From Macrostomum hystrix (lineage: Eukaryota > Animalia > Platyhelminthes), in NCBI GenBank assembly GCA_950097015.1, contig CATNEN010000034.1, forward strand, positions 5,332,001-5,396,000: a stretch of DNA of 64,000 nt, read 5' to 3'. The notes under the pieces are model-generated. The model was given only the letters and a program-made list of their open reading frames with translations, was not told the origin of the DNA and ran no database searches. Position numbers and translations under genes: made by a program. Shown here one piece after another: positions 1 to 64,000 of this stretch; position 1 is the stretch's first letter; the number at the start of each line of letters is the position of its first letter.

Positions 1-7
1 CCAGCCA

Positions 8-1566
8 TCAAGCCGCGGGTGGCGGGTCTTCCGTTCGTCGTCGATTTTTCTTTCGTTGGCCGCGGCCGCGGCCGCTGCCGCCGCCGCCTCCCTTGCGTCG
101 ATTCCTCCTCGGACGGCCGGTGGCCGGTGACGAAGAGGCGGCGATGACACCGGCGCTCGACTGACCGTTGCTGGCTTTCAGGCCCAAAAGCCCCACCCCA
201 CCGCGGCACAGGCCAGCGTCGCCGCCGCTGCTGCCCCTGCTTCTCTGTCGAACATCGCGCCTAATGCTGCGCAGGGCCCGCTGGAAAGCTGGTCGCCGGT
301 TGTCCCATTCGGCAATAAATTTTACGTCGATGGACGCGCCGTCTGGCCCAACGGAGCCCATCACAATGTAACGCTTCCTGGGATTCGCGGCAGCTTCGTT
401 GAGAAGCGGACAGCCGCCGTCTGGGGCGCAGTCGAGGCGCGCGCCGCCAGGCAGCTGTTTATTGCGTCGGCGTCCACCGCGATTCTGACGCCGCTCACGC
501 CGCTCAAGCTGCTGTTGCTCTTCCTCTATCGTCGGCTGCATCAGCTGGCGAGGCCCCGAGAAGAATCGCAGGCGGCCCTTAAACTGGAGGCGGCGGTGAG
601 TGGCCGCTTCAACGGTCGGTGCAGACGGAGATGCGTGTTCAAGGCGAGCCTTCACAACTGAATAGCGGGTTCAGAGCTGATCGTTAGAAAGGCGTTTTTG
701 GAATGTGGATTAATTGCACAAAGGTTTAAGACTTTGAGGGCTGAAGGCCTGATGGTCGATACACAGGCACTCACCGATTTCGTTCATGCAGTAGCCACTG
801 ACCAGCGACTCGTAGCTGGGCTCCCGAACGCAGGCCTGACACTCGGCTGTAAGCAAAAATGAAGAAAGCGGCGTGATTTTTTTGGGCTAAACTAATTGCC
901 GAATTAGAAATTGTCTTCCGCTAATATTTCGGGACTCACCAGATTGAGAAGTCGCACCTGTCACTGCAACGGTAAAGGTTTCAGTTTTATTTAAAATAAA
1001 ATACGCGATTTAAAAAAAGTAAACGAAAATGGAAACCCACGCGTCACCGATCGCTTGATGCACATGAGATCGTCCTCAGGCGGAAATTGCGTACAATTGA
1101 GCATGTCGGGCCAGGCGAAGCCGAATTTGAGCATGATGGCCAGACAGGAGGACTGCACAGCTAAGCAGAGACTGCGACAGGGTTTGATGCTCCGCTCCGG
1201 TAGGCGTTGGATGCAAACTGGCGCGTAGATGGAGCACAGCAGGACCCGGATCTCGCGATGGCAGGCTGTCTTCACCAGCGGCATCCAGTGCTGAGCCTGG
1301 TCCTGGACCTCCTTGGCGCTCTCATGGTTCAGCATGTTGGGCAGACGCATCTCACTGTAGCCGATGCCGTAGCACATTTCCATTGTGCTGGGAATCGGCA
1401 CGCAGCGGTGATTGACGGTCCCGGCGGAATCCCACGCGGAGCCGAGCGGCGGCGACTCCGGCAGGTGCCACTCTGGTGGTCGCGATTCTGACGGAGACGC
1501 TTCGGCTGATGCGACGGTTGCTAGGCAACCAAACAAGGCGAAGGTGAACGAAGCAAGCGGTGGCAT
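8..1566 (-). CDS. SFRP: Secreted frizzled-related protein (signal peptide + Frizzled CRD + NTR domain), 4 exons, ~423 aa
   Basis: Exons 1566-1041, 963-940 (24-nt microexon), 846-775, 657-8; GT/AG junctions all phase 1. CRD pattern CVPIP..MEMCYGIGYSEMRLPNMLNH..WMPLVKTACH..LCSIYAPVC..PCRSLC..C..FGFAWPDMLNC; NTR start ECQAC..YC and KRYIVMG..W. Confidence 0.92.
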
Positions 1567-2369
1567 CCTTCGCAGTCTCGTCCTGTTCTCGATCTGCCCG
1601 GCTACTCTTTCCCAGGGCCGATTTTTTGTTATTCTTCGAATTGCGCGGCCTTATTATCTTGCCAGGAGGAGGGGGAGAGCGGCGGCGGGGCGGGCCTGCA
1701 GATAGGAAGGCGAGCGACTAAAATTAATGGACGACCATAAGGCGAGGGCCAAGCGTTAGGATGGAGTATGATGATGCTGCGCCGTTTGATGCATAGCTGG
1801 GAGTGGCAAAGCAAGCCGGCTAGATCAAAGGCTCGGCTAGGAGGGTGGGAAGGGCCAGCCGCCTACCGAATGCCAACCAGATGGCCTGCCGTTGTCTGCT
1901 GCTTTCTAGGAAACGAGGCGCGCTCGATCATGTGTTAGCGAAGCGGAAATCTTCAATCCAAATTATTTTTATTATTCATCCCATCGGAGCTCGTGCGCTT
2001 ATGATTATTCATCATCAATCAGAACCGCGGTAGTCTAGGGTTCCGAGGATTTTGCAGCTCATTTGGCACACTGGCAGAAGAATTCCGGTGGGATGGGGGT
2101 AAGCTAATCGGATACTGAAGAATGTCATGGCCTTCCAAAGCCAAGTTTTCTGCTGCGGTTTATTTCTGGTCAAGCAAAAATTCCAGCGGCTTCTAAAAGC
2201 ACAAAAACACTGCCAGGCGAAGCACTGATAAATAATCAATAATGCGGCCACTTGCTTAGATGGTTGCGCTTTAAATTCACTAAAATATTAGCAATCGATG
2301 GACAGTGCGAATGAGGTGGTGGACGAAGTCGATGTGTCACATGTGCCTCATGTGTGAACCTGCCTCTCC

Positions 2370-2595
2370 CAGAGAAGGCTTGGCGGCTCGTCGGTGTAAA
2401 ATCACGCCCTTGAGAGCCAACCTACAAGGCTCACAGTGAGACTGTGAGCCTGACGATGAGAAAGTCAGGTCAGATGTGCACACCTGTGTGCGTGTATGCT
2501 CAGGAGTCAGCGAAATTGCCTCATCGCTGGCTGCAGGTCTAGTGTCGCCAAAAATTATTCCAGTGCCCACAGCCACCGCAAATATTATTATTATT
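2370..2595 (+). mobile_element. SINE family A, 5'-truncated copy
   Basis: Shares CTGACGATGAGAAAGTCA..CACACCTGTGTG..GCTCAGGAGTCAGCGAAAT core with the copies at 2975, 4370, 11321 and 43748; ends in an (ATT)n tail. Confidence 0.75.
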
Positions 2596-2974
2596 ATAGT
2601 AAGCAAACATTCGAACAAACGTTTCACATGCACTATTTCATTAGCGTGCTAGAAAATGTATTAATTTTCGTATATTTTGCTAGAAAACAAAATAAAAAAA
2701 GCTGGATAGACTAGAGAATAGTGAAACACACCAGAAATCAACACTTCACTTTGATCGCGGAAATCTAATCATTTGCGCAGCGACGCACAAACTGTAGCCC
2801 GTGTGCGGAAATGCATTCCCACGTGCTGTCAAGCATTTGTCCTAAATCCGGGCCAACGAAGTTGATTTGTCGCATGTGCGAACTTACAGCTTTCTGTTAA
2901 AATTCGCTTGTATTTCGGCGCAAAAACAAAATCAACGAACTGATCTTCGGGAGTCCGTTTGGTGGAACCTTTAA

Positions 2975-3305
2975 TTCCAGTGGCTGAGCGGTCTGACGCG
3001 TTTACCTTTACCACCAAAGTCCCTAAGCTCAATTCCGCGGCGAGGCCACATTCACGGAGAGGCTTGGGCGCTTGTCGATGCAATTTACGCCCTAGTGGGC
3101 TAACCTCCAAGGCACGGTGAGAGTGTACGCTTGTCTGGCGATAAGAAATTCATGGCTGATGTACACATCTGTGTGAGCATGTGTCTGCGAACAGTATCTG
3201 TGTGCGTGTGTGCTCAGGAGTCAGCGAAATGGGCAGAATTGCCACCTCACTGGCTGCGGATCTCCAAATGATGTGCCACTGCTCGCAGCCCTCCAGCAGA
3301 TATAA
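2975..3305 (+). mobile_element. SINE family A (tRNA-derived head)
   Basis: A-box-like GTGGCTGAGCGGT and B-box-like GCTCAATTCC followed by the family A body. Confidence 0.75.
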
Positions 3306-3801
3306 TTACCGAGGACCACTAGAATTAGAACCACTAGGACCAATAGGACAAGAAACTATGTTTCTTAGAAAAAAATTGAAGGCTGGTTTTCGTGAGAAAA
3401 GGTCTTCTTTTGATTAGGATCAAATTGTAATGTATAAAACTTTATAACATTCGGTAGAGCAACATGTTAGGCAAGTTCTATCAAAAGAACAGCTTTGTAT
3501 CTGCTTCTAATCAAAAGCGGTCACCATTTTAATCTGAAAAAAACGAAAATTTCTCAGTAGAGTATTTTTTCGCCAAAACCTACCTTCAAAAGTTTTTCTA
3601 AGAAACATAGTTTCCCGTCCTTCTACTCCTATACGGTCAAATACTCCAATTATACTCCAAGGCAGTGACGAAGGCTTAAAAAAGCGGTTAAAAAGAAAGC
3701 AGGTTAGATCTTAAATGTTTTATTTACGCTTGTATTTGCATAGCTCAAGTGGGTTTCGGAGTTTTTTTTTGGTTGCCATATCTTCAAGAAGATATTAGCG
3801 T

Positions 3802-6800
3802 TCAAATATCAGTTAATGAACTATCAGGCAGGCACCAGGCAGGACAGCCCCCAGTTGTCAGCAGGGCTGCCGCCAGAGCGTTGACAAAGTTGTGACAATT
3901 GTTGCACAGCAGCGAGTAGTTGCCAGCAGCCAGCTGGTAGTTCCGTGCGCAGCCCATTGCGCAGGCCATACCGCCCGGAGCCCGCGGCCCTGAGCCTAGG
4001 CTGCGCAGGACGCCGTTGGCGCACCTGTCGGAGGCGAACGGCCGGTCGTGAACCAGCACGGAGCTGGAGCGCTTGTCGCCAATGAACTCGAACACTTTGC
4101 CATTGTAGCGCAGCCAGCTGTGCCGGAACGGATTCCAAGGAAAAGCGAACCAGCGCTGATGAAAGATCCAGCATTTGGCTGCAGAGGGGCGCGGCATTTG
4201 GTCGGCTATTCCGTTGCCTAGGCAACTAGCTGGCCAAGTGCCACCTAGTAGGACGTCTGTACTGTTTTCTGGCTCCGTTGCTGCAGCTGCTGCAGATTTA
4301 AAATCGTACAGCATCTGGGGGGGTAGTGTCAATTAGAGATGTCAAGTTTGAGTCTGAGTCAAGGAAAACAATTTACTGCAGAAGGGCTGATGGCAACGGT
4401 ACATCATTTGGTGACACTAGACCCCGCAGCCAGCGAGAGATCCATTCTGTCCATTCCGCTGACTAATTGTGAGCACACACGCACACAGGTGTGTACATTT
4501 GCCTTGAATTTCTCATCGTGTACACTCGTGCACAGGGTACACTCTCACTGTGCCTCGGAGGTTGGTCCTTAAGGGCGTAAATTGCGCGACAAATAAATGT
4601 GGCCTCGCCGCGGAATCGAGCTCAGGGACCTTGGTGCGAGAGGCAAGTGCGATAACCGCTCTGCCGCTTATGTGACTCACCCCACAATTACTTCCTTAAG
4701 TAATTAGTAGTGCAGTGGCCGTATATAAGGGCGAATTAGTTCATTAGGGGTTCATTCTTGTGATAGGGTTTCGTGTAATAGGGGTGTATTAGTGTCATAG
4801 GGGGCATTCGTGTAATAGGGGTGTATTAGTGTCATAGGGGGCATTCGTGTAATAGGGTTGTATTAGTGTCATAGGGGACATTCGTGTAATAGGGTTGTAT
4901 TAGTGTCATAGGGGGCATTCGTGTAATAGGGTTGTATTAGTGTCATAGGGGGCATTCGTGTAATAGGGGTGTATTAGTGTCATAGGGGGCATTCGTGTAA
5001 TAGGGTTGTATTAGTGTCATAGGGGACATTCGTGTAATAGGGTTGTATTAGTGTCATAGGGGGCATTCGTGTAATAGGGTTGTATTAGTGTCATAGGGGG
5101 CATTCGTGTAATAGGGTTGTATTAGTGTCATAGGGGGCATTCGTGTAATAGGGGGTATTAGTGTCATAGGGGGCATTCGTGTAATAGGGTTGTATTAGTG
5201 TCATAGGGGGCATTCGTGTAATAGGGTTGTATTAGTGTAATAGGGTGTATTCGTGTAATAGGGGTGTATTAGTGTCATAGGGTGTATTCGTGTAATAGGG
5301 TGTATTCGTGTAATAGGGGTGTATTAGTGTCATAGGGGGCATTCGTGTAATAGGGTTGTATTAGTGTCATAGGGGACATTCGTGTAATAGGGTTGTATTA
5401 GTGTCATAGGGGGCATTCGTGTAATAGGGTTGTATTAGTGTCATAGGGGGCATTCGTGTAATAGGGTTGTATTAGTGTCATAGGGGGCATTCGTGTAATA
5501 GGGTTGTATTAGTGTCATAGGGGGCATTCGTGTAATAGGGTTGTATTAGTGTCATAGGGGGCATTCGTGTAATAGGGTTGTATTAGTGTCATAGGGGGCA
5601 TTCGTGTAATAGGGTTGTATTAGTGTCATATTAGGCATTCGTGTAATAGGGGTGTATTAGTGTCATAGGGGGCATTCGTGTAATAGGGGTGTATTAGTGT
5701 AATAGGGTGTATTAGTGTAATAGGGTGTATTCGTGTAATAGGGGTGTATTAGTGTAATAGGGTGTATTCGTGTAATAGGGGTGTATTAGTGTAATAGGGT
5801 GTATTAGTGTCATAGGGGGCATTCGTGTAATAGGGGACATTCGTGTAATATGGGTGTATTAGTGTATTAGGGGGCATTCGTGTAATAGGGGTGTATTCGT
5901 GTAATAGGGTTGTATTAGTGTCATAGGGGGCATTCGTGTAATAGGGGTGTATTAGTGTAATAGGGGGTATTCGTGTAATAGGGGTGTATTAGTGTAATAG
6001 GGTGTATTCGTGTAATAGGGGTGTATTCGTGTAATAGGGGTGTATTAGTGTAATAGGGTGTATTAGTGTAATAGGGTGTATTCGTGTAATAGGGGTGTAT
6101 TAGTGTCATAGGGGGCATTCGTGTAATAGGGGTGTATTAGTGTCATAGGGGGCATTCGTGTAATAGGGGTGTATTAGTGTCATAGGGGGCATTCGTGTAA
6201 TAGGGGTGTATTAGTGTAATAGGGTGTATTCGTGTAATAGGGGTGTATTCGTGTAATAGGGTGTATTCGTGTAATAGGGGTGTATTAGTGTATTAGGGGG
6301 CATTCGTGTAATAGGGTTGTATTAGTGTCATAGGGGGCATTCGTGTAATAGGGGTGTATTAGTGTAATAGGGTGTATTCGTGTAATAGGGGTGTATTAGT
6401 GTAATAGGGTGTATTAGTGTAATAGGGTGTATTCGTGTAATAGGGGTGTATTAGTGTCATAGGGGGCATTCGTGTAATAGGGGTGTATTAGTGTCATAGG
6501 GGACATTCGTGTAATAGGGGTGTATTCGTGTAATAGGGGGTATTAGTGTAATAGGGTGTATTCGTGTAATAGGGTGTATTAGTGTAATAGGGTGTATTAG
6601 TGTAATAGGGTGTATTCGTGTAATAGGGGTGTATTAGTGTAATAGGGGGCATTCGTGTAATAGGGGTGTATTAGTGTAATAGGGGGTATTAGTGTAATAG
6701 GGGTGTATTAGTGTAATAGGGGGTATTAGTGTAATAGGGGTGTATTCGTGTAATAGGGTTGTATTAGTTTAATAGGGTGTATTAGTGTAATAGGGTGTAT

Positions 6801-8072
6801 TCGTGTAATAGGGTTGTATTAGTGTAATAGGGGGTATTAGTGTCATAGGGTGTATTCGTGTAATAGGGGTCTATTAGTGTCATAGGGTGTATTCGTGTAA
6901 TAGGGGTTTATTAGTGTCATAGGGTGTATTCGTGTAATAGGGGTCTATTAGTGTCATAGGGTGTATTCGTGTAATAGGGTTGTATTAGTGTAATAGGGGG
7001 GTATTCGTGTAATAGGGTGTATTAGTGTAATAGGGGTGTATTCGTGTAATAGGGTTGTATTAGTGTAATAGGGGGGTATTCGTGTAATAGGGTGTATTAG
7101 TGTAATAGGGTGTATTCGTGTAATAGGGGTGTATTCGTGTAATAGGGGGTATTAGTGTAATAGGGGGCATTCGTGTAATAGGGGTGTATTCGTGTAATAG
7201 GGTTGTATTAGTGTAATAGGGGTGTATTGGTGTAATAGGGTGTATTCGTGTAATAGGGTTGTATTAGTTTAATAGGGTGTATTAGTGTCATAGGGTGTAT
7301 TCGTGTAATAGGGTGTATTCGTGTAATAGGGGGGTATTAGTGTAATAGGGGGTATTAGTGTAATAGGGGGTATTAGTGTAATAGGGGTGTATTCGTGTAA
7401 TAGGGTTGTATTAGTTTTATAGGGTGTATTCGTGTAATAGGGGTGTATTCGTGTAATAGGGTTGTATTAGTGTAATAGGGGGGTATTCGTGTAATAGGGT
7501 GTATTCGTGTAATAGGGGTGTATTCGTGTAATATGGGTGTATTCGTGTAATAGGGGGCATTCGTGTAATAGGGGTGTATTAGTGTAATAGGGTTGTATTA
7601 GTGTAATAGGGGGCATTCGTGTAATAGGGGTGTATTCGTGTAATAGGGGTATATTCGTGTAATAGGGGGCATTCGTGTAATAGGGGTGTATTCGTGTAAT
7701 AGGGGTATATTCGTGTAATAGGGGGCATTCGTGTAATAGGGGTGTATTCGTGTAATAGGGGTATATTCGTGTAATAGGGGGCATTCGTGTAATAGGGGTG
7801 TATTCGTGTAATAGGGGTATATTCGTGTAATAGGGGGCATTCGTGTAATAGGGGTGTATTCGTGTAATAGGGGTGTATTAGTGTAATAGGGATGTATTGG
7901 TGTAATAGGGTGTATTCGTGTAATAGGGGTGTTGGCACTTGTTGTTGAGTATTGTTTTCAAAATGCTCGTAAGTGCCAATAGTAAGTGCTTTAGCATGCA
8001 TACCCGGTCAGGCCATGCAGATGTACCGAAGACTGTCAAAGTCAGAAGAAACAACATTAGTGTAGACTGCAT
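3802..8072 (-). CDS. Secreted PPPDE/DeSI/LRAT-like permuted papain-fold protein, 2 exons, ~193 aa
   Basis: Exon 1 8072-8004 (MQSTLMLFLLTLTVFGTSAWPDR, signal peptide-like, donor GTATGC). Exon 2 4314-3802 after CTAAT branch point and CCCCCCCAG, phase 0 match. His motif RHSWLRYNGKVFEF and Cys motif YSLLCNNCHNF. Confidence 0.7.
4370..4670 (-). mobile_element. SINE family A, in the intron of the PPPDE-like gene
   Basis: Reverse complement of the family A sequence (GAGCTCGATTCCGCGGCGAGGCCACATTTATTTG..). Confidence 0.8.
4745..7935. repeat. Minisatellite of two related 17-18 bp subunits (TATTAGTGTCATAGGGGG / CATTCGTGTAATAGGGTT), ~35-bp dimer
   Basis: Directly visible tandem array of ~3.2 kb filling an intron. 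Confidence 0.97.
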
Positions 8073-8725
8073 TATTCTATAACTTGCATAGTTATTGATA
8101 CAGAATATAAGAAATAAATAATTAAGCTAGGTCTAGCTCGTTGCAACTATTCAGGCAGCGGTGCTAAAATGCTAAAATATGGAATGAGTCATGCAACTCA
8201 AATGTGTCGCAGTCTTTTATAGATAAAAAATGGACACACCGTTGTAGACTTGTTTGAATTGAGCTACAATCAGCCAAGCGTACATTCTCTAGTTGCTGAC
8301 ACACGCGTGAAGAAAGAAGACACAATACTCTAGCTCACTAATAGATAGTTTCTGCAATTGCCAAAACACACAATCAACATTTGTACGCCTAGTTGAATAA
8401 GTAAATAGTTTTTTGGATGCACAGTTGTATTTTTAAATCAATTAATACACCAAAAACTGTCGTTTAATTGCATTGTAATGAAGATTCATTCAAGGGAAAA
8501 CACAATTCACAGGTTCGACGAAAATAAGTAGCAAAAAATGACGTGGTCGACAGTGCAATAAGAAAATAAAATTTACATCCTAAATCAAGTGCTAACATAA
8601 CTACGAGTATATTAACCACTGTCGAATGAAAATTGGTGTCTAGAGAGTAGAAATAATTAAGCTATGAACATGTTAATAATTGTCGTGCAACTAGGCGCGA
8701 AATCCCTCTTGGAGATTGTCTAGAG

Positions 8726-9502
8726 CAGGGGTCGGCAACCTTATATACCCCGCGGGCTAAAGAGAGAATCTTAAAGACGACGGCGGGCCGCATGAAGAAA
8801 GGGGAGAGATCAGACAGGTGAGAGATGAGAAAGGTGAGAGATGAGAAAGGTGAGAGATGAGACGGGGGAGATAAGAGGCAAGAGAGATGAGACGGGGGAG
8901 ATAAGAGGCAAGAGAGATGAGACGGGGGAGATAAGAGGCAAGAGAGATGAGACGGGGGAGATAAGAGGCAAGAGAGATGAGACGGGGGAGATAAGAGGCA
9001 AGAGAGATGAGACGGGGGAGATAAGACGCAAGAGAGAGATAAGACGCATGAGACGGGGGAGATAAGACGCAAGAGAGATGAGACAGGGGAGAGACGAAAA
9101 ATGGGAGAGATGAGACAGGGGAGAGATGAAAAAGGGGAGAGATGAGACAGGGGAGAGATGAGACACGGGAGAGATGAGACACGGGAGAGATGAGACAAGG
9201 GAGAGACGAAAAATGGGAGAGATGAGACAGGGGAGAGATGAAAAAGGGGAGAGATAAGACAGGGGAGAGATAAGACAGGGGAGAGATAAGACAGGGGAGA
9301 GATGAGACTAGGGAGAGATAAGACAGGGGAGAGATAAGACAGGGGAGAGATAAGACAGGGGAGAGATAAGACAGGGGAAAGGTGAGACAGGGAGAGATGA
9401 GATAGGGTGTACTGTAGAGTAGGTGTTAGGAGGAGCTAAGGGCCAGATTTGGGAGCTTTGAGGGCCGCATCTGGCCCGCGGGCCGGAGGTTGCCGACCCC
9501 TG
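8726..9502. mobile_element. Non-autonomous hAT (Charlie/Buster-like) MITE, 777 bp, with an internal GA-rich minisatellite
   Basis: TIR CAGGGGTCGGCAACC / GGTTGCCGACCCCTG; perfect 8-bp TSD GTCTAGAG at 8718-8725 and 9503-9510. Confidence 0.95.
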
Positions 9503-9947
9503 GTCTAGAGGGATTGACCGACGGGAAATCCTTCTAGGGGATTTTTCGGGAGTTTGTGACTGGCGTAAAAGTCCCTAAAAGGGTTTGGGGGTAGGGTTTG
9601 ACTGACAGACGAAAGATAAAATCCTTGTAGAGGATCTCGTCAGTATAGATTGATTAGAAGAATGAACATACAAGTTAGGTTTAGTTAAGATCAAACGGAA
9701 TAGAGAAACAAACAACAGAAAGCGCTAGGAATTTTCGCTCGATTGAGCGCAAAAGTGTGCAATTTTTTATTTAAAAAAACGAATCCTACTTATAAAACTA
9801 GCCGTAAAATGATAGAGGAGAATGTTTACACAATAAAGAAAGTTGTTTACTTAGACAAGAACAGAGAACCAAGTTTGAGATGTGCAGCGCCCAGAAAAAT
9901 TATATAATAGCATAGCGGATGACCAATACTAGTCTTTGAGCAATTAT

Positions 9948-12900
9948 TTAGGCTTTGCTCAATTTCTGGAACAAATTGCCGCTTTCGCTTTGCCGTTCAA
10001 CCAGCGGCTGCAGCTGCTTGCCAGGCAGCAGAGGCGGTGTTCCAGAACTTGACGCCGCTTCGGCATCCTCCGCCTCCATGTCCTCGACGTCGCCATCGCC
10101 GTCATCTGCGTCGACGTCCGTGTCGGCCATCGGCGGCGGCGTCGGAGTCGGCTCGCCTTCGTCGACTTCAACAACAATGTCCGGCGGAGTTTTATTATTA
10201 TCTTCAGCGTCAGGACTCTCGTGTAGGGTTGGTAGGATCTTCGTTCCCGAGGTACAGGTGTCGCAATCGCCTCCATTAGCGTGGCCATTGTCGACCGCCT
10301 TGTCGGTGACAATTTTGCTAGTCGAAACCGCATCCTCGACTTCGTCGTCTTCGTCTGACGAGGACGGACAGTCGCCAATGAGGCAGCGAAATGTTGGATC
10401 GCGCAGGCCAGCGCGAAGACGCTGTCGCACACTCTCGGCTACTCGCAGAGCTCGGGCGGGCAGCTGCCGGAGGGCGCGGGTGGCCTCAGCAACGGCCTGC
10501 TCCGCTGTCATCTCCGTTGTAGACGACATCGACTCCTCGGCGTCCGTTCGCCTACGTCGACGACGTCTGGCTACTTGACGACGCTGCTGCTGATGCGGCG
10601 GCGGTGGCGGAGGCACAGTCGACGTTGCCTCGCCTCCGTCACCGTCGATGGCGGAAGCGGCCAGCAGAAGGCCTCCGTCTCGGCGTTCCCGGCCAAGCCG
10701 CCTATAGTCGCCGTCGGTGAGGCAGATCTCGCTGGGATCCAAACAGTCCGTCGCCAATTGAGGCTGCGCCGAGCTCTCTTCCGCAGCGCTGCCCGCAGCC
10801 GGCGGCTCTGAAGGCTTAGCCTGCGGCTGGTGAGCTTCTTCCAGAGGCGGAGCTGGCTGAGGCAGAGTCGAACGGAGCAGCTGCTGATTGTCGTAGATTG
10901 TGGCGCCGATGTGAGCATCGGCCAGCTGGCGCCAGTCCTCCGGTTTTAGGCGCCGCAGCGATTTGTTTTTTCGCGTCGGCTTCAGCTGCATGGCGGCAAT
11001 GCGCTCGCCAGTTACCAGCAATTGACGCTTGAGCTTCTCCCTGCGCACAATCAGATAGCAGAGATTGCGCACCCGCTCCATGTCGTGGCGCAGGCAGACA
11101 AACATCTGGGCCCGTTCGGCCAGCCTGCGCTCCTCCGAGTTCACGGGGCGCAGGGCCTGATCGTCAGGCTGCTCCAGCAGCGGCCGACAACCGTTGGCCT
11201 GGAGGGTATCAAGCAACACTTTGTCGATAATATGTTTAGTACCGCCACAAGCAACCCAATTGGTACCTCAGCTCATACTGCTGATGAACTGAAGCTACGA
11301 GGAACTAAGCGTTTCACTTAGGGTGTCGGTGGCAGAGCGGTTAACGCGTTTGCCTCTCGCACCAAGGTCCCTGAGCTCGATTCCGCGGCGAGGCCACATT
11401 TATTTGGGGCGCAGCCGCGGAGAGAAGGCTTGCGGGCTTGTCGTGCAATTTACGACCTTTAAGGCAACCTCCAAGGCACAGTGAGAATGTACACTGCCTG
11501 ACGATGAGAAAGTCAAGGCAGATGTACACACCTGTGTGTGCGTGCTCAGGAGTCAGCGAAATAGCCAGAATTGCTTCCTCGATGGCTGCTTATCCAGTGT
11601 CACTAAATCATGTGCCATTGCCCTCAGCCCTCCTGCAAAAATAGAATATTTTTTACTAAGCGTTTCGCTAATGACAAAAGAATGTTTTTCTTCGAGTGGA
11701 GATTAGATCTGCTGATCTCACGTTCAGAAGTTTTAGGCTGAAATCTCTTGACAACAGTGTCCCAGAGTGTAAGGTGATAATCAAAGACACAAACAAGAAC
11801 AAGACAGAACTAACCGTTCTCTTCAGCTTCCAATAGTCCAACAGTAGCGAAAGCGTTCCGCCATCAATTTTAACTGGCGCCATCTTCGCAATGAGCTCGT
11901 CCTTGGTGAACAGAGCATAGAAATTAGCCTCCAATTCTTTTAGCCTGCGGAACAGAAACATAGATTTTCATGCATTGTCCATCAACTTAGGGCAGCAAGA
12001 AGGGCTGAGTCGATTAGAAAGCTACTCACAATAGATTCCGCTGATTTTCCTGCCCGTCCGGATCGTCGCCATCGGCAGCCATCTTCGCCGAATCGCCGTT
12101 CTGGGCGGCATCTGTCGCAGCCGAAGTGATAGCGGCAGCCAGAGAGTCATCAATGCCTTCTGACTTCGGTCGCGATCCACTATCTGGCCCAATGTCATCT
12201 TCATCCATGCCGGGATCCTCCACTTTGACCATTGCAGAAGCTTCCTCATCCGGCTCCTCTTCAGCCGCCGATGTCGCCTTCGCCGACTCAGCAGCGGCGT
12301 CTTCATCGAGCCGAGGTCGTTTCGCCTCGAAAGACGAATCCTGGCCGCTCGCGTCACCATCAGCTGGTTCCAGTCCAGTCTCCGCGGTCTGATGACCCGG
12401 CGGGCCTCGCTTTGGCCGTCCGCGACCTCGACCGCGACCCCGACCGCGGCCGCCTTCGCCACGGACATTTGGACCGCCGCCAGCCGAGGAGCATTTTGGG
12501 CCGCGGGCCTTGTTAGGCGAGCTGTGCGGGGTGACGCCAGTCTGGCGAAATTTGTCGCCATGTCGCTCGCAGTACGCCAGGTTGCGTACATCGCCTGCCG
12601 ACAGGACCTAGGTAGAAATATAATTTGTGTAGATTTATTGTATTGCATACAAAAATTGTGTCGTAGTTCACTGCTAAGCACAAAAGTTATAGTCAGTTAC
12701 TATCAGAAAAAATCTGAACTTCGCAAAAACTGGGAACTTATCAAGATAGGCGCCTTTCGCAGCGACCGGGAATGTCTCAAGGTGTCCTTCGTGTATCGTG
12801 TATCAACAGGGAATGTGTCAAGGTGTCCTTTGTAGCAACAGGAAATTCGACAAGGTGTCCTTCGTAGCAACCGGGAATGTCTCAAGGTGTCCTTCGTGTA

Positions 12901-14700
12901 TCGTGTATCAACAGGGAATGTGTCAAGGTGTCCTTTGTAGCAACAGGAAATTCGAAAAGGTGTCCTTCGTAGCAACTGGGAATGGGAATGAGTCAATGAG
13001 TTCTTGGTAGCAACTGGGAAAGTATAAAACCAAGGTGTCCTTCGTAACAACCGGGAATTCGACAATGTATTTCCACGCTGCAACAGTGTTCTACGCGCTC
13101 CAAAATTTCCAAGAGCAAAAGTTATAAAATATGAGTTGAAAGTTTGTGTTAAACTAATTGGAAAAACGATTAGTGATTAGTAACTAATTCACAGACAATT
13201 AACTAGGGAATACACGCGAATCCAGTTGAGACACTAACCTGACGCATAACCAGCTTGTGCCGAAAAGCGCAAGTAACATGAAAGGCCACCTTGCACTGCC
13301 GAACGCAGCACTGAATGCAGGCGCCAACGCGCTCCCGACACAGCCGGCAGACTAGATTCCATCGACTAGTTGGAATCTCATTTAGCCTAGTGATTGGCTC
13401 CATTCGTTCCGGATCCGCGAACCCAACTTCCGGTATCCACAGGGCGCACGACACGTGGCACCAGGTGAGGCCGTCGCGAGTAGATTTCATAGCTCCGCCG
13501 CTGCTAGAGCAGAGGGCGCAAACTGGCCGAATGCCCAGACTGCAGGGCCGGCAAAGCCAGCTGCCGCTGGGCACATTCGCTACGCCGTAGCAGGCCTGAT
13601 GTACAGGCATGTCGCAGCCGTCGCAGAATAAAATCTCATTGTCCTCTTCAACCTCCAATGATTGGCAGACGCTGCAGGGCACGGTGGTGTCATATTCGAT
13701 GCCCAGTCCGGCCACTGTGCGCAGCCGTTCCAGCATGCGCTCGTGAGCCAGCGATTCCGCCGCGGTGAATAGAGGCTCAAGAATGTCGAGCGATACACCT
13801 GTAGCGGAGGAACCAGACGCCGCTGCCTCGATCCAGCGTCGATCTAGTTCGTCGGCGCAGTAGAGCCGACAGCGGGGCTCCGGCTCGCCAGGCCGGATGG
13901 CTGGTGGACCGACGGAGATCTCCTGCGTGTCCGGATCAAAGTTGAAGTCGTCAAGACTGGTAAGCAGCTTGCGAGGCAGTCTCCACCGGATGAGATTGCT
14001 GCGATCGTCATCCGCCGAGCTGCACGAGCCCTCGTCGTCGTCCTGGTGGCGGACAACCGGCTTCGGCTGTTCCTGTCGGGCTAGGACTGGCACTTGAACA
14101 CCGCGCTGCCATTCGTGACGCCAAGGATCTGACACCTGGAGTACAGGGTGAGGCTCGTGACACACCTGAGTAATTCTTTTCATGCCTCTGACTTTTAAAT
14201 CTGCTAGGATCCAAGAAAATAATATCTATTTTTTAATAATAACTAAAATAATTACCTTTAATACCCAATACACCTTTCACTCTATAACCAATACACCTTT
14301 CACTCTATAACCAATACACCTTTCACTCTATAACCAATACACCTTTCACTCTATAACCAATACACCTTTCACTCTATAACCAATACACTTTTCATTCTAT
14401 ACCCATTACACCTTTCACTCTACGAGTATACCCAATACTCCTTTCACTCTATACACCTATCACACTTTCACACCAACATGTTTCACTTTGAAATTAATAC
14501 ACCCAGCTTTCAACACCAACCTTCAACGGTCGCTTAGTCGGTAGCGGTTCCGTGTCGGGCACCTTCATCCGGCTAACATAGGCAGCGTCGAAGCATTCCG
14601 CCACAGATGACTGGCTCTCGGTGTCAAATTCGCGCCAACGCCGCAGTCGCGCCTGCCAGGCGGCGAACTGGCGGTCCATGCTGGGGCTGGCGCCACTCAT
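9948..14700 (-). CDS. JADE: JADE/PHF15-17 (Rhinoceros-like) EPL1 + PZP chromatin reader, 5 exons, ~1011 aa
   Basis: Exons 14700-14521, 14135-13239, 12607-12030, 11944-11815, 11198-9948 with consistent phases. MKVPDTEPL..DPWRHEWQRGVQVP; PHD CSVCQS..CDGCDMPVHQACYG..WLCRPC; HVSCALWIPEV; YWKLKR; LRHDMERVRNLCYLIVRREKLKR. Confidence 0.93.
11321..11640 (+). mobile_element. SINE family A, full-length copy in JADE intron 4 (antisense to the gene)
   Basis: GGTGTCGGTGGCAGAGCGGTT A box, GAGCTCGATTCC B box, conserved body, A tail. Confidence 0.85.
12765..13070. repeat. Intronic tandem repeat (~33-bp subunits in a duplicated ~103-bp block)
   Basis: Repeated CAAGGTGTCCTTCGTAGCAAC motif. Confidence 0.85.
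14265..14460. repeat. 22-bp minisatellite AATACACCTTTCACTCTATAACC in JADE intron 1
   Basis: Tandem copies visible. Confidence 0.9.
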
Positions 14701-14969
14701 TGGATTCTAGGAAATCTAATTTTCTTAAATCGGATATTTGTTTTCAATAGAACCGTTTTAAATTAGTTGTCTTTTAAAAGTTTTAAAATCACTTTTTTAG
14801 ATTCTGAATTTATATAGAGAGCTATTCTGTTGCCGCCCAAAACGGCTGATTGAAGACATCTGAAAAAGTTTAGAACGGGTGTTTTTAAGGACAGATTATT
14901 ACTTCAGTAATGTGAGTTTATCAAGGCAAAAAGTAGAAAATGTTTTTAACAAATAATAAAAAAAATCTG

Positions 14970-15330
14970 AGTGTTTTCCACTAATTCCTCAGGTGTTGTA
15001 GCTTATCAGTGTGTTTTCCACTAATTGCAAAGGTGTTATAGCTTATCAGTGTGTTTTCCACTAATTGCAAAGGTGCTATAGCTTATCAGTGTGTTTTCCA
15101 CTAATTGCAAAGGTGTTATAGCTTATCAGTGTGTTTTCCACTAATTTCTCAGGTGTTATAGCTTATCACTTTATCAGTGGGTTTACCACTAATTACTCAG
15201 GTGTTATAGCATATCAGTGGGTTTACCAATAATTACTCAGGTGTTATAGCTTATCAGTGTGTTTTCCACTAATTGCTCAGGTGTTATAGCTTATCAGTGT
15301 GTTTTCCACTAATTGCTCAGGTGTTAAGCT
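14970..15330. repeat. ~39-bp minisatellite GTGTTTTCCACTAATTGC..GGTGTTATAGCTTATCA between LSM4 and JADE
   Basis: About 9 tandem copies. Confidence 0.9.
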
Positions 15331-15853
15331 AATCAATGTGGATCACCCGCTAAATACCCAGGCGTCAAGTCAGTGGATCACCAAATGTGTAACTTGTCAG
15401 AGAATAAAAGAGCTATAATTACCAAGGTGCATTGCTTGTTTTGACTAAGATATTACATGGGATAAAATTATGAGTCGTCTTAACAAGAAATAAATTCTGG
15501 CAAAACAACAAAATGCACTTGGAGCATTTTATAAAAAATCTTTCCCAAAGCTACAATTATTTGAATTGAGTCAACAAGAACAGCAACAGGCAATTACACT
15601 TTAAACATGACAATTTTATGCTATCTTACACGCGCATTATACGACCAGTAAGTTAAGCCTTGCACTTGCTAGAAAAACAAAAGATATGAAGAGAATGTAG
15701 CTAAAAAGCCACACACAAATGCTACTATCATTAACTATTACTCGTACAAATACAAGTTGACCGTTTCATGAAATAGCAAGGCAATCCCAGAACTCATTAT
15801 TATTTATCCCTAAAAACTCTGAAAAAGAACAATACAAAACAAATAATGTGATG

Positions 15854-16315
15854 TCAGCCTTGGCCACCGCCACGTGCTTTGTTTCCATAGCCGCCGCCTC
15901 CTCCGCGACCGCCACCGCCGCCACCCCGACCGCCGACGCCGCCGCCGCGACCGCCACCGCCGCCGCCGCCAGGACCGCCGGCGCCGCGACCGCCAAGTTT
16001 TCCGCCGCCGCGACCGCGTCCACCGGCACCGCCGTCGGCATTACGATTCTGATTGCGACCTTTAGATTGTTCCTCTTTGACTAAGTCGACAACTTCGTCT
16101 GGTATACGCAGGTATTTGATAGTCGAGCCGCGAATATAGCACTCGGGCACCTTCCAGAACCGATCGCCGTCCCTAGAAGTGCAAATCACTTCGCGAAGGC
16201 TCAGATTCATCCAATGATCGCAGCTAACCAGATGCCCATTGTAGGTTTCGCCATTTTTTAATTCAACCAGCATCGGATGATTGATGGCGGCCAATAGGAG
16301 ATTGTTAGGCAGCAT
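15854..16315 (-). CDS. LSM4: U6 snRNA-associated Sm-like protein LSm4, intronless CDS, 153 aa
   Basis: [45 protein letters not shown] plus an RGG tail. Confidence 0.97.
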
Positions 16316-16399
16316 TGCTTCAACTTTGCTGAAATTTACAGGTAGATAAGCTGGGAAAAATCAATTAAAATAACTAATAAAAAAGACCCTAATTATGCT

Positions 16400-16530
16400 A
16401 CATAGTACCCATTTACAACTAGGTGACTAAAACACTAGGGAATTAAGTGTCTTGCCCACGAGCAAAAACTGTTTCCCTTGTGCTAAGAATCGAACTCCCG
16501 ACCTAATGGTCGAAAGTCTGTGACGGAATA
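16400..16530 (-). mobile_element. SINE family B (tRNA head + CORE-like domain), partial
   Basis: Reverse complement reads GGTCGGGAGTTCGATTC..GGGCAAGACACTTAATTCCC..TTGTAAATGGGTAC, resembling the CORE-SINE domain. Confidence 0.7.
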
Positions 16531-16845
16531 CTACAGTATCCTGAGGTAATCAGCTAAGTAAAAATTAACAAAAGTGGAGACTAATTTACAGGTAAACGCG
16601 GATCAGACCACACCAGTCGATTAATCAGCCGTTAGGTAATGGTATTTTATTTAAAAATATATATAAATTTTTACATGGGAATTTTATAGCAGAGCTCAAT
16701 TTTAAGGGGTGAAAATGCGATTTGCCTATAAACAAGACTCGATAAAGCAGCACGGAAACCGAATTTGCATACACGTAAAACACTTAAAATGACAGAGAAA
16801 GCCGGCTGAAATACCCTAAAATAAATTGTTACAAAAAGCGCCAAC

Positions 16846-19800
16846 TTAAAACGACTCGCTCAGCATTCGGGCAGTGATTCGACTCTCCGCTTGAGCTTCG
16901 CGCAGTCTGTCTCGCAGCTTCTCCAGCGCCATAGCCAGTTCGGCTATTGGAGGCGGCGGTGGCGGCGGCGGCGGACGCCAGACAACTAATCGTTGAACAT
17001 TGTCGGATGGTTGTGCCGATGGCGGCGATTCACCCCGGCTCCACTGCTGATAGAAATCGTCCGGAAGGAAATCGTCAATGTCGAGCCGGACCAAGCCGGG
17101 ACAGCTAATAGTCTTAGCTGGGCCTGGCGCAGCTCTGGACCAATCAGAGGACGTCAGGCGGTCGGACAGGCGCCGATTGGCCAGCCGGGCAGCCAGCCGG
17201 GCCCAGGGGAACAGGCGGACAGGTCGGCCAGACGACATTGCTGCAGTGGCGCCTGCCAGAGGACAGGCTGGCGGGTAGGCAGACAGCAGCCATGCGATGG
17301 CCTCCTGGTTGAGACGCCAGGCTGATGTGACGCGCTCAGGCGGCTGTTGCGGAGCGTCCGGTAGGCGCAGCTCGGCGATTGCCGACGGCGACGCCAACGG
17401 GCCAAGCGCGACAATGCAGGCATTGTAGAACTGGACTAGGCAGCGAATCGGGGGCTGCGGCTGGCAGGCAGCATCGCATCGATTGGCCAGGTCGTCGACC
17501 GGACGAAAATAAGCATTCAATAGGAGAGATTCCACAACACTAGCTAGGCTGGGTGTATCGGGCGCGAGTCTTGACGCCGCTTGAGGCAGCGTAGGCTGAT
17601 TGAGCAGCCAGCGAAGGCCGAGCAGCAGGTCCCGATGCCAGATTGGGTTTGGTCGGCCGCCAAGCAGGCGAATACAGAATGAGGCCGTAGCAACATTCGC
17701 GGAATGACAGGCAAACACTAAAGTAGGCAGGTGCAGCAGAGACAGGCGTGCTTCAGAATGCAGCATCGACGCCTCTGCCAAGCAGTGAGTGGCGCCAGTA
17801 GCTTCGGCCGCTTCAGCAGAGTCGGCCACCAGGGACGAGGCCAGCTTTCGCCGTAGCCAATTAGCCGCAAACGCAGGACAGTTGGATGAAAGCAGCAGGA
17901 CCAGCCGACAGGCCTCCGGTAGGCGAACGGGCGTTAAGACAGCGGCGGCTGCAGCCAAGGCGGCAGCAGCGGCGGGTGTCGGATCGACGGCTGCGCGAGG
18001 CAGATGAGCAACGGATGTGTCGGGTGGCAGTCGGCCGTGAAGGCGATCCACCAGCTGGAAGGGATCGACTAACGGAGCGCAGGGCGCCATGTCGGATAGA
18101 CGGGCGCGCGAGGCGGCCTTAGCAACGGCCCGTCGGCGCCAGCTGTCCCAGATGACGGCTAGACGATGACGGCGATGTTCATACAGCAGGTTGGCGTCCA
18201 AAGTACGTCGGGTACGCAGCCGGGCTAGGTACTGGCGACAAGACAGCTCGGTCTCTTCAAATATCAAGGCGTCAAGAAGCACCGTGTCCAACGACTCAAT
18301 CAGACGATGGATGAGTACAGTTTCGCATTCTGATCGGACGCCTTCTCCGATGACGTCACTGATAATAGAATCGGTAGCGTTATTAATAGCGGTTTGATTT
18401 ACGCTGGATTCTGTCAAAAAGTCTGAGGCAATTTCGGCGCACAACTGCCGTGTGAGACTGTTGAAGGTTTCGGCGTAGGCGTCGGCCACAGCGCCGGAGA
18501 TGGCACGGACACTATCAATATAGTCGGTAACGACGCTACGAACGAGAGGCGGCAGCAAGCTGGAGATTAGCTCCTCGGCCAAATAATTAAATAGCCTGTC
18601 ATCAATGACGGGTGGCTCTGGTGCAGGAAGACGAGGTGGCTGCGATGGAAACAGTGACATCGATGCAGCTGAGACTGGCTGAGAAAACAAAGACTGACTA
18701 AAAGCACTCGCAGTGGCTGAGCTGGACTGAAACAGGCTCGACGCCGATGCTATGGTCGGCACTGATGTAGAAACAACAGTGAGCGGTGCCGTTGGCTGCT
18801 GAGGTATTCGCCGAGGCTGTGGCGGCGGCGGCGGCGGCGGCGATGGTGACGGTGACGCTGGCGGAGGTGTTGCTTCTCGAGAGACGGCCAGATCGCCGAT
18901 GTATCGTCCACGCTCGTCGAAACTAACCGACGGCTGCGGCAGGCGAAGCGGCGGCAGCTGGCCGCCCCAGAGGCATTCGCCAACTAAGCGACTGCCGCGC
19001 TTGCTTTCAACAACGCGCACCGCCCTGACCGAGCGCGACTCGGTCGGATGAAACGAGTTGGCCACGCTGCGATCTAGCCACACCGCAGGCTCTTCATCCT
19101 CGTTGCCGTCGTCGCATTCGAAGCCCATGAAGCGACAGAAGCTTGCCGCATCTTCGGCATCTTCAAAACCAAGCGGCAACCGGGCGAGAGGCAGACGAAG
19201 CCGACGAACGTTAGCGGGTGGCCGCAGGGCGTGGCTCATTGTCCTCAGGGCACCAATGCGGGCCTGGGTGAAGTAGCGCAATAGCAGGCAGGCGGTCAGG
19301 AAGTCGGCTTGATCAACGGAACGAAAGAATGCTACGTAGTTATTGCTGGACAGGGCGAAGAAGGCACGTAGAGCAAGGCGAACCTGGAGGAGTGGAAGAG
19401 ACGAGTGCTGGCGAGCTAAACGGATTTGAAAAATAAGTCTTAAATATATCAAATACCATTCAGACGGTCTAATGTGCCTTCCACAATGCAGCTTTTAAAG
19501 TAGTTTTAGAAGCGTTTTAGTCGTTAGAAAAGCTGCGAAACTGTTTAAGCTGTAAAACGGTTTAGTCGTTGGAAAAGCGTTTTACAAGTAATTGTTCGAA
19601 GAGTCTCAGGCGATGGAAAAGAGTTTCAGTCGTTTGAAAAGAGTTTCAGTCGTTGGAAAAGAGTTTGAGCCGTTGGAAAAGAGTTTGAGCCGTTGGAAAA
19701 GAGTTTCAGTCGTTGGAAAAGAGTTTAAGTCGTTGCAAAAGAGTTTGAGCCGTTGGAAAAGAGTTTAAGTCGTTGGAAAAGAGTTTGAGCCGTTGGAAAA

Positions 19801-22800
19801 GAGTTTCAGTCGTTGGAAAAGAGTTTAAGTCGTTGGAAAAGAGTTTGAGCCGTTGGAAAAGAGTTTCAGTCGTTGGAAAAGAGTTTAAGTCGTTGCAAAA
19901 GAGTTTGAGCCGTTGGAAAAGAGTTTCAGTCGTTGGAAAAGAGTTTAAGTCGTTGGAAAAGAGTTTCAGTCGTTTGAAAAGAGTTTTAAGTCGTTGGAAA
20001 AGAGTTTCAGTCGTTGGAAAAGAGTTTAAGTCGTTGCAAAAGAGTTTGAGCCGTTGGAAAAGAGTTTCAGTCGTTGGAAAAGAGTTTAAGTCGTTGCAAA
20101 AGAGTTTGAGCCGTTGGAAAAGAGTTTCAGTCGTTGCAAAAGAGTTTGAGCCGTTGGAAAAGAGTCTCAGTCGTTGGAAAAGAGTTTAAGTCGTTGCAAA
20201 AGAGTTTGAGCCGTTGGAAAAGAGTTTCAGTCGTTGGAAAAGAGTTTAAGTCGTTGCAAAAGAGTTTCAGTAGTTGGAAAAGAGTTTAAGTCGTTGCAAA
20301 AGAGTCTCAGTCGTTGGAAAAGAGTTTAAGTCGTTGCAAAAGAGTTTCAGTAGTTGGAAAAGAGTTTAAGTCGTTGCAAAAGAGTCTCAGTCGTTGGAAA
20401 AGAGTTTAAGTCGTTGCAAAAGAGTTTGAGCCGTTGGAAAAGAGTTTCAGTCGTTGGAAAAGCGTATTAGTCGTTGGAAAAGCGTATTAGTCGTTGGAAA
20501 AGCGTATTAGTCGTTGGAAAAGCGTATTAGTCGTTGGAAAAGCGTATTAGTCGTTGGAAAAGCGTATTAGTCGTTGGAAAAGCGTATTAGTCGTTGGAAA
20601 AGAGTTTCAGTCGTTTGAAAAGAGTTTAAGTCGTTGCAAAAGCGTATTAGTCGTTGGAAAAGAGGTTCAGTAGTTGAAAAAGCGTTTCAGTCGTTTTTAA
20701 ACAACCGCTAGAGTTTTTCGTTGAAAAAGCGTTTATGTCGTTCAAGAAGTGTTTGAGTTGTGTTTGAAGCATTTGAAACGCTACTAGTCATCACATCGTA
20801 TTGGTAATTAAAAACTACGACCAACGAGAGAAACTAATAGCGATGATAAACCCACCTGTGGCGAGGCACGAATCTCAGACGATAACTGATGCACCTCGTC
20901 TAACACATTAGGCTCATTGAGTTTCATAAGTATCATATAAGCGCGAAATTCACTTTCATTAGGACACTGGCCAGCTAAATCGCCATACAATTCTCGTAGC
21001 GTTTGCAGGCATTTTGTTAAGTTTTCATTGTTAATTTTCTCGTCGAACACATCGGCGGGCATGCCGACCATTCGGGCGCTAGCGTAGATATGAAATCTGG
21101 CGCAGCGTTCAACTAGCTCGGCTGCGCCAGGATTGCACAGTCGCTGCTGTGTCACCTCCTTGCGTATTGCGCGCGTTCGATCCCACAGAAACTCGTACCT
21201 GAAAATTGACATTTCGAATGCACGTAGATTAACAGCAGGAAGACCACAGGGGTGTTTAAATAGCCACATTTTTTATCTCTTTAAATATTCGACCAATAGC
21301 CATGAAAATCCAGAACATCCAGAATAAAAAATACATCGGCATCGTCGAGAGGAAAGAGGCGAGAGGAAAACATAGTGTGGATTTTCTACCGTTTACCCAC
21401 TTTGTAGTTGCTTGAAAAATTGATCCCTGCTAACAGGGTCAATGCACAACAAAAGAAACCATTTAATGTACTCTCGATAAAAACGATTTGATTCTACATA
21501 GTCTTAAGTCGTTTCAGAAGCGTTAAGTACTCCGATACGCCTCTAGAATGCAGCAAACACTTTTCGCAAGATGCTATGAAGGCTCTTTAAAGAGGCTCTT
21601 AAGTCGTTACATTAGTTATATAGTCTTTCGAGTCGCAATGACGAACTTCTATAGTGAATAGTGCATAGTTTTTCTCACCATTCCTGCCAGCGACCCTCTT
21701 GTTCGCCAATGTCGGCAATGCAAGTTGACAAATAGAGCATAGTCCTATTGAGGACAGGCAATGGGCGCAGCTCGTGCGGTAGCGGCGCTTCCTGATCTGC
21801 GGCCGATCGGGAGTACTCCTTCACTGCCCGTAAGTGGTCCATCACACCTGGCCGCCCGGCGGCTGACTCAAACGCGTGCACTCGATGTCGGTCTTCCCTC
21901 AAGTAGCGCTCCTTCTCCGGGCACATGTCCTGACAAGTGGCAGCGGCTGTAGAAGGGACCGCTGTTGAACTATACTTGCCCAGACGGGCTCGAAGCTGAC
22001 GCTCGACAGATTCTAAAACGCGAATGCGATCGGCGAGACTTTGCGATGCTGGCAGAGAAACTGAAGACACTGAGGAGCTAGTTGGTGCGGGCGCCGCAAT
22101 ATCAGCGTCACCACCGTTACCACCGGGTAGACGGCGCCTGAACGCTTCTATGCCGGGATACCGGGCGCGCATCCGGGCTGACGCCGCCGCAGTCATAGCC
22201 GCATCGGCTGCAGCCGAATTCGCGAAATGCAGAATCGCCTGCGATTTGGCGCGACTAGCATAGACTCGGGTGACGCCTTGGAATAGTCGACGAATCGGCT
22301 CGTCGGCCTTCAGATCGTCTGGAACATTGCGCAACACAATAGCCAAGCTTGCTGGCTGCTGCTGTTGAACTTTCTGAGCGTTATCTTCAATAGATTGGCG
22401 GCTAACTTTAATGCGCTGTCGCAAGTTGCCAACAAAATCAGACGGATCTTTGTCCCCATTTCCGCGGCTCTCATCCTCCACATCGCCACCGAATCTTTTT
22501 AAAGCTAGGCGACGCGGCTCGTTCTCGACAATGGGCCGCTCATCACTGGCACTATTCCCATCGCTCTCTTGTGTGCCTTCCTCATCGTCATCTTCATCAT
22601 TATTCTCCTCATTTTCATCTTCATTATCGTTATCCTCTCCATCATTATCAACATCTTCGCCATCTTCGGTTACAGATCTAGTGCTAGAACCCTCCTCTTC
22701 ATCGTTATCAGCTTCTTCGGCTAAATCATCATCGTTATCTTTCTGATCTTGACCAGCAGCTTCTTCATCATTTTCGGCTTCATTTGACGCCTCTAAATCT

Positions 22801-23213
22801 GGTATGAATGGCGAGCCGCCGCCTGCTCCTCCACTCTGCTGCTGCGACTGACCAGCAAATAGTCCACCGCCGCCAGTGGAGGAAAATGAAAATAGACCGG
22901 CACCGCTGCCGCTGGAGCCTGCGGTCGCGGAAGAGAACAAACTGCCGCCACCGCCGCTGGTAGCTGCTGAAAACAAACTGCCGCCACCACCGCCGCCGCT
23001 GGTAGCTGCTGAAAACAAACTGCCGCCACCGCCGCCGCCGCTGGTAGCTCCTGAAAACAAAATGCCGCCACCGCCGCCTCCGCTGGTAGCTGCTGAAAAC
23101 AAACTACCAATTCTGACTGCGCTGTCACCAGCACTAGTACTAGACGAAGGGAACAAGCTGCCTTCATTGCCAGCACCGCCAATATTAAACAAACTACCAG
23201 ATTGCTGCTGCAT
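16846..23213 (-). CDS. MCM3AP: SAC3/GANP TREX-2 scaffold, 3 exons, ~1471 aa
   Basis: Exons 23213-21679, 21198-20856, 19383-16846, phases consistent. TCQDMCPEKERYLRE..AVKEYSRSAADQ..PHELRP..W|YEFLWDRTRAIRKEVTQQ..ERCARFHI..EFRAYMIL; RRM-like segment and low-complexity N-terminus. Confidence 0.93.
19490..20760. repeat. 20-bp minisatellite GTCGTTGGAAAAGAGTTT(G/C/A)A in GANP intron 2
   Basis: Tandem array of ~1.2 kb. Confidence 0.96.
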
Positions 23214-23717
23214 TGCAGCGGCAATTAAAGTGTAGTCTTTTTAGTAGAATAGCGGCGCACTATGTTGATCTACTTATCTGAAAAATTTGTGTAGAACATA
23301 TTTTTTTATTTATATGCAATGGAACTGTTATTATATATTACTAAAAGTAACAAAGAAGTGTACTGTTCTCGATAATTAATAGAAGAGAAGAGCAAAAAAA
23401 TAAACACTGACTAATTGATAATAAGGAGCAGTAGCAAACAGAGGCGGATAGCTTCACTGTATTTAGTTTCATTATATTTTCATTCAAACCAAATTGGACA
23501 AGAGAGAGACACAAATGAGTAAAAGTGTTCAAACTTTCTGAATAAGATGTAGAAAACTACATAGACCTATAGTTGACCTCGGTTTCCTTAAATTGCAACT
23601 AGTGCCCGATTAAAAAAACAGTCTTAGCAAGTTTCTATAATTTTCCCAAAAAGGCATATTTAACCAGCAAATCAAAGCCTAAAGTATAAATAACTGGATT
23701 GGGCTTCATCATCAGAT

Positions 23718-24128
23718 TCAGAGCAGGCCCAGCCTCTTCTCCATCAGCGCATGCGGCTGTCCGGCTGACTCGCTGTGACAGGCCAGATTTAGCTGATCCT
23801 CGAAGCCAATCTCGGTGTCGCAGCCGCGCAGGATTCTGGCCTGAAGGTGAGACGAGATGAGGCCGGGCAGGCGGTCGGACTGGCCAGCTAGCCGGCGCTC
23901 CATAGCCAGCGACATTGCGGCGGCTTTGCCTTGAACGGCGCGAACCAATTCATAGTCGCGCAAGTCGCGCTGCTCCATGAAGCTGGACTCAGTAGCTTGC
24001 AGCGGATGAACAGCCAGGGCGGAAGCGGCGCCAGAGTCTCCAAAGTGCGATGGACGAGCCATTGGTTCGCCAGTGTACATTGGCTTGGCTAAATGAATGT
24101 CGGCTGTTTTGGCTGCCATATTGTTCAT
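23718..24128 (-). CDS. POMP: Proteasome maturation protein (UMP1/POMP), intronless
   Basis: HPLQATE..VQG..L.MERR..RLPGL.SS.L..ILRG.DTEIGFEDQLN..PH.LMEKRLGLL* matches the POMP C-terminus. Confidence 0.92.
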   Translation of the reverse strand: MNNMAAKTADIHLAKPMYTGEPMARPSHFGDSGAASALAVHPLQATESSFMEQRDLRDYELVRAVQGKAAAMSLAMERRLAGQSDRLPGLISSHLQARILRGCDTEIGFEDQLNLACHSESAGQPHALMEKRLGLL

Positions 24129-27100
24129 GTTTCTTGAGTTTGAAATGCACCGGTTTAGAGCTGAAAAAATTTTTGATACAACGAATTTATAGTTTCTGTG
24201 TATTACTATCGAGTCACATTCAGCTGCAATTAATTGGGCATTAACGGCTTATAACTAATTTTTTTAAATTCATATTACATCACATAGCGGTATTTTATTA
24301 TTTTATTAAATATAAAAGCAATATTATTTTTCTGTATAAGTAAAAAGGATTAGCCAGTAGTATATTCAGTAATATCTTAACTGTAAATTGCAAATTCATT
24401 ATTCAAATTGATTTTGTAATAACTGCCAATAAGCAGTAATACTAAGCATTTCCATTAGAGTTATATAGTAATTAAATATTAAACTCTAATAACCAACTTT
24501 CTCATTTCTTTGCTTGGCACAGTTTTTTATAACAAGGTTTTGTCTTCCTGTTACCTTCTGATATAGTAACAGAGAGATAAATGCTCTATGGGCAAGAAAA
24601 CCATTTCTTTGTAGACTCAAGAGTCACATAAAAGGTGGCAGTGAAGCTTTACATCTCGCTTCTATTGTATTTAATCAGCTCAGCATACACCTGTAGACAC
24701 AGTATGGGGATAGGGAGGAATGTGCTGGGGAATGACTAACACATGGCCATGGGAAGCTGTCTTTCAGTATTAAGATTCTTAATCTGATTAGCAATTCCCA
24801 CATGCCAATGCTCCATAATTATCTATCTTTAAATCACTTTATCATATTCCTGGGCTGTATTGATCTATAGGTGCCTCACTATATACATGAGCCATATACA
24901 TAAGTCATGTGAGCCATTAAAATAAAATGTTCTGAAGTTTATTTGCATGCTTATATCTATCCATATATCCCATGGTAACATTGCAACTTTTGCCATACTA
25001 TCCACACTATACTGTAGGGATAACAACTGACTTATCTGCATAGAACACTGGAGAGATAGCTTTCCTATCTTTATAGATTTAAAGCACTAAAAATGAGCTG
25101 ACTGGATAGCTGACCATTATTTCTATAGTCCAAACAAATGGATAAGAAAGCTATTTTTCTAACAATCCAAGTAGATAAGCCAATTGTTATTCCTATAGTT
25201 CATACAAACAAATAAGAAAGTTATATTTCTAGTGTTTAGTGTGGAAAAGCTAGTCATAATTCCTATGGTCACCATGTGGATAGTATGGGCTTGGCCATGA
25301 TTGCAATGGCACCAAGTGGTCGTGGATAAGCACTACACTTATAAACAGCATAGCTAAGAATATTAATTAAGCATTTGAATGTAGAGTTAAAAATAGGTTA
25401 AAAATATTTAAAACCTTTGAATAAAATAATATAATTCATAAATATTATGATCAATAATAAATACATCTAAGTTGATATACTAGACATTATTAATTATAGC
25501 TAGGCTCAAGCTAGTGTTGGCCTAATGTCAATGAGCAAGAGCATTTTATGTTTCACCCTTGCTTTATTAAGTTTCTATTGATCATTAGTAGTCATACTCT
25601 ATTATAATATTTCTCATTATTTCACTGCACTAAAATTTAAAATTTTAAGTCTATAGTAGTAATTATCTTTTTGTGACCCTTATGTCATATGGTATGTGGC
25701 CCAAATGCCTTATGTTTTATAGATATATGGCCATCATGTTGAGTGGTCATTTTGACTTAGGGCCTAGAAGCCAAGTAACAAGTACAAGTTTCTACAAGTA
25801 ACTTAGTCTACTCTATTTATTAACAGTATAAAGTCTAGCAACAGTAGGCCTAGGGTAAAGTATCATCAACCGAACAGTGTATCTTCAAAACCGAACAAGA
25901 ATTTTGACTCCTTCCTTGGTCTCGTGCAAGACAGAAACAAGCTATTGTGTTTTACAGAACAACTAATTTTAAAGCAGAAGAAATTATCTACAAGCTGAGG
26001 CATGATGTGCAATGAAACATTAAGAGGAAAGAAAGATATTGATGTTTCAGTAGAAATTTTTATTGCAAAAGCATACTTTTTAACAACATTTTTTCAGTAT
26101 GTACTTTAGACGAAGACTGTATGTGGTTGCTTGCCAATTAAATGACCATAAGTGTAGTTATTTATAGAGCATGAAAAATGCTATCAAATGACATAATTCT
26201 TGATAGTTCACTCCTTAAAATAAGATTAAACCACTCACTCAAATTATAAAACCAAACATCAAATTCTCTGTTTGGTTTGAAGATACATGAAAATCATTGT
26301 TCAGTTTTAGATAAAAAGTAGGAATAATTTATTTTCTATTTGACAAAATAGCTAAAGCAGATACTTTTTAGAAAGATGCAAATGTTTTCTATAACTTGGC
26401 TTTTGATTTATCATCATATCTTAAATAGAAAATCTGTAGCTGAGGTTTGAAGTTAAAAAAATACACATTCTTGTTTGGTTGATGATACTTTACCCTACCC
26501 TAGGCCTAGGCCTAATATTATTTTTTTAATATTAAAATGCAATCAAACAGTTTTATTTATATTAGTTACCCAAGGCTTAGCTAACCTGCCTACACAGACA
26601 TAGGGCAGGCTACATATATATGACAATACAATTATACAAATACATACAATTTCAGCTATCATCTTTATGATGCTTATATGCTAACTACAAGCCACTATTT
26701 AGACCTAGCTGTAGCCATAGCAAGTGTTATTTTAAATGAATAAATTGAAACTAATAAGCTTTATACTGGAACCTAACAGTTGTGTACCTCGACAGTGTTT
26801 AAGCTCGCGAATGCGATAAAGGGCTTAGTAGATGAGCCGGGCAGCGGACAAGGCTTCAGTCTGAGTTAGCTTTCATCTTTTGCACTGCACTCGAATAGGC
26901 TATTCAGCAGATGTTTCCTAGAAAATGCACATAGTTTAAGCATAATAACAACAACGTAAAATTTTCTAAAACGCAGCGCGATCGAAGCAAGGTTGTAAAA
27001 ACTTTTCGGTTGTCGTAAATGCATAGAGTTCTATTTTTTTCTGGTAAATGCTTTAATCACCAGTAAGTATTTCAAATCATAAAATATAAACAGAATTCTA

Positions 27101-27281
27101 ACAGGCCTATATTCAACATAGAAATTATCTTACCAATTTACCAATTTGCCCAGGACACAACTTAAATAAAAAAATTTAGAACTAGTTGTTGCTTTGTTGT
27201 TTTGTTGACATTTCTCCTCAATTAGTTGAATTATTTCCTTCCGGCCTTTATTGTATTACTACTAAAAAATTCGGCAATGTC

Positions 27282-27685
27282 CTAGTTTCCCGCGTTAAAG
27301 TATTTTGAGTTTAAAAACAGAAAAAGCTAAGCAAAACAAGTCAGTCCATGGTAGTCAGCAGACACGTTACTATATTAAACGTCATAATAATGGGCAACCC
27401 AGTAGAGAAAGTTGCCGAAGGTCTTCTCCGGATAGAGGCGCCGCCAGAGGTACTTGCTAAGGTGCAACTCGAACAGGCCATCGCTAGTGCCATGCATGCG
27501 CCGGAACTTCGGAACAATAGGCCCAGGCCTAGTTCACGCAGGGTGACATTTAGGTCACATAGGTCAGCAGCAGGCAGTAAACCCAGGACAGGAATGATTG
27601 TTGTTGATGCTCTAGGCCGGCCTGCCTTGTCAGATGCTCTAAAATAAAAAAATTCTGGTCAGAATAATTTAACGCGGGAAACTAG
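27282..27685. mobile_element. Putative MITE, 404 bp
   Basis: Perfect 18-bp inverted repeat CTAGTTTCCCGCGTTAAA (27282-27299 / 27668-27685), imperfect to ~27 bp, around a GC-richer core; TSD ambiguous (TA possible). Confidence 0.65.
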
Positions 27686-28580
27686 AATAGGCCCTATTGC
27701 CACAAATTCAAATATCTAGGCCCTGTCCTGGATGTAATCTATAAGCAGACAACCAGCTTGCAAAATATGAATTTGCATTTACTAATACATAATATACAAG
27801 GCAATGAATTTACATAGGCCTACCCAATTTAGGCCCAATTTGTTAAAAAATAGCCACATTGTGGCAGTGATTTTAGACCTACAAGAAATAATTTTATTCA
27901 TTAGGGCCTAACTGTTTCATTATCAGTTCTTTATTTCATAAATAAATACTAGCATTAATGCATAATTTTATTGCTACAATGTCAATGATGCTGCTATGTA
28001 TAACTGACTATTTATAGGCCTAATTATAGCAAGTGTTATCAAAGCCAAAGACAATAACTAACCTCAAATGCCAGTTAATTGTTAGCAATTTTTTCTTATT
28101 CTCTGGCATTGTACATTTGATGTAAATTAAAATATAAGAGTTTAGTTATAAAAAATCAAGTTTTTTTCATAGCACTTATTTTACTATAGTTGTTAATTTA
28201 AAAATGAGTCCCATTTGACTTGGGCTTTACTTGACTTAGCTGCAAAGCAGTCCAAAGATGCAGGGAAGAGGCAGGAGTCATCCATGTAGCTAATCCTAAA
28301 GACCCACTTAGGCTAAAGCACATGGCCTATTCCAAGAAAGTTAGACAGAGACAATCAGCCATTCTGCCAGGCAGATTATTCTCATTAGACAATGTAGATG
28401 TCTAAAGAGAGTGTAATGAAGTTGGGTCGGTTGGTAGGCACTTGCCTATTCCGTTTGGCTGCCATAAGGTCAGCCTTAAACATTCACAGAATGTGTACCT
28501 AGGGGCCTATAGGTGTGGAAAGATTTCTGAGCCTGAGGGCACAGGGAACCCCCTGCCAAAAAAGTGACTACAGGCATTAG

Positions 28581-29410
28581 GTGGTAACAGGACAATTCGG
28601 TAACAGACAATTCGTTAACAGACAGTTCAGTAACAGTGCCACAGGACAGTTCAGTAACATATCAAGGGACAGTTTGGTAACAATTGATTAAACTGGATTG
28701 GAAAGGTTTTTTGCGACATTATTTTATATTTAGTTCGGTAAAGTTACAAAGTAAAGTCAATAGCACTTTGAACCATATTTAGCTTTTCGAAATATGAGTA
28801 TTAGGTTGCATTTTGCATGTTACATATTTCACATTTGGGTGTCAAATAAAATATAAAACGTTAAAACTAAAAACTAAAACTGAAACTTGGAGTCAAGCAA
28901 CAAGTCAAGCGTCAAGTCAAAGACAAGTCAAAGAAAAACAAACATGTTACTTAGCAACAATGTACCGTGCTGCGGCCCGCAACATTCGATTTGCCGTTTT
29001 TGTCCCAGCCTGATACTCTGCCCAATACTGAAAGATCTTCGCCTCCTTTGACTGATGAGCGCGTCTCTGATAGTGGCAAAGTCTCTCCTGGGACACCAGC
29101 TTCGCCTGGAGAGAGGCCACCCTTGCCTCATTGAAAAGGAGCGCAGCTAGCTTGTAGAAGCCAAGGTTACCGCTTCGCACCCTCTGATTGAGTTGATTGT
29201 GATAACCTTCCGGGCCATTGTTGGTTCGAATGCTGCAGTTGAAAACGCTAACTTCGTTGAGCTGCCAGACATGACTGTGGATCCACGTGTTAGCCATGTA
29301 CTCACAGAGTGCACTAAGCTGCTCATTTTCTACTGCCTGTTGCAACTCCAAGAACTGAGCTTCCATGCGATTGCCAGGCAGAAAAGGGAGCGCCATTAAT
29401 TTTGTGGTTA
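28581..29410 (-). mobile_element. Mutator/MULE transposon remnant: C-terminal transposase fragment plus one repeat-rich end
   Basis: KLMALPFLP..YMANTW..VW..SVFN..RTNNGPEGYHNQLN (28947-29405) is a MULE C-terminal signature; tandem GGACA(A/G)TTC(G/A)GTAAC repeats at 28585-28685; other end not found. Confidence 0.8.
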
Positions 29411-30248
29411 TCGAAATAGAATTGCGGTAGAGCAGCACTCTTAACAGATAATAGTAAGACAAAACTCAATATTATTTGCGATGCGTTTCGGCTAAAACTA
29501 GCCATCTTCAGGCACTAACGAACAGAATTTTACTGAAGCATTATGTAGGCTAGATTTAATTTAATTCCAATTAATTAGTTCCAATTAATTAAAACAGAAA
29601 ATTCTCACTAAAAGTGAAAACTACATTTGAACGTACAGGTTGATTGATTAATAGTAATAAATTGTACTTTATGTACTTATTAATGCTTGTTTCTAATCAT
29701 GAACGGTTTTTGATGATTTTAATCTGCATACATTACAGTGTAACAGCCGCATGTAGTACAAACAACATACATTTTGCGCATATAAGCTATCAAATACGCG
29801 CAAAGCTTTCCAATGTACTATACATGCTTTTAAAACATACTAAACTTTTTAAGTTCGTAGAAAGTACTTATTAAAACTTAGAAAGCTAAGCATGTTGACA
29901 AAAATAAACAAGTCTTAGTAAGTTAGGCATAACTATAGCATAGCACTTATAAGACTTAGTAAGTATAGCCTGTTTTTTTCTGCTGGGCTTGCTTTGGTAC
30001 TATATTTTCTAGATAAGCCATTATTACCTTTTGTCTATAGTAAATACTTCCAGTATGTTTGTCATTTATTTGGTAATTGGCTTTTTAGTCATCTAATAAA
30101 ATATAATAATGTTTGATTTACTCGTATTAAGAGGCCCATGAGTATTACTTTACTTATTTTTTTCACAACTGCAGCAAGTTCATAAGAAATAATAAGTGAA
30201 ACAATCGTTGAAGATCTCAAGAAACACCAAACAAGCAATCCTCAAAGG

Positions 30249-33200
30249 ATGGAGATAACATCAGCTGACCATTTGGCCAGTGTTATCCACGAATTCTACA
30301 GCGGTGTCAATGCAGCTGTGAATGGACGCCTATTAGAGTCGTTTGAACAGCGGCCAGACAGTTGCGACCTCTGTCTGGCATTTTTGGAATCCGCTGGTGC
30401 CAGCTGCTCTGACTGGGTTCGCTATCACTGTCTGGGCGTGCTAGAGCGGCGATTGGCGGCGGCTGGCGCCGACAGGCGGCATCGGCTGGCTCAATTGCTA
30501 ATCGCTGCGTTTGGCGCGATGTCCGACCTGCAGTCGCCTGGTTTTCTTGTTAATAAAACGGCCAAGGTTGGTTGCTTAGCTAATCAACTGGATCCGCGGA
30601 TATTAAATGCTATATTTGTTTCTCTAGATTCTTAATCAAGTTAAAGTCAAAGAGTAAATTTACTCTTAAGAGAGCGTACTATTGAGTCCCTGAGTTTCAA
30701 TTCATTTCGACGTCACATTGGTTCCTCGGAGAACCAGCAAGGGGGATAGGAATTTTTGCGCATCTTCTGAAACAAGAATCAAGTCGCCAGCCCTTCAGAC
30801 CGTCGAGATATTTAACGGTTCTGGCCGAAGGTTGATTGTTTGAGAGACAAGTGAGGGTCCTGTGGATGAGCTTCGTCCCATATTGAGGCTTGATCAGCGT
30901 AATTGGAGAAATTTGCATCAGGGTGTCCATATTCGGCTGGTGCCACTTGTTGAAGGCCCAGCAGCTCCGTCTAGATAAATGTCCCGTGTGGCTATTTTGG
31001 TCCGGACTTAATGCAGGTCAAGTTCCGGATTTCGTCCTGTAGGAGATGGCAGTTCTGCATTGAAAATTCCGGACGAAAACCGGGGCAAGTGTTTAAAACC
31101 CGGACCAAAACTTGAGTAGAAAGCCACTTGGTCTGGAACTACCTTCCGTCACTGGTCCGGAATGTCATCCGGCGTGAATTCAAAAGAGGGCGGAATAATG
31201 TGGGCTGGATTTCCGGACAAAAGGATGGCCAAATGTATGCATTTGCCACTCGGTCGAAAGCCGGACTGATTTCCTGATCAAAAGCGGACGAACCTGTGAC
31301 GCGGGCAAGAGCCGGAACGATTTACGGATCAAATGCGGATGAATCCGCGACCCGGTCGAGAGCCGGAACGATTTCCGGGTCAAATGTGGTCATGCAAGGA
31401 TGTGATACTTTGAGTAATTTGTTGACTCAAAAAAAACGAATCTGTTGACTCAAACAATTTAACATGCCCATAGACACGAATTCTTTCATAGGAGAAGCGA
31501 GACTGGAGACTGGAGACACCTTTTTTTCATCCAATGCTACAGATGTAGTCTTTAGGTGTTGTCAAAACTCACGACACATTTTGCAGGCCTTGCGGGTCGC
31601 TGTTCGTATACTGTTCGTATATTTTTTAGTTAAAGAAGTCTATTTCATTGATCAATCAGTTCAACGTTGGAATCCAAATCTAAAGAGAACACAACTACCT
31701 TTAAACCAATTTTACTCCTCATTGCGTTCCTCTTCAAGGAAGCAAATCTTCCTTGCTTCCTTGCTTCATGTACAGGGTACATGAGTACTCTGTACTAATG
31801 TACCCTGTACCCCTATGATCAAGGAAGCGTGCTTACGTAGAGTTTCATTAAGTTTTTTCTCCCGCTGGAGATCGATGGCAAGCCCACGACACGAGGCGCA
31901 GCCGTGCGGCACTTCGGTTACCGGATTGTGGACGTTTGTCAGTTTCGATGCGGCTACAGCCTCGTTCTTGGTAGAGAAGCCTCCCTTGATGAGGGTGCCA
32001 GCGTACCTCTTCGCCTTACTCCGATTTGTCTTGGCCGTCACTATGAGCACCTGGCTGCCCACCGCTAGAGGCAGCGGTGAAGTCTTCGCTACGCCGACAA
32101 TGATTGCCGTGTCTAGCACTGACTGATCGGTGCACACGACTTCGGTACCGTTGTCGTATTGGGTGTATTGCAGCACGAAATACTCTGGAGTTGGTGCACT
32201 CTTCAGCCTACTGACTTCAGGCTCGCCTTCACTGCCGCCTTCAGCGGATTGCGGAGCACTGCTCTTTCTTTTCGCGGGCTGAGTGGCCACTGTTGCAGAC
32301 TCGCCGACGGTTGCGTCTGATGTGGCTACCTCGGAACTATCTAAAGTGCTAGTCGGATCATGTAACTCACGGGCAGCCGTAGTCTTAGCATCAGCACCTT
32401 GGTTTTTATTTTTATTTCGCCTCCCCGAAACCATTGGTCGCGATTTTAGATCGTGCTGGATCGCTGTAAGGGCGAGACGGATGCGATTCAGTTTGTTGTT
32501 CATTAATCAAAAAAAGGAAATTGAGCTTCTGCTTAAGAATGCTGTTTGGAGGGATCTCCCTTATACTTAATTAGCTATGTGATACAGGCTTATTTGAAAG
32601 TGTAGACGAGAAGTAGAAGTAAAGTATTAAAGACACAATATCCAGGTGCCATAAACCCCAAAACTATTTCATAGGACGGCGTGTCCTGCATATGCATTAT
32701 ACGTTTTATCTGATCAGATCTCGAGATAATAGTTCATGGGTCACCAATCGATCATGGAAGGGAGATAATGTCTACGACTGCAGGCTAATTTGACATTGTA
32801 GGCGAGAACAAAACATTTTTCCGCTGCAGCATAAGAGGGAAAAGCGGGAAATGGTCCATTGTCATTTTTTGGCCTTTTCAGACCCAAAAGCGCCATTCAA
32901 AGGTCGTCTACGTCGCTTGCCCACCTTCATGTGCGAATAGGGCGCCTCGGGCGGAGTGTCAGGCATAACGATTTTTTAGAAGTCGGGGTCATTGTTCACC
33001 TTCGGCAAGTTGCAACGGTGTCGGCCGTGCTCCTGCAGTCTCTGTATTTTAGACTCGGGAGATAGGTTGGAGAACCAACCCTCGCAGTCAGCGCAGGTGC
33101 GCGGCTCCAGCTCCTGCCGTTCCGCACGGCGGCGGACTGTGTGGACGAAGGCGTACGGCGGTTTTTTCCTGTCTGGAAGACGGTTAAAAGTCTCCCTCGT

Positions 33201-36200
33201 GACAAGGGCTGCGGCAGCTAGTGGCGACGATGGGCGACTCGACGCCGCAGGGAGACCTGTAGCGGGCACAGTGCCACGAGGATCCTCGCCCACATGCTGC
33301 GTCGATTGAGCTAGCGGCGACGATGGGTAAGTCCACCCTCCAAAAAGCTGCTCAGGGCCTTGTGTCTCAGAGCCCTCCTCGTCGTCGCTCAGCACGGCCT
33401 GACTGTCGGGCAGACGGCCCAAATATTCAGGGTCTCAGTCTCAGACCCCTCGTCGCTCCACTGGGTCAGTTCCGTCAGAAACGACGTGGGCATAAGGTCG
33501 TCGAGTAGGTGAGCCCAGTCTATTTGTTGATTGGAGGAGGCCTCCATAACTGCCGTCCAATGTTGCGCTGTAAATTTGTGAAAAGTGTTTCAATGTGTGA
33601 GTGAGTGAACCGAATAGTGAAGTGCATTGATGCATTCATGAAATAATGACAGAAGTGAATACACTTTAGATCGCTAATTTTCAACATCGAATGTTTTATT
33701 TATTTTTTATTTGACACACAGAGTCTAATGAAAGAGTCAGTTACATTTTAGCAATTGTACCATTACTACAGCAACTACTAGTAATACTGCTAATAATAAT
33801 TATTATATTTTTCAGTAACGGACAAACTCAAGCAGCAGAACAGCAAGTTTATAATAATTAAAAAGAGTAATTAAGATTCAACGTTGGAGAAACATGTACT
33901 TTATCACGTTGTCAGCGCTGGGTAACACGGGTCCTTCATAAAGCGGACACACTGCTCAAATCAAGGCCTCATAAACTCAAATGCCCAAACTCTACTAGTA
34001 CCTAGTCATTGAGTCCTTAAGTTCAAACTGAAAATTCTGAGTTCAAGCAAGTCGCACTGCCGGCAATGCCAAAAAATCATTATCTCGTACAGTATCGTTA
34101 TCATCCTCGCACAACCGCACCACGGAACCATTCGCAGTTTTATTGGAAACCCAGCTGTACATGCGGCAGCACAGCGATTTTAGTGCCCGACAATATGCAT
34201 GCGCCGACTACATCACAAGCCGGCACACGCATTGTCCGATCGAAATTCGTGCTGCTGTCGAAGGGGTCCGCTAGAAGAGATCGCACATGAGCGAAAGTAC
34301 AACCACGGTTCGCCGAAGTTGCAGGAACGGCGCACAGCGATTCCAGAGGGTCGACAAAGGCATCATGTACTGGCAGTACATGAAGCGTCAGCAGCACTTC
34401 TTGGCCCTCCTTGTCTATCGCGGCGACGCGGCCGAAAACAAAGGACCTGTCCTCGACAGACCTCCAAACAGCGACGAAGCAGCTGCACAACTTCAAAGCG
34501 GCGTAGTTTTTCGTCGGTCGGAACACCTCGATCGTCTGTCCAGACGGAATCGTGACTGCAGTCCAGCAATTCAAACTGTTTGTCGGGCGTCGTAAGACAA
34601 CTTCGCCACAAACTTCGGTTTCGAATTGCCTCCTGACACGCTGATCAGCGGCCAAATCACCGACCAGGAGACTCCGCATCTGGAGAGTCCCTAGCTCTCT
34701 CTCAACTGCTCCTACTAGTTCTACATCAGTTCGTCGAGTTCCATGCAAGCGATCTCGCAATTTCTGGTTTCTCAGCCCTGACTAGAAAGAGCTGGAAGAC
34801 GATGTACCGAACGATCCCGCAACACAACGCATGAAGATAGCACGATGGAGTGCCCCGCATAAAATCAAATCCGCAAAGTCGACTGCGACTGCGGATACGC
34901 GGACACTTCCGCGCACTCCAAGAGTGTCTGTGCGAAAGTCGCGTCCGTTAAGCGCATGATTGCGTGCCAAGGTGATGGTGTCGTGCATGCACCGGACTAC
35001 TGTCTGCTGACAGCCCAGTCACCTTGCAGCGTGCTGCATCGCCGGTGTCAATCCGACACTGTAGACTCGGCCATGACGAGACGGATGCAGGGCTGTTTTG
35101 ATGTAGCATTTTTCGCAACCGAAGGCCGCCGAAAATCGTCGCATGCACAAAACATCCGCCCGAGCTGGAGCGTCGAACATGGCTAAGATGGTGTGTACGC
35201 GCAGACGACGCCGCACGTTCGTGCTGTCGACGTACTCAACGCCTTCCAGGCGTAGTTCGTTGAGCCTGTCGACTAGTATGGGCAAGAACCCGGCCGGATG
35301 AAGCTTGATGACACTGCCGACACAGATGGCTACCTTCACAACGAATCTCAGCTTCACCCTATCTTGCAATTCGTTGATGCTCAGGTAAAGTGCGTAGACT
35401 TCAACGTTGCTCGTCGTGCGGACAGGGAATCCATCGCCGCAAATTGCGGCAGACAGGTCGCTGCGAGTAGCGGTGTCGATGCTGTCCAGGAAGTCTGCAT
35501 ACACTTCTCCGTTCCGCAGGTACAAGACGTCTGGATTAATTGGGGTATCAGCTGGGAACTTCACGTGCTCCAGCAAACCACGGGACTCAACTAGTATTTT
35601 CAGCTGCTTTCGAATGTCGAAGTGCCAGAAATTGCCTATTTTTGACGAGCCACAACTCAGACACCTGTCATCAGGTGAACGGCACTGCCGATCAAGAGTG
35701 TGTGCATGGCAGTCATTGCAAACAACTGCGCACGCAGTAGAACCCGCCGTAGATTGACAAGAATTCATTGCGTTGCGTGCTGTTCGGCCGCTTCTAGGCA
35801 AGCGGCAATTGGGAACGATGCGGTGCAGCATTGTCAGCATGCGCGTTAAGCCTCGGCGTGATAATTTAACGTCGTCAGCACATGACAGGACTTCGGCCAG
35901 AGCTTCCCCAACAGTCGCAGGGAGCGCCGGGTGCCACTGCAACTGCAACTTGTCTGTGGGTACGGGCAATTCGTCCTGCGAGCCGTCGTCGCTGGCCGAG
36001 TCGTCGTTGCCGGCGTCGTCCTGCGAGGGGTCGTTGCCGGCGTCGGCCTGCGAGCCGTCGTCGCTGGCCGAGTTGTCGCCTCCGGCGATATCCTGCGAGC
36101 CGTCAGCATTGACTGAGCAAGCAGTAAAGATGGGTGAAATATTGATTTAGCGTCATGAAGAAATATTCATAAAGTGTACTAAAGTGAACGTGTTCCACGC

Positions 36201-39200
36201 CTATGCATTTTTTCTGTTGTCACTAAAAAGATTCTGCAATGTTGACAAAACACTCACTTGAACCTGCTCCTTCTGGACGCTTCGAGCTTGACGGCTCATC
36301 CGCAGTCGATGCAACCGGATCCAACCTCCGCTTTCGCGCCTGCATGTACCGGCGCATGTAGACTTTGCGGCGGCTTTTCGCCTGCTCGTCCATTTTGCCA
36401 CGGAGAGGGCAGCTGGAAAAAGTGAAACAACTTTACAGTACATGAATTTAAGACGCCGTTCGATCATCCGCCGGCATTCATCGGTATCGTGACGGCATTC
36501 ATCATGTTATATACTAACTCATTTTTTCAGCAATTGCTACGAAAATTGGAAGAGGGAGGACGCTGAAGCATCGGGAATGTATTTAATGATAATAGGCGCA
36601 CTTACTTTTCTCTACCTAGCGAAGGGAATGGATAATGTTTAAGAAACCGAAAGAATGCAAAATGTCATAAAGTCGTTATTAAGTACCGGAATTGTATTTT
36701 ATTTCCAGTTTTAAGTGATTAAGTGACTGCAATGACTGCAATGAATACCATGACTACAAGAACAAGCGGTGACAAAAAAAACAGAACGGCACAATAATAA
36801 CAAAGACAAACATGACGAATCATATACTCATAAGCAATTTATAGTATAGTCCGATTCGTACGCCGCGTTTGATCCGACCAACTGTGGGATATAATACCGG
36901 GTTATTAACCGGATAAAATTCCGGGCGAAGAGATACGCCTACCCGGATTTCACCCGTTTTTTCCTATTTTCACCCGCTTCGGCTCAGGAAAGAAAGAGGT
37001 CAAAATTTCGGCTAAAAACCGGATCAAATTAAGTCCAATTACCATTCTTCATCCGAGTTTCGCCCGGTTTATAAGCCGATTTTCCGCCCGGAAAGCAACT
37101 CCGGATGAAAACCGGGTGAAACCGCTTTTCATCCGGAAAATGACACTTCGGATTAAAATCGGACCAAATTCGGCTAAAAAGGCCACACGGGGTGCGTCAC
37201 TAACGAAGTCAGAGATAATGCGGGCACATTTGGGTGACCTGCTGATAGAGTTTGAAGGCCTGACAAGGCCGCACTGAGGCGCAGTGCAGCTTCGTGTATA
37301 GGGGTATGAAATACACTTGTTCTTAGGGTAAAAACCAGACCTTCTGGGAGAACCATGAATATGTCGACGGTCTGAAGGGCTGGCGACTTGATTCTTGTTT
37401 CATAAGGTGCGCAACAAACAGGTGGCCTGTGTCCTTGAGTTTCGTGTGCTTGCGTTGCTCCGATCGGCTGCAGTTAAAATATTTTTCGGGGAGCGGGAAT
37501 GTCTCTGCCGAAAAACGGGCGGCAAAATGGCTTGGTTGTCACTTTATCCAAGACTATATCCTCAGCTTAAAACATTTTTATGGGTGAGAACAATATCCAT
37601 TGTATTAAAATTTTGTCCATAAAATTTAACAAAAGCGTATTCGCCTTCTCCACGCAGGTTTTCGCCGATCTAAGCCGCATGGACGGTCGGGATCATCTTG
37701 CCGGCGTTCTACTGGACGCTGCCCAGTCGTTGCTGCGCAATCCAAACGATGGCAACTCGGGCTCGAGTCTCCGCTGCGCCTCCGCGCTATTGCAGGTTGC
37801 GCTAGACGAGCGACCAGATCGACTGGCTGAGCGCCTCCAGGCGCTGACGCCGCAGCTGTGCCAGGCCCTGGCTGCCAGGTTGAAGCCGCCACCGGTGCAA
37901 CTGCCGGAACTGCTGCTTGACCAGGTTTGTATCATATTTTGCATTGTGATCGAATGCTTCTACCTTCTTTAAGCCAAACTATAAAATCCCATTGGCTCCC
38001 TCCAACCAGGTGACACCAGAATCGGTGCAGGCGGTGCGCAGTCTGCAGGGCGGCCTGATCGCTCAGCCTACAGACTGCGAAGCTGCCGCAGCTTGCGCTC
38101 GCCTATTGTCCTCGCTGGCCGCTTCGCCACTGTGCTGGTGCTTAGAGGCCGCCTCGCCTGCCGCATCCGATCTGCTATTTTACCTGGCTCTGCACGCCGC
38201 CTCGCCTGCCGATCCGGAGCGTCAGTTGGCCGAACTGGCGTGGTCGACTGCGGCCGGCCTGCTGCAGCCTGGCGGCCAGCGGCCACTCAGTCCTGCCTTC
38301 TTATCCAGCGTCCGACGGCGCTCATTAGCCGGCCTGGCTCACCTGTGCCAGGTGCCGGGCGCCGAGGATAGGCTAGGCCCAGCCCTGGACTGTCTCAGGC
38401 CAATGCTAGCCGATTTGGGCGCACAGGATGAACAGCAGCGCGTATTGGCGCTTCACCTGCTGAGTCGGCTAACTGCGGATGCTAGCAATTGCGATCTGCT
38501 TTGCCAGTGTCTGGAGCTCTGGCTCGGCCTGGCCGACTGTCTGGCTAATGTTGCCGAATCTAAAGCCTTTCAGGTACCAAATAATTACTAATCGATTGAT
38601 AGATAAATGTCCATGGACTGGGGCTGCCCCTATCGGAATTAAAATTTTTCAAAAACGATAACGACGAAAAACGAAGACCCGGAAAATTTGTTAACTGATA
38701 CCAACAGTGAGGGGCGGCCAAACTCACCCAAAATTCTACTGATGCTCTGCTAAAATTTATACTCAAACCCCTGTTTGACCTCTCAGGCCGGTTGCAAGCG
38801 GCGTTTCAATCGCTACCTTTTCGACTCAAACACTTCTCTAACTGTATTCAAGGTCTCAAAAGCTACTCTATAACAGGCAAATATATTGGGATAGTTATCC
38901 CCATCGGTTGATTGTCCCTGAATTCTAAGTTTAATTTCTCTAACAATAGTTGCAGCTTCTGAGCTGCTATATATTTAAGAATGGCTAGCAAGTATCTATC
39001 ATTTGTTTTACTCTCCAAAGCATCCGGAAGGTCTCAACTCAATGCGCGCCGCCCTACTAGAAGCAACTGGCGCAGCCTATTGGAAGAGCCAATTTCGAGC
39101 CAATCAGAGCTTCTTAGATGGCTTAGACGATTGTGGAGAGGATAGCGAGATGCAGCAGCTGTTGAGGCTCACCTGCGACCTATTGCATCTTGTGGCACAG

Positions 39201-42200
39201 CTGCAGCCTGAGCAGGTGACTATTGTGCTCTAATGTACCACTCGTAGAAAAATCATAAATCTGCTATGGTTTATGCACTACTTTAATCTGGTAAATTGGT
39301 CATTCGGTAATTCTCAGATCATTATTTAGATAGCTCATAATCATACTCAGCTCATTCAGTTATTTTCTGGTTAGTCATACATATCCAGCTCACATGGGTT
39401 TGGTCATGTCCACAGCCATGTCATTTGGGTTGGTCTATTCATGTCGTTTATATTAATCATATCCACGTCATTTAGATAGATGATATCCATGTCATTTGGT
39501 TTGGTCACATCAATGTCATTTGGTTTGGTCACATCAATGTAATTTAGGTTGGTCATATCAATGTAATTTGGGTTGGTCATATCAATGTCATTTGGTTTGG
39601 TCATATCAATGTAATTTAGGTTGGTCATATCAATGTAATTTGGGTTGGTCATATCAATGTCATTTGGTTTGGTCATATCAATGTCATTTGGGTTGATCAT
39701 ATCAATGTCATTTGGGTTGGTCATATCAATGTCATTTGGGTTGGTCATATCAATGTCATTTGGGTTGGTCATATCAATGTAATTAATTAGGTTAGTCATC
39801 AATGTCATTTGGGTTGGTCATACCAATGTCATTTGGGTTGGTCATATCAATGTCATTTGGGTTGGTTATATCAATGTCATTTGGGTTGGTCATATCAATG
39901 TAATTTACGTTGGTCATATCAATTTCATTTGGGTTGGTCATATCCAGTTTACTCTGTTTGATCATATCCCGGGTTTTTGAAATAGTCATATCCTGGTTAT
40001 TTGAAATAGTCATATCCTGGTTATGTGAATTAGTCATATCCTGGTTATTTGAATTAGTCATATCCTGGTTATTTGAAATAGTCATATCCTGGTTATTTGA
40101 AATAGTCATATCCTGGTTATTTGAATTAGTCATATCCTGGTTATTTGAATTAGTCATATCCTGGTTATTTGAATTAGTCATATCCTGGTTATTTGAATTA
40201 GTCATATCCTGGTTATTTGAATTAGTCATATTCTGGTTATTTGAATTAGTCATATCCTGGTTATGTGAATTAGTCATATCCTGGTTATTTGAATTAGTCA
40301 TATCCTGGTTATTTGAATTAGTCATATCCTGGTTATTTGAATTAGTCATATTCTGGTTATTTGAATTAGTCATATCCTGGTTATGTGAATTAGTCATATC
40401 CTGGTTATGTGAATTAGTCATATCCTGGTTATTTGAATTAGTCATATTCTGGTTATTTGAATTAGTCATATCCTGGTTATTTGAAATAGTCATATCCTGG
40501 TGTTTTGAAATAGTCATATCCTGGTTATTTGAATTAGTCATATCCTGGTTATTTGAATTAGTCATATCCTGGTTATTTGAATTAGTCATATCCTGGTTAT
40601 TTGAATTAGTCATATCCTGGTTATTTGAATTAGTCATATCCTGGTTATTTGAATTAGTCATATTCTGGTTATTTGAATTAGTCATATTCTGGTTATTTGA
40701 ATTAGTCATATCCTGGTTATTTGAATTAGTCATATTCTGGTTATTTGATTTAGTCATATTCTGGGTATTTAAATTGGTCATGTTCAGGTCATCTAGACCA
40801 TATTTCAATAGTCACCGTCAAATGAGTGACTTGCCCCCTTCTCATTGTTCAGGTCGGCAGTCTGATAGCGGGCGAGCTGGCTGCCACCCTGCAGGCCTAT
40901 CATCAGCAGCTGGGCGAAGGCGCCCAAGTTCGCGAGCACAACCTGCAGAAGCTGCACTGCGCCCTGCGCGACCTGCGCTCAAACCTGGCCTACCTGCGTC
41001 AGCTGCCCTATCCTCCAGCTGGCCTGGCTAATCTGCTACTGGCTGCTGCTGAGCGCGGCGCCCGGCCGGCCGAATCGGCGGCCGCCTGGCCGGCTATCGC
41101 AGCCGCTCTGGCCGACGCTCAGTGCGGCCTGCTGCTTGGCTTGGCCACTTGCCAGCCGGAGGATCCGGCGCCAGCTCTCGCTGTGGCTGTGGGCTGTCTG
41201 CTGTCAGCGGGTGGCGGTGACAGCGCAGCGTCGCAGCAGCTTCACAGTGAGTGACCATTACTAAATGCAACGCTTCGATTTGCCTAACTCCGGTGCAATC
41301 CAGGTCATTAAGGTTGGTCATATGGTTGATCATATCCAGGTCATTTGGGTTGGTCATATTGGTTGATCATATCCAGGTCATTTGGGTTGGTCATATTGGT
41401 TGATCATATCTAGTTCATTTGGGTTGATCATATCTAGTTCATTTGGGTTGAACACTGTTAGGTGAATTTGAGCCCCTAACCCCGGACTCACGGTTTTCAA
41501 CGAGTCGCATCACCGCTTCGTCGACTCTTTTATGTATTTTGCAATGCTTGCTACTGTCAGTAGACTAAACGATGATTATTGTCTCTCCCGCAGTGTCGCC
41601 TCGTCTCCGCCTATGCGCAGCTGAACTGATCGCTGCTATACTGGCTCGCCGACCAGATCTGGCCAGCTCAGTTCAGCTGTCGGGTCTATTCGCTGAATTC
41701 GCTCGCCCCGATGTCGCAGACGGCGGCCTAGCCGGGATGCCGGACGATGCGCGCGCCAGATTATTGTCGGCGTTGGCCGCCGCCATCGACTCCGAGCAGG
41801 CTTTGTCTGGCCTGTTGGATTCAACGGTGAGTCTTTGCTTCTTCTAAACTCCTCTTCCACTTTTCTGCCTCTTCTAATTCTACTTCTGCTAGGCCTAGGG
41901 GATTGAGTGGCACTCCTGCACTTATTAATCTTACTTTCTTTGACTGGTTGTCCACTTTTGTTTACATTGACAACGAATTTTAGCCTTTTTTATGTTAATA
42001 TTTCAACGATAATATTATTTTGATTGAATTGAAGATTGCCGCACTGACCGAGTGTTCCGTCGCTAACGCCGCCGGCGACGAGGCCATTGTTCGCAGTCGA
42101 CGCTGCGCCCTGGACAGCCTGGCCGCGGTGTGCGACTCAGTTGGCGAGGCGCCCGTGAAAGTGCGGGCGGCCAACTTTGCCAGACTACGCGACCTGCCAT

Positions 42201-44592
42201 CCAGGCTGGCCTCAGCACCTGGCCTTCTCACTGACCCGGCTCTAGCCGGTCCCACGCTCCGGCTTCTGCTTGCCTGGTGCCGCGCATTCCGCCACCTTCT
42301 CGGACCTCAACAGCTGGCTCCAGTGCTGGACTCCGTGCTTAGACTGCACGCCGATGATCCGCGCTGGCTTGATCTGGCATTGGATCTGCTGGCGATGGTT
42401 GTCATGGAGACTAGGAAGCCGTTTCGCGAGATGGCCCCACAGGTAATCACTGGGTTCTATGGCTTTGGGTCACTAGATTCTATGGCTGTGGGTCACTGGG
42501 TTCTATGGCTATGGGTCACTAGATTCTATGGCTGTGGGTCACTAGATTCTATGGCTGTGGGTCACTAGATTCTATGGCTGTGAGTCACTAGATTTTATGG
42601 CTGTGGGTCAGTAGATTCTATGGCTGTGGGTCACTAGATTCTATGGCCATGGGTCACTAGATTCTATGGCTGTGAGTCACTAGATTTTATGGCTGTGAGT
42701 CACTAGATTCTATGGCTGTGAGTCACTAGATTTTATGGCTGTGGGTCAGTAGATTCTGCGAATATAAAAGGCAAGGATTGACAACTAAGGATGTCTATCA
42801 CCTGCACTGACGCAGGTTGTGCGCACTGCTCTCGGGCCGATGCGGCAGGCGGCCTGGTCAAGCGGAGATCCGGATCTGCGCTGCAAGCTACTCAGCCTGG
42901 CGCACGACTGTCTGTTGGCTCACTGGCCGCTGTTCTTTCAGGAGTCCGCCGCCGGTGGCGGCTCCATGGCTTCGCGTCGGCTGCTACAGCTGCAGCAGGC
43001 TGAGGATGGCGGGGTGAGTTTTGACCAGTGCTTCCATTTTCCACCACCAGCTTTAGTTTTTTGTCATTATTTTAGTGCATGCTCTCTGAATTGTAATAAG
43101 ATTACTATTTTTATGTTTTGGGCACTGACGTGACAGTCGACCCACAGCCAGTGAGGAGGCGATTCTGAGCACACAGATTTGACGTTCTCGTCGTCAGGCA
43201 GTGCAGATTCCCTAAAGCCCTCTCTCTCTCTTTATCTATCTATTTGCAGGGGGCCCGGGGCACTTGTCGCACAAGCGACGGAGCGGTACGCCCCCAGACC
43301 GGCGAACTAGGCGCTTTTGCGCCCATCGCGCCGCCTCCCCTGAGCAGGCACCACACACAACAGCACAGACCAGCCGGGGAGGGCAGGAGGCACCCAGAAT
43401 AGGCAGCAGTGTCCCCCACCCCAGCCCCACACGCACATAGCAGACCAAGCCGGAAGGCTGATAAGAAATCAGTCCTCAGGGGGGCCGGGTGATGAGTGTA
43501 CACTTATCCAATCGCGCTGACGGAAGTCCAGAAAGCGCGCGGCGGTGTACACCCGCCCTCCAGCGACCCCCCGCAAGGTCTCACGCCCCAGCGCCAACGC
43601 ACACAACTCACACAACGCAGACCCTGAAGCCCTCAAGCCTGCCTTGTCTTCACGGCTGCGCCCAGAAATTCACCGCTAGCCAGGAAAATATCTGTGTTGT
43701 AATTTTGGCTCGTATTAAATTCCTATCCTATATTCTAGGGGGGGGGGTTAGTGACAGAGCGGTCTCACGCGTTTGCCTCTCGCACCAAAGTCCTTGAGCT
43801 CGATTCCGCGGCGAGGTCACATTTATTTGGAGCGCAGCCGCGTATCAAAGGCTTAGAGGCTTTTCGTGCAATTTACGCCATTGAGGGCGAACCTCCAAGG
43901 CACAGTGAGAGTGTACACTGCTTGACGATGAGAAAGCCAGGGCAGATGTACACACCTGTGTGAGCGTGTGCCTGCGTACAGTAACTGTGTGCGTGCGTGC
44001 TCAGGAGTCAGCGAAATGGGCAGAATTGCTTCCTCGCTGGCTGCAGGTCCAGTGTCACCAAGTGATTGCAGGAGCCCGCAGTGCTCCTGCAACTGTTCTT
44101 ATTGTCATATCCTATATTCTGCAGCAGCAGCAGCAGCAGCTATCAGACGAGCCGCCTCCGCCCGAAGAGCTATTCGGCCTGCTGGACTGCCTCTGCTGCG
44201 GTCTGACGGACCCGCACCCGGCCACCTGCCAGCTGACCATCGGCCTCATTCGGTCCTTGCGTGAGCGCCGGCGGCTGCACGATCGGCCTGTCATTCGCCA
44301 GCGTCTGCTGCCTCGCCTGGCTCGCCTGCTGATTGACGCCCTGCTGGATGGCGGCCACGACCGTCTACGCGATCAACTGGCAGCCGAACTGTGGGCAGTC
44401 GGCCGGGCGTCGCCAGACTCTCTGCTGCTGCCGTCCGACAGCGGAAACTCGGCTATTGAGTCGCATCGCCGTCTGGGCGACGCCCCTCGTCGATTGCTTG
44501 ACGAGTGCGGCGACGATTGCGACGCCTTCTGTGCTCGACTAGCCCAGCTGATTGTGGCAGCCGCGGCGGCAACGGCGGCTGCAGCTTCGTGA
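30249..44592 (+). CDS. XPO6: Exportin-6-like karyopherin, 9 exons, ~1014 aa
   Basis: Exons 30249-30566, 37658-37924, 38010-38573, 39021-39215, 40853-41246, 41594-41826, 42035-42442, 42816-43013, 44125-44592, phases consistent. Motifs recalled from XPO6: EFY..LLESFEQ..CLAFL; FRANQSFLDGLDD..EMQQLLR; LHCALRDL; LLAHWPLFF. Confidence 0.82.
31766..32434 (-). CDS. Transposon ORF3, uncharacterised (basic N-terminus, CxxC, coiled coil)
   Basis: Open frame MVSGRRNKNK..GCASCRGLAIDLQREKKLNETLRK; acceptor CCCTTACAG 29 nt upstream; possible donor near 31803 and short terminal exon near 31680. Confidence 0.5.
   Translation of the reverse strand: MVSGRRNKNKNQGADAKTTAARELHDPTSTLDSSEVATSDATVGESATVATQPAKRKSSAPQSAEGGSEGEPEVSRLKSAPTPEYFVLQYTQYDNGTEVVCTDQSVLDTAIIVGVAKTSPLPLAVGSQVLIVTAKTNRSKAKRYAGTLIKGGFSTKNEAVAASKLTNVHNPVTEVPHGCASCRGLAIDLQREKKLNETLRKHASLIIGVQGTLVQSTHVPCT
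32862..33547 (-). pseudogene. Stand-alone CtIP/Sae2 C-terminal domain gene carried by the transposon (1-nt frameshift near 33431, TAA at the conserved Trp)
   Basis: YAFVHTVRRRAERQELEPRTCADCEGWFSNLSPESKIQRLQEHGRHRCNLPKVNNDPDF*KIVMPDTP aligns by eye to human CtIP [48 protein letters not shown]. Reconstructed ORF ~228 aa ending KRRRR..KAKK*. Confidence 0.85.
34140..36393 (-). pseudogene. EnSpm/CACTA Tnp2-type transposase, inactivated
   Basis: Exon 36393-36258 then 36112 onward. CxxC..CxxC; DGF..ALYLSINEL..MFDAPARADV..FGCEKC. In-frame TGA 35021-35019, frameshift near 34907 restoring GFDFMRG.P..YLHAL..GIV, apparent internal deletion near 34765, then C-terminal HGT.. region to 34140. Confidence 0.88.
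39400..40790. repeat. Two fused 24-bp minisatellites (GTCATATCAATGTCATTTGGGTTG then GTCATATCCTGGTTATTTGAATTA) in XPO6 intron 4
   Basis: Tandem arrays with a transition near 39930-39980. Confidence 0.96.
41290..41450. repeat. Short minisatellite related to the 39400 array
   Basis: ATCATATCCAGGTCATTTGGGTTG-type units. Confidence 0.8.
42445..42760. repeat. ~23-bp minisatellite GGTCACTAGATTCTATGGCTGTG in XPO6 intron 7
   Basis: Tandem copies starting right after the donor. Confidence 0.92.
43120..43215 (-). mobile_element. Short SINE family A-related fragment
   Basis: Reverse complement contains CACTGCCTGACGACGAGAACGTCAA..CTCACTGGCTGTGGGTC. Confidence 0.55.
43230..43740 (-). mobile_element. Unclassified GC-rich insertion ending in an (ATAG)n(AG)n tail, possibly a non-LTR retrotransposon 3' end
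   Basis: Abrupt GC-rich block bounded by a microsatellite tail and a G10 run; no coding homology recognised. Confidence 0.35.
43748..44090 (+). mobile_element. SINE family A, full-length copy in XPO6 intron 8
   Basis: Near-collinear with 11321-11640. Confidence 0.85.
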
Positions 44593-44649
44593 TCCGAATT
44601 AGTCCGAATTAGTTCAGCTTGTACACTCACTTCAGCTTGCAGCTTGTGC

Positions 44650-45050
44650 AATATGCTGGATGTCTGGTAGGGTTTGCAGGCTGCTGAAGGTCTGGTAGGG
44701 TTTGCAGGCTGCTGAAGGTCTGATAGGGTTTGCAGCCTGCTGAAGGTCTGGTAGGGTTTGCAGGCTGTTGAAGGTCTGGTTGGGTTTGCAGGCTGCTGAA
44801 GGTCTGGTAGGGTTTGCAGGCTGCTGAAGGTCTGATAGGGTTTGCAGCCTGCTGAAGGTCTGGTAGGGTTTGCAGGCTGTTGAAGGTCTGGTTGGGTTTG
44901 CAGGCTGCTGAAGGTCTGGTAGGGTTTGCAGGCTGCTGAAGGTCTGGTAGGGTTTGCAGGCTGCTGAAGGTCTGGTAGGGTTTGCAGGCTGCTGAAGGTC
45001 TGGTAGGGTTTGCAGGCTGCTGAAGGTCTGGTAGGGTTTGCAGCCTGCAA
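44650..45050. repeat. 28-bp minisatellite AGGTCTGGTAGGGTTTGCAGGCTGCTGA
   Basis: About 14 tandem copies just downstream of the XPO6 stop. Confidence 0.95.
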
Positions 45051-45909
45051 ATGTGTTAAAACCAAGTGAAATGTATCCTTGAATTTTTGAGTACACTTCA
45101 CGCGTGCTTCTTTACTAAATGGGCTTTCTCTCCTACTTGTACTTCAGCTTTCATTGTTATGAAAGAGCATTCTCCTATTTACATTGAAATATCCAAGTTT
45201 GGTTGCATTTCAATTGCCTTATGTGCTTATAATGACATTTTTAGTGCTTATAGTTTGACTGCGCCTGTTACTCAAGCGAAGTACAAAAATGATAATTACT
45301 TCTTAAAGCTACTTCTTAAGAGTTAAAAGTATAAACCAGTAAATAATATTTATATGGACGTCTGTCATGATAAACGTATATATATTTGTTCTCGTATTTC
45401 ATTACGAATCTTAAGTTATTACATTTTATTTATGCTATTGTTCAATTACACACATCCAGATGAGTATTCAGACGGTAAACTACAAATTGTCATAAGATGT
45501 AGAAATTTTAAACTAGTGAAAACTAGCTTACGATTGCGTTTCATTCTTTTAAAGCCCGATGAAGATGCTTCGGGTACTGGGGCTTTGTTACCTGCTGAAG
45601 GTGCTAGTGATACTGGGGTTTGTAGTCTGCTAAAGTGCTTCAAGGAAAGGGGTTTCTAGTCTGTTGGAGGGCTACAATTATTCACTCCAAGGACTGCAAG
45701 TTGCCGCTAAAAACTGCTTTAGAACAAAGGAAAATAGCAAGCCTCTTTTATACTTAATTGTTCGCCTAGGCTAGCTAGATTTTTATGTCGGCGCACTTTT
45801 GTGAACACTTTCTTATGACAGGTATCATCCTTGGACATTTGCATGAGTTTTATAGAGTTTATCTAAATCATCATGGCAATCAGTCTGTTACAGCCCAGTT
45901 CATATAATG

Positions 45910-47875
45910 CTAGGCTTTCGTCTGCATGGTATCCACAGATTCTCCCCGCATGGTGAACACTCTGTCGTCTGACGTCTCTGACGCAGCCACCTCCTTGGTC
46001 TGCATCAACACTCTGCACAGACAGTAAAAAAAATCGAGAAACTCAGCCACCAGTGTGAATGTGATGCCAACGTAGATTGACATGATGCCGCCAACTGACG
46101 AGATTAGATTCGACACAGTTGTCAGCTCGACCTCCTCGTTGATGGTGATGTAGCTGTTCTCCCGGTAGACATTGACGGTTCGCATTATGTTGGAGTACTC
46201 GTTGAACACATAAGTGGGATTATCAATGTAGGTATCATTGTCGGCTTGCTCCAGGTAGTCTAGGGTCCCCTGTCCTTTGTACAGCAGCCTGTGAATGGCC
46301 CACTTCCACTGAAAGTCGTTGATAAGCCATGGCGAGTACGAATATGACATGCCGTAGTGCGTCTCCATGCAGCTGGGCGAGTTGCAAGCGCTGGTGCGAG
46401 CGCTGGAGTCAAGCGCCTGTTGGCGCACCTGTATGTACCGGCGCAGCCTGGACAGCATTTCCAAATAGTTATTGGACTCTGGTATTCTCAGGCAGCCACG
46501 CATGGTCGTAAAAGCAAACGAGTCATCGGTGCAGTTCAGTTTCTCGTTGAGTAAGCTCTCAACAACGCTATTTGAGCAGTCCTCGGTTGTGTGCTTAAAG
46601 CTGCCGAGTTGGCCGTGCGCAATGCGGGTGTTCTTCGTGCACTGCCGGTAGCTGTAGAGCTGCGTGTTGAAGCGGACCGCCGTGATGCCGCCGGGCCGCA
46701 CTGTGATGCCCCGCTGCGCCACCAGGCTGAGCGGATACACGTCCCGATCGTGCAGCACAATGACAAAGTCGCTCTGGGTCGACATGCTCTCCACAAGGAA
46801 ACCGCGAGAATCGCGCAGCATTTGATCAACGGAGGTGTTGAACACAGCGCCATCCATTGCCAGGTCGATTCTCAGGGCTTGAAGCTCGCTTAGAGCCTCG
46901 GTGGACAGATTCAGGTGCAAAGAGTGGCACAGGGAGAACTCCGGGTGGTAAAATTTTGTGATGGTCAGAGAATTGGCCGTTTCGGTCGGCTTTTCCGGTC
47001 CTGAAACATGATTTTCGTGTGGCAATATGACTGGGCATGATTTTTTCCTGGCAAAGTGAGACTGTGGAGAACAAGAACCATCCCCTCTCTTTCGCACAGC
47101 CTGCGCGGAGACTAAGCCTAATCGCAGAAGACCTCAGAATCGTCAGAATGAATTTATTTCAGGGCCAAGTACCAGGAGAGCTGTGTAATTTTGCAACTCT
47201 GACAGTGAAAAATACAGGACACAAAATCTTCCGCGTCAGTTTAAGGAGCCCGATGCAAGCTACTCGTAATTCAGGTTTAAAAAAATTCAGGACAGAACAC
47301 TTCAGCTTACCAACTGGCCTGCCGCGAATTCTTTGAAACTTGTCTAGAATTTGAAAGTTGCTGTGCACCATCTGTATCGTCCCATTGTTAAATACCAAGT
47401 TGATGAGAATCACCACATCCTCCAGGTCGACAACATAATCCGTGATCTTCTCAATGGGCAGCTGGGACCAGAAGCCGTGCAGCGTGTCCAGGTTAAGCAG
47501 CTCCTCCTTTTCGCTCATGCTCAGCGCCTGGCTGGCCAGACCCCTCACCCTGGCGCTGTAGTTCGCGATGGTGAGCTGGCCCCGGTTTCGCTGCGGCTTC
47601 AGCATGTTCCGATTGCAGATGGTGACGGACGGGAAGCTGTTTGCCTGACCGAAGTAGCTCCGAGACCGGAGCATGGAGATGTCCTTCAGTGACAGATAGT
47701 TCTGGATGACAAAGTAGCCCTGGGTGACCATGCCGGCCACGGAGCACATCAGGAAGCTGATCCAGAAAACGCGCTGCAGCATAGTCGGCGACGCGACGGT
47801 CCGTTTCAGACCGCGGACCGAGGAAGCCTCAATGAACTTTTTCCACTCCGTAGATGCGGCAGATTCTGGATGCAT
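45910..47875 (-). CDS. DEG/ENaC (amiloride-sensitive) channel subunit, 2 exons, ~551 aa
   Basis: Exons 47875-47311 and 47000-45910 (phase 1). SVRGL..RVFW TM1; FPSVTICNRN; FYHPEFSLCHS; GITVRPG; CMETHY; LISSVGGIMSIYVGITFTLVAEFLDF TM2. Start codon not certain. Confidence 0.9.
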
Positions 47876-48869
47876 TCTCGAACGAATCTCTAAAGACGGT
47901 TTAGCTTCTCGACTATCAGCAGAGACCTTTGATCTTCTCTCTTCAGGCAGTAACGCGTCAATAGCAACGACCTATAAAAACAAGTGAATTAGAGCATTAG
48001 GTAGCCGACTTACCCATATAGACCATTGTTATAGACGACCATTGGCCAGACTTTGCGAGACAGTCACTTCTGCTCCGCCCTGTCTCCCCGGCGCCAAACT
48101 CTAACCCGGCAACTGCATTTCCCGTCCCCTGTTCCCGTTTAGTTGGGCTTGATTGCAGTCACCTCTGCAACCCAACTGGACACAATATCCACAACCTCCG
48201 CCCACCCGACCATCCTTTTCTTTCAGCACAGTAATTTCCCGAATGAGAACTCATTAATCTCAGGCTAGACTTTGTTTTTTCGTTGCCAGCCTGTCTGCCA
48301 GACACATGAGATTCTGGCTTGAGGCTATGCTTTGAGGGTCATCTAAATTAGTTTTAGGGGCCAATTGGTGCATTATAATCAGCTGCAGAAATCAGTACTC
48401 TCAATGCGTAAACAGTTTTACAGAATTCATTGTTGAGTTCTTTGGATGGGAAAGTGACAGACAGGGCAAGAGTTTGACAGCCAAACTCAATGGATGAGTG
48501 TCTGCTGTTATCGATTAAAACGATGATTACTTGGATGTAGACAGGAAAGTAGTTTTGCCTTGTTTGACTTAAATTCACCAATAGTATAAGCTTAGCAAAT
48601 AGGGTATTCCTAAATTCTTTGCAAATAAGGTAAGCTAGATTACACATTCTCTTTTGGGGCAAATAAAAGAACTCGAAGAAATGGCTCCAGCGCGTCTTCT
48701 TGCCGGCTTGTTACGAAGGAGTAATTCACGACACTCAAAAGTGAATGCAAGTGCACTCTTAATTTTGCGCCAGCCACCACAATTGGATAGTGAAATAGCG
48801 TATCCATTAACTTGTTCTTAAATTAACTTGTCTGAAGATTGTTATGGAGCTATATTATTTGTACTTGAT

Positions 48870-49200
48870 TAAGCCTTGTGGTTGTAGCCTTGTGTTTAAA
48901 GCGTCGGACTCCCGACTTGAAGGTCGGGGGTTCGATTCCTGACTTCACTGTAACAATGTGTGTCCTTTAGCAAGACACTTAACTCTGCGTTGCTTCAGTT
49001 AACCCAGCTGTTAAGTGGGGACCAGCATTAGCTGGGGTGATTGAGGGTGGGTGTGGCGTCCCCACAGTCTGTAACACACTAAAAGTGGGGGGAACGAACC
49101 TCGCGCTGGCAGACCGAGACCGGTTTCTGGCTTGTTTGCCTTCGTCAGTCAGCCATAGCCACACGCCGTCCTCTCCCACCACTCTTAGAGTGCACAGAAG
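48870..49200 (+). mobile_element. SINE family B (tRNA head + CORE-like domain), near full length
   Basis: GGTTCGATTCC B box then GTGTGTCCTTTAGCAAGACACTTAACTC..CAGTTAACCCAGCTGTTAAGTGGG. Confidence 0.75.
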
Positions 49201-51094
49201 TATCTTTTAAGCTTGCCATTTTATGGCGATATTTTTTTAGTGTTATGTGAGAGTTTTGCAGCCATGTCTTCGCTTTTCTACTGTTGTCAGTAGTCTGAAT
49301 TGTATCTCTCACACAGTCCATGGACTGAAAAGCTGTACGCAGCCTTCAGATGCGCCGCGCAGTAGCTGCGGCTGTGCTGTCGGCTGCACATCTATCCCAA
49401 TTGGGGCAGGTGTAATCAATTTGAAATTAACTATTATTGATTAAATTTCTGACTTCTCGATTCCTGGAAAAATTGTTCACCAGACCGATTTTAAGCGAAA
49501 ATAAATTCAGAAGATCTGGCTATTTCAGCTTTACCAAATTCATCTTTTTTATGTAAGACAGCTAGCTACAGTATTAGTAGATCCGTTAGTATCAATTGCG
49601 TCTATATTTCAAGTAAAACCACATTGCGGGAATACGATTGGGCCATAGACATAAATGTGAAATTAGCCAGTATTTTATTGAGCATTTATACTTGTTGCTA
49701 CGAATTTAATCTCTACTACTCGTAGTAGTCGGAATAGTTATTTTCGCTTTAAATAATAAAAGTGAACGACCTTTTATTTATCTGCTTCAATCCCTCTCCT
49801 GCTGATCTTTTTTTGATCAAAGCAGCAAAAATATTTCTGAGAATAATTTCTAGCAGTTTTAATAACGTCTCAAAGTTTCACAGTCAAACACCCTAGGAAC
49901 TGCATGTATAGGAATGGTCCATAAAATACAGGGCCAATTAGGGACCGCTTACTTAACTCAACTAATCACAACTCGCCACAACCAATCAGGAAGATTGGGA
50001 AGAGCTTCGGAAAGTGAAAGTCAATGGGGCTATGAGTTTATAAAATCCATAGCAGTTGTTGCGTTCGTGTATTTCAAATCATGCTGGAATATGCTTGTTT
50101 CTCTACAAACCTTAATAATAAAAAATATCCTGACTGTATAAATTTAATTGTGCGTAAAAGCTCCGTAAGATCTAAACAGGTGAGGTGAGGCCAGAAGCTA
50201 TTATTGTTTTTTGTCATTTCTCTTACCATGACAATTGTAACTATTATAAATTAAAAATATTAACGTTGTTATTATCATTTATTATTTTTATATATAATAG
50301 TTGTTATGTTTTATATAAAATATTAGTTTTTTTCTAAAAAAAAAAATAACGAAATTAAAATATAATAAAAATAATATTTTTATTATAAAATTCACTCAGC
50401 AAGGGTTCTGATTTTTATGATATATATTATATTTAAATCGATCCAATTTAATCGTAATTAAATCGAAAAATATAAACCATTCTAAACTTTTAAAATATAT
50501 ATTCGTTGGTCGATTCATCTCATTATTTTGTATTGCCGTTACTGTATCATCGCATATATCGTATATGCTTATTATATCGTATTGTAGTTTTGTGTCAAAT
50601 TGAAATGACTCAATTGTGTGTTGTAAAACTACACGTATCAGCTGATAATCCCAAATCCCAAAAATCTCATAAAACTGCTTCGAATGGTCCTATGTAAAGT
50701 AGCTTCATTCTTCCGTCAGCAAAGACCCGCGATTCGATCTATACAAGCTCAGTTGCATTGAGCCTTTTTGTTCTCCTTTGTCTCCGCTTAACAGTCAGAC
50801 TCAATGCACTTCAAACAGGATACATGTGAAAAAGCAATCTCTCCGGATCTGTTGCCAAGGAAGCAACTGCATGGGGGTTAAAAAAAGAGGAGAGATGAAA
50901 AATCTCTTCGTTGACTCTCACGACATTACGAGTCCGTCAGGGAAAAATACTATTTTTATGGAAACTCTCAACTTACACGGAAGGCCTTGACTTTAGACTT
51001 TAATTTGAAAAATAGAAAAACTTCTGGTGTTTTATTCAAGCCAATTTGATGGAATTTTACATCCGCTCAGTCGACAAGCGACGTACCTGTTTAG

Positions 51095-51220
51095 TAACTG
51101 GTTAGCGCTATGCATTCGTGACCTAGAAGTCCGGAGTTCACAAAGCCCAGGTGAACTTTGTATCTATGAGCAACACACTTAATTCCCAAGTGCTACACTG
51201 CTTCAGAAATGAATTAAATC
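51095..51220 (+). mobile_element. SINE family B, decayed
   Basis: GGAGTTCA..GAGCAACACACTTAATTCCC. Confidence 0.5.
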
Positions 51221-51509
51221 CTTCGTTAGGTAAAAATTTGGCTAGGTGTGCAGCTCCAGTCCATGGACTGACCGACTGTACACAGCCTAATTAGAAGCAC
51301 CGCAGAGTACGGTTGTGCTTGTACGGTTGACATTAGATGTGGTACAACTGAATTAGGCGTCATGTCTACCCCAGCTATCAATCTATAAACCAAAATGTAC
51401 TCCCTTTGTGTTCTATAACTACAACAATTATTTGTTAACAATTATTAAGTTTAAAAAATAAGTAAACAATGTACCTCACTACACGCTTACTGTGCCTTAC
51501 ATTCCCGAC

Positions 51510-52155
51510 TGTACCAGGCTTCATTCTACCCCAGGCTTCCTTCTACCCCTTCTACCCCAGGCTTCCTTCTACCCCTTCTACCCCAGGCTTCCTTCTACCC
51601 CAGGCTTCTTCTACCCTATGCTTCATTCTACCCCAGGCATCCTTCTACCCCAGGCTTCCTTCTACCCCTAGCATCCTTCTACCCAAGCCTCTTTCTACCC
51701 AAGCCTCTTTCTACCCCAGGCTTCCTTCTACCCCAGGCTTCCTTCTACCGCTAGCATCCTTCTACCCAAGCCTCTTTCTACCCAAGCCTCTTTCTACCCA
51801 AGCCTCTTTCTACCCCAGGCTTCCTTCTACCCCAGGCTTCATTCTACCCCAGGCTTCATTCTACCCCAGGCTTCATTCTACCCCAGGCTTCATTCTACCC
51901 CAGGCTTCATTCTACCCCAGGCTTCATTCTACCCCAGGCTTCCTTCTACCCCAGGCTTCATTCTACCCCAGGCTTCCTTCTACCCCAGGCTTCCTTCTAC
52001 CCCAGGCTTCATTCTACCCCAGGCTTCATTCTACCCCAGGCTTCATTCTACCCCAGGCTTCCTTCTACCCCAGGCTTCATTCTACCCCAGGCTTCCTTCT
52101 ACCCCAGGCTTCATTCTACCCCAGGCTTCATTCTACCCCAGGCTTCCTTCTACTC
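51510..52155. repeat. 17-bp minisatellite CTACCCCAGGCTTC(C/A)TT, array 1
   Basis: Tandem array. Confidence 0.96.
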
Positions 52156-52271
52156 TAGTTTTTTTATGAATTCTGAAAACTTTTAGTCAGGATTAGCTTG
52201 AAAAAAATTTTAAATCGTTCTTACACAAAAAAACTTTTCATATTTCTTTTTCGCACAGAATTCCTTAGCAA

Positions 52272-55200
52272 ATGATTCGTCACAGCTACCAGTCACCTGC
52301 TCATCAGTTTCTGCTTCTCCTGGCTGCTCAAAGTTTTATCTGCTCAGCCAACGCTGCCCTGATTGTCAACAGCGGATTCTCGCTCACCTGCTCAGCGGAT
52401 CAGGCTAGTTCGAATTCTCTGGTGCAGGTTCTGCTCAATGGAGTAGCCGTGTGCAGCACCAGCACTGTGTTCGGTGAGCAGTTTAATATACTGTAATCAT
52501 GATTAATTCTGTGAAGGAGAAGGATGAAGACTCGACTGAAGAGAAATCAGAATTTAGCAATGACAAAACCTAGTTGTGCCAGATATTCAGCCAGTGTAGC
52601 AGCAGCAGCACCAGCTATTAAGGACTGCTTACTCACATCTACTCACGGCTTCCTTCTAACCAAGCCTCTTTCTACCCCAGGAATCCTACTCCAGGCTTCC
52701 TTCTACCCCAGGCGTCCTTCTACCCCAGGCGTCCTTCTACCCCAGGCTTCCTTCTACCCCAGGCGTCCTTCTACCCCAGGCTTCCTTCTACCCCAGGCTT
52801 CCTTCTACCCCAGGCGTCCTTCTACCCCAGGCGTCCTTCTACCCCAGGCTTCCTTCTACCCCAGGCTTCCTTCTACCCCAGGCATCCTTCTACCCCAGGC
52901 TTCCTTCTACCCCAGGCGTCCTTCTACCCCAGGCTTCCTTCTACCCCAGGCTTCCTTCTAACCAAGCCTCTTTCTACCCCAGGCTTCCTTCTAACCCAGG
53001 CTTCCTTCTAACCAAGCCTCTTTCTACCCCAGGCTTCCTTCTACCCCAGGCTTCCTTCTACCCCAGGCGTCCTTCTACCCCAGGCATCCTTCTACCCCAG
53101 GCGTCCTTCTACCCCAGGCTTCCTTCTACCCCAGGCGTCCTTCTACCCCAGGCTTCCTTCTACCCCAGGCTTCCTTCTACCCCAGGCGTCCTTCTACCCC
53201 AGGCGTCCTTCTACCCCAGGCTTCCTTCTACCCCAGGCTTCCTTCTACCCCAGGCATCCTTCTACCCCAGGCTTCCTTCTACCCCAGGCGTCCTTCTACC
53301 CCAGGCTTCCTTCTACCCCAGGCTTCCTTCTAACCAAGCCTCTTTCTACCCCAGGCTTCCTTCTAACCCAGGCTTCCTTCTAACCAAGCCTCTTTCTACC
53401 CCAGGCTTCCTTCTACCCCAGGCTTCCTTCTACCCCAGGCGTCCTTCTACCCCAGGCATCCTTCTACCCCAGGCGTCCTTCTACCCCAGGCGTCCTTCTA
53501 CCCCAGGCTTCCTTCTACCCCAGGCTCCCTCGCTACCCCATTCTACCCCTGCCCTGTGTACAGCTGTTCTGTCCACGGACAGGTGAGGGTGCCACGTCCC
53601 ACTAAAATTTCTACCTTAGCTGATGCTGGTAACCAATTTTATAGCGTGGCGAGCTGAAGAATTTGGGGAATTAAGTGCCCCGCTTAATAGTGGCCCCTAA
53701 ATGAGATTCGAACTCCCGACCTCCTCTCGGCTTGGACTCCTAGTACATGACAGAAACGGTGAGAGAAGCTAAAAACCCGCAGGAAAATGCAACAAAGAAT
53801 CGGCAGTGTGGAACACGGTCTGCGGACTGGATTCCAGTGTGGCAGGCACCATTGACTTGGTTGCCATGCACCGGACTGGGACTGCGGGACTTCAGCAGTT
53901 TCAGCATGAGATTGGCCGCTGTTCCATCACCAATGGTAGCCAGTCTGTCAGCGGCGGATTTCAACAGTGCCGTCTGCGCCTCATCGGGTCATTGAATGTG
54001 TCGGGCATTCTCACCTTCTATTGGACAAGTGAGCTATTTTTTTCACAGCAATCCTTTGTAAAATTTATTTGGTATCTGTCGTAAAGTACATATAACTCAA
54101 GCACTAAAGTGTGTACATCAGCTTGACACCTCGAAACTGTCACCTGACACGCAGACTCTTTGCCGTCTACTCTGTACCGAATCCGCGTCATTGAAGCTCA
54201 GGATATCAAAGGCATGGACAGCTCCGGTGCAAACTCAGACGCCTTTGCCTTGGCAGCCAGCACCGCTTGCAACCCCATTGTGTTTCAGAGCACCGATAAG
54301 GTTACAGGTGAGCTGCATGGCCATCTACTGACTAACACCTGCTCACAGCTTCCTTCTATCCTTGGCTTCCTTCTACCCCAGGCTTCATTCTACCCCAGGA
54401 TTCCATCTACCCCAGGCTTCTATCTACCCCAGGCTTTCTTCTACCCCAGGCTTTCTTCTACCCCAGGATTCCTTCTACCCCAGGCTTCATTCTACCCCAG
54501 GCTTCCTTCTACCCCATGCTTCATTCTACCCCAGGCTTCATTCTACCCCAGGCTTCATTCTATCCCAGACTTCCTTCTACCCCAGGCGTCCTTCTACCCC
54601 AGGCTTCCTTCTACCCCTAGCATCCTTCTACCCAAGCCTCTTTCTACCCAAGCCTCTTTCTACCCCAGGCTTCCTTCTACCCCAGGCTTCCTTCTACCCC
54701 AGGCTTCATTCTACCCCAGGCTTCATTCTACCCCAGGCTTCATTCTACCCCAGGCTTCATTCTACCCCAGGCTTCATTCTACCCCAGGCTTCTATCTACC
54801 CCAGGCTTCTATCTACCCCAGGCTTCCTTCTACCCCAGGCTTCCTTCTACACCAGGCATCATTCTACCCCAGGCTTCATTCTACCCCAGGCTTCATTCTA
54901 TCCCAGGCTTCCTTCTACCCCAGGCTTCCTTCTACACCAGGCTTCCTTCTACCCCAGGCTTCCTTCTACCCCAGGCTTCATTCTACCCCAGGCTTCATTC
55001 TACCCCAGGCTTCATTCTACCCCAGGCTTCCTTCTACCCCATGCTTCATTCTACCCCAGGCTTCATTCTACCCCAGGCTTCATTCTACCCCAGGCTTCAT
55101 TCTACCCCAGGCTTCCATCTACCCCAGGCTTCTATCTACTCCAGGCTTTCTTCTACCCCAGGCTTCCTTCTACCCCAGGCTTGCTTCTACCCCAGGCTTC

Positions 55201-57274
55201 TATCTACTCCAGGCTTTCTTCTACCCCAGGCTTCCTTCTACCCCAGGCTTGCTTCTACCCCAGGCTTCCTTCTACCCCAGTCTTCCTTCTACCCCAGGCT
55301 TCCTTCTCTTTCGACAGACTCGCTGAATCCACTGTGGAACAGCACCCTGGCGCAGCCATTCTCAACAGTCGAACTGCTCCTAGAAGTATTCGATGACGAT
55401 GGCTCGGTTTTTGTGCCGGGCTACCTTGGCTACTGCTGGGTGACCCTGCGACTCGGCGAGGGCAGCTGCTGGCTGAGCAGGCAGGGTGGTCTCAACTACT
55501 CAGTTACCGAGGCTGGCAACGGTGTGTGCTCAAAATCATTATATAACTTTTTGTATTTTAGACAGCATCGCTTTTCATAGTTGCAGCTAAGCATCTGCAC
55601 TTTAGCCTCGTGCCCACCACTGTAGCATTTGCTGGAGTGAAACAGCTAAAACTATGGCGTTGATCTTCAATATCTTTCGCTCTGGCAAAACCTCCCCTTG
55701 TTGAAGGAGGCAAATTTCAATACCTAAAACGAAGGAAAGAAAAATTATTTGGTTTAGTTAAGGCATTCTTGAAGTCTGGTTACTATGGTTACTGGGTACT
55801 CTAAAGCAAAGAGCCAAATAGTGTGAAGTGGTGTCGCTTCTCTTGAAAAAGGATGTACGCAATTTTTGTAGGCCTCCATAGTTTCCTGCCTAACTGGGCA
55901 ATGAATGTAAGGCTTTTGTGAGCAAAAGGAATCTCTGTTAGAATAGCCCGGATCTGAAGCGAAAGCCATTTGTCGAAAAACCATAACCTTCAATCACCCA
56001 CCCCACTCCCTGACTGCCCACCACCTCAGGCTTCAAACCACCCACCCCACTTCCTGACTGCCCACCACCTCAGCCTTCAAACCACCCACCCCACCCCTGA
56101 CTGCCCACCACCTCAGGCTTCAAACCACCCACCCCATGCACTTCCTGACTGCCCACCACCTCAAGCTTCAAACCACCCACCCCTCTCCCTGACTGCCCAC
56201 CACCTCAAGCTTCAAACCACCCACCCCACTGCCTGACTGCCCACCACCTCAAGCTTCAAACCACCCACCCCACTGCCTGACTGCCCACCACCTCAGCCTT
56301 CTAACCACCCACCCCACTCCCTGACTGCCCACCACCCGAGACTTCAAACTACCCACCCCACTCCCTGACTGCCCACCACCTCAACCTTAAAACCACCCAC
56401 TGCCTGCACCAACCAATCATCCAGGCACTTACAAGCTGACTCTCCTGTCCGGATGGGATCTAGAGAACGCCGATTCCAGTTCTAGCGGCGTTTCCGATCC
56501 CTACGTGGTGGCCTCAACAATGGGCTTGTTCTGCGGCGCTACAACCGGAACAATACAAGGTGCGCCTGCTGAGGCTGCGTGCAAGGCTATAAATGAGAGT
56601 ATTTTTATCTCACTTCTACACCTATCAACCGCTATTTTATCTAGACTATTTGAATCCGCGCTGGAACCAGACCCTGCTGGGCCTGTTCGCTGCCAACTGG
56701 TCGATCGATTTCACCCTGTTTGACCGCGACGGCAAGTCAGAGGAGAAGATTGGGTCCTGCGTAAATCAGCAGCTACTAGTTGTTGGGATGCACGTGTGCA
56801 ACATCAGCGGGCAGGGGAACTTCACCTACCAAGTGGAGTCTGCGGAGTTTGTCGTCATCGATTTGACAGCTCACGGTGAGCTTTTCTACGGGTTGGAAAG
56901 TATTGTAACGGACTCCCTCAACCGCTTTCTTGCTCTTTGATTGGCTGCAACCACCGACTCCCCGATATTTTGATTGGTCGCAACAACCCCCTCCGTGAAC
57001 TTCTGATTGGCTGCAGCAAATACTTCCCAGATGTTTTGACTGCTTTTTGTTATACAATCCCCTCCCTAATCCTTTTATTGGCTGCAACAACCCCCCTCCC
57101 TAATCCTTTTATTGGCTGCAACAACCCCCCTCCCTAATCCTTTTATTGGCTGCAACAACCCCCCTCCCTAATCCTTTTATTGGCTGCAACAACCCCCCTC
57201 CCTGATCGTTTGATTGGTTTGCAGGATTTGTGCATCCGGGAATTAAATCTAGCAGTAAGTTTTCAGGTAAATAA
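52272..57274 (+). CDS. Secreted protein with three tandem C2-like domains, 7 exons, ~406 aa
   Basis: Exons 52272-52473, 53783-54028, 54155-54307, 55318-55521, 56425-56559, 56645-56875, 57225-57274; all introns phase 1. Hydrophobic leader FLLLLAAQSFICSANA; C2 motifs IRVIEAQDI..D..G..SDAF / DSLNPLWN / LEVFDDD and GWDLENAD..GVSDPYV / LNPRWNQT / FTLFDRD..EKIG. Last exon less certain. Confidence 0.78.
52660..53545. repeat. 17-bp CTACCCCAGG minisatellite, array 2 (C2 gene intron 1)
   Basis: Tandem array; GGCGTCC variant units common. Confidence 0.96.
53640..53745 (-). mobile_element. SINE family B, decayed
   Basis: Reverse complement GGTCGGGAGTTCGAATCTC..GGGGCACTTAATTCCCC. Confidence 0.55.
54345..55305. 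repeat. 17-bp CTACCCCAGG minisatellite, array 3 (C2 gene intron 3)
   Basis: Tandem array. Confidence 0.96.
55985..56410. repeat. ~42-bp C-rich minisatellite CCACCACCTCAGGCTTCAAACCACCCACCCCACTCCCTGACTGC
   Basis: About 10 copies in intron 4. Confidence 0.93.
56935..57215. repeat. ~35-bp minisatellite TTGGCTGCAACAACCCCCCTCCCTAATCCTTTTA
   Basis: Tandem copies in intron 6. Confidence 0.88.
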
Positions 57275-57438
57275 ATAAAATACTTTTCTTTCTTCAACAG
57301 TTTGTAAAAATTTTGCAATTCGCTCGTAAATTCAATATTCTTCAATAAAAAGTTAATATATAGTATGAACTTACCTGCCTTACTTACTCAGCTAAATTGC
57401 ATCGGGTAGTTACTATGATATATCTGTAGCTTGTAGAG

Positions 57439-57682
57439 CTACTGTGAGTAGTAATAGAGCATTATTTCAACATTTGACAAGAAGAAGACCGAACTGTTTG
57501 TTCTGGTCAGTGGACACTCGCTGACACCTTCCACATAGGCGCTGACTGTGCACTGGCAGATAAAGTCATCACTGGATGCCAATTTTTTTTATCGTACATG
57601 CTGAATGTAAGACTTCCAAAGTTCCAGGTGAGGTGGCTGTTGCAGACATGATTCCAGGTGGCCTCATTGGGCATGCAGTTGT
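57439..57682 (-). pseudogene. C2 second-half terminal exon with a 1-nt frameshift in an A8 run (pseudogene or assembly error)
   Basis: After CCCTGTAG: DNCMPNEATWNHVC..LTFSMYDKK, then in the shifted frame LASSDDFICQCTVSAY..ECPL..YYYSQ*. Confidence 0.55.
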
Positions 57683-57719
57683 CTACAGGGCAGGTAATTC
57701 GTATGTTGCTCATGTGAAG

Positions 57720-58865
57720 TGGAGTTGGGGAGTGGAGTAGAGTGGGGAGTGGAGTAGAGAGTGGAGGAGTGAAGTAGAGTGCGTGAGTTGAGTAGAGAGT
57801 GGGGGAGTGAAGTAGAGTGGGTGAGTTGAGTAGAGAGTGGGGGAGTGAAGTAGAGTGGGTGAGTTGAGTAGAGAGTGGGGAAGTGAAGTAGAGTGGGTGA
57901 GTCGAGTAGAGAGTTGGGGAGTGGAGTAGACAGGGTAGTAGCTAGAGGGTAGTAGTAGACAGAGTAGTAGCTAGAGGGGAGTAGTAGACAAGGTAGTAGT
58001 TAGAGGGGAGTAGTAGACAGAGTAGTAGCTACATGGGAGTAGTAGACAGAGTAGTAGCTAGATGGGAGTAGTAGACAGAGTAGTAGCTAGAGGGGAGTAG
58101 TAGACAAGGTAGTAGTTAGAGGGGAGTAGTAGACAGAGTAGTAGCTAGTGGGGAGTAGTAGACAGAGTAGTAGCTAGATGGGAGTAGTAGACAGAGTAGT
58201 AGCTAGATGGGAGTAGTAGACAGAGTAGTTGCTAGCTAGATGGGAGTAGTAGACAGAGTAGTAGCTAGATGGGAGTAGTAGACAGAGTAGTAGCTAGATG
58301 GGAGTAGTAGACAGGGTAGTATCTTGAGGGGAGTAGTAGACAGAGTAGTAGCTAGATGGGAGTAGTAGACAGAGTAGTAGCTAGATGGAGTAGTAGACAG
58401 AGTAGTGGCTAGATGGGAGTAGTAGACAGAGTAGTTGCTAGCTAGATGGGAGTAGTAGACAGAGTAGTAGCTAGATGGGAGTAGTAGACAGAGTAGTAGC
58501 TAGATGGGAGTAGTAGACAGAGTAGTAGCTAGATGGGAGTAGTAGACAGAGTAGTAGCTAGATGGGAGTAGTAGACAGAGTAGTAGCTAGATGGGAGTAG
58601 TAGACAGAGTAGTAGCTAGATGGGAGTAGTAGACAGAGTAGTAGCTAGATGGGAGTAGTAGACAGAGTAGTAGCTAGATGGGAGTAGTAGACAGAGTAGT
58701 AGCTAGATGGGAGTAGTAGACAGAGTAGTAGCTAGATGGGAGTAGTAGACAGAGTAGTAGCTAGATGGGAGTAGTAGACAGAGTAGTAGCTAGATGGGAG
58801 TAGTAGACAGAGTAGTAGCTAGATGGGAGTAGTAGACAGAGTAGTAGCTAGAGGGGAGTAGTAGC
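57720..58865. repeat. Purine-rich minisatellites (~29-bp GTAGTAGACAGAGTAGTAGCTAGATGGGA, preceded by GAGTGGGGAGTGAAGTAGA-type units)
   Basis: Tandem arrays. Confidence 0.95.
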
Positions 58866-59284
58866 AGAATCTAGCAGAATTGTGATTGAGTTTACGGGCG
58901 CCGAAAAGTCATAAAAGTTGTTGCTTTCCAAGATGTTAAGAAGCGGTATATAAAAAATCCGAACTGCCAGGAGCTTTCAATCAAACACTGACAATCGATC
59001 ATTCCATACAAATAAGTAAATATTAAATATAAATTTTTTTCCAGAAGCACAAATAAAAAACCTGTCAGTTTAACTGCATGACACATCTGTATCCGCGATT
59101 CCTGTATGCAAAATAAATGACAAAATATTAGCTTTGATAGATTCAAACGTGACTGCTCGAAATTGACAGTTGCATGTCGACTTGAAAGACTCTGAATTGC
59201 TACCAGTACTTTAAGTTATAATTTACCGTCTGCTATGTTATTCATTGAAGATGCTATCGTGCTATTCATGCATTCATTCAAACA

Positions 59285-60090
59285 TATAGAGACAGTAGGT
59301 CAGTCAATCATGCAGAGACAGTGGGTCGCACATAGAGACAGTGGGTCACCTATAGAGATAGTGGGTCACCCATTGAGACAGTGGGTCACACATAGAGACA
59401 GTGGGTCACACATAGAGACAGTGGGTCACACATAGAGACAGTGGGTCACACATAGAATTTGTGGGTCACCCATAGATAAAGTGGGTCACCCATAGAAATA
59501 GTGGGTCACCCATAGAAATAGTGGGTCACCCATAGAAACAGTGGGTCACCCATAGAAATAGTGGGTCACCCATAGATAAAGTAGGTCACCCATAGATAAA
59601 GTGGGTCACCCATAGAGACAGTGGGTCACCCATAGAAACAGTGGGTCACCCATAGAAATAGTGGGTCACCCATAGATAAAGTGGGTCACCCATAGATAAA
59701 GTGGGTCACCCATAGAGATAGTGGGTCACCCATAGAAATAGTGGGTCACCCATAGATAAAGTGGGTCACCCATAGTGACAGTGGGTCACCCATAGAGATA
59801 GTGGGTCACACACAGAGATAGTGGGTCACCCATAGAAATTGTGGGTCACCCATAGATAAAGTGGGTCACCCATAGAAATAGTGGGTCACCCATAGATAAA
59901 GTGGGTCACCCATAGAAATTGTGGGTCACCCATAGATAAATTGGGTCACCCATAGAGACAGTGGGTCACCCATAGATAAAGTGGGTCACCCATAGAAATA
60001 GTGGGTCACCCATAGATAAAGTGGGTCACCCATAGAAATTGTGGGTCACCAATAGATAAATTGGGTCACCCATAGAGACAATGGGTCACC
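59285..60090. repeat. 20-bp minisatellite GTGGGTCACCCATAGA(G/A/T)A(C/T/A)A
   Basis: About 40 tandem copies. Confidence 0.96.
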
Positions 60091-60849
60091 GATGTTTTGA
60101 AATTTAAAGGAATCGAAACGTATTTAAAGAATTGGAAAGCAATGGAGTAAAACGAAATGAGAGGAGAGGTATGGTATGGATTGAAAGGGAAATGAACAAG
60201 ATGGAACTCATGCACTTTTATTGATAAAGTATATCTTTTTTCTGCTTTTGTCAATCTATTCCGTCAAAAATTTTGTTGGAATTCTCAAATTTCGCAACCC
60301 ATTAGTAAAACAAACACAGTGCGTTAGATCAAAACTTGTTTAAACAAAATCTAAAAATACTGGTAAAAGCTTGTTTACCTAATAAATGTGCCCATTCAGT
60401 AAGCATCAAGCTTGCGTCGATAAAAAGTACAACAATTTTAAGAACTATCGCGAATAAAAAAATGGAATTATTAAAACAAAAAGCCGTGAGTAACTCAGCT
60501 CTTTATTGGTGTATTTGTGCTTGCATGATATGACAATAACTTTCCTAGGTCATGATGCAGACAATAAACAGTATTTATTAGTCAGTAGATCATATCATTT
60601 CTCGTTTCTCGTATTCTATATCGATTGTATTTCTCTGTTGGTTGCACAGTATATGAGTTCTATTTACAGGTTTATTGCATCAGCAACAGCAACATCTCTG
60701 AACTGTTCAGCAGGCTTGGAGTCTGGTAAAAAATTCTCACCTTCTTAACTTACCTTTGGATTAAACAATGCCAAATCCTTGGTATCGAATTGTATAAAAC
60801 CAATACAGTTATCGCTAAATAAATCAAGACAGTGGATTTAAAATGTGGA

Positions 60850-62830
60850 GGATAATATATTCGGAGGATATGAATTTCAAAAGATATGAAATTCGGAGGA
60901 TTTGAAATTCGGAGGATTTGAAATTCGGAGGATTTGAAATTCGGAGGATTTGAAATTCGGAGGATTTAAAACTCGGAGAATTTGAAATTAGGAGGATATA
61001 AAATTCGGAGGATATGAAATTCGGAGGATATGAAATTCGGAAGATATGAAATTCGGAGGATATGAAATTCGGAGGATATGAAATTCGGATGATATGAAAT
61101 TCGGAGGATATGAAATACGGAGGATATGAAATACGGAGGATATGAAATTCGGAGGATATGAAATTCGGAGGATATGAAATTCGGAAGATATGAAATTCGG
61201 AGGATATGAAATTCGGAGGATATGAAATTCGGATGATTTGAAATTCGGAAGATATGAAATTCGGAGGATATGAAATTCGGATGATTTGAAATTCGGAAGA
61301 TATGAAATTCGGAGGGTATGAAATTCGGAGGATATGAAATTCGGAGGATATGAAATACGGATGATTTGAAATTCGGAAGATATGAAATTCGGAGGATATG
61401 AAATTCGGAGGATATGAAATTCGGATGATTTGAAATTCGGAAGATATGAAATTCGGAGGATATGAAATTCGGAGGATATGAAATTCGGAGGATATGAAAT
61501 ACGGAGGATATGAAATACGGAGGATATGAAATTCGGAGGATATGAAATTCGGAGGATATGAAAGACGGAGGATATGAAATTCGGAGGATATGAAATACGG
61601 AGGATATGAAATACGGAAGATATGAAATTCGGAGGATATGAAATTCGGAGGATATGAAATTCGGATGATATGAAATTCGGAAGATATGAAATTCGGAGGA
61701 TATGAAATTCGGAGGATATGAAATTCGGAGGATATGAAATACGGAGGATATGAAATTCGGAGGATATGAAATACGGAGGATATGAAATGCGGAGGATATG
61801 AAATTCGGAGGATATGAAATTCGGAGGATATGAAATTCGGATGATATGAAATTCGGAAGATATGAAATTCGGAGGATATGAAATTCGGAGGATATGAAAT
61901 TCGGATGATATGAAATTCGGAGGATATGAAATACGGAGGATATGAAATACGGAGGATATGAAATTCGGATGATTTGAAATACGGAGGATATGAAATTCGG
62001 AGGATATGAAATTCGGAGGATATGAAATTCGGAGGATATGAAATTCGGAGGATATGAAATTCGGATGATATGAAATACGGAGGATATGAAATTCGGAGGA
62101 TATGAAATACGGAGGATATGAAATTCGGAGGATATGAAATTCGGATGATTTGAAATTCAGAAGATATAAAATACGGAGGATATGAAATTCGGAGGATATG
62201 AAATTCGGAGGATATGAAATTCAGAGGATATAAAATTACGAGGATATGAAATTCGGAGGATATGAAATTCGGAGGATATGAAAGACGGAAGATATGAAAT
62301 TCGGAGGATTTGAAATTCGGAGGATATGAAATTCGGAGGATATGAAATACGGAGGATTTGAAATTCGGAGGATATGAAATTCGGAGGATTTGAAATTCGG
62401 AGGATATGAAATTCGGAGGATATGAAATACGGAGGATTTGAAATTCGGAGGATATGAAATTCGGAGGATATGAAATTCGGAGGATATGAAATTCGGATGA
62501 TATGAAATACGGAGGATATGAAATTCGGAGGATATGAAATACGGAGGATATGAAATTCGGAGGATATGAAATTCGGATGATTTGAAATTCAGAAGATATA
62601 AAATACGGAGGATATGAAATTCGGAGGATATGAAATGCAGAGGATATGAAATTCGGAGGATATGAAATTCGGAGGATTTCAAATTCAGAGGATATAAAAT
62701 TAGGAGGATATGAAATGCGGAGGATATGAAATTCGGAGGATATGAAATTCACAGGATATAAAATTAGGAGGATATGAAATGCGGAGGATATGAAATTCGG
62801 AGGATTTCAAATTCAGAGGATATAAAACTC
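60850..62830. repeat. 16-bp minisatellite GGAGGATATGAAATTC
   Basis: Tandem array of ~2 kb. Confidence 0.97.
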
Positions 62831-62873
62831 AGGGGATATTAATTCGTTGGAAACGTGAATGTGCAGCACTTAC

Positions 62874-63071
62874 CCACACTATAGGTGAGAATTCCCTGGT
62901 TAATCAGGCTGCAGGTGTAAGTTCCCAGCTGCAGGTAAGTCACGATGCAATAGCCAGTCAAAGTGTCGGCCGTGTTAAAGAACGCATCGTCATCGTACAC
63001 TGCCAAATTAACCTGCTGTCCAGGATAGTACATGGACTCCAGGACTTCGTTCCATGTAGGATTGAGATGGT
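62874..63071 (-). CDS. Internal C2 second-half exon of a paralogous gene that starts beyond the window
   Basis: TTGCCTCAG|DHLNPTWNEVLESMYYPGQQVNLAVYDDDAFFNTADTLTGYCIVTYLQLGTYTCSLINQGILTYSV|GTAAGT, phase 1-1, similar to exon 55318-55521. Confidence 0.78.
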
Positions 63072-63164
63072 CTGAGGCAAAGTTTTATATAAAATTGAAA
63101 GTCAGTTGTCAAGGTGCGGTTGAATTATAATCGACATTCTAATAAACCGTTATCGAAAACTTTA

Positions 63165-63860
63165 CTTAACTCTGATCGGATGTCTGCTCTACTCAACTCT
63201 AATCGATTGTCTACTCAACTCGAATTGATTGCCAACTCAACTCAAATACATTGATTTTATACTTCACAATAATCAAAAACCTACTCAACTCTGATCGATT
63301 GTCTACTCAACTCTAATCGATAACCTACTCAACTCTGATCGGTAACATAATCAACTCTGATCGGTAACCTACTCAACTCTGATCGCCAACCTATTCAACT
63401 CTGATCGATTGTCTACTCAACTCTAATCGATAACCTACTCAACTCTGATCGGTAACCTACTCAACTCTGATCGATAGCCTACTCATCTCTGATCGCCAAC
63501 CTATTCAACTCTGATCGATTGTCTACTCAACTCTGATCGGTAACCTACTCAACTCTGATCGATAACCTACTCAACTCTGATCGGTAACATAATCAACTCT
63601 GATCGGTAACCTACTCATCTCTGATCGACAACCAAGTTAGTTCTGATCGACAACCTACTCAACTCTGATCGATAGCCTACTCAACTCTGATCGACAACCT
63701 ACTCAACTCTGATCGACAACCTACTCATCTCTGATCGATAAACAAGTTAGCTCTGATCGACAACCAAGTTAGCTCTGATCGACAACCTACTCATCTCTGA
63801 TCGACAACCCAGTCAACTCTGATCGACAACCTACTCAACTCTGATCGACAACCTACTCAA
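63165..63860. repeat. 22-bp minisatellite CTACTCAACTCTGATCGATAAC
   Basis: Tandem array. Confidence 0.93.
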
Positions 63861-64000
63861 TTCACGAACCACTAAATTATATTTATTGAAACTTAAAAAA
63901 GCGTGTCGGTTCACTCACTCCAAATGGTGGACGTGTTTGCGCCGCAATTCTGATCGAACGTGGAGGCGACAACCAGTGGGTCAGACCGATCAAAATCGCC

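What the first reader, a model, noticed from the sequence alone, without database searches (positions are those of the whole stretch)
32862..33547. CACTA/EnSpm transposon carrying a stand-alone CtIP/Sae2 C-terminal domain gene
Seen: between the TIRs/TSD of a 6.2-kb EnSpm-type element, in the same orientation as the transposase, is a gene with the CtIP/Sae2 C-terminal signature (V-R-R..ER..L..TCADC..GRHR..F[W]..P.T). It lacks the N-terminal coiled-coil of host CtIP; instead it has an acidic/disordered leader and a C-terminal KRRRR NLS-like tail. Established: this domain stimulates the MRN/MRX endonuclease, and Sae2-MRX is needed to process hairpin-capped and blocked DNA ends; hAT and RAG/Transib transposases leave hairpins on donor DNA, and CACTA excision footprints fit the same model. 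Inference: the element family may encode its own resection cofactor, or a dominant-negative decoy, to steer repair of its excision site (e.g. towards HR that restores the donor copy). I know of no described transposon with this cargo. This copy is decayed.
Basis: partly seen in the sequence, partly recalled or inferred. Interest (0 to 1): 0.9.

Follow-up and report, generated by a model that had tools for sequence, protein, structure and literature searches.

The report
Transposon copy carrying a CtIP tail
A decayed copy of a cut-and-paste transposon in a flatworm-like genome carries, next to its transposase, a small gene made from the tail of the host DNA-break-processing factor CtIP; no paper found reports such cargo, but whether it helps the element is untested.

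Summary
On the minus strand at 32862-33547 lies a broken gene of about 229 codons, with one frameshift and one in-frame stop. Its C-terminal part is a genuine CtIP/Sae2 domain: phmmer E=6e-11 against 1.84 billion proteins, and 73.8 bits against a profile of 64 homologues (best of 2000 shuffles: 8.9).

It sits between a decayed Transposase_21-type transposase and a third ORF, all co-oriented, inside a 6,209-bp element (30983-37191). The element has 10-bp inverted ends (CCCGTGTGGC) and a 2-bp GT target duplication. These are the "CCC-core" animal relatives of CACTA, not CACTA proper. Other copies of the very abundant short repeat it landed in read straight across the site, which proves the insertion.

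The domain's nearest relative is the host CtIP of the flatworm Macrostomum lignano (52% identity in the core). The gene corresponds to that protein's last ~175 residues, without its coiled coil. The KRRRR tail and the missing CDK site are inherited from that lineage.

At least one collinear sister copy exists in the same genome. This scan had already found the same cargo on several other pieces of this genome.

Function is inferred only (a module that docks on the MRN complex). My selection test was not significant, and this copy is dead.

The parts
30983..37191 (-). Whole transposon copy (6,209 bp). Its genes are on the minus strand, antisense to the host gene whose intron it sits in.
   Evidence: Inverted ends were aligned. 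Empty-site evidence: other copies of the surrounding repeat continue after 30979 with a sequence that matches window 37191 onward at 25/30, the only such match in the window.
30983..30992 (.). Left terminal inverted repeat CCCGTGTGGC, preceded by the target-site duplication GT (30981-30982).
   Evidence: The CCC core and 2-bp duplication match the animal Transposase_21 elements described in PMC1636069.
37182..37191 (.). Right terminal inverted repeat GCCACACGGG, followed by the target-site duplication GT (37192-37193).
30993..31400 (.). Left subterminal array of short CCGGA-core repeats, the presumed protein-binding sites.
   Evidence: All 7 TCCGGA sites of the element lie within about 230 bp of the left end or about 90 bp of the right end. 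None lies in the interior.
36850..37181 (.). Right subterminal array of CCGGA/AACCGG-core repeats.
34143..36146 (-). Transposase remnant in three stop-separated stretches: 35022-36146, 34785-35018, 34143-34781. AATAAA follows its stop.
   Evidence: frames. Pfam Transposase_21 is weak: E=0.017, 14.8 bits against a cut-off of 28.6. The protein-atlas feature search puts tnp2 clusters first: score 0.96, 202 of 256 features shared.
32862..33547 (-). CtIP-tail gene, about 229 codons, broken here.
33392..33547 (-). Leader with its ATG (MEASSNQQIDW...), containing the first DEGSET motif. It is out of frame with the domain in this copy.
   Evidence: A sister copy has 4 extra bases at 33437-33449 that put leader and domain in one frame. 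DEGSET matches M. lignano CtIP 6/6.
32979..33434 (-). Main open stretch: a second DDEEGSET motif, a disordered linker, and the CtIP/Sae2 C-terminal core (FNRLP, VRRRAER, CADCE, GRHR, DPDF).
32976..32978 (-). In-frame TAA stop at the position of the conserved W (F in the nearest relative) of the FW motif.
32865..32975 (-). Tail after the stop (IVMPDTPP...MKVGKRRRRPL...). It is homologous to the end of CtIP relatives.
   Evidence: tblastn of the tail against the M. lignano locus: 50% over 36 aa. Adding the tail raises the phmmer score to P0002 from 55.7 to 82.9 bits.
31769..32503 (-). Third ORF: 245 aa, intact, unassigned. It is missing from a sister copy.
   Evidence: No Pfam hit. Weak BEN lead only, 0.73. 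Structure model poor, pLDDT 41. Joint 31102->32414 seen in DNA and RNA contigs.
30753..30982 (.). Left half of the very abundant short inverted-repeat element (MITE-like) into which the transposon inserted.
   Evidence: Depth is 75,000-89,000 against about 69 for unique flank in the DNA run. Its ~100-nt arm pairs with 37314-37417.
37192..37417 (.). Right half of the same MITE-like repeat.

Best explanation
What it is (shown):
- A dead copy of an animal Transposase_21 (CMC superfamily, 'CCC-core') cut-and-paste transposon. It inserted, antisense, into a copy of a very abundant short repeat inside a host intron.
- Its minus strand carries three co-oriented genes: transposase, a CtIP-tail gene, and an unassigned third ORF.
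- The CtIP-tail gene derives from the last ~175 residues of a Macrostomum-type flatworm CtIP. It keeps an acidic DEGSET (Ser-x-Thr) motif, now duplicated, plus the CxxC and RHR motifs, the FW-PDTP stretch and the KRRRRPL tail. It lacks the N-terminal coiled coil that makes CtIP a tetramer, and has gained a short leader of its own.
- In this copy the gene is killed by a frameshift between leader and domain and by a stop in the FW motif. The transposase is also broken.

How it most likely works in intact family members (inferred, about 35-40%):
- The small protein docks on the host MRE11-RAD50-NBS1 complex through the same contacts as CtIP.
- Brought to transposase-made breaks, it biases how those ends are clipped and repaired. 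One example is resection of the emptied donor site, so that the sister chromatid restores the element.

Other readings: about 25% that it acts the opposite way, as a monomeric competitor that blocks resection. About 30% that it is a tolerated passenger.
For: Domain identity.

Insertion and ends. They match the CCC core and 2-bp duplication of animal Transposase_21 elements (PMC1636069).

Transposase type.

Origin from a flatworm CtIP:
- The tree places the window's domain with M. lignano P0002/P0013 (support 98/88), then with P0001 (100/97).
- P0002 and P0013 lie in the same host neighbourhood in two contigs (acetyl-CoA synthetase - gene - EMP24).
- P0013 has an N-terminal coiled-coil-like segment. 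They are therefore the host gene.
- Identity is 52% over the 60-aa core. DEGSET is shared 6/6.

More than one copy:
- Depth is 125-300 over 32400-36199 against 69-75 for unique DNA.
- Variant contigs run along the whole CtIP and transposase stretch.
- The joint 31102->32414 ties the same left end to the CtIP region in a sister copy.
- The sister copy's 4-base difference joins leader and domain in one frame.

Plausibility of docking on MRN:
- pSer-x-pThr motifs of Ctp1 and pSer-Glu-pThr271 of CtIP bind the Nbs1 FHA domain (PMC8079451).
Against: - No functional data exist.
- This copy is broken.
- Test on the transposon branch: it keeps 18 of 23 ancestral residues at conserved columns and 11 of 20 at variable ones, p=0.19. 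It matches only 12 of 20 strongly conserved columns, against 15-16 for its two nearest relatives.
- Human CtIP 790-897 alone supports no single-strand annealing in cells (PMC7261161), so a tail without the oligomerisation domain may be a poor activator.
- The T847/S267-type Thr-Pro site, needed for activation in yeast and human, is absent (Asn-Asp). It is also absent from the nearest host CtIP (Gln-Ala).
- RNA contigs over the gene are short, unspliced, of low depth (2-8 against 12.8 for the host exon), and cover non-coding parts too. The element lies in a transcribed intron.
- No transposase was found beside short SAE2-domain genes in the other genomes sampled.
Confidence: 0.8

Rival explanations
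1. Passenger. The tail exon of the host CtIP was picked up once by an ancestor of this transposon family and has been carried along without benefit to the element. The motifs survive only because the capture is not old enough, or because of residual constraint unrelated to transposition.
For: The gene matches only the last part of the host gene, as in gene-fragment captures. This copy and the sister copies carry different disabling changes: a frameshift and stop here, -1 at 33538 and -5 at 32985 elsewhere. The constraint test is not significant. A sister copy has lost the third ORF, so the internal content is fluid.
Against: At about 45-52% identity to the nearest host protein, neutral drift should have erased the reading frame and motifs. 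Instead the frame is open for 152 codons, and all 8 columns invariant in alignment A1 are kept. The gene has a leader and ATG of its own, and a duplicated DEGSET motif. Earlier notes of this scan report intact copies elsewhere in the genome; I did not check these.
Confidence: 0.3
2. Decoy. Lacking the tetramerisation domain, the protein occupies CtIP's docking sites on MRN and blocks resection. This would protect the excised element's ends or push donor-site repair towards end joining.
For: There is no coiled coil, unlike host P0013. CtIP 790-897 alone is inactive in cells (PMC7261161). The Sae2 C-terminal fragment still binds Rad50 (PMC6167383). No T847-type site is present.
Against: The nearest host CtIP also lacks the T847-type site, so its absence says nothing about loss of activity. 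The Sae2 C-terminal fragment keeps residual activating capacity. Nothing has been measured.
Confidence: 0.25
3. Not transposon cargo at all. On this reading the ORF is the host's own CtIP last exon, or a pseudogene of it, lying by chance between transposon remnants.
For: Its closest relative is a host CtIP.
Against: The ORF lies inside one insertion with perfect inverted ends, a target duplication and a demonstrated empty site. It is co-oriented with the transposase and 596 bp downstream of it. A sister copy shows the same arrangement. No upstream CtIP exons or coiled coil are present.
Confidence: 0.02

Closest known systems
CtIP/RBBP8 - Sae2 - Ctp1 (C-terminal domain, Pfam PF08573), nearest member Macrostomum lignano PAA88737.1/PAA54340.1
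   Same: The C-terminal core with FNRLP, VRxRxER, CxxC-E, RHR, F(W) and P(D)TP motifs, the RRRRPL tail, and an upstream acidic DEGSET motif. It groups with the flatworm protein in the tree (98/88).
   Different: Only the last ~175 residues are represented. There is no N-terminal coiled coil or tetramerisation domain. It has its own ~30-residue leader and a duplicated acidic motif. It is encoded inside a transposon and broken in this copy. Identity is 45% over 112 columns.
Animal 'TRC' elements with a Transposase_21 domain (SmTRC1 of Schistosoma mansoni and relatives; CMC superfamily), PMC1636069
   Same: Transposase_21-type transposase, short inverted ends beginning CCC, a 2-bp target duplication, several products from one element, and a flatworm-type host.
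   Different: No CtIP-derived gene is reported for those elements. Here there are separate co-oriented ORFs rather than documented alternative splicing.
Plant En/Spm (CACTA) with TnpA and TnpD
   Same: The same transposase superfamily, subterminal arrays of short binding-site repeats, and more than one element-encoded protein.
   Different: The ends are CCCGT, not CACTA. The duplication is 2 bp, not 3 bp. The second gene is a DNA-repair-factor fragment, not TnpA.
DNA transposons that carry captured host genes. Fungal elements with TET/JBP dioxygenase come from PMC12730594 (title and abstract only). Helitrons with RPA, Academ with an XPG-like nuclease, and CACTA/MULE with ULP1 protease are from my own knowledge.
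   Same: A host-derived accessory gene is kept within the ends of a cut-and-paste element family.
   Different: The cargo here is the MRN-activating tail of CtIP, which none of the papers found reports.

Membership tests
CtIP/Sae2/Ctp1 C-terminal domain (PF08573) | Pfam SAE2 model above its gathering score | tested here: inconclusive
   The uninterrupted piece scores 15.3 bits against 19.8 and matches only model positions 1-31, because the stop splits the domain. I did not run a read-through against Pfam itself.
CtIP/Sae2/Ctp1 C-terminal domain (PF08573) | Significant similarity to proteins that themselves pass the Pfam threshold | tested here: met
   phmmer E=6.3e-11 to P0001 and 7e-10 to P0002. 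Eight of 10 hits scanned carry SAE2 at 25.7-42.2 bits. A profile of 64 homologues gives 73.8 bits, against at most 8.9 for shuffles.
CtIP/Sae2/Ctp1 C-terminal domain (PF08573) | CxxC and RHR motifs | tested here: met
   C-A-D-C-E and G-R-H-R are present. Columns R41, C49, C52, E53, R73, H74, R75 and F87 are invariant in alignment A1, which includes the window.
CtIP/Sae2/Ctp1 C-terminal domain (PF08573) | CDK Thr/Ser-Pro site equivalent to human T847 / yeast S267 | tested here: not met
   Asn-Asp stands at the aligned Thr-Pro. The nearest host CtIP (P0002/P0013) has Gln-Ala there, while P0001 keeps Thr-Pro. The equation with human T847 rests on my knowledge and on PMC6167383.
Full-length CtIP/Sae2 protein | N-terminal coiled coil / tetramerisation domain | tested here: not met
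   There is no such segment in the leader or upstream frames. Host P0013 and P0001 have one.
Full-length CtIP/Sae2 protein | Stimulates the MRN/MRX endonuclease | not testable with these tools
   Needs biochemistry.
CMC superfamily, animal Transposase_21 ('TRC', CCC-core) elements | Transposase_21 (PF02992) transposase | tested here: inconclusive
   Pfam E=0.017, 14.8 bits against a cut-off of 28.6, matching 71 of 213 positions. The protein-atlas feature search puts tnp2 clusters first: 0.96, 202 of 256 features. Sequence searches were blank. The gene is decayed.
CMC superfamily, animal Transposase_21 ('TRC', CCC-core) elements | Inverted ends starting CCC, with a 2-bp target-site duplication | tested here: met
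   CCCGTGTGGC/GCCACACGGG flanked by GT/GT. The empty site is shown by other copies of the surrounding repeat. The criteria come from PMC1636069.
CACTA/En-Spm in the strict sense | CACTA terminal motif and 3-bp duplication | tested here: not met
   The ends read CCCGT. A 3-bp duplication would need one mismatch and an offset of the ends.
One-off gene-fragment capture (Pack-type) | Fragment confined to one copy and near-identical to the host exon | tested here: not met
   A collinear sister copy and about 2-4x depth exist. Core identity to the nearest host CtIP available is 52%. The window genome's own CtIP could not be fetched, so the second half is only indirectly tested.

The most novel reading that the evidence does not exclude
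A family of cut-and-paste transposons encodes its own docking module for the MRE11-RAD50-NBS1 complex. The module is a tetramerisation-less CtIP tail with a duplicated Ser-x-Thr motif. It would act at the element's own breaks to steer end clipping and repair-pathway choice. This would be the first transposon-encoded DNA-end-resection factor.
Probability: 0.35. Interest if true: 0.85.

Novelty: new variant of a known kind. Interest (0 to 1): 0.62.

Why it matters
Cut-and-paste transposons depend on host repair of the breaks they make. Copy-number gain depends on whether the emptied donor site is repaired from the sister chromatid. An element that carries the part of CtIP that switches on MRN would show that a transposon can manipulate pathway choice directly.

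It would also supply a natural minimal CtIP (tail plus Ser-x-Thr motif, no coiled coil, no T847-type switch). That would help dissect how CtIP activates MRN. If it works, it could serve as a compact tool to bias repair at programmed breaks.

This copy adds three things to the scan's earlier sightings:
- exact ends, with empty-site proof of insertion;
- placement of the element among the CCC-core animal elements;
- identification of the donor gene type, a Macrostomum-type host CtIP, together with what was and was not inherited from it.

Tried and rejected
- **Word-indexed protein searches.** Both the CtIP ORF and the 375-aa transposase piece gave nothing. The tool has a length window and needs shared words, so I do not count these as absence.
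- **Solved structures.** No hit for the ORF.
- **Same linkage in other genomes.** I looked at contigs around P0001, P0002, P0003, P0008, P0011, P0013, P0017, P0023 and P0064. Where DNA was held, tblastn with my transposase pieces and ORF3 and Pfam on neighbouring ORFs found no Transposase_21. One thrips locus has a DUF7869 gene nearby, which I did not follow up. The linkage is therefore so far seen only in this genome.
- **Organism identity.** I tested whether the window is M. lignano itself by searching the abundant short repeat and the element against the two M. lignano loci. There was no match, which is not decisive.
- **Constraint on the transposon branch.** The test was not significant.
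- **dN/dS between copies.** Not possible. The reads tool lists only part of the variants and no other copy's sequence could be fetched.
- **ORF3.** No Pfam family, a weak BEN lead (0.73), and an unusable single-sequence model (pLDDT 41), so I ran no fold search.
- **The 60-100-nt outer inverted repeat (30753-30853 / 37314-37417).** I first took it for the element's ends. I rejected this because its depth is about 1,200 times that of unique DNA, and other copies of it run across the insertion site.
- **A 3-bp duplication (TGT/GGT).** Considered and judged less parsimonious than GT/GT with perfect ends.

Full report
**1. The observation**

- From the ATG at 33547, one frame reads MEASSNQQIDWAHLLDDLMPTSFLTELTQWSDEGSETETLNIW and then runs into a stop.
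- A second frame is open from 33434 to 32979. It reads ...LSDDEEGSETQGPEQLF...FNRLPDRKKPPYAFVHTVRRRAERQELEPRTCADCEGWFSNLSPESKIQRLQEHGRHRCNLPKVNNDPDF.
- A TAA follows at 32976-32978. The same frame then continues with IVMPDTPPEAPYSHMKVGKRRRRPLNGAFGSEKAKK to the stop at 32862-32864.
- So the gene has about 229 codons and is broken twice in this copy.

**2. Is the domain real?**

- Pfam SAE2 on the uninterrupted 148-aa piece is below threshold: E=0.042, 15.3 bits against 19.8, model positions 1-31 only. The stop cuts the domain.
- The exhaustive HMMER search of 1.84 billion representative proteins gave 12 hits at E<1e-3. The best were P0001 (6.3e-11) and P0002 (7.1e-10).
- Eight of the ten hits I scanned carry SAE2 above Pfam's own cut-off. 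Among those named by their sources are RBBP8 of a spider and a thrips and the CtIP-type proteins of Lingula, a chiton, a gastropod and Ciona.
- In a multiple alignment the read-through (X at the stop) shows every motif of the family. The stop stands exactly at the W (F in the nearest relative) of the FW motif.
- A profile built from 64 homologues without the window scores the read-through at 73.8 bits. The best of 2000 shuffles scores 8.9.
- Adding the tail behind the stop raises the score to P0002 from 55.7 to 82.9 bits, so the tail is homologous too.
- The protein-atlas feature search independently puts SAE2 clusters first (0.91, 204 of 256 features shared).

**3. The element**

- A 60-nt inverted repeat (30753-30812 / 37358-37417) extends to about 100 nt. 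I first took it for the ends.
- Laying contigs of a DNA run of the same organism on 30200-36199 shows otherwise. Depth at 30600-30999 is 75,000-89,000, against 69 for the unique host exon beside it. This is a copy of a hugely abundant short inverted-repeat element.
- Contigs from other copies of that repeat leave the window at 30979 and continue with GGTGCGTGACCACCGAAGTCGG... This matches the window at 37191 onward at 25 of 30 positions, the only such match in 64 kb. That is an empty-site comparison.
- Everything from 30983 to 37191 (6,209 bp) is therefore an insertion.
- Its ends are a perfect 10-bp inverted repeat, CCCGTGTGGC / GCCACACGGG, flanked by GT on both sides.
- All seven TCCGGA sites of the element lie in the subterminal few hundred bases and none in the 5.3-kb interior.
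- A CCC core and a 2-bp duplication are what DeMarco et al. described for animal Transposase_21 elements (SmTRC1 of Schistosoma, and elements of Tribolium and Aedes; PMC1636069).
- The element is therefore a CMC-superfamily relative of CACTA, not CACTA in the strict sense.

**4. The other genes**

- On the same strand, upstream, lies a transposase remnant in three stop-separated stretches: 35022-36146, 34785-35018 and 34143-34781.
  - Its Pfam Transposase_21 match is weak (E=0.017).
  - The protein-atlas feature search points clearly to tnp2 clusters (0.96).
  - AATAAA follows its stop.
- Downstream lies an intact 245-aa ORF (32503-31769), which I could not assign. It has no Pfam family, a weak BEN lead and an unusable model.
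- The element sits in an intron of a plus-strand host gene. Transcript contigs of three runs leave the window at about 30567-30569, where a GT follows. In those runs the repeat-to-exon depth ratio is about 20, against about 1,200 in the DNA run, so they behave as RNA.

**5. Where the gene came from**

- In a tree of 51 domain sequences the window's protein is sister to the two Macrostomum lignano proteins P0002/P0013 (support 98/88). P0001, from a metagenome, is next (100/97).
- P0002 and P0013 lie in the same neighbourhood in two contigs (acetyl-CoA synthetase - gene - EMP24). P0013 starts with a coiled-coil-like segment. They are the flatworm's host CtIP.
- Identity is 52% over the 60-residue core and 45% over 112 columns.
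- The acidic motif DEGSET upstream of the domain is shared 6/6 and occurs twice in the transposon gene.
- The homologous part lies within the host gene's last exon, whose start maps to about 20-35 residues before DEGSET.
- The transposon gene is therefore the C-terminal ~175 residues of a Macrostomum-type CtIP, with a short leader of its own and without the oligomerisation domain.
  - The RRRRPL tail is present in P0001, P0002, P0006 and P0010.
  - The Thr-Pro that corresponds to human T847 is missing in the transposon protein (Asn-Asp) and also in the M. lignano host protein (Gln-Ala). P0001 keeps it.
- All three of these proteins have Thr-Pro a few residues later (PDTP/PPTP).

**6. One copy or a family?**

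- In the DNA run the stretch 31039-32471 has single-copy depth (74.6, no differences).
- The stretch 32400-36199 has depth 125-300, with contigs that differ at a few positions per hundred. That is roughly two to four copies at 80% identity or more.
- A joint 31102->32414 (depth 83, also seen in two RNA runs) links the same left subterminal region directly to the DNA just downstream of the CtIP gene. A collinear sister copy therefore has the CtIP and transposase parts but lacks ORF3.
- That sister copy has four extra bases at 33437-33449. Applying the listed variants makes the leader and the domain one continuous frame (...TELTQCSDDEGSETQGPEYLGRLPDSQ...). It also has lost one base at 33538, which separates the ATG from that frame.
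- Another copy lacks five bases at 32985.
- The copies are therefore disabled in different ways, which points to an intact ancestor gene that included the leader. I built no consensus.
- This scan had already noted the same cargo on other pieces of this genome: 16 notes, five of them followed up, some reporting intact and transcribed copies. I treat those as leads. My own data confirm only multi-copy status and collinearity.

**7. Selection and expression**

- Selection:
  - I took columns where the host protein and P0001 agree. The transposon protein keeps the ancestral residue at 18 of 23 conserved columns and 11 of 20 variable ones (odds ratio 2.9, p=0.19). This is suggestive but not significant.
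  - It matches 12 of 20 strongly conserved columns, against 15-16 for its two nearest relatives.
- RNA contigs cover the gene at depth 2-8, against 12.8 for the host exon. They are short and unspliced, cover non-coding parts too, and some come from the sister copy. This shows RNA, not a defined messenger. Intron RNA of the host gene is an alternative.

**8. How it may work**

- Shown elsewhere:
  - The monomeric C-terminal part of Sae2 is the minimal unit that promotes the MRX endonuclease, and it binds Rad50 when phosphorylated (PMC6167383).
  - Human CtIP 790-897 alone supports no single-strand annealing in cells (PMC7261161).
  - pSer-x-pThr motifs of Ctp1, and pSer-Glu-pThr271 of CtIP, bind the Nbs1 FHA domain (PMC8079451).
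- Inferred here:
  - The transposon protein keeps both kinds of contact with MRN, namely the C-terminal core and a duplicated acidic Ser-Glu-Thr motif. It has lost self-association.
  - The most economical reading is a module that docks on MRN.
- I put about 35-40% on a helper that brings or activates MRN at transposase-made breaks. I put about 25% on a competitor that blocks resection, and about 30% on a passenger.

**9. Novelty**

- Full-text searches found no report of a transposon-borne CtIP/Sae2 domain. The searches combined CtIP, SAE2 or PF08573 with transposon, transposase, EnSpm and CACTA.
- Short stand-alone SAE2-domain proteins exist in other genomes and in marine metagenomes. In the places I sampled, none lies beside a Transposase_21 gene.
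- I class this as a new variant of a known kind: a DNA transposon with a captured host gene. This particular copy is dead.

Noticed in passing
window 30753-30982 and 37192-37417: A copy of an extremely abundant short element (about 456 bp, with ~100-nt inverted arms). Its summed depth in the DNA run is about 1,100-1,300 times that of unique DNA. It is also well represented in the RNA runs (depth 190-320 against 12.8 for a host exon).
   Followed up: partly
window 31103-32413: A sister copy of the transposon lacks these 1,311 bases, which hold most of the intact third ORF, and has AA in their place. The joint is seen in DNA and in two RNA runs.
   Followed up: partly
window 33340-33460 (minus strand): Tandem duplication of the acidic motif (SDEGSETE... 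/ SDDEEGSETQGPE...) in the leader of the CtIP-tail gene. The single DEGSET of the M. lignano CtIP matches it 6/6. It looks like a CK2-type Ser-x-Thr motif of the kind that binds the Nbs1 FHA domain.
   Followed up: partly
window 35971-36099: Two 57-nt direct repeats (86% alike) encode an acidic DDGSQ/DAGND-rich stretch at the N-terminal side of the transposase remnant.
   Followed up: no
window 28947-29462 (minus strand): A 171-aa ORF (…NGPEGYHNQLNQR…) about 1.5 kb left of the element looks like a fragment of another transposase-like gene. It has no Pfam family at E<=1.
   Followed up: no
window 4745-7932, 19599-20695, 39418-40781, 51514-55307, 57925-58868, 60847-62839: The window is dense in long minisatellite arrays (periods 16-44, up to 125 copies) with strong strand asymmetry in G/C. 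Similar arrays fill the introns of the M. lignano CtIP locus L001.
   Followed up: no
L007-L010 (TARA ocean metagenome scaffolds); protein P0064: A 209-aa stand-alone SAE2-domain protein whose 90%-identity cluster holds 87 member sequences; four of its contigs were read, all short, gene-dense marine scaffolds. The protein atlas lists a similar ~190-aa cluster partly assigned to giant viruses (Nucleocytoviricota). CtIP tails may have been taken up by other mobile genomes.
   Followed up: no
L005 (Frankliniella occidentalis), proteins P0012, P0023, P0033: The thrips genome has several short 'RBBP8-like' paralogues (95-259 aa) that form a long-branched clade of their own. One lies about 5 kb from a DUF7869 gene.
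   Followed up: no
window 27282-27685: A small foldback: 27-nt inverted arms (93% complementary) 350 nt apart. It may be another miniature element.
   Followed up: no
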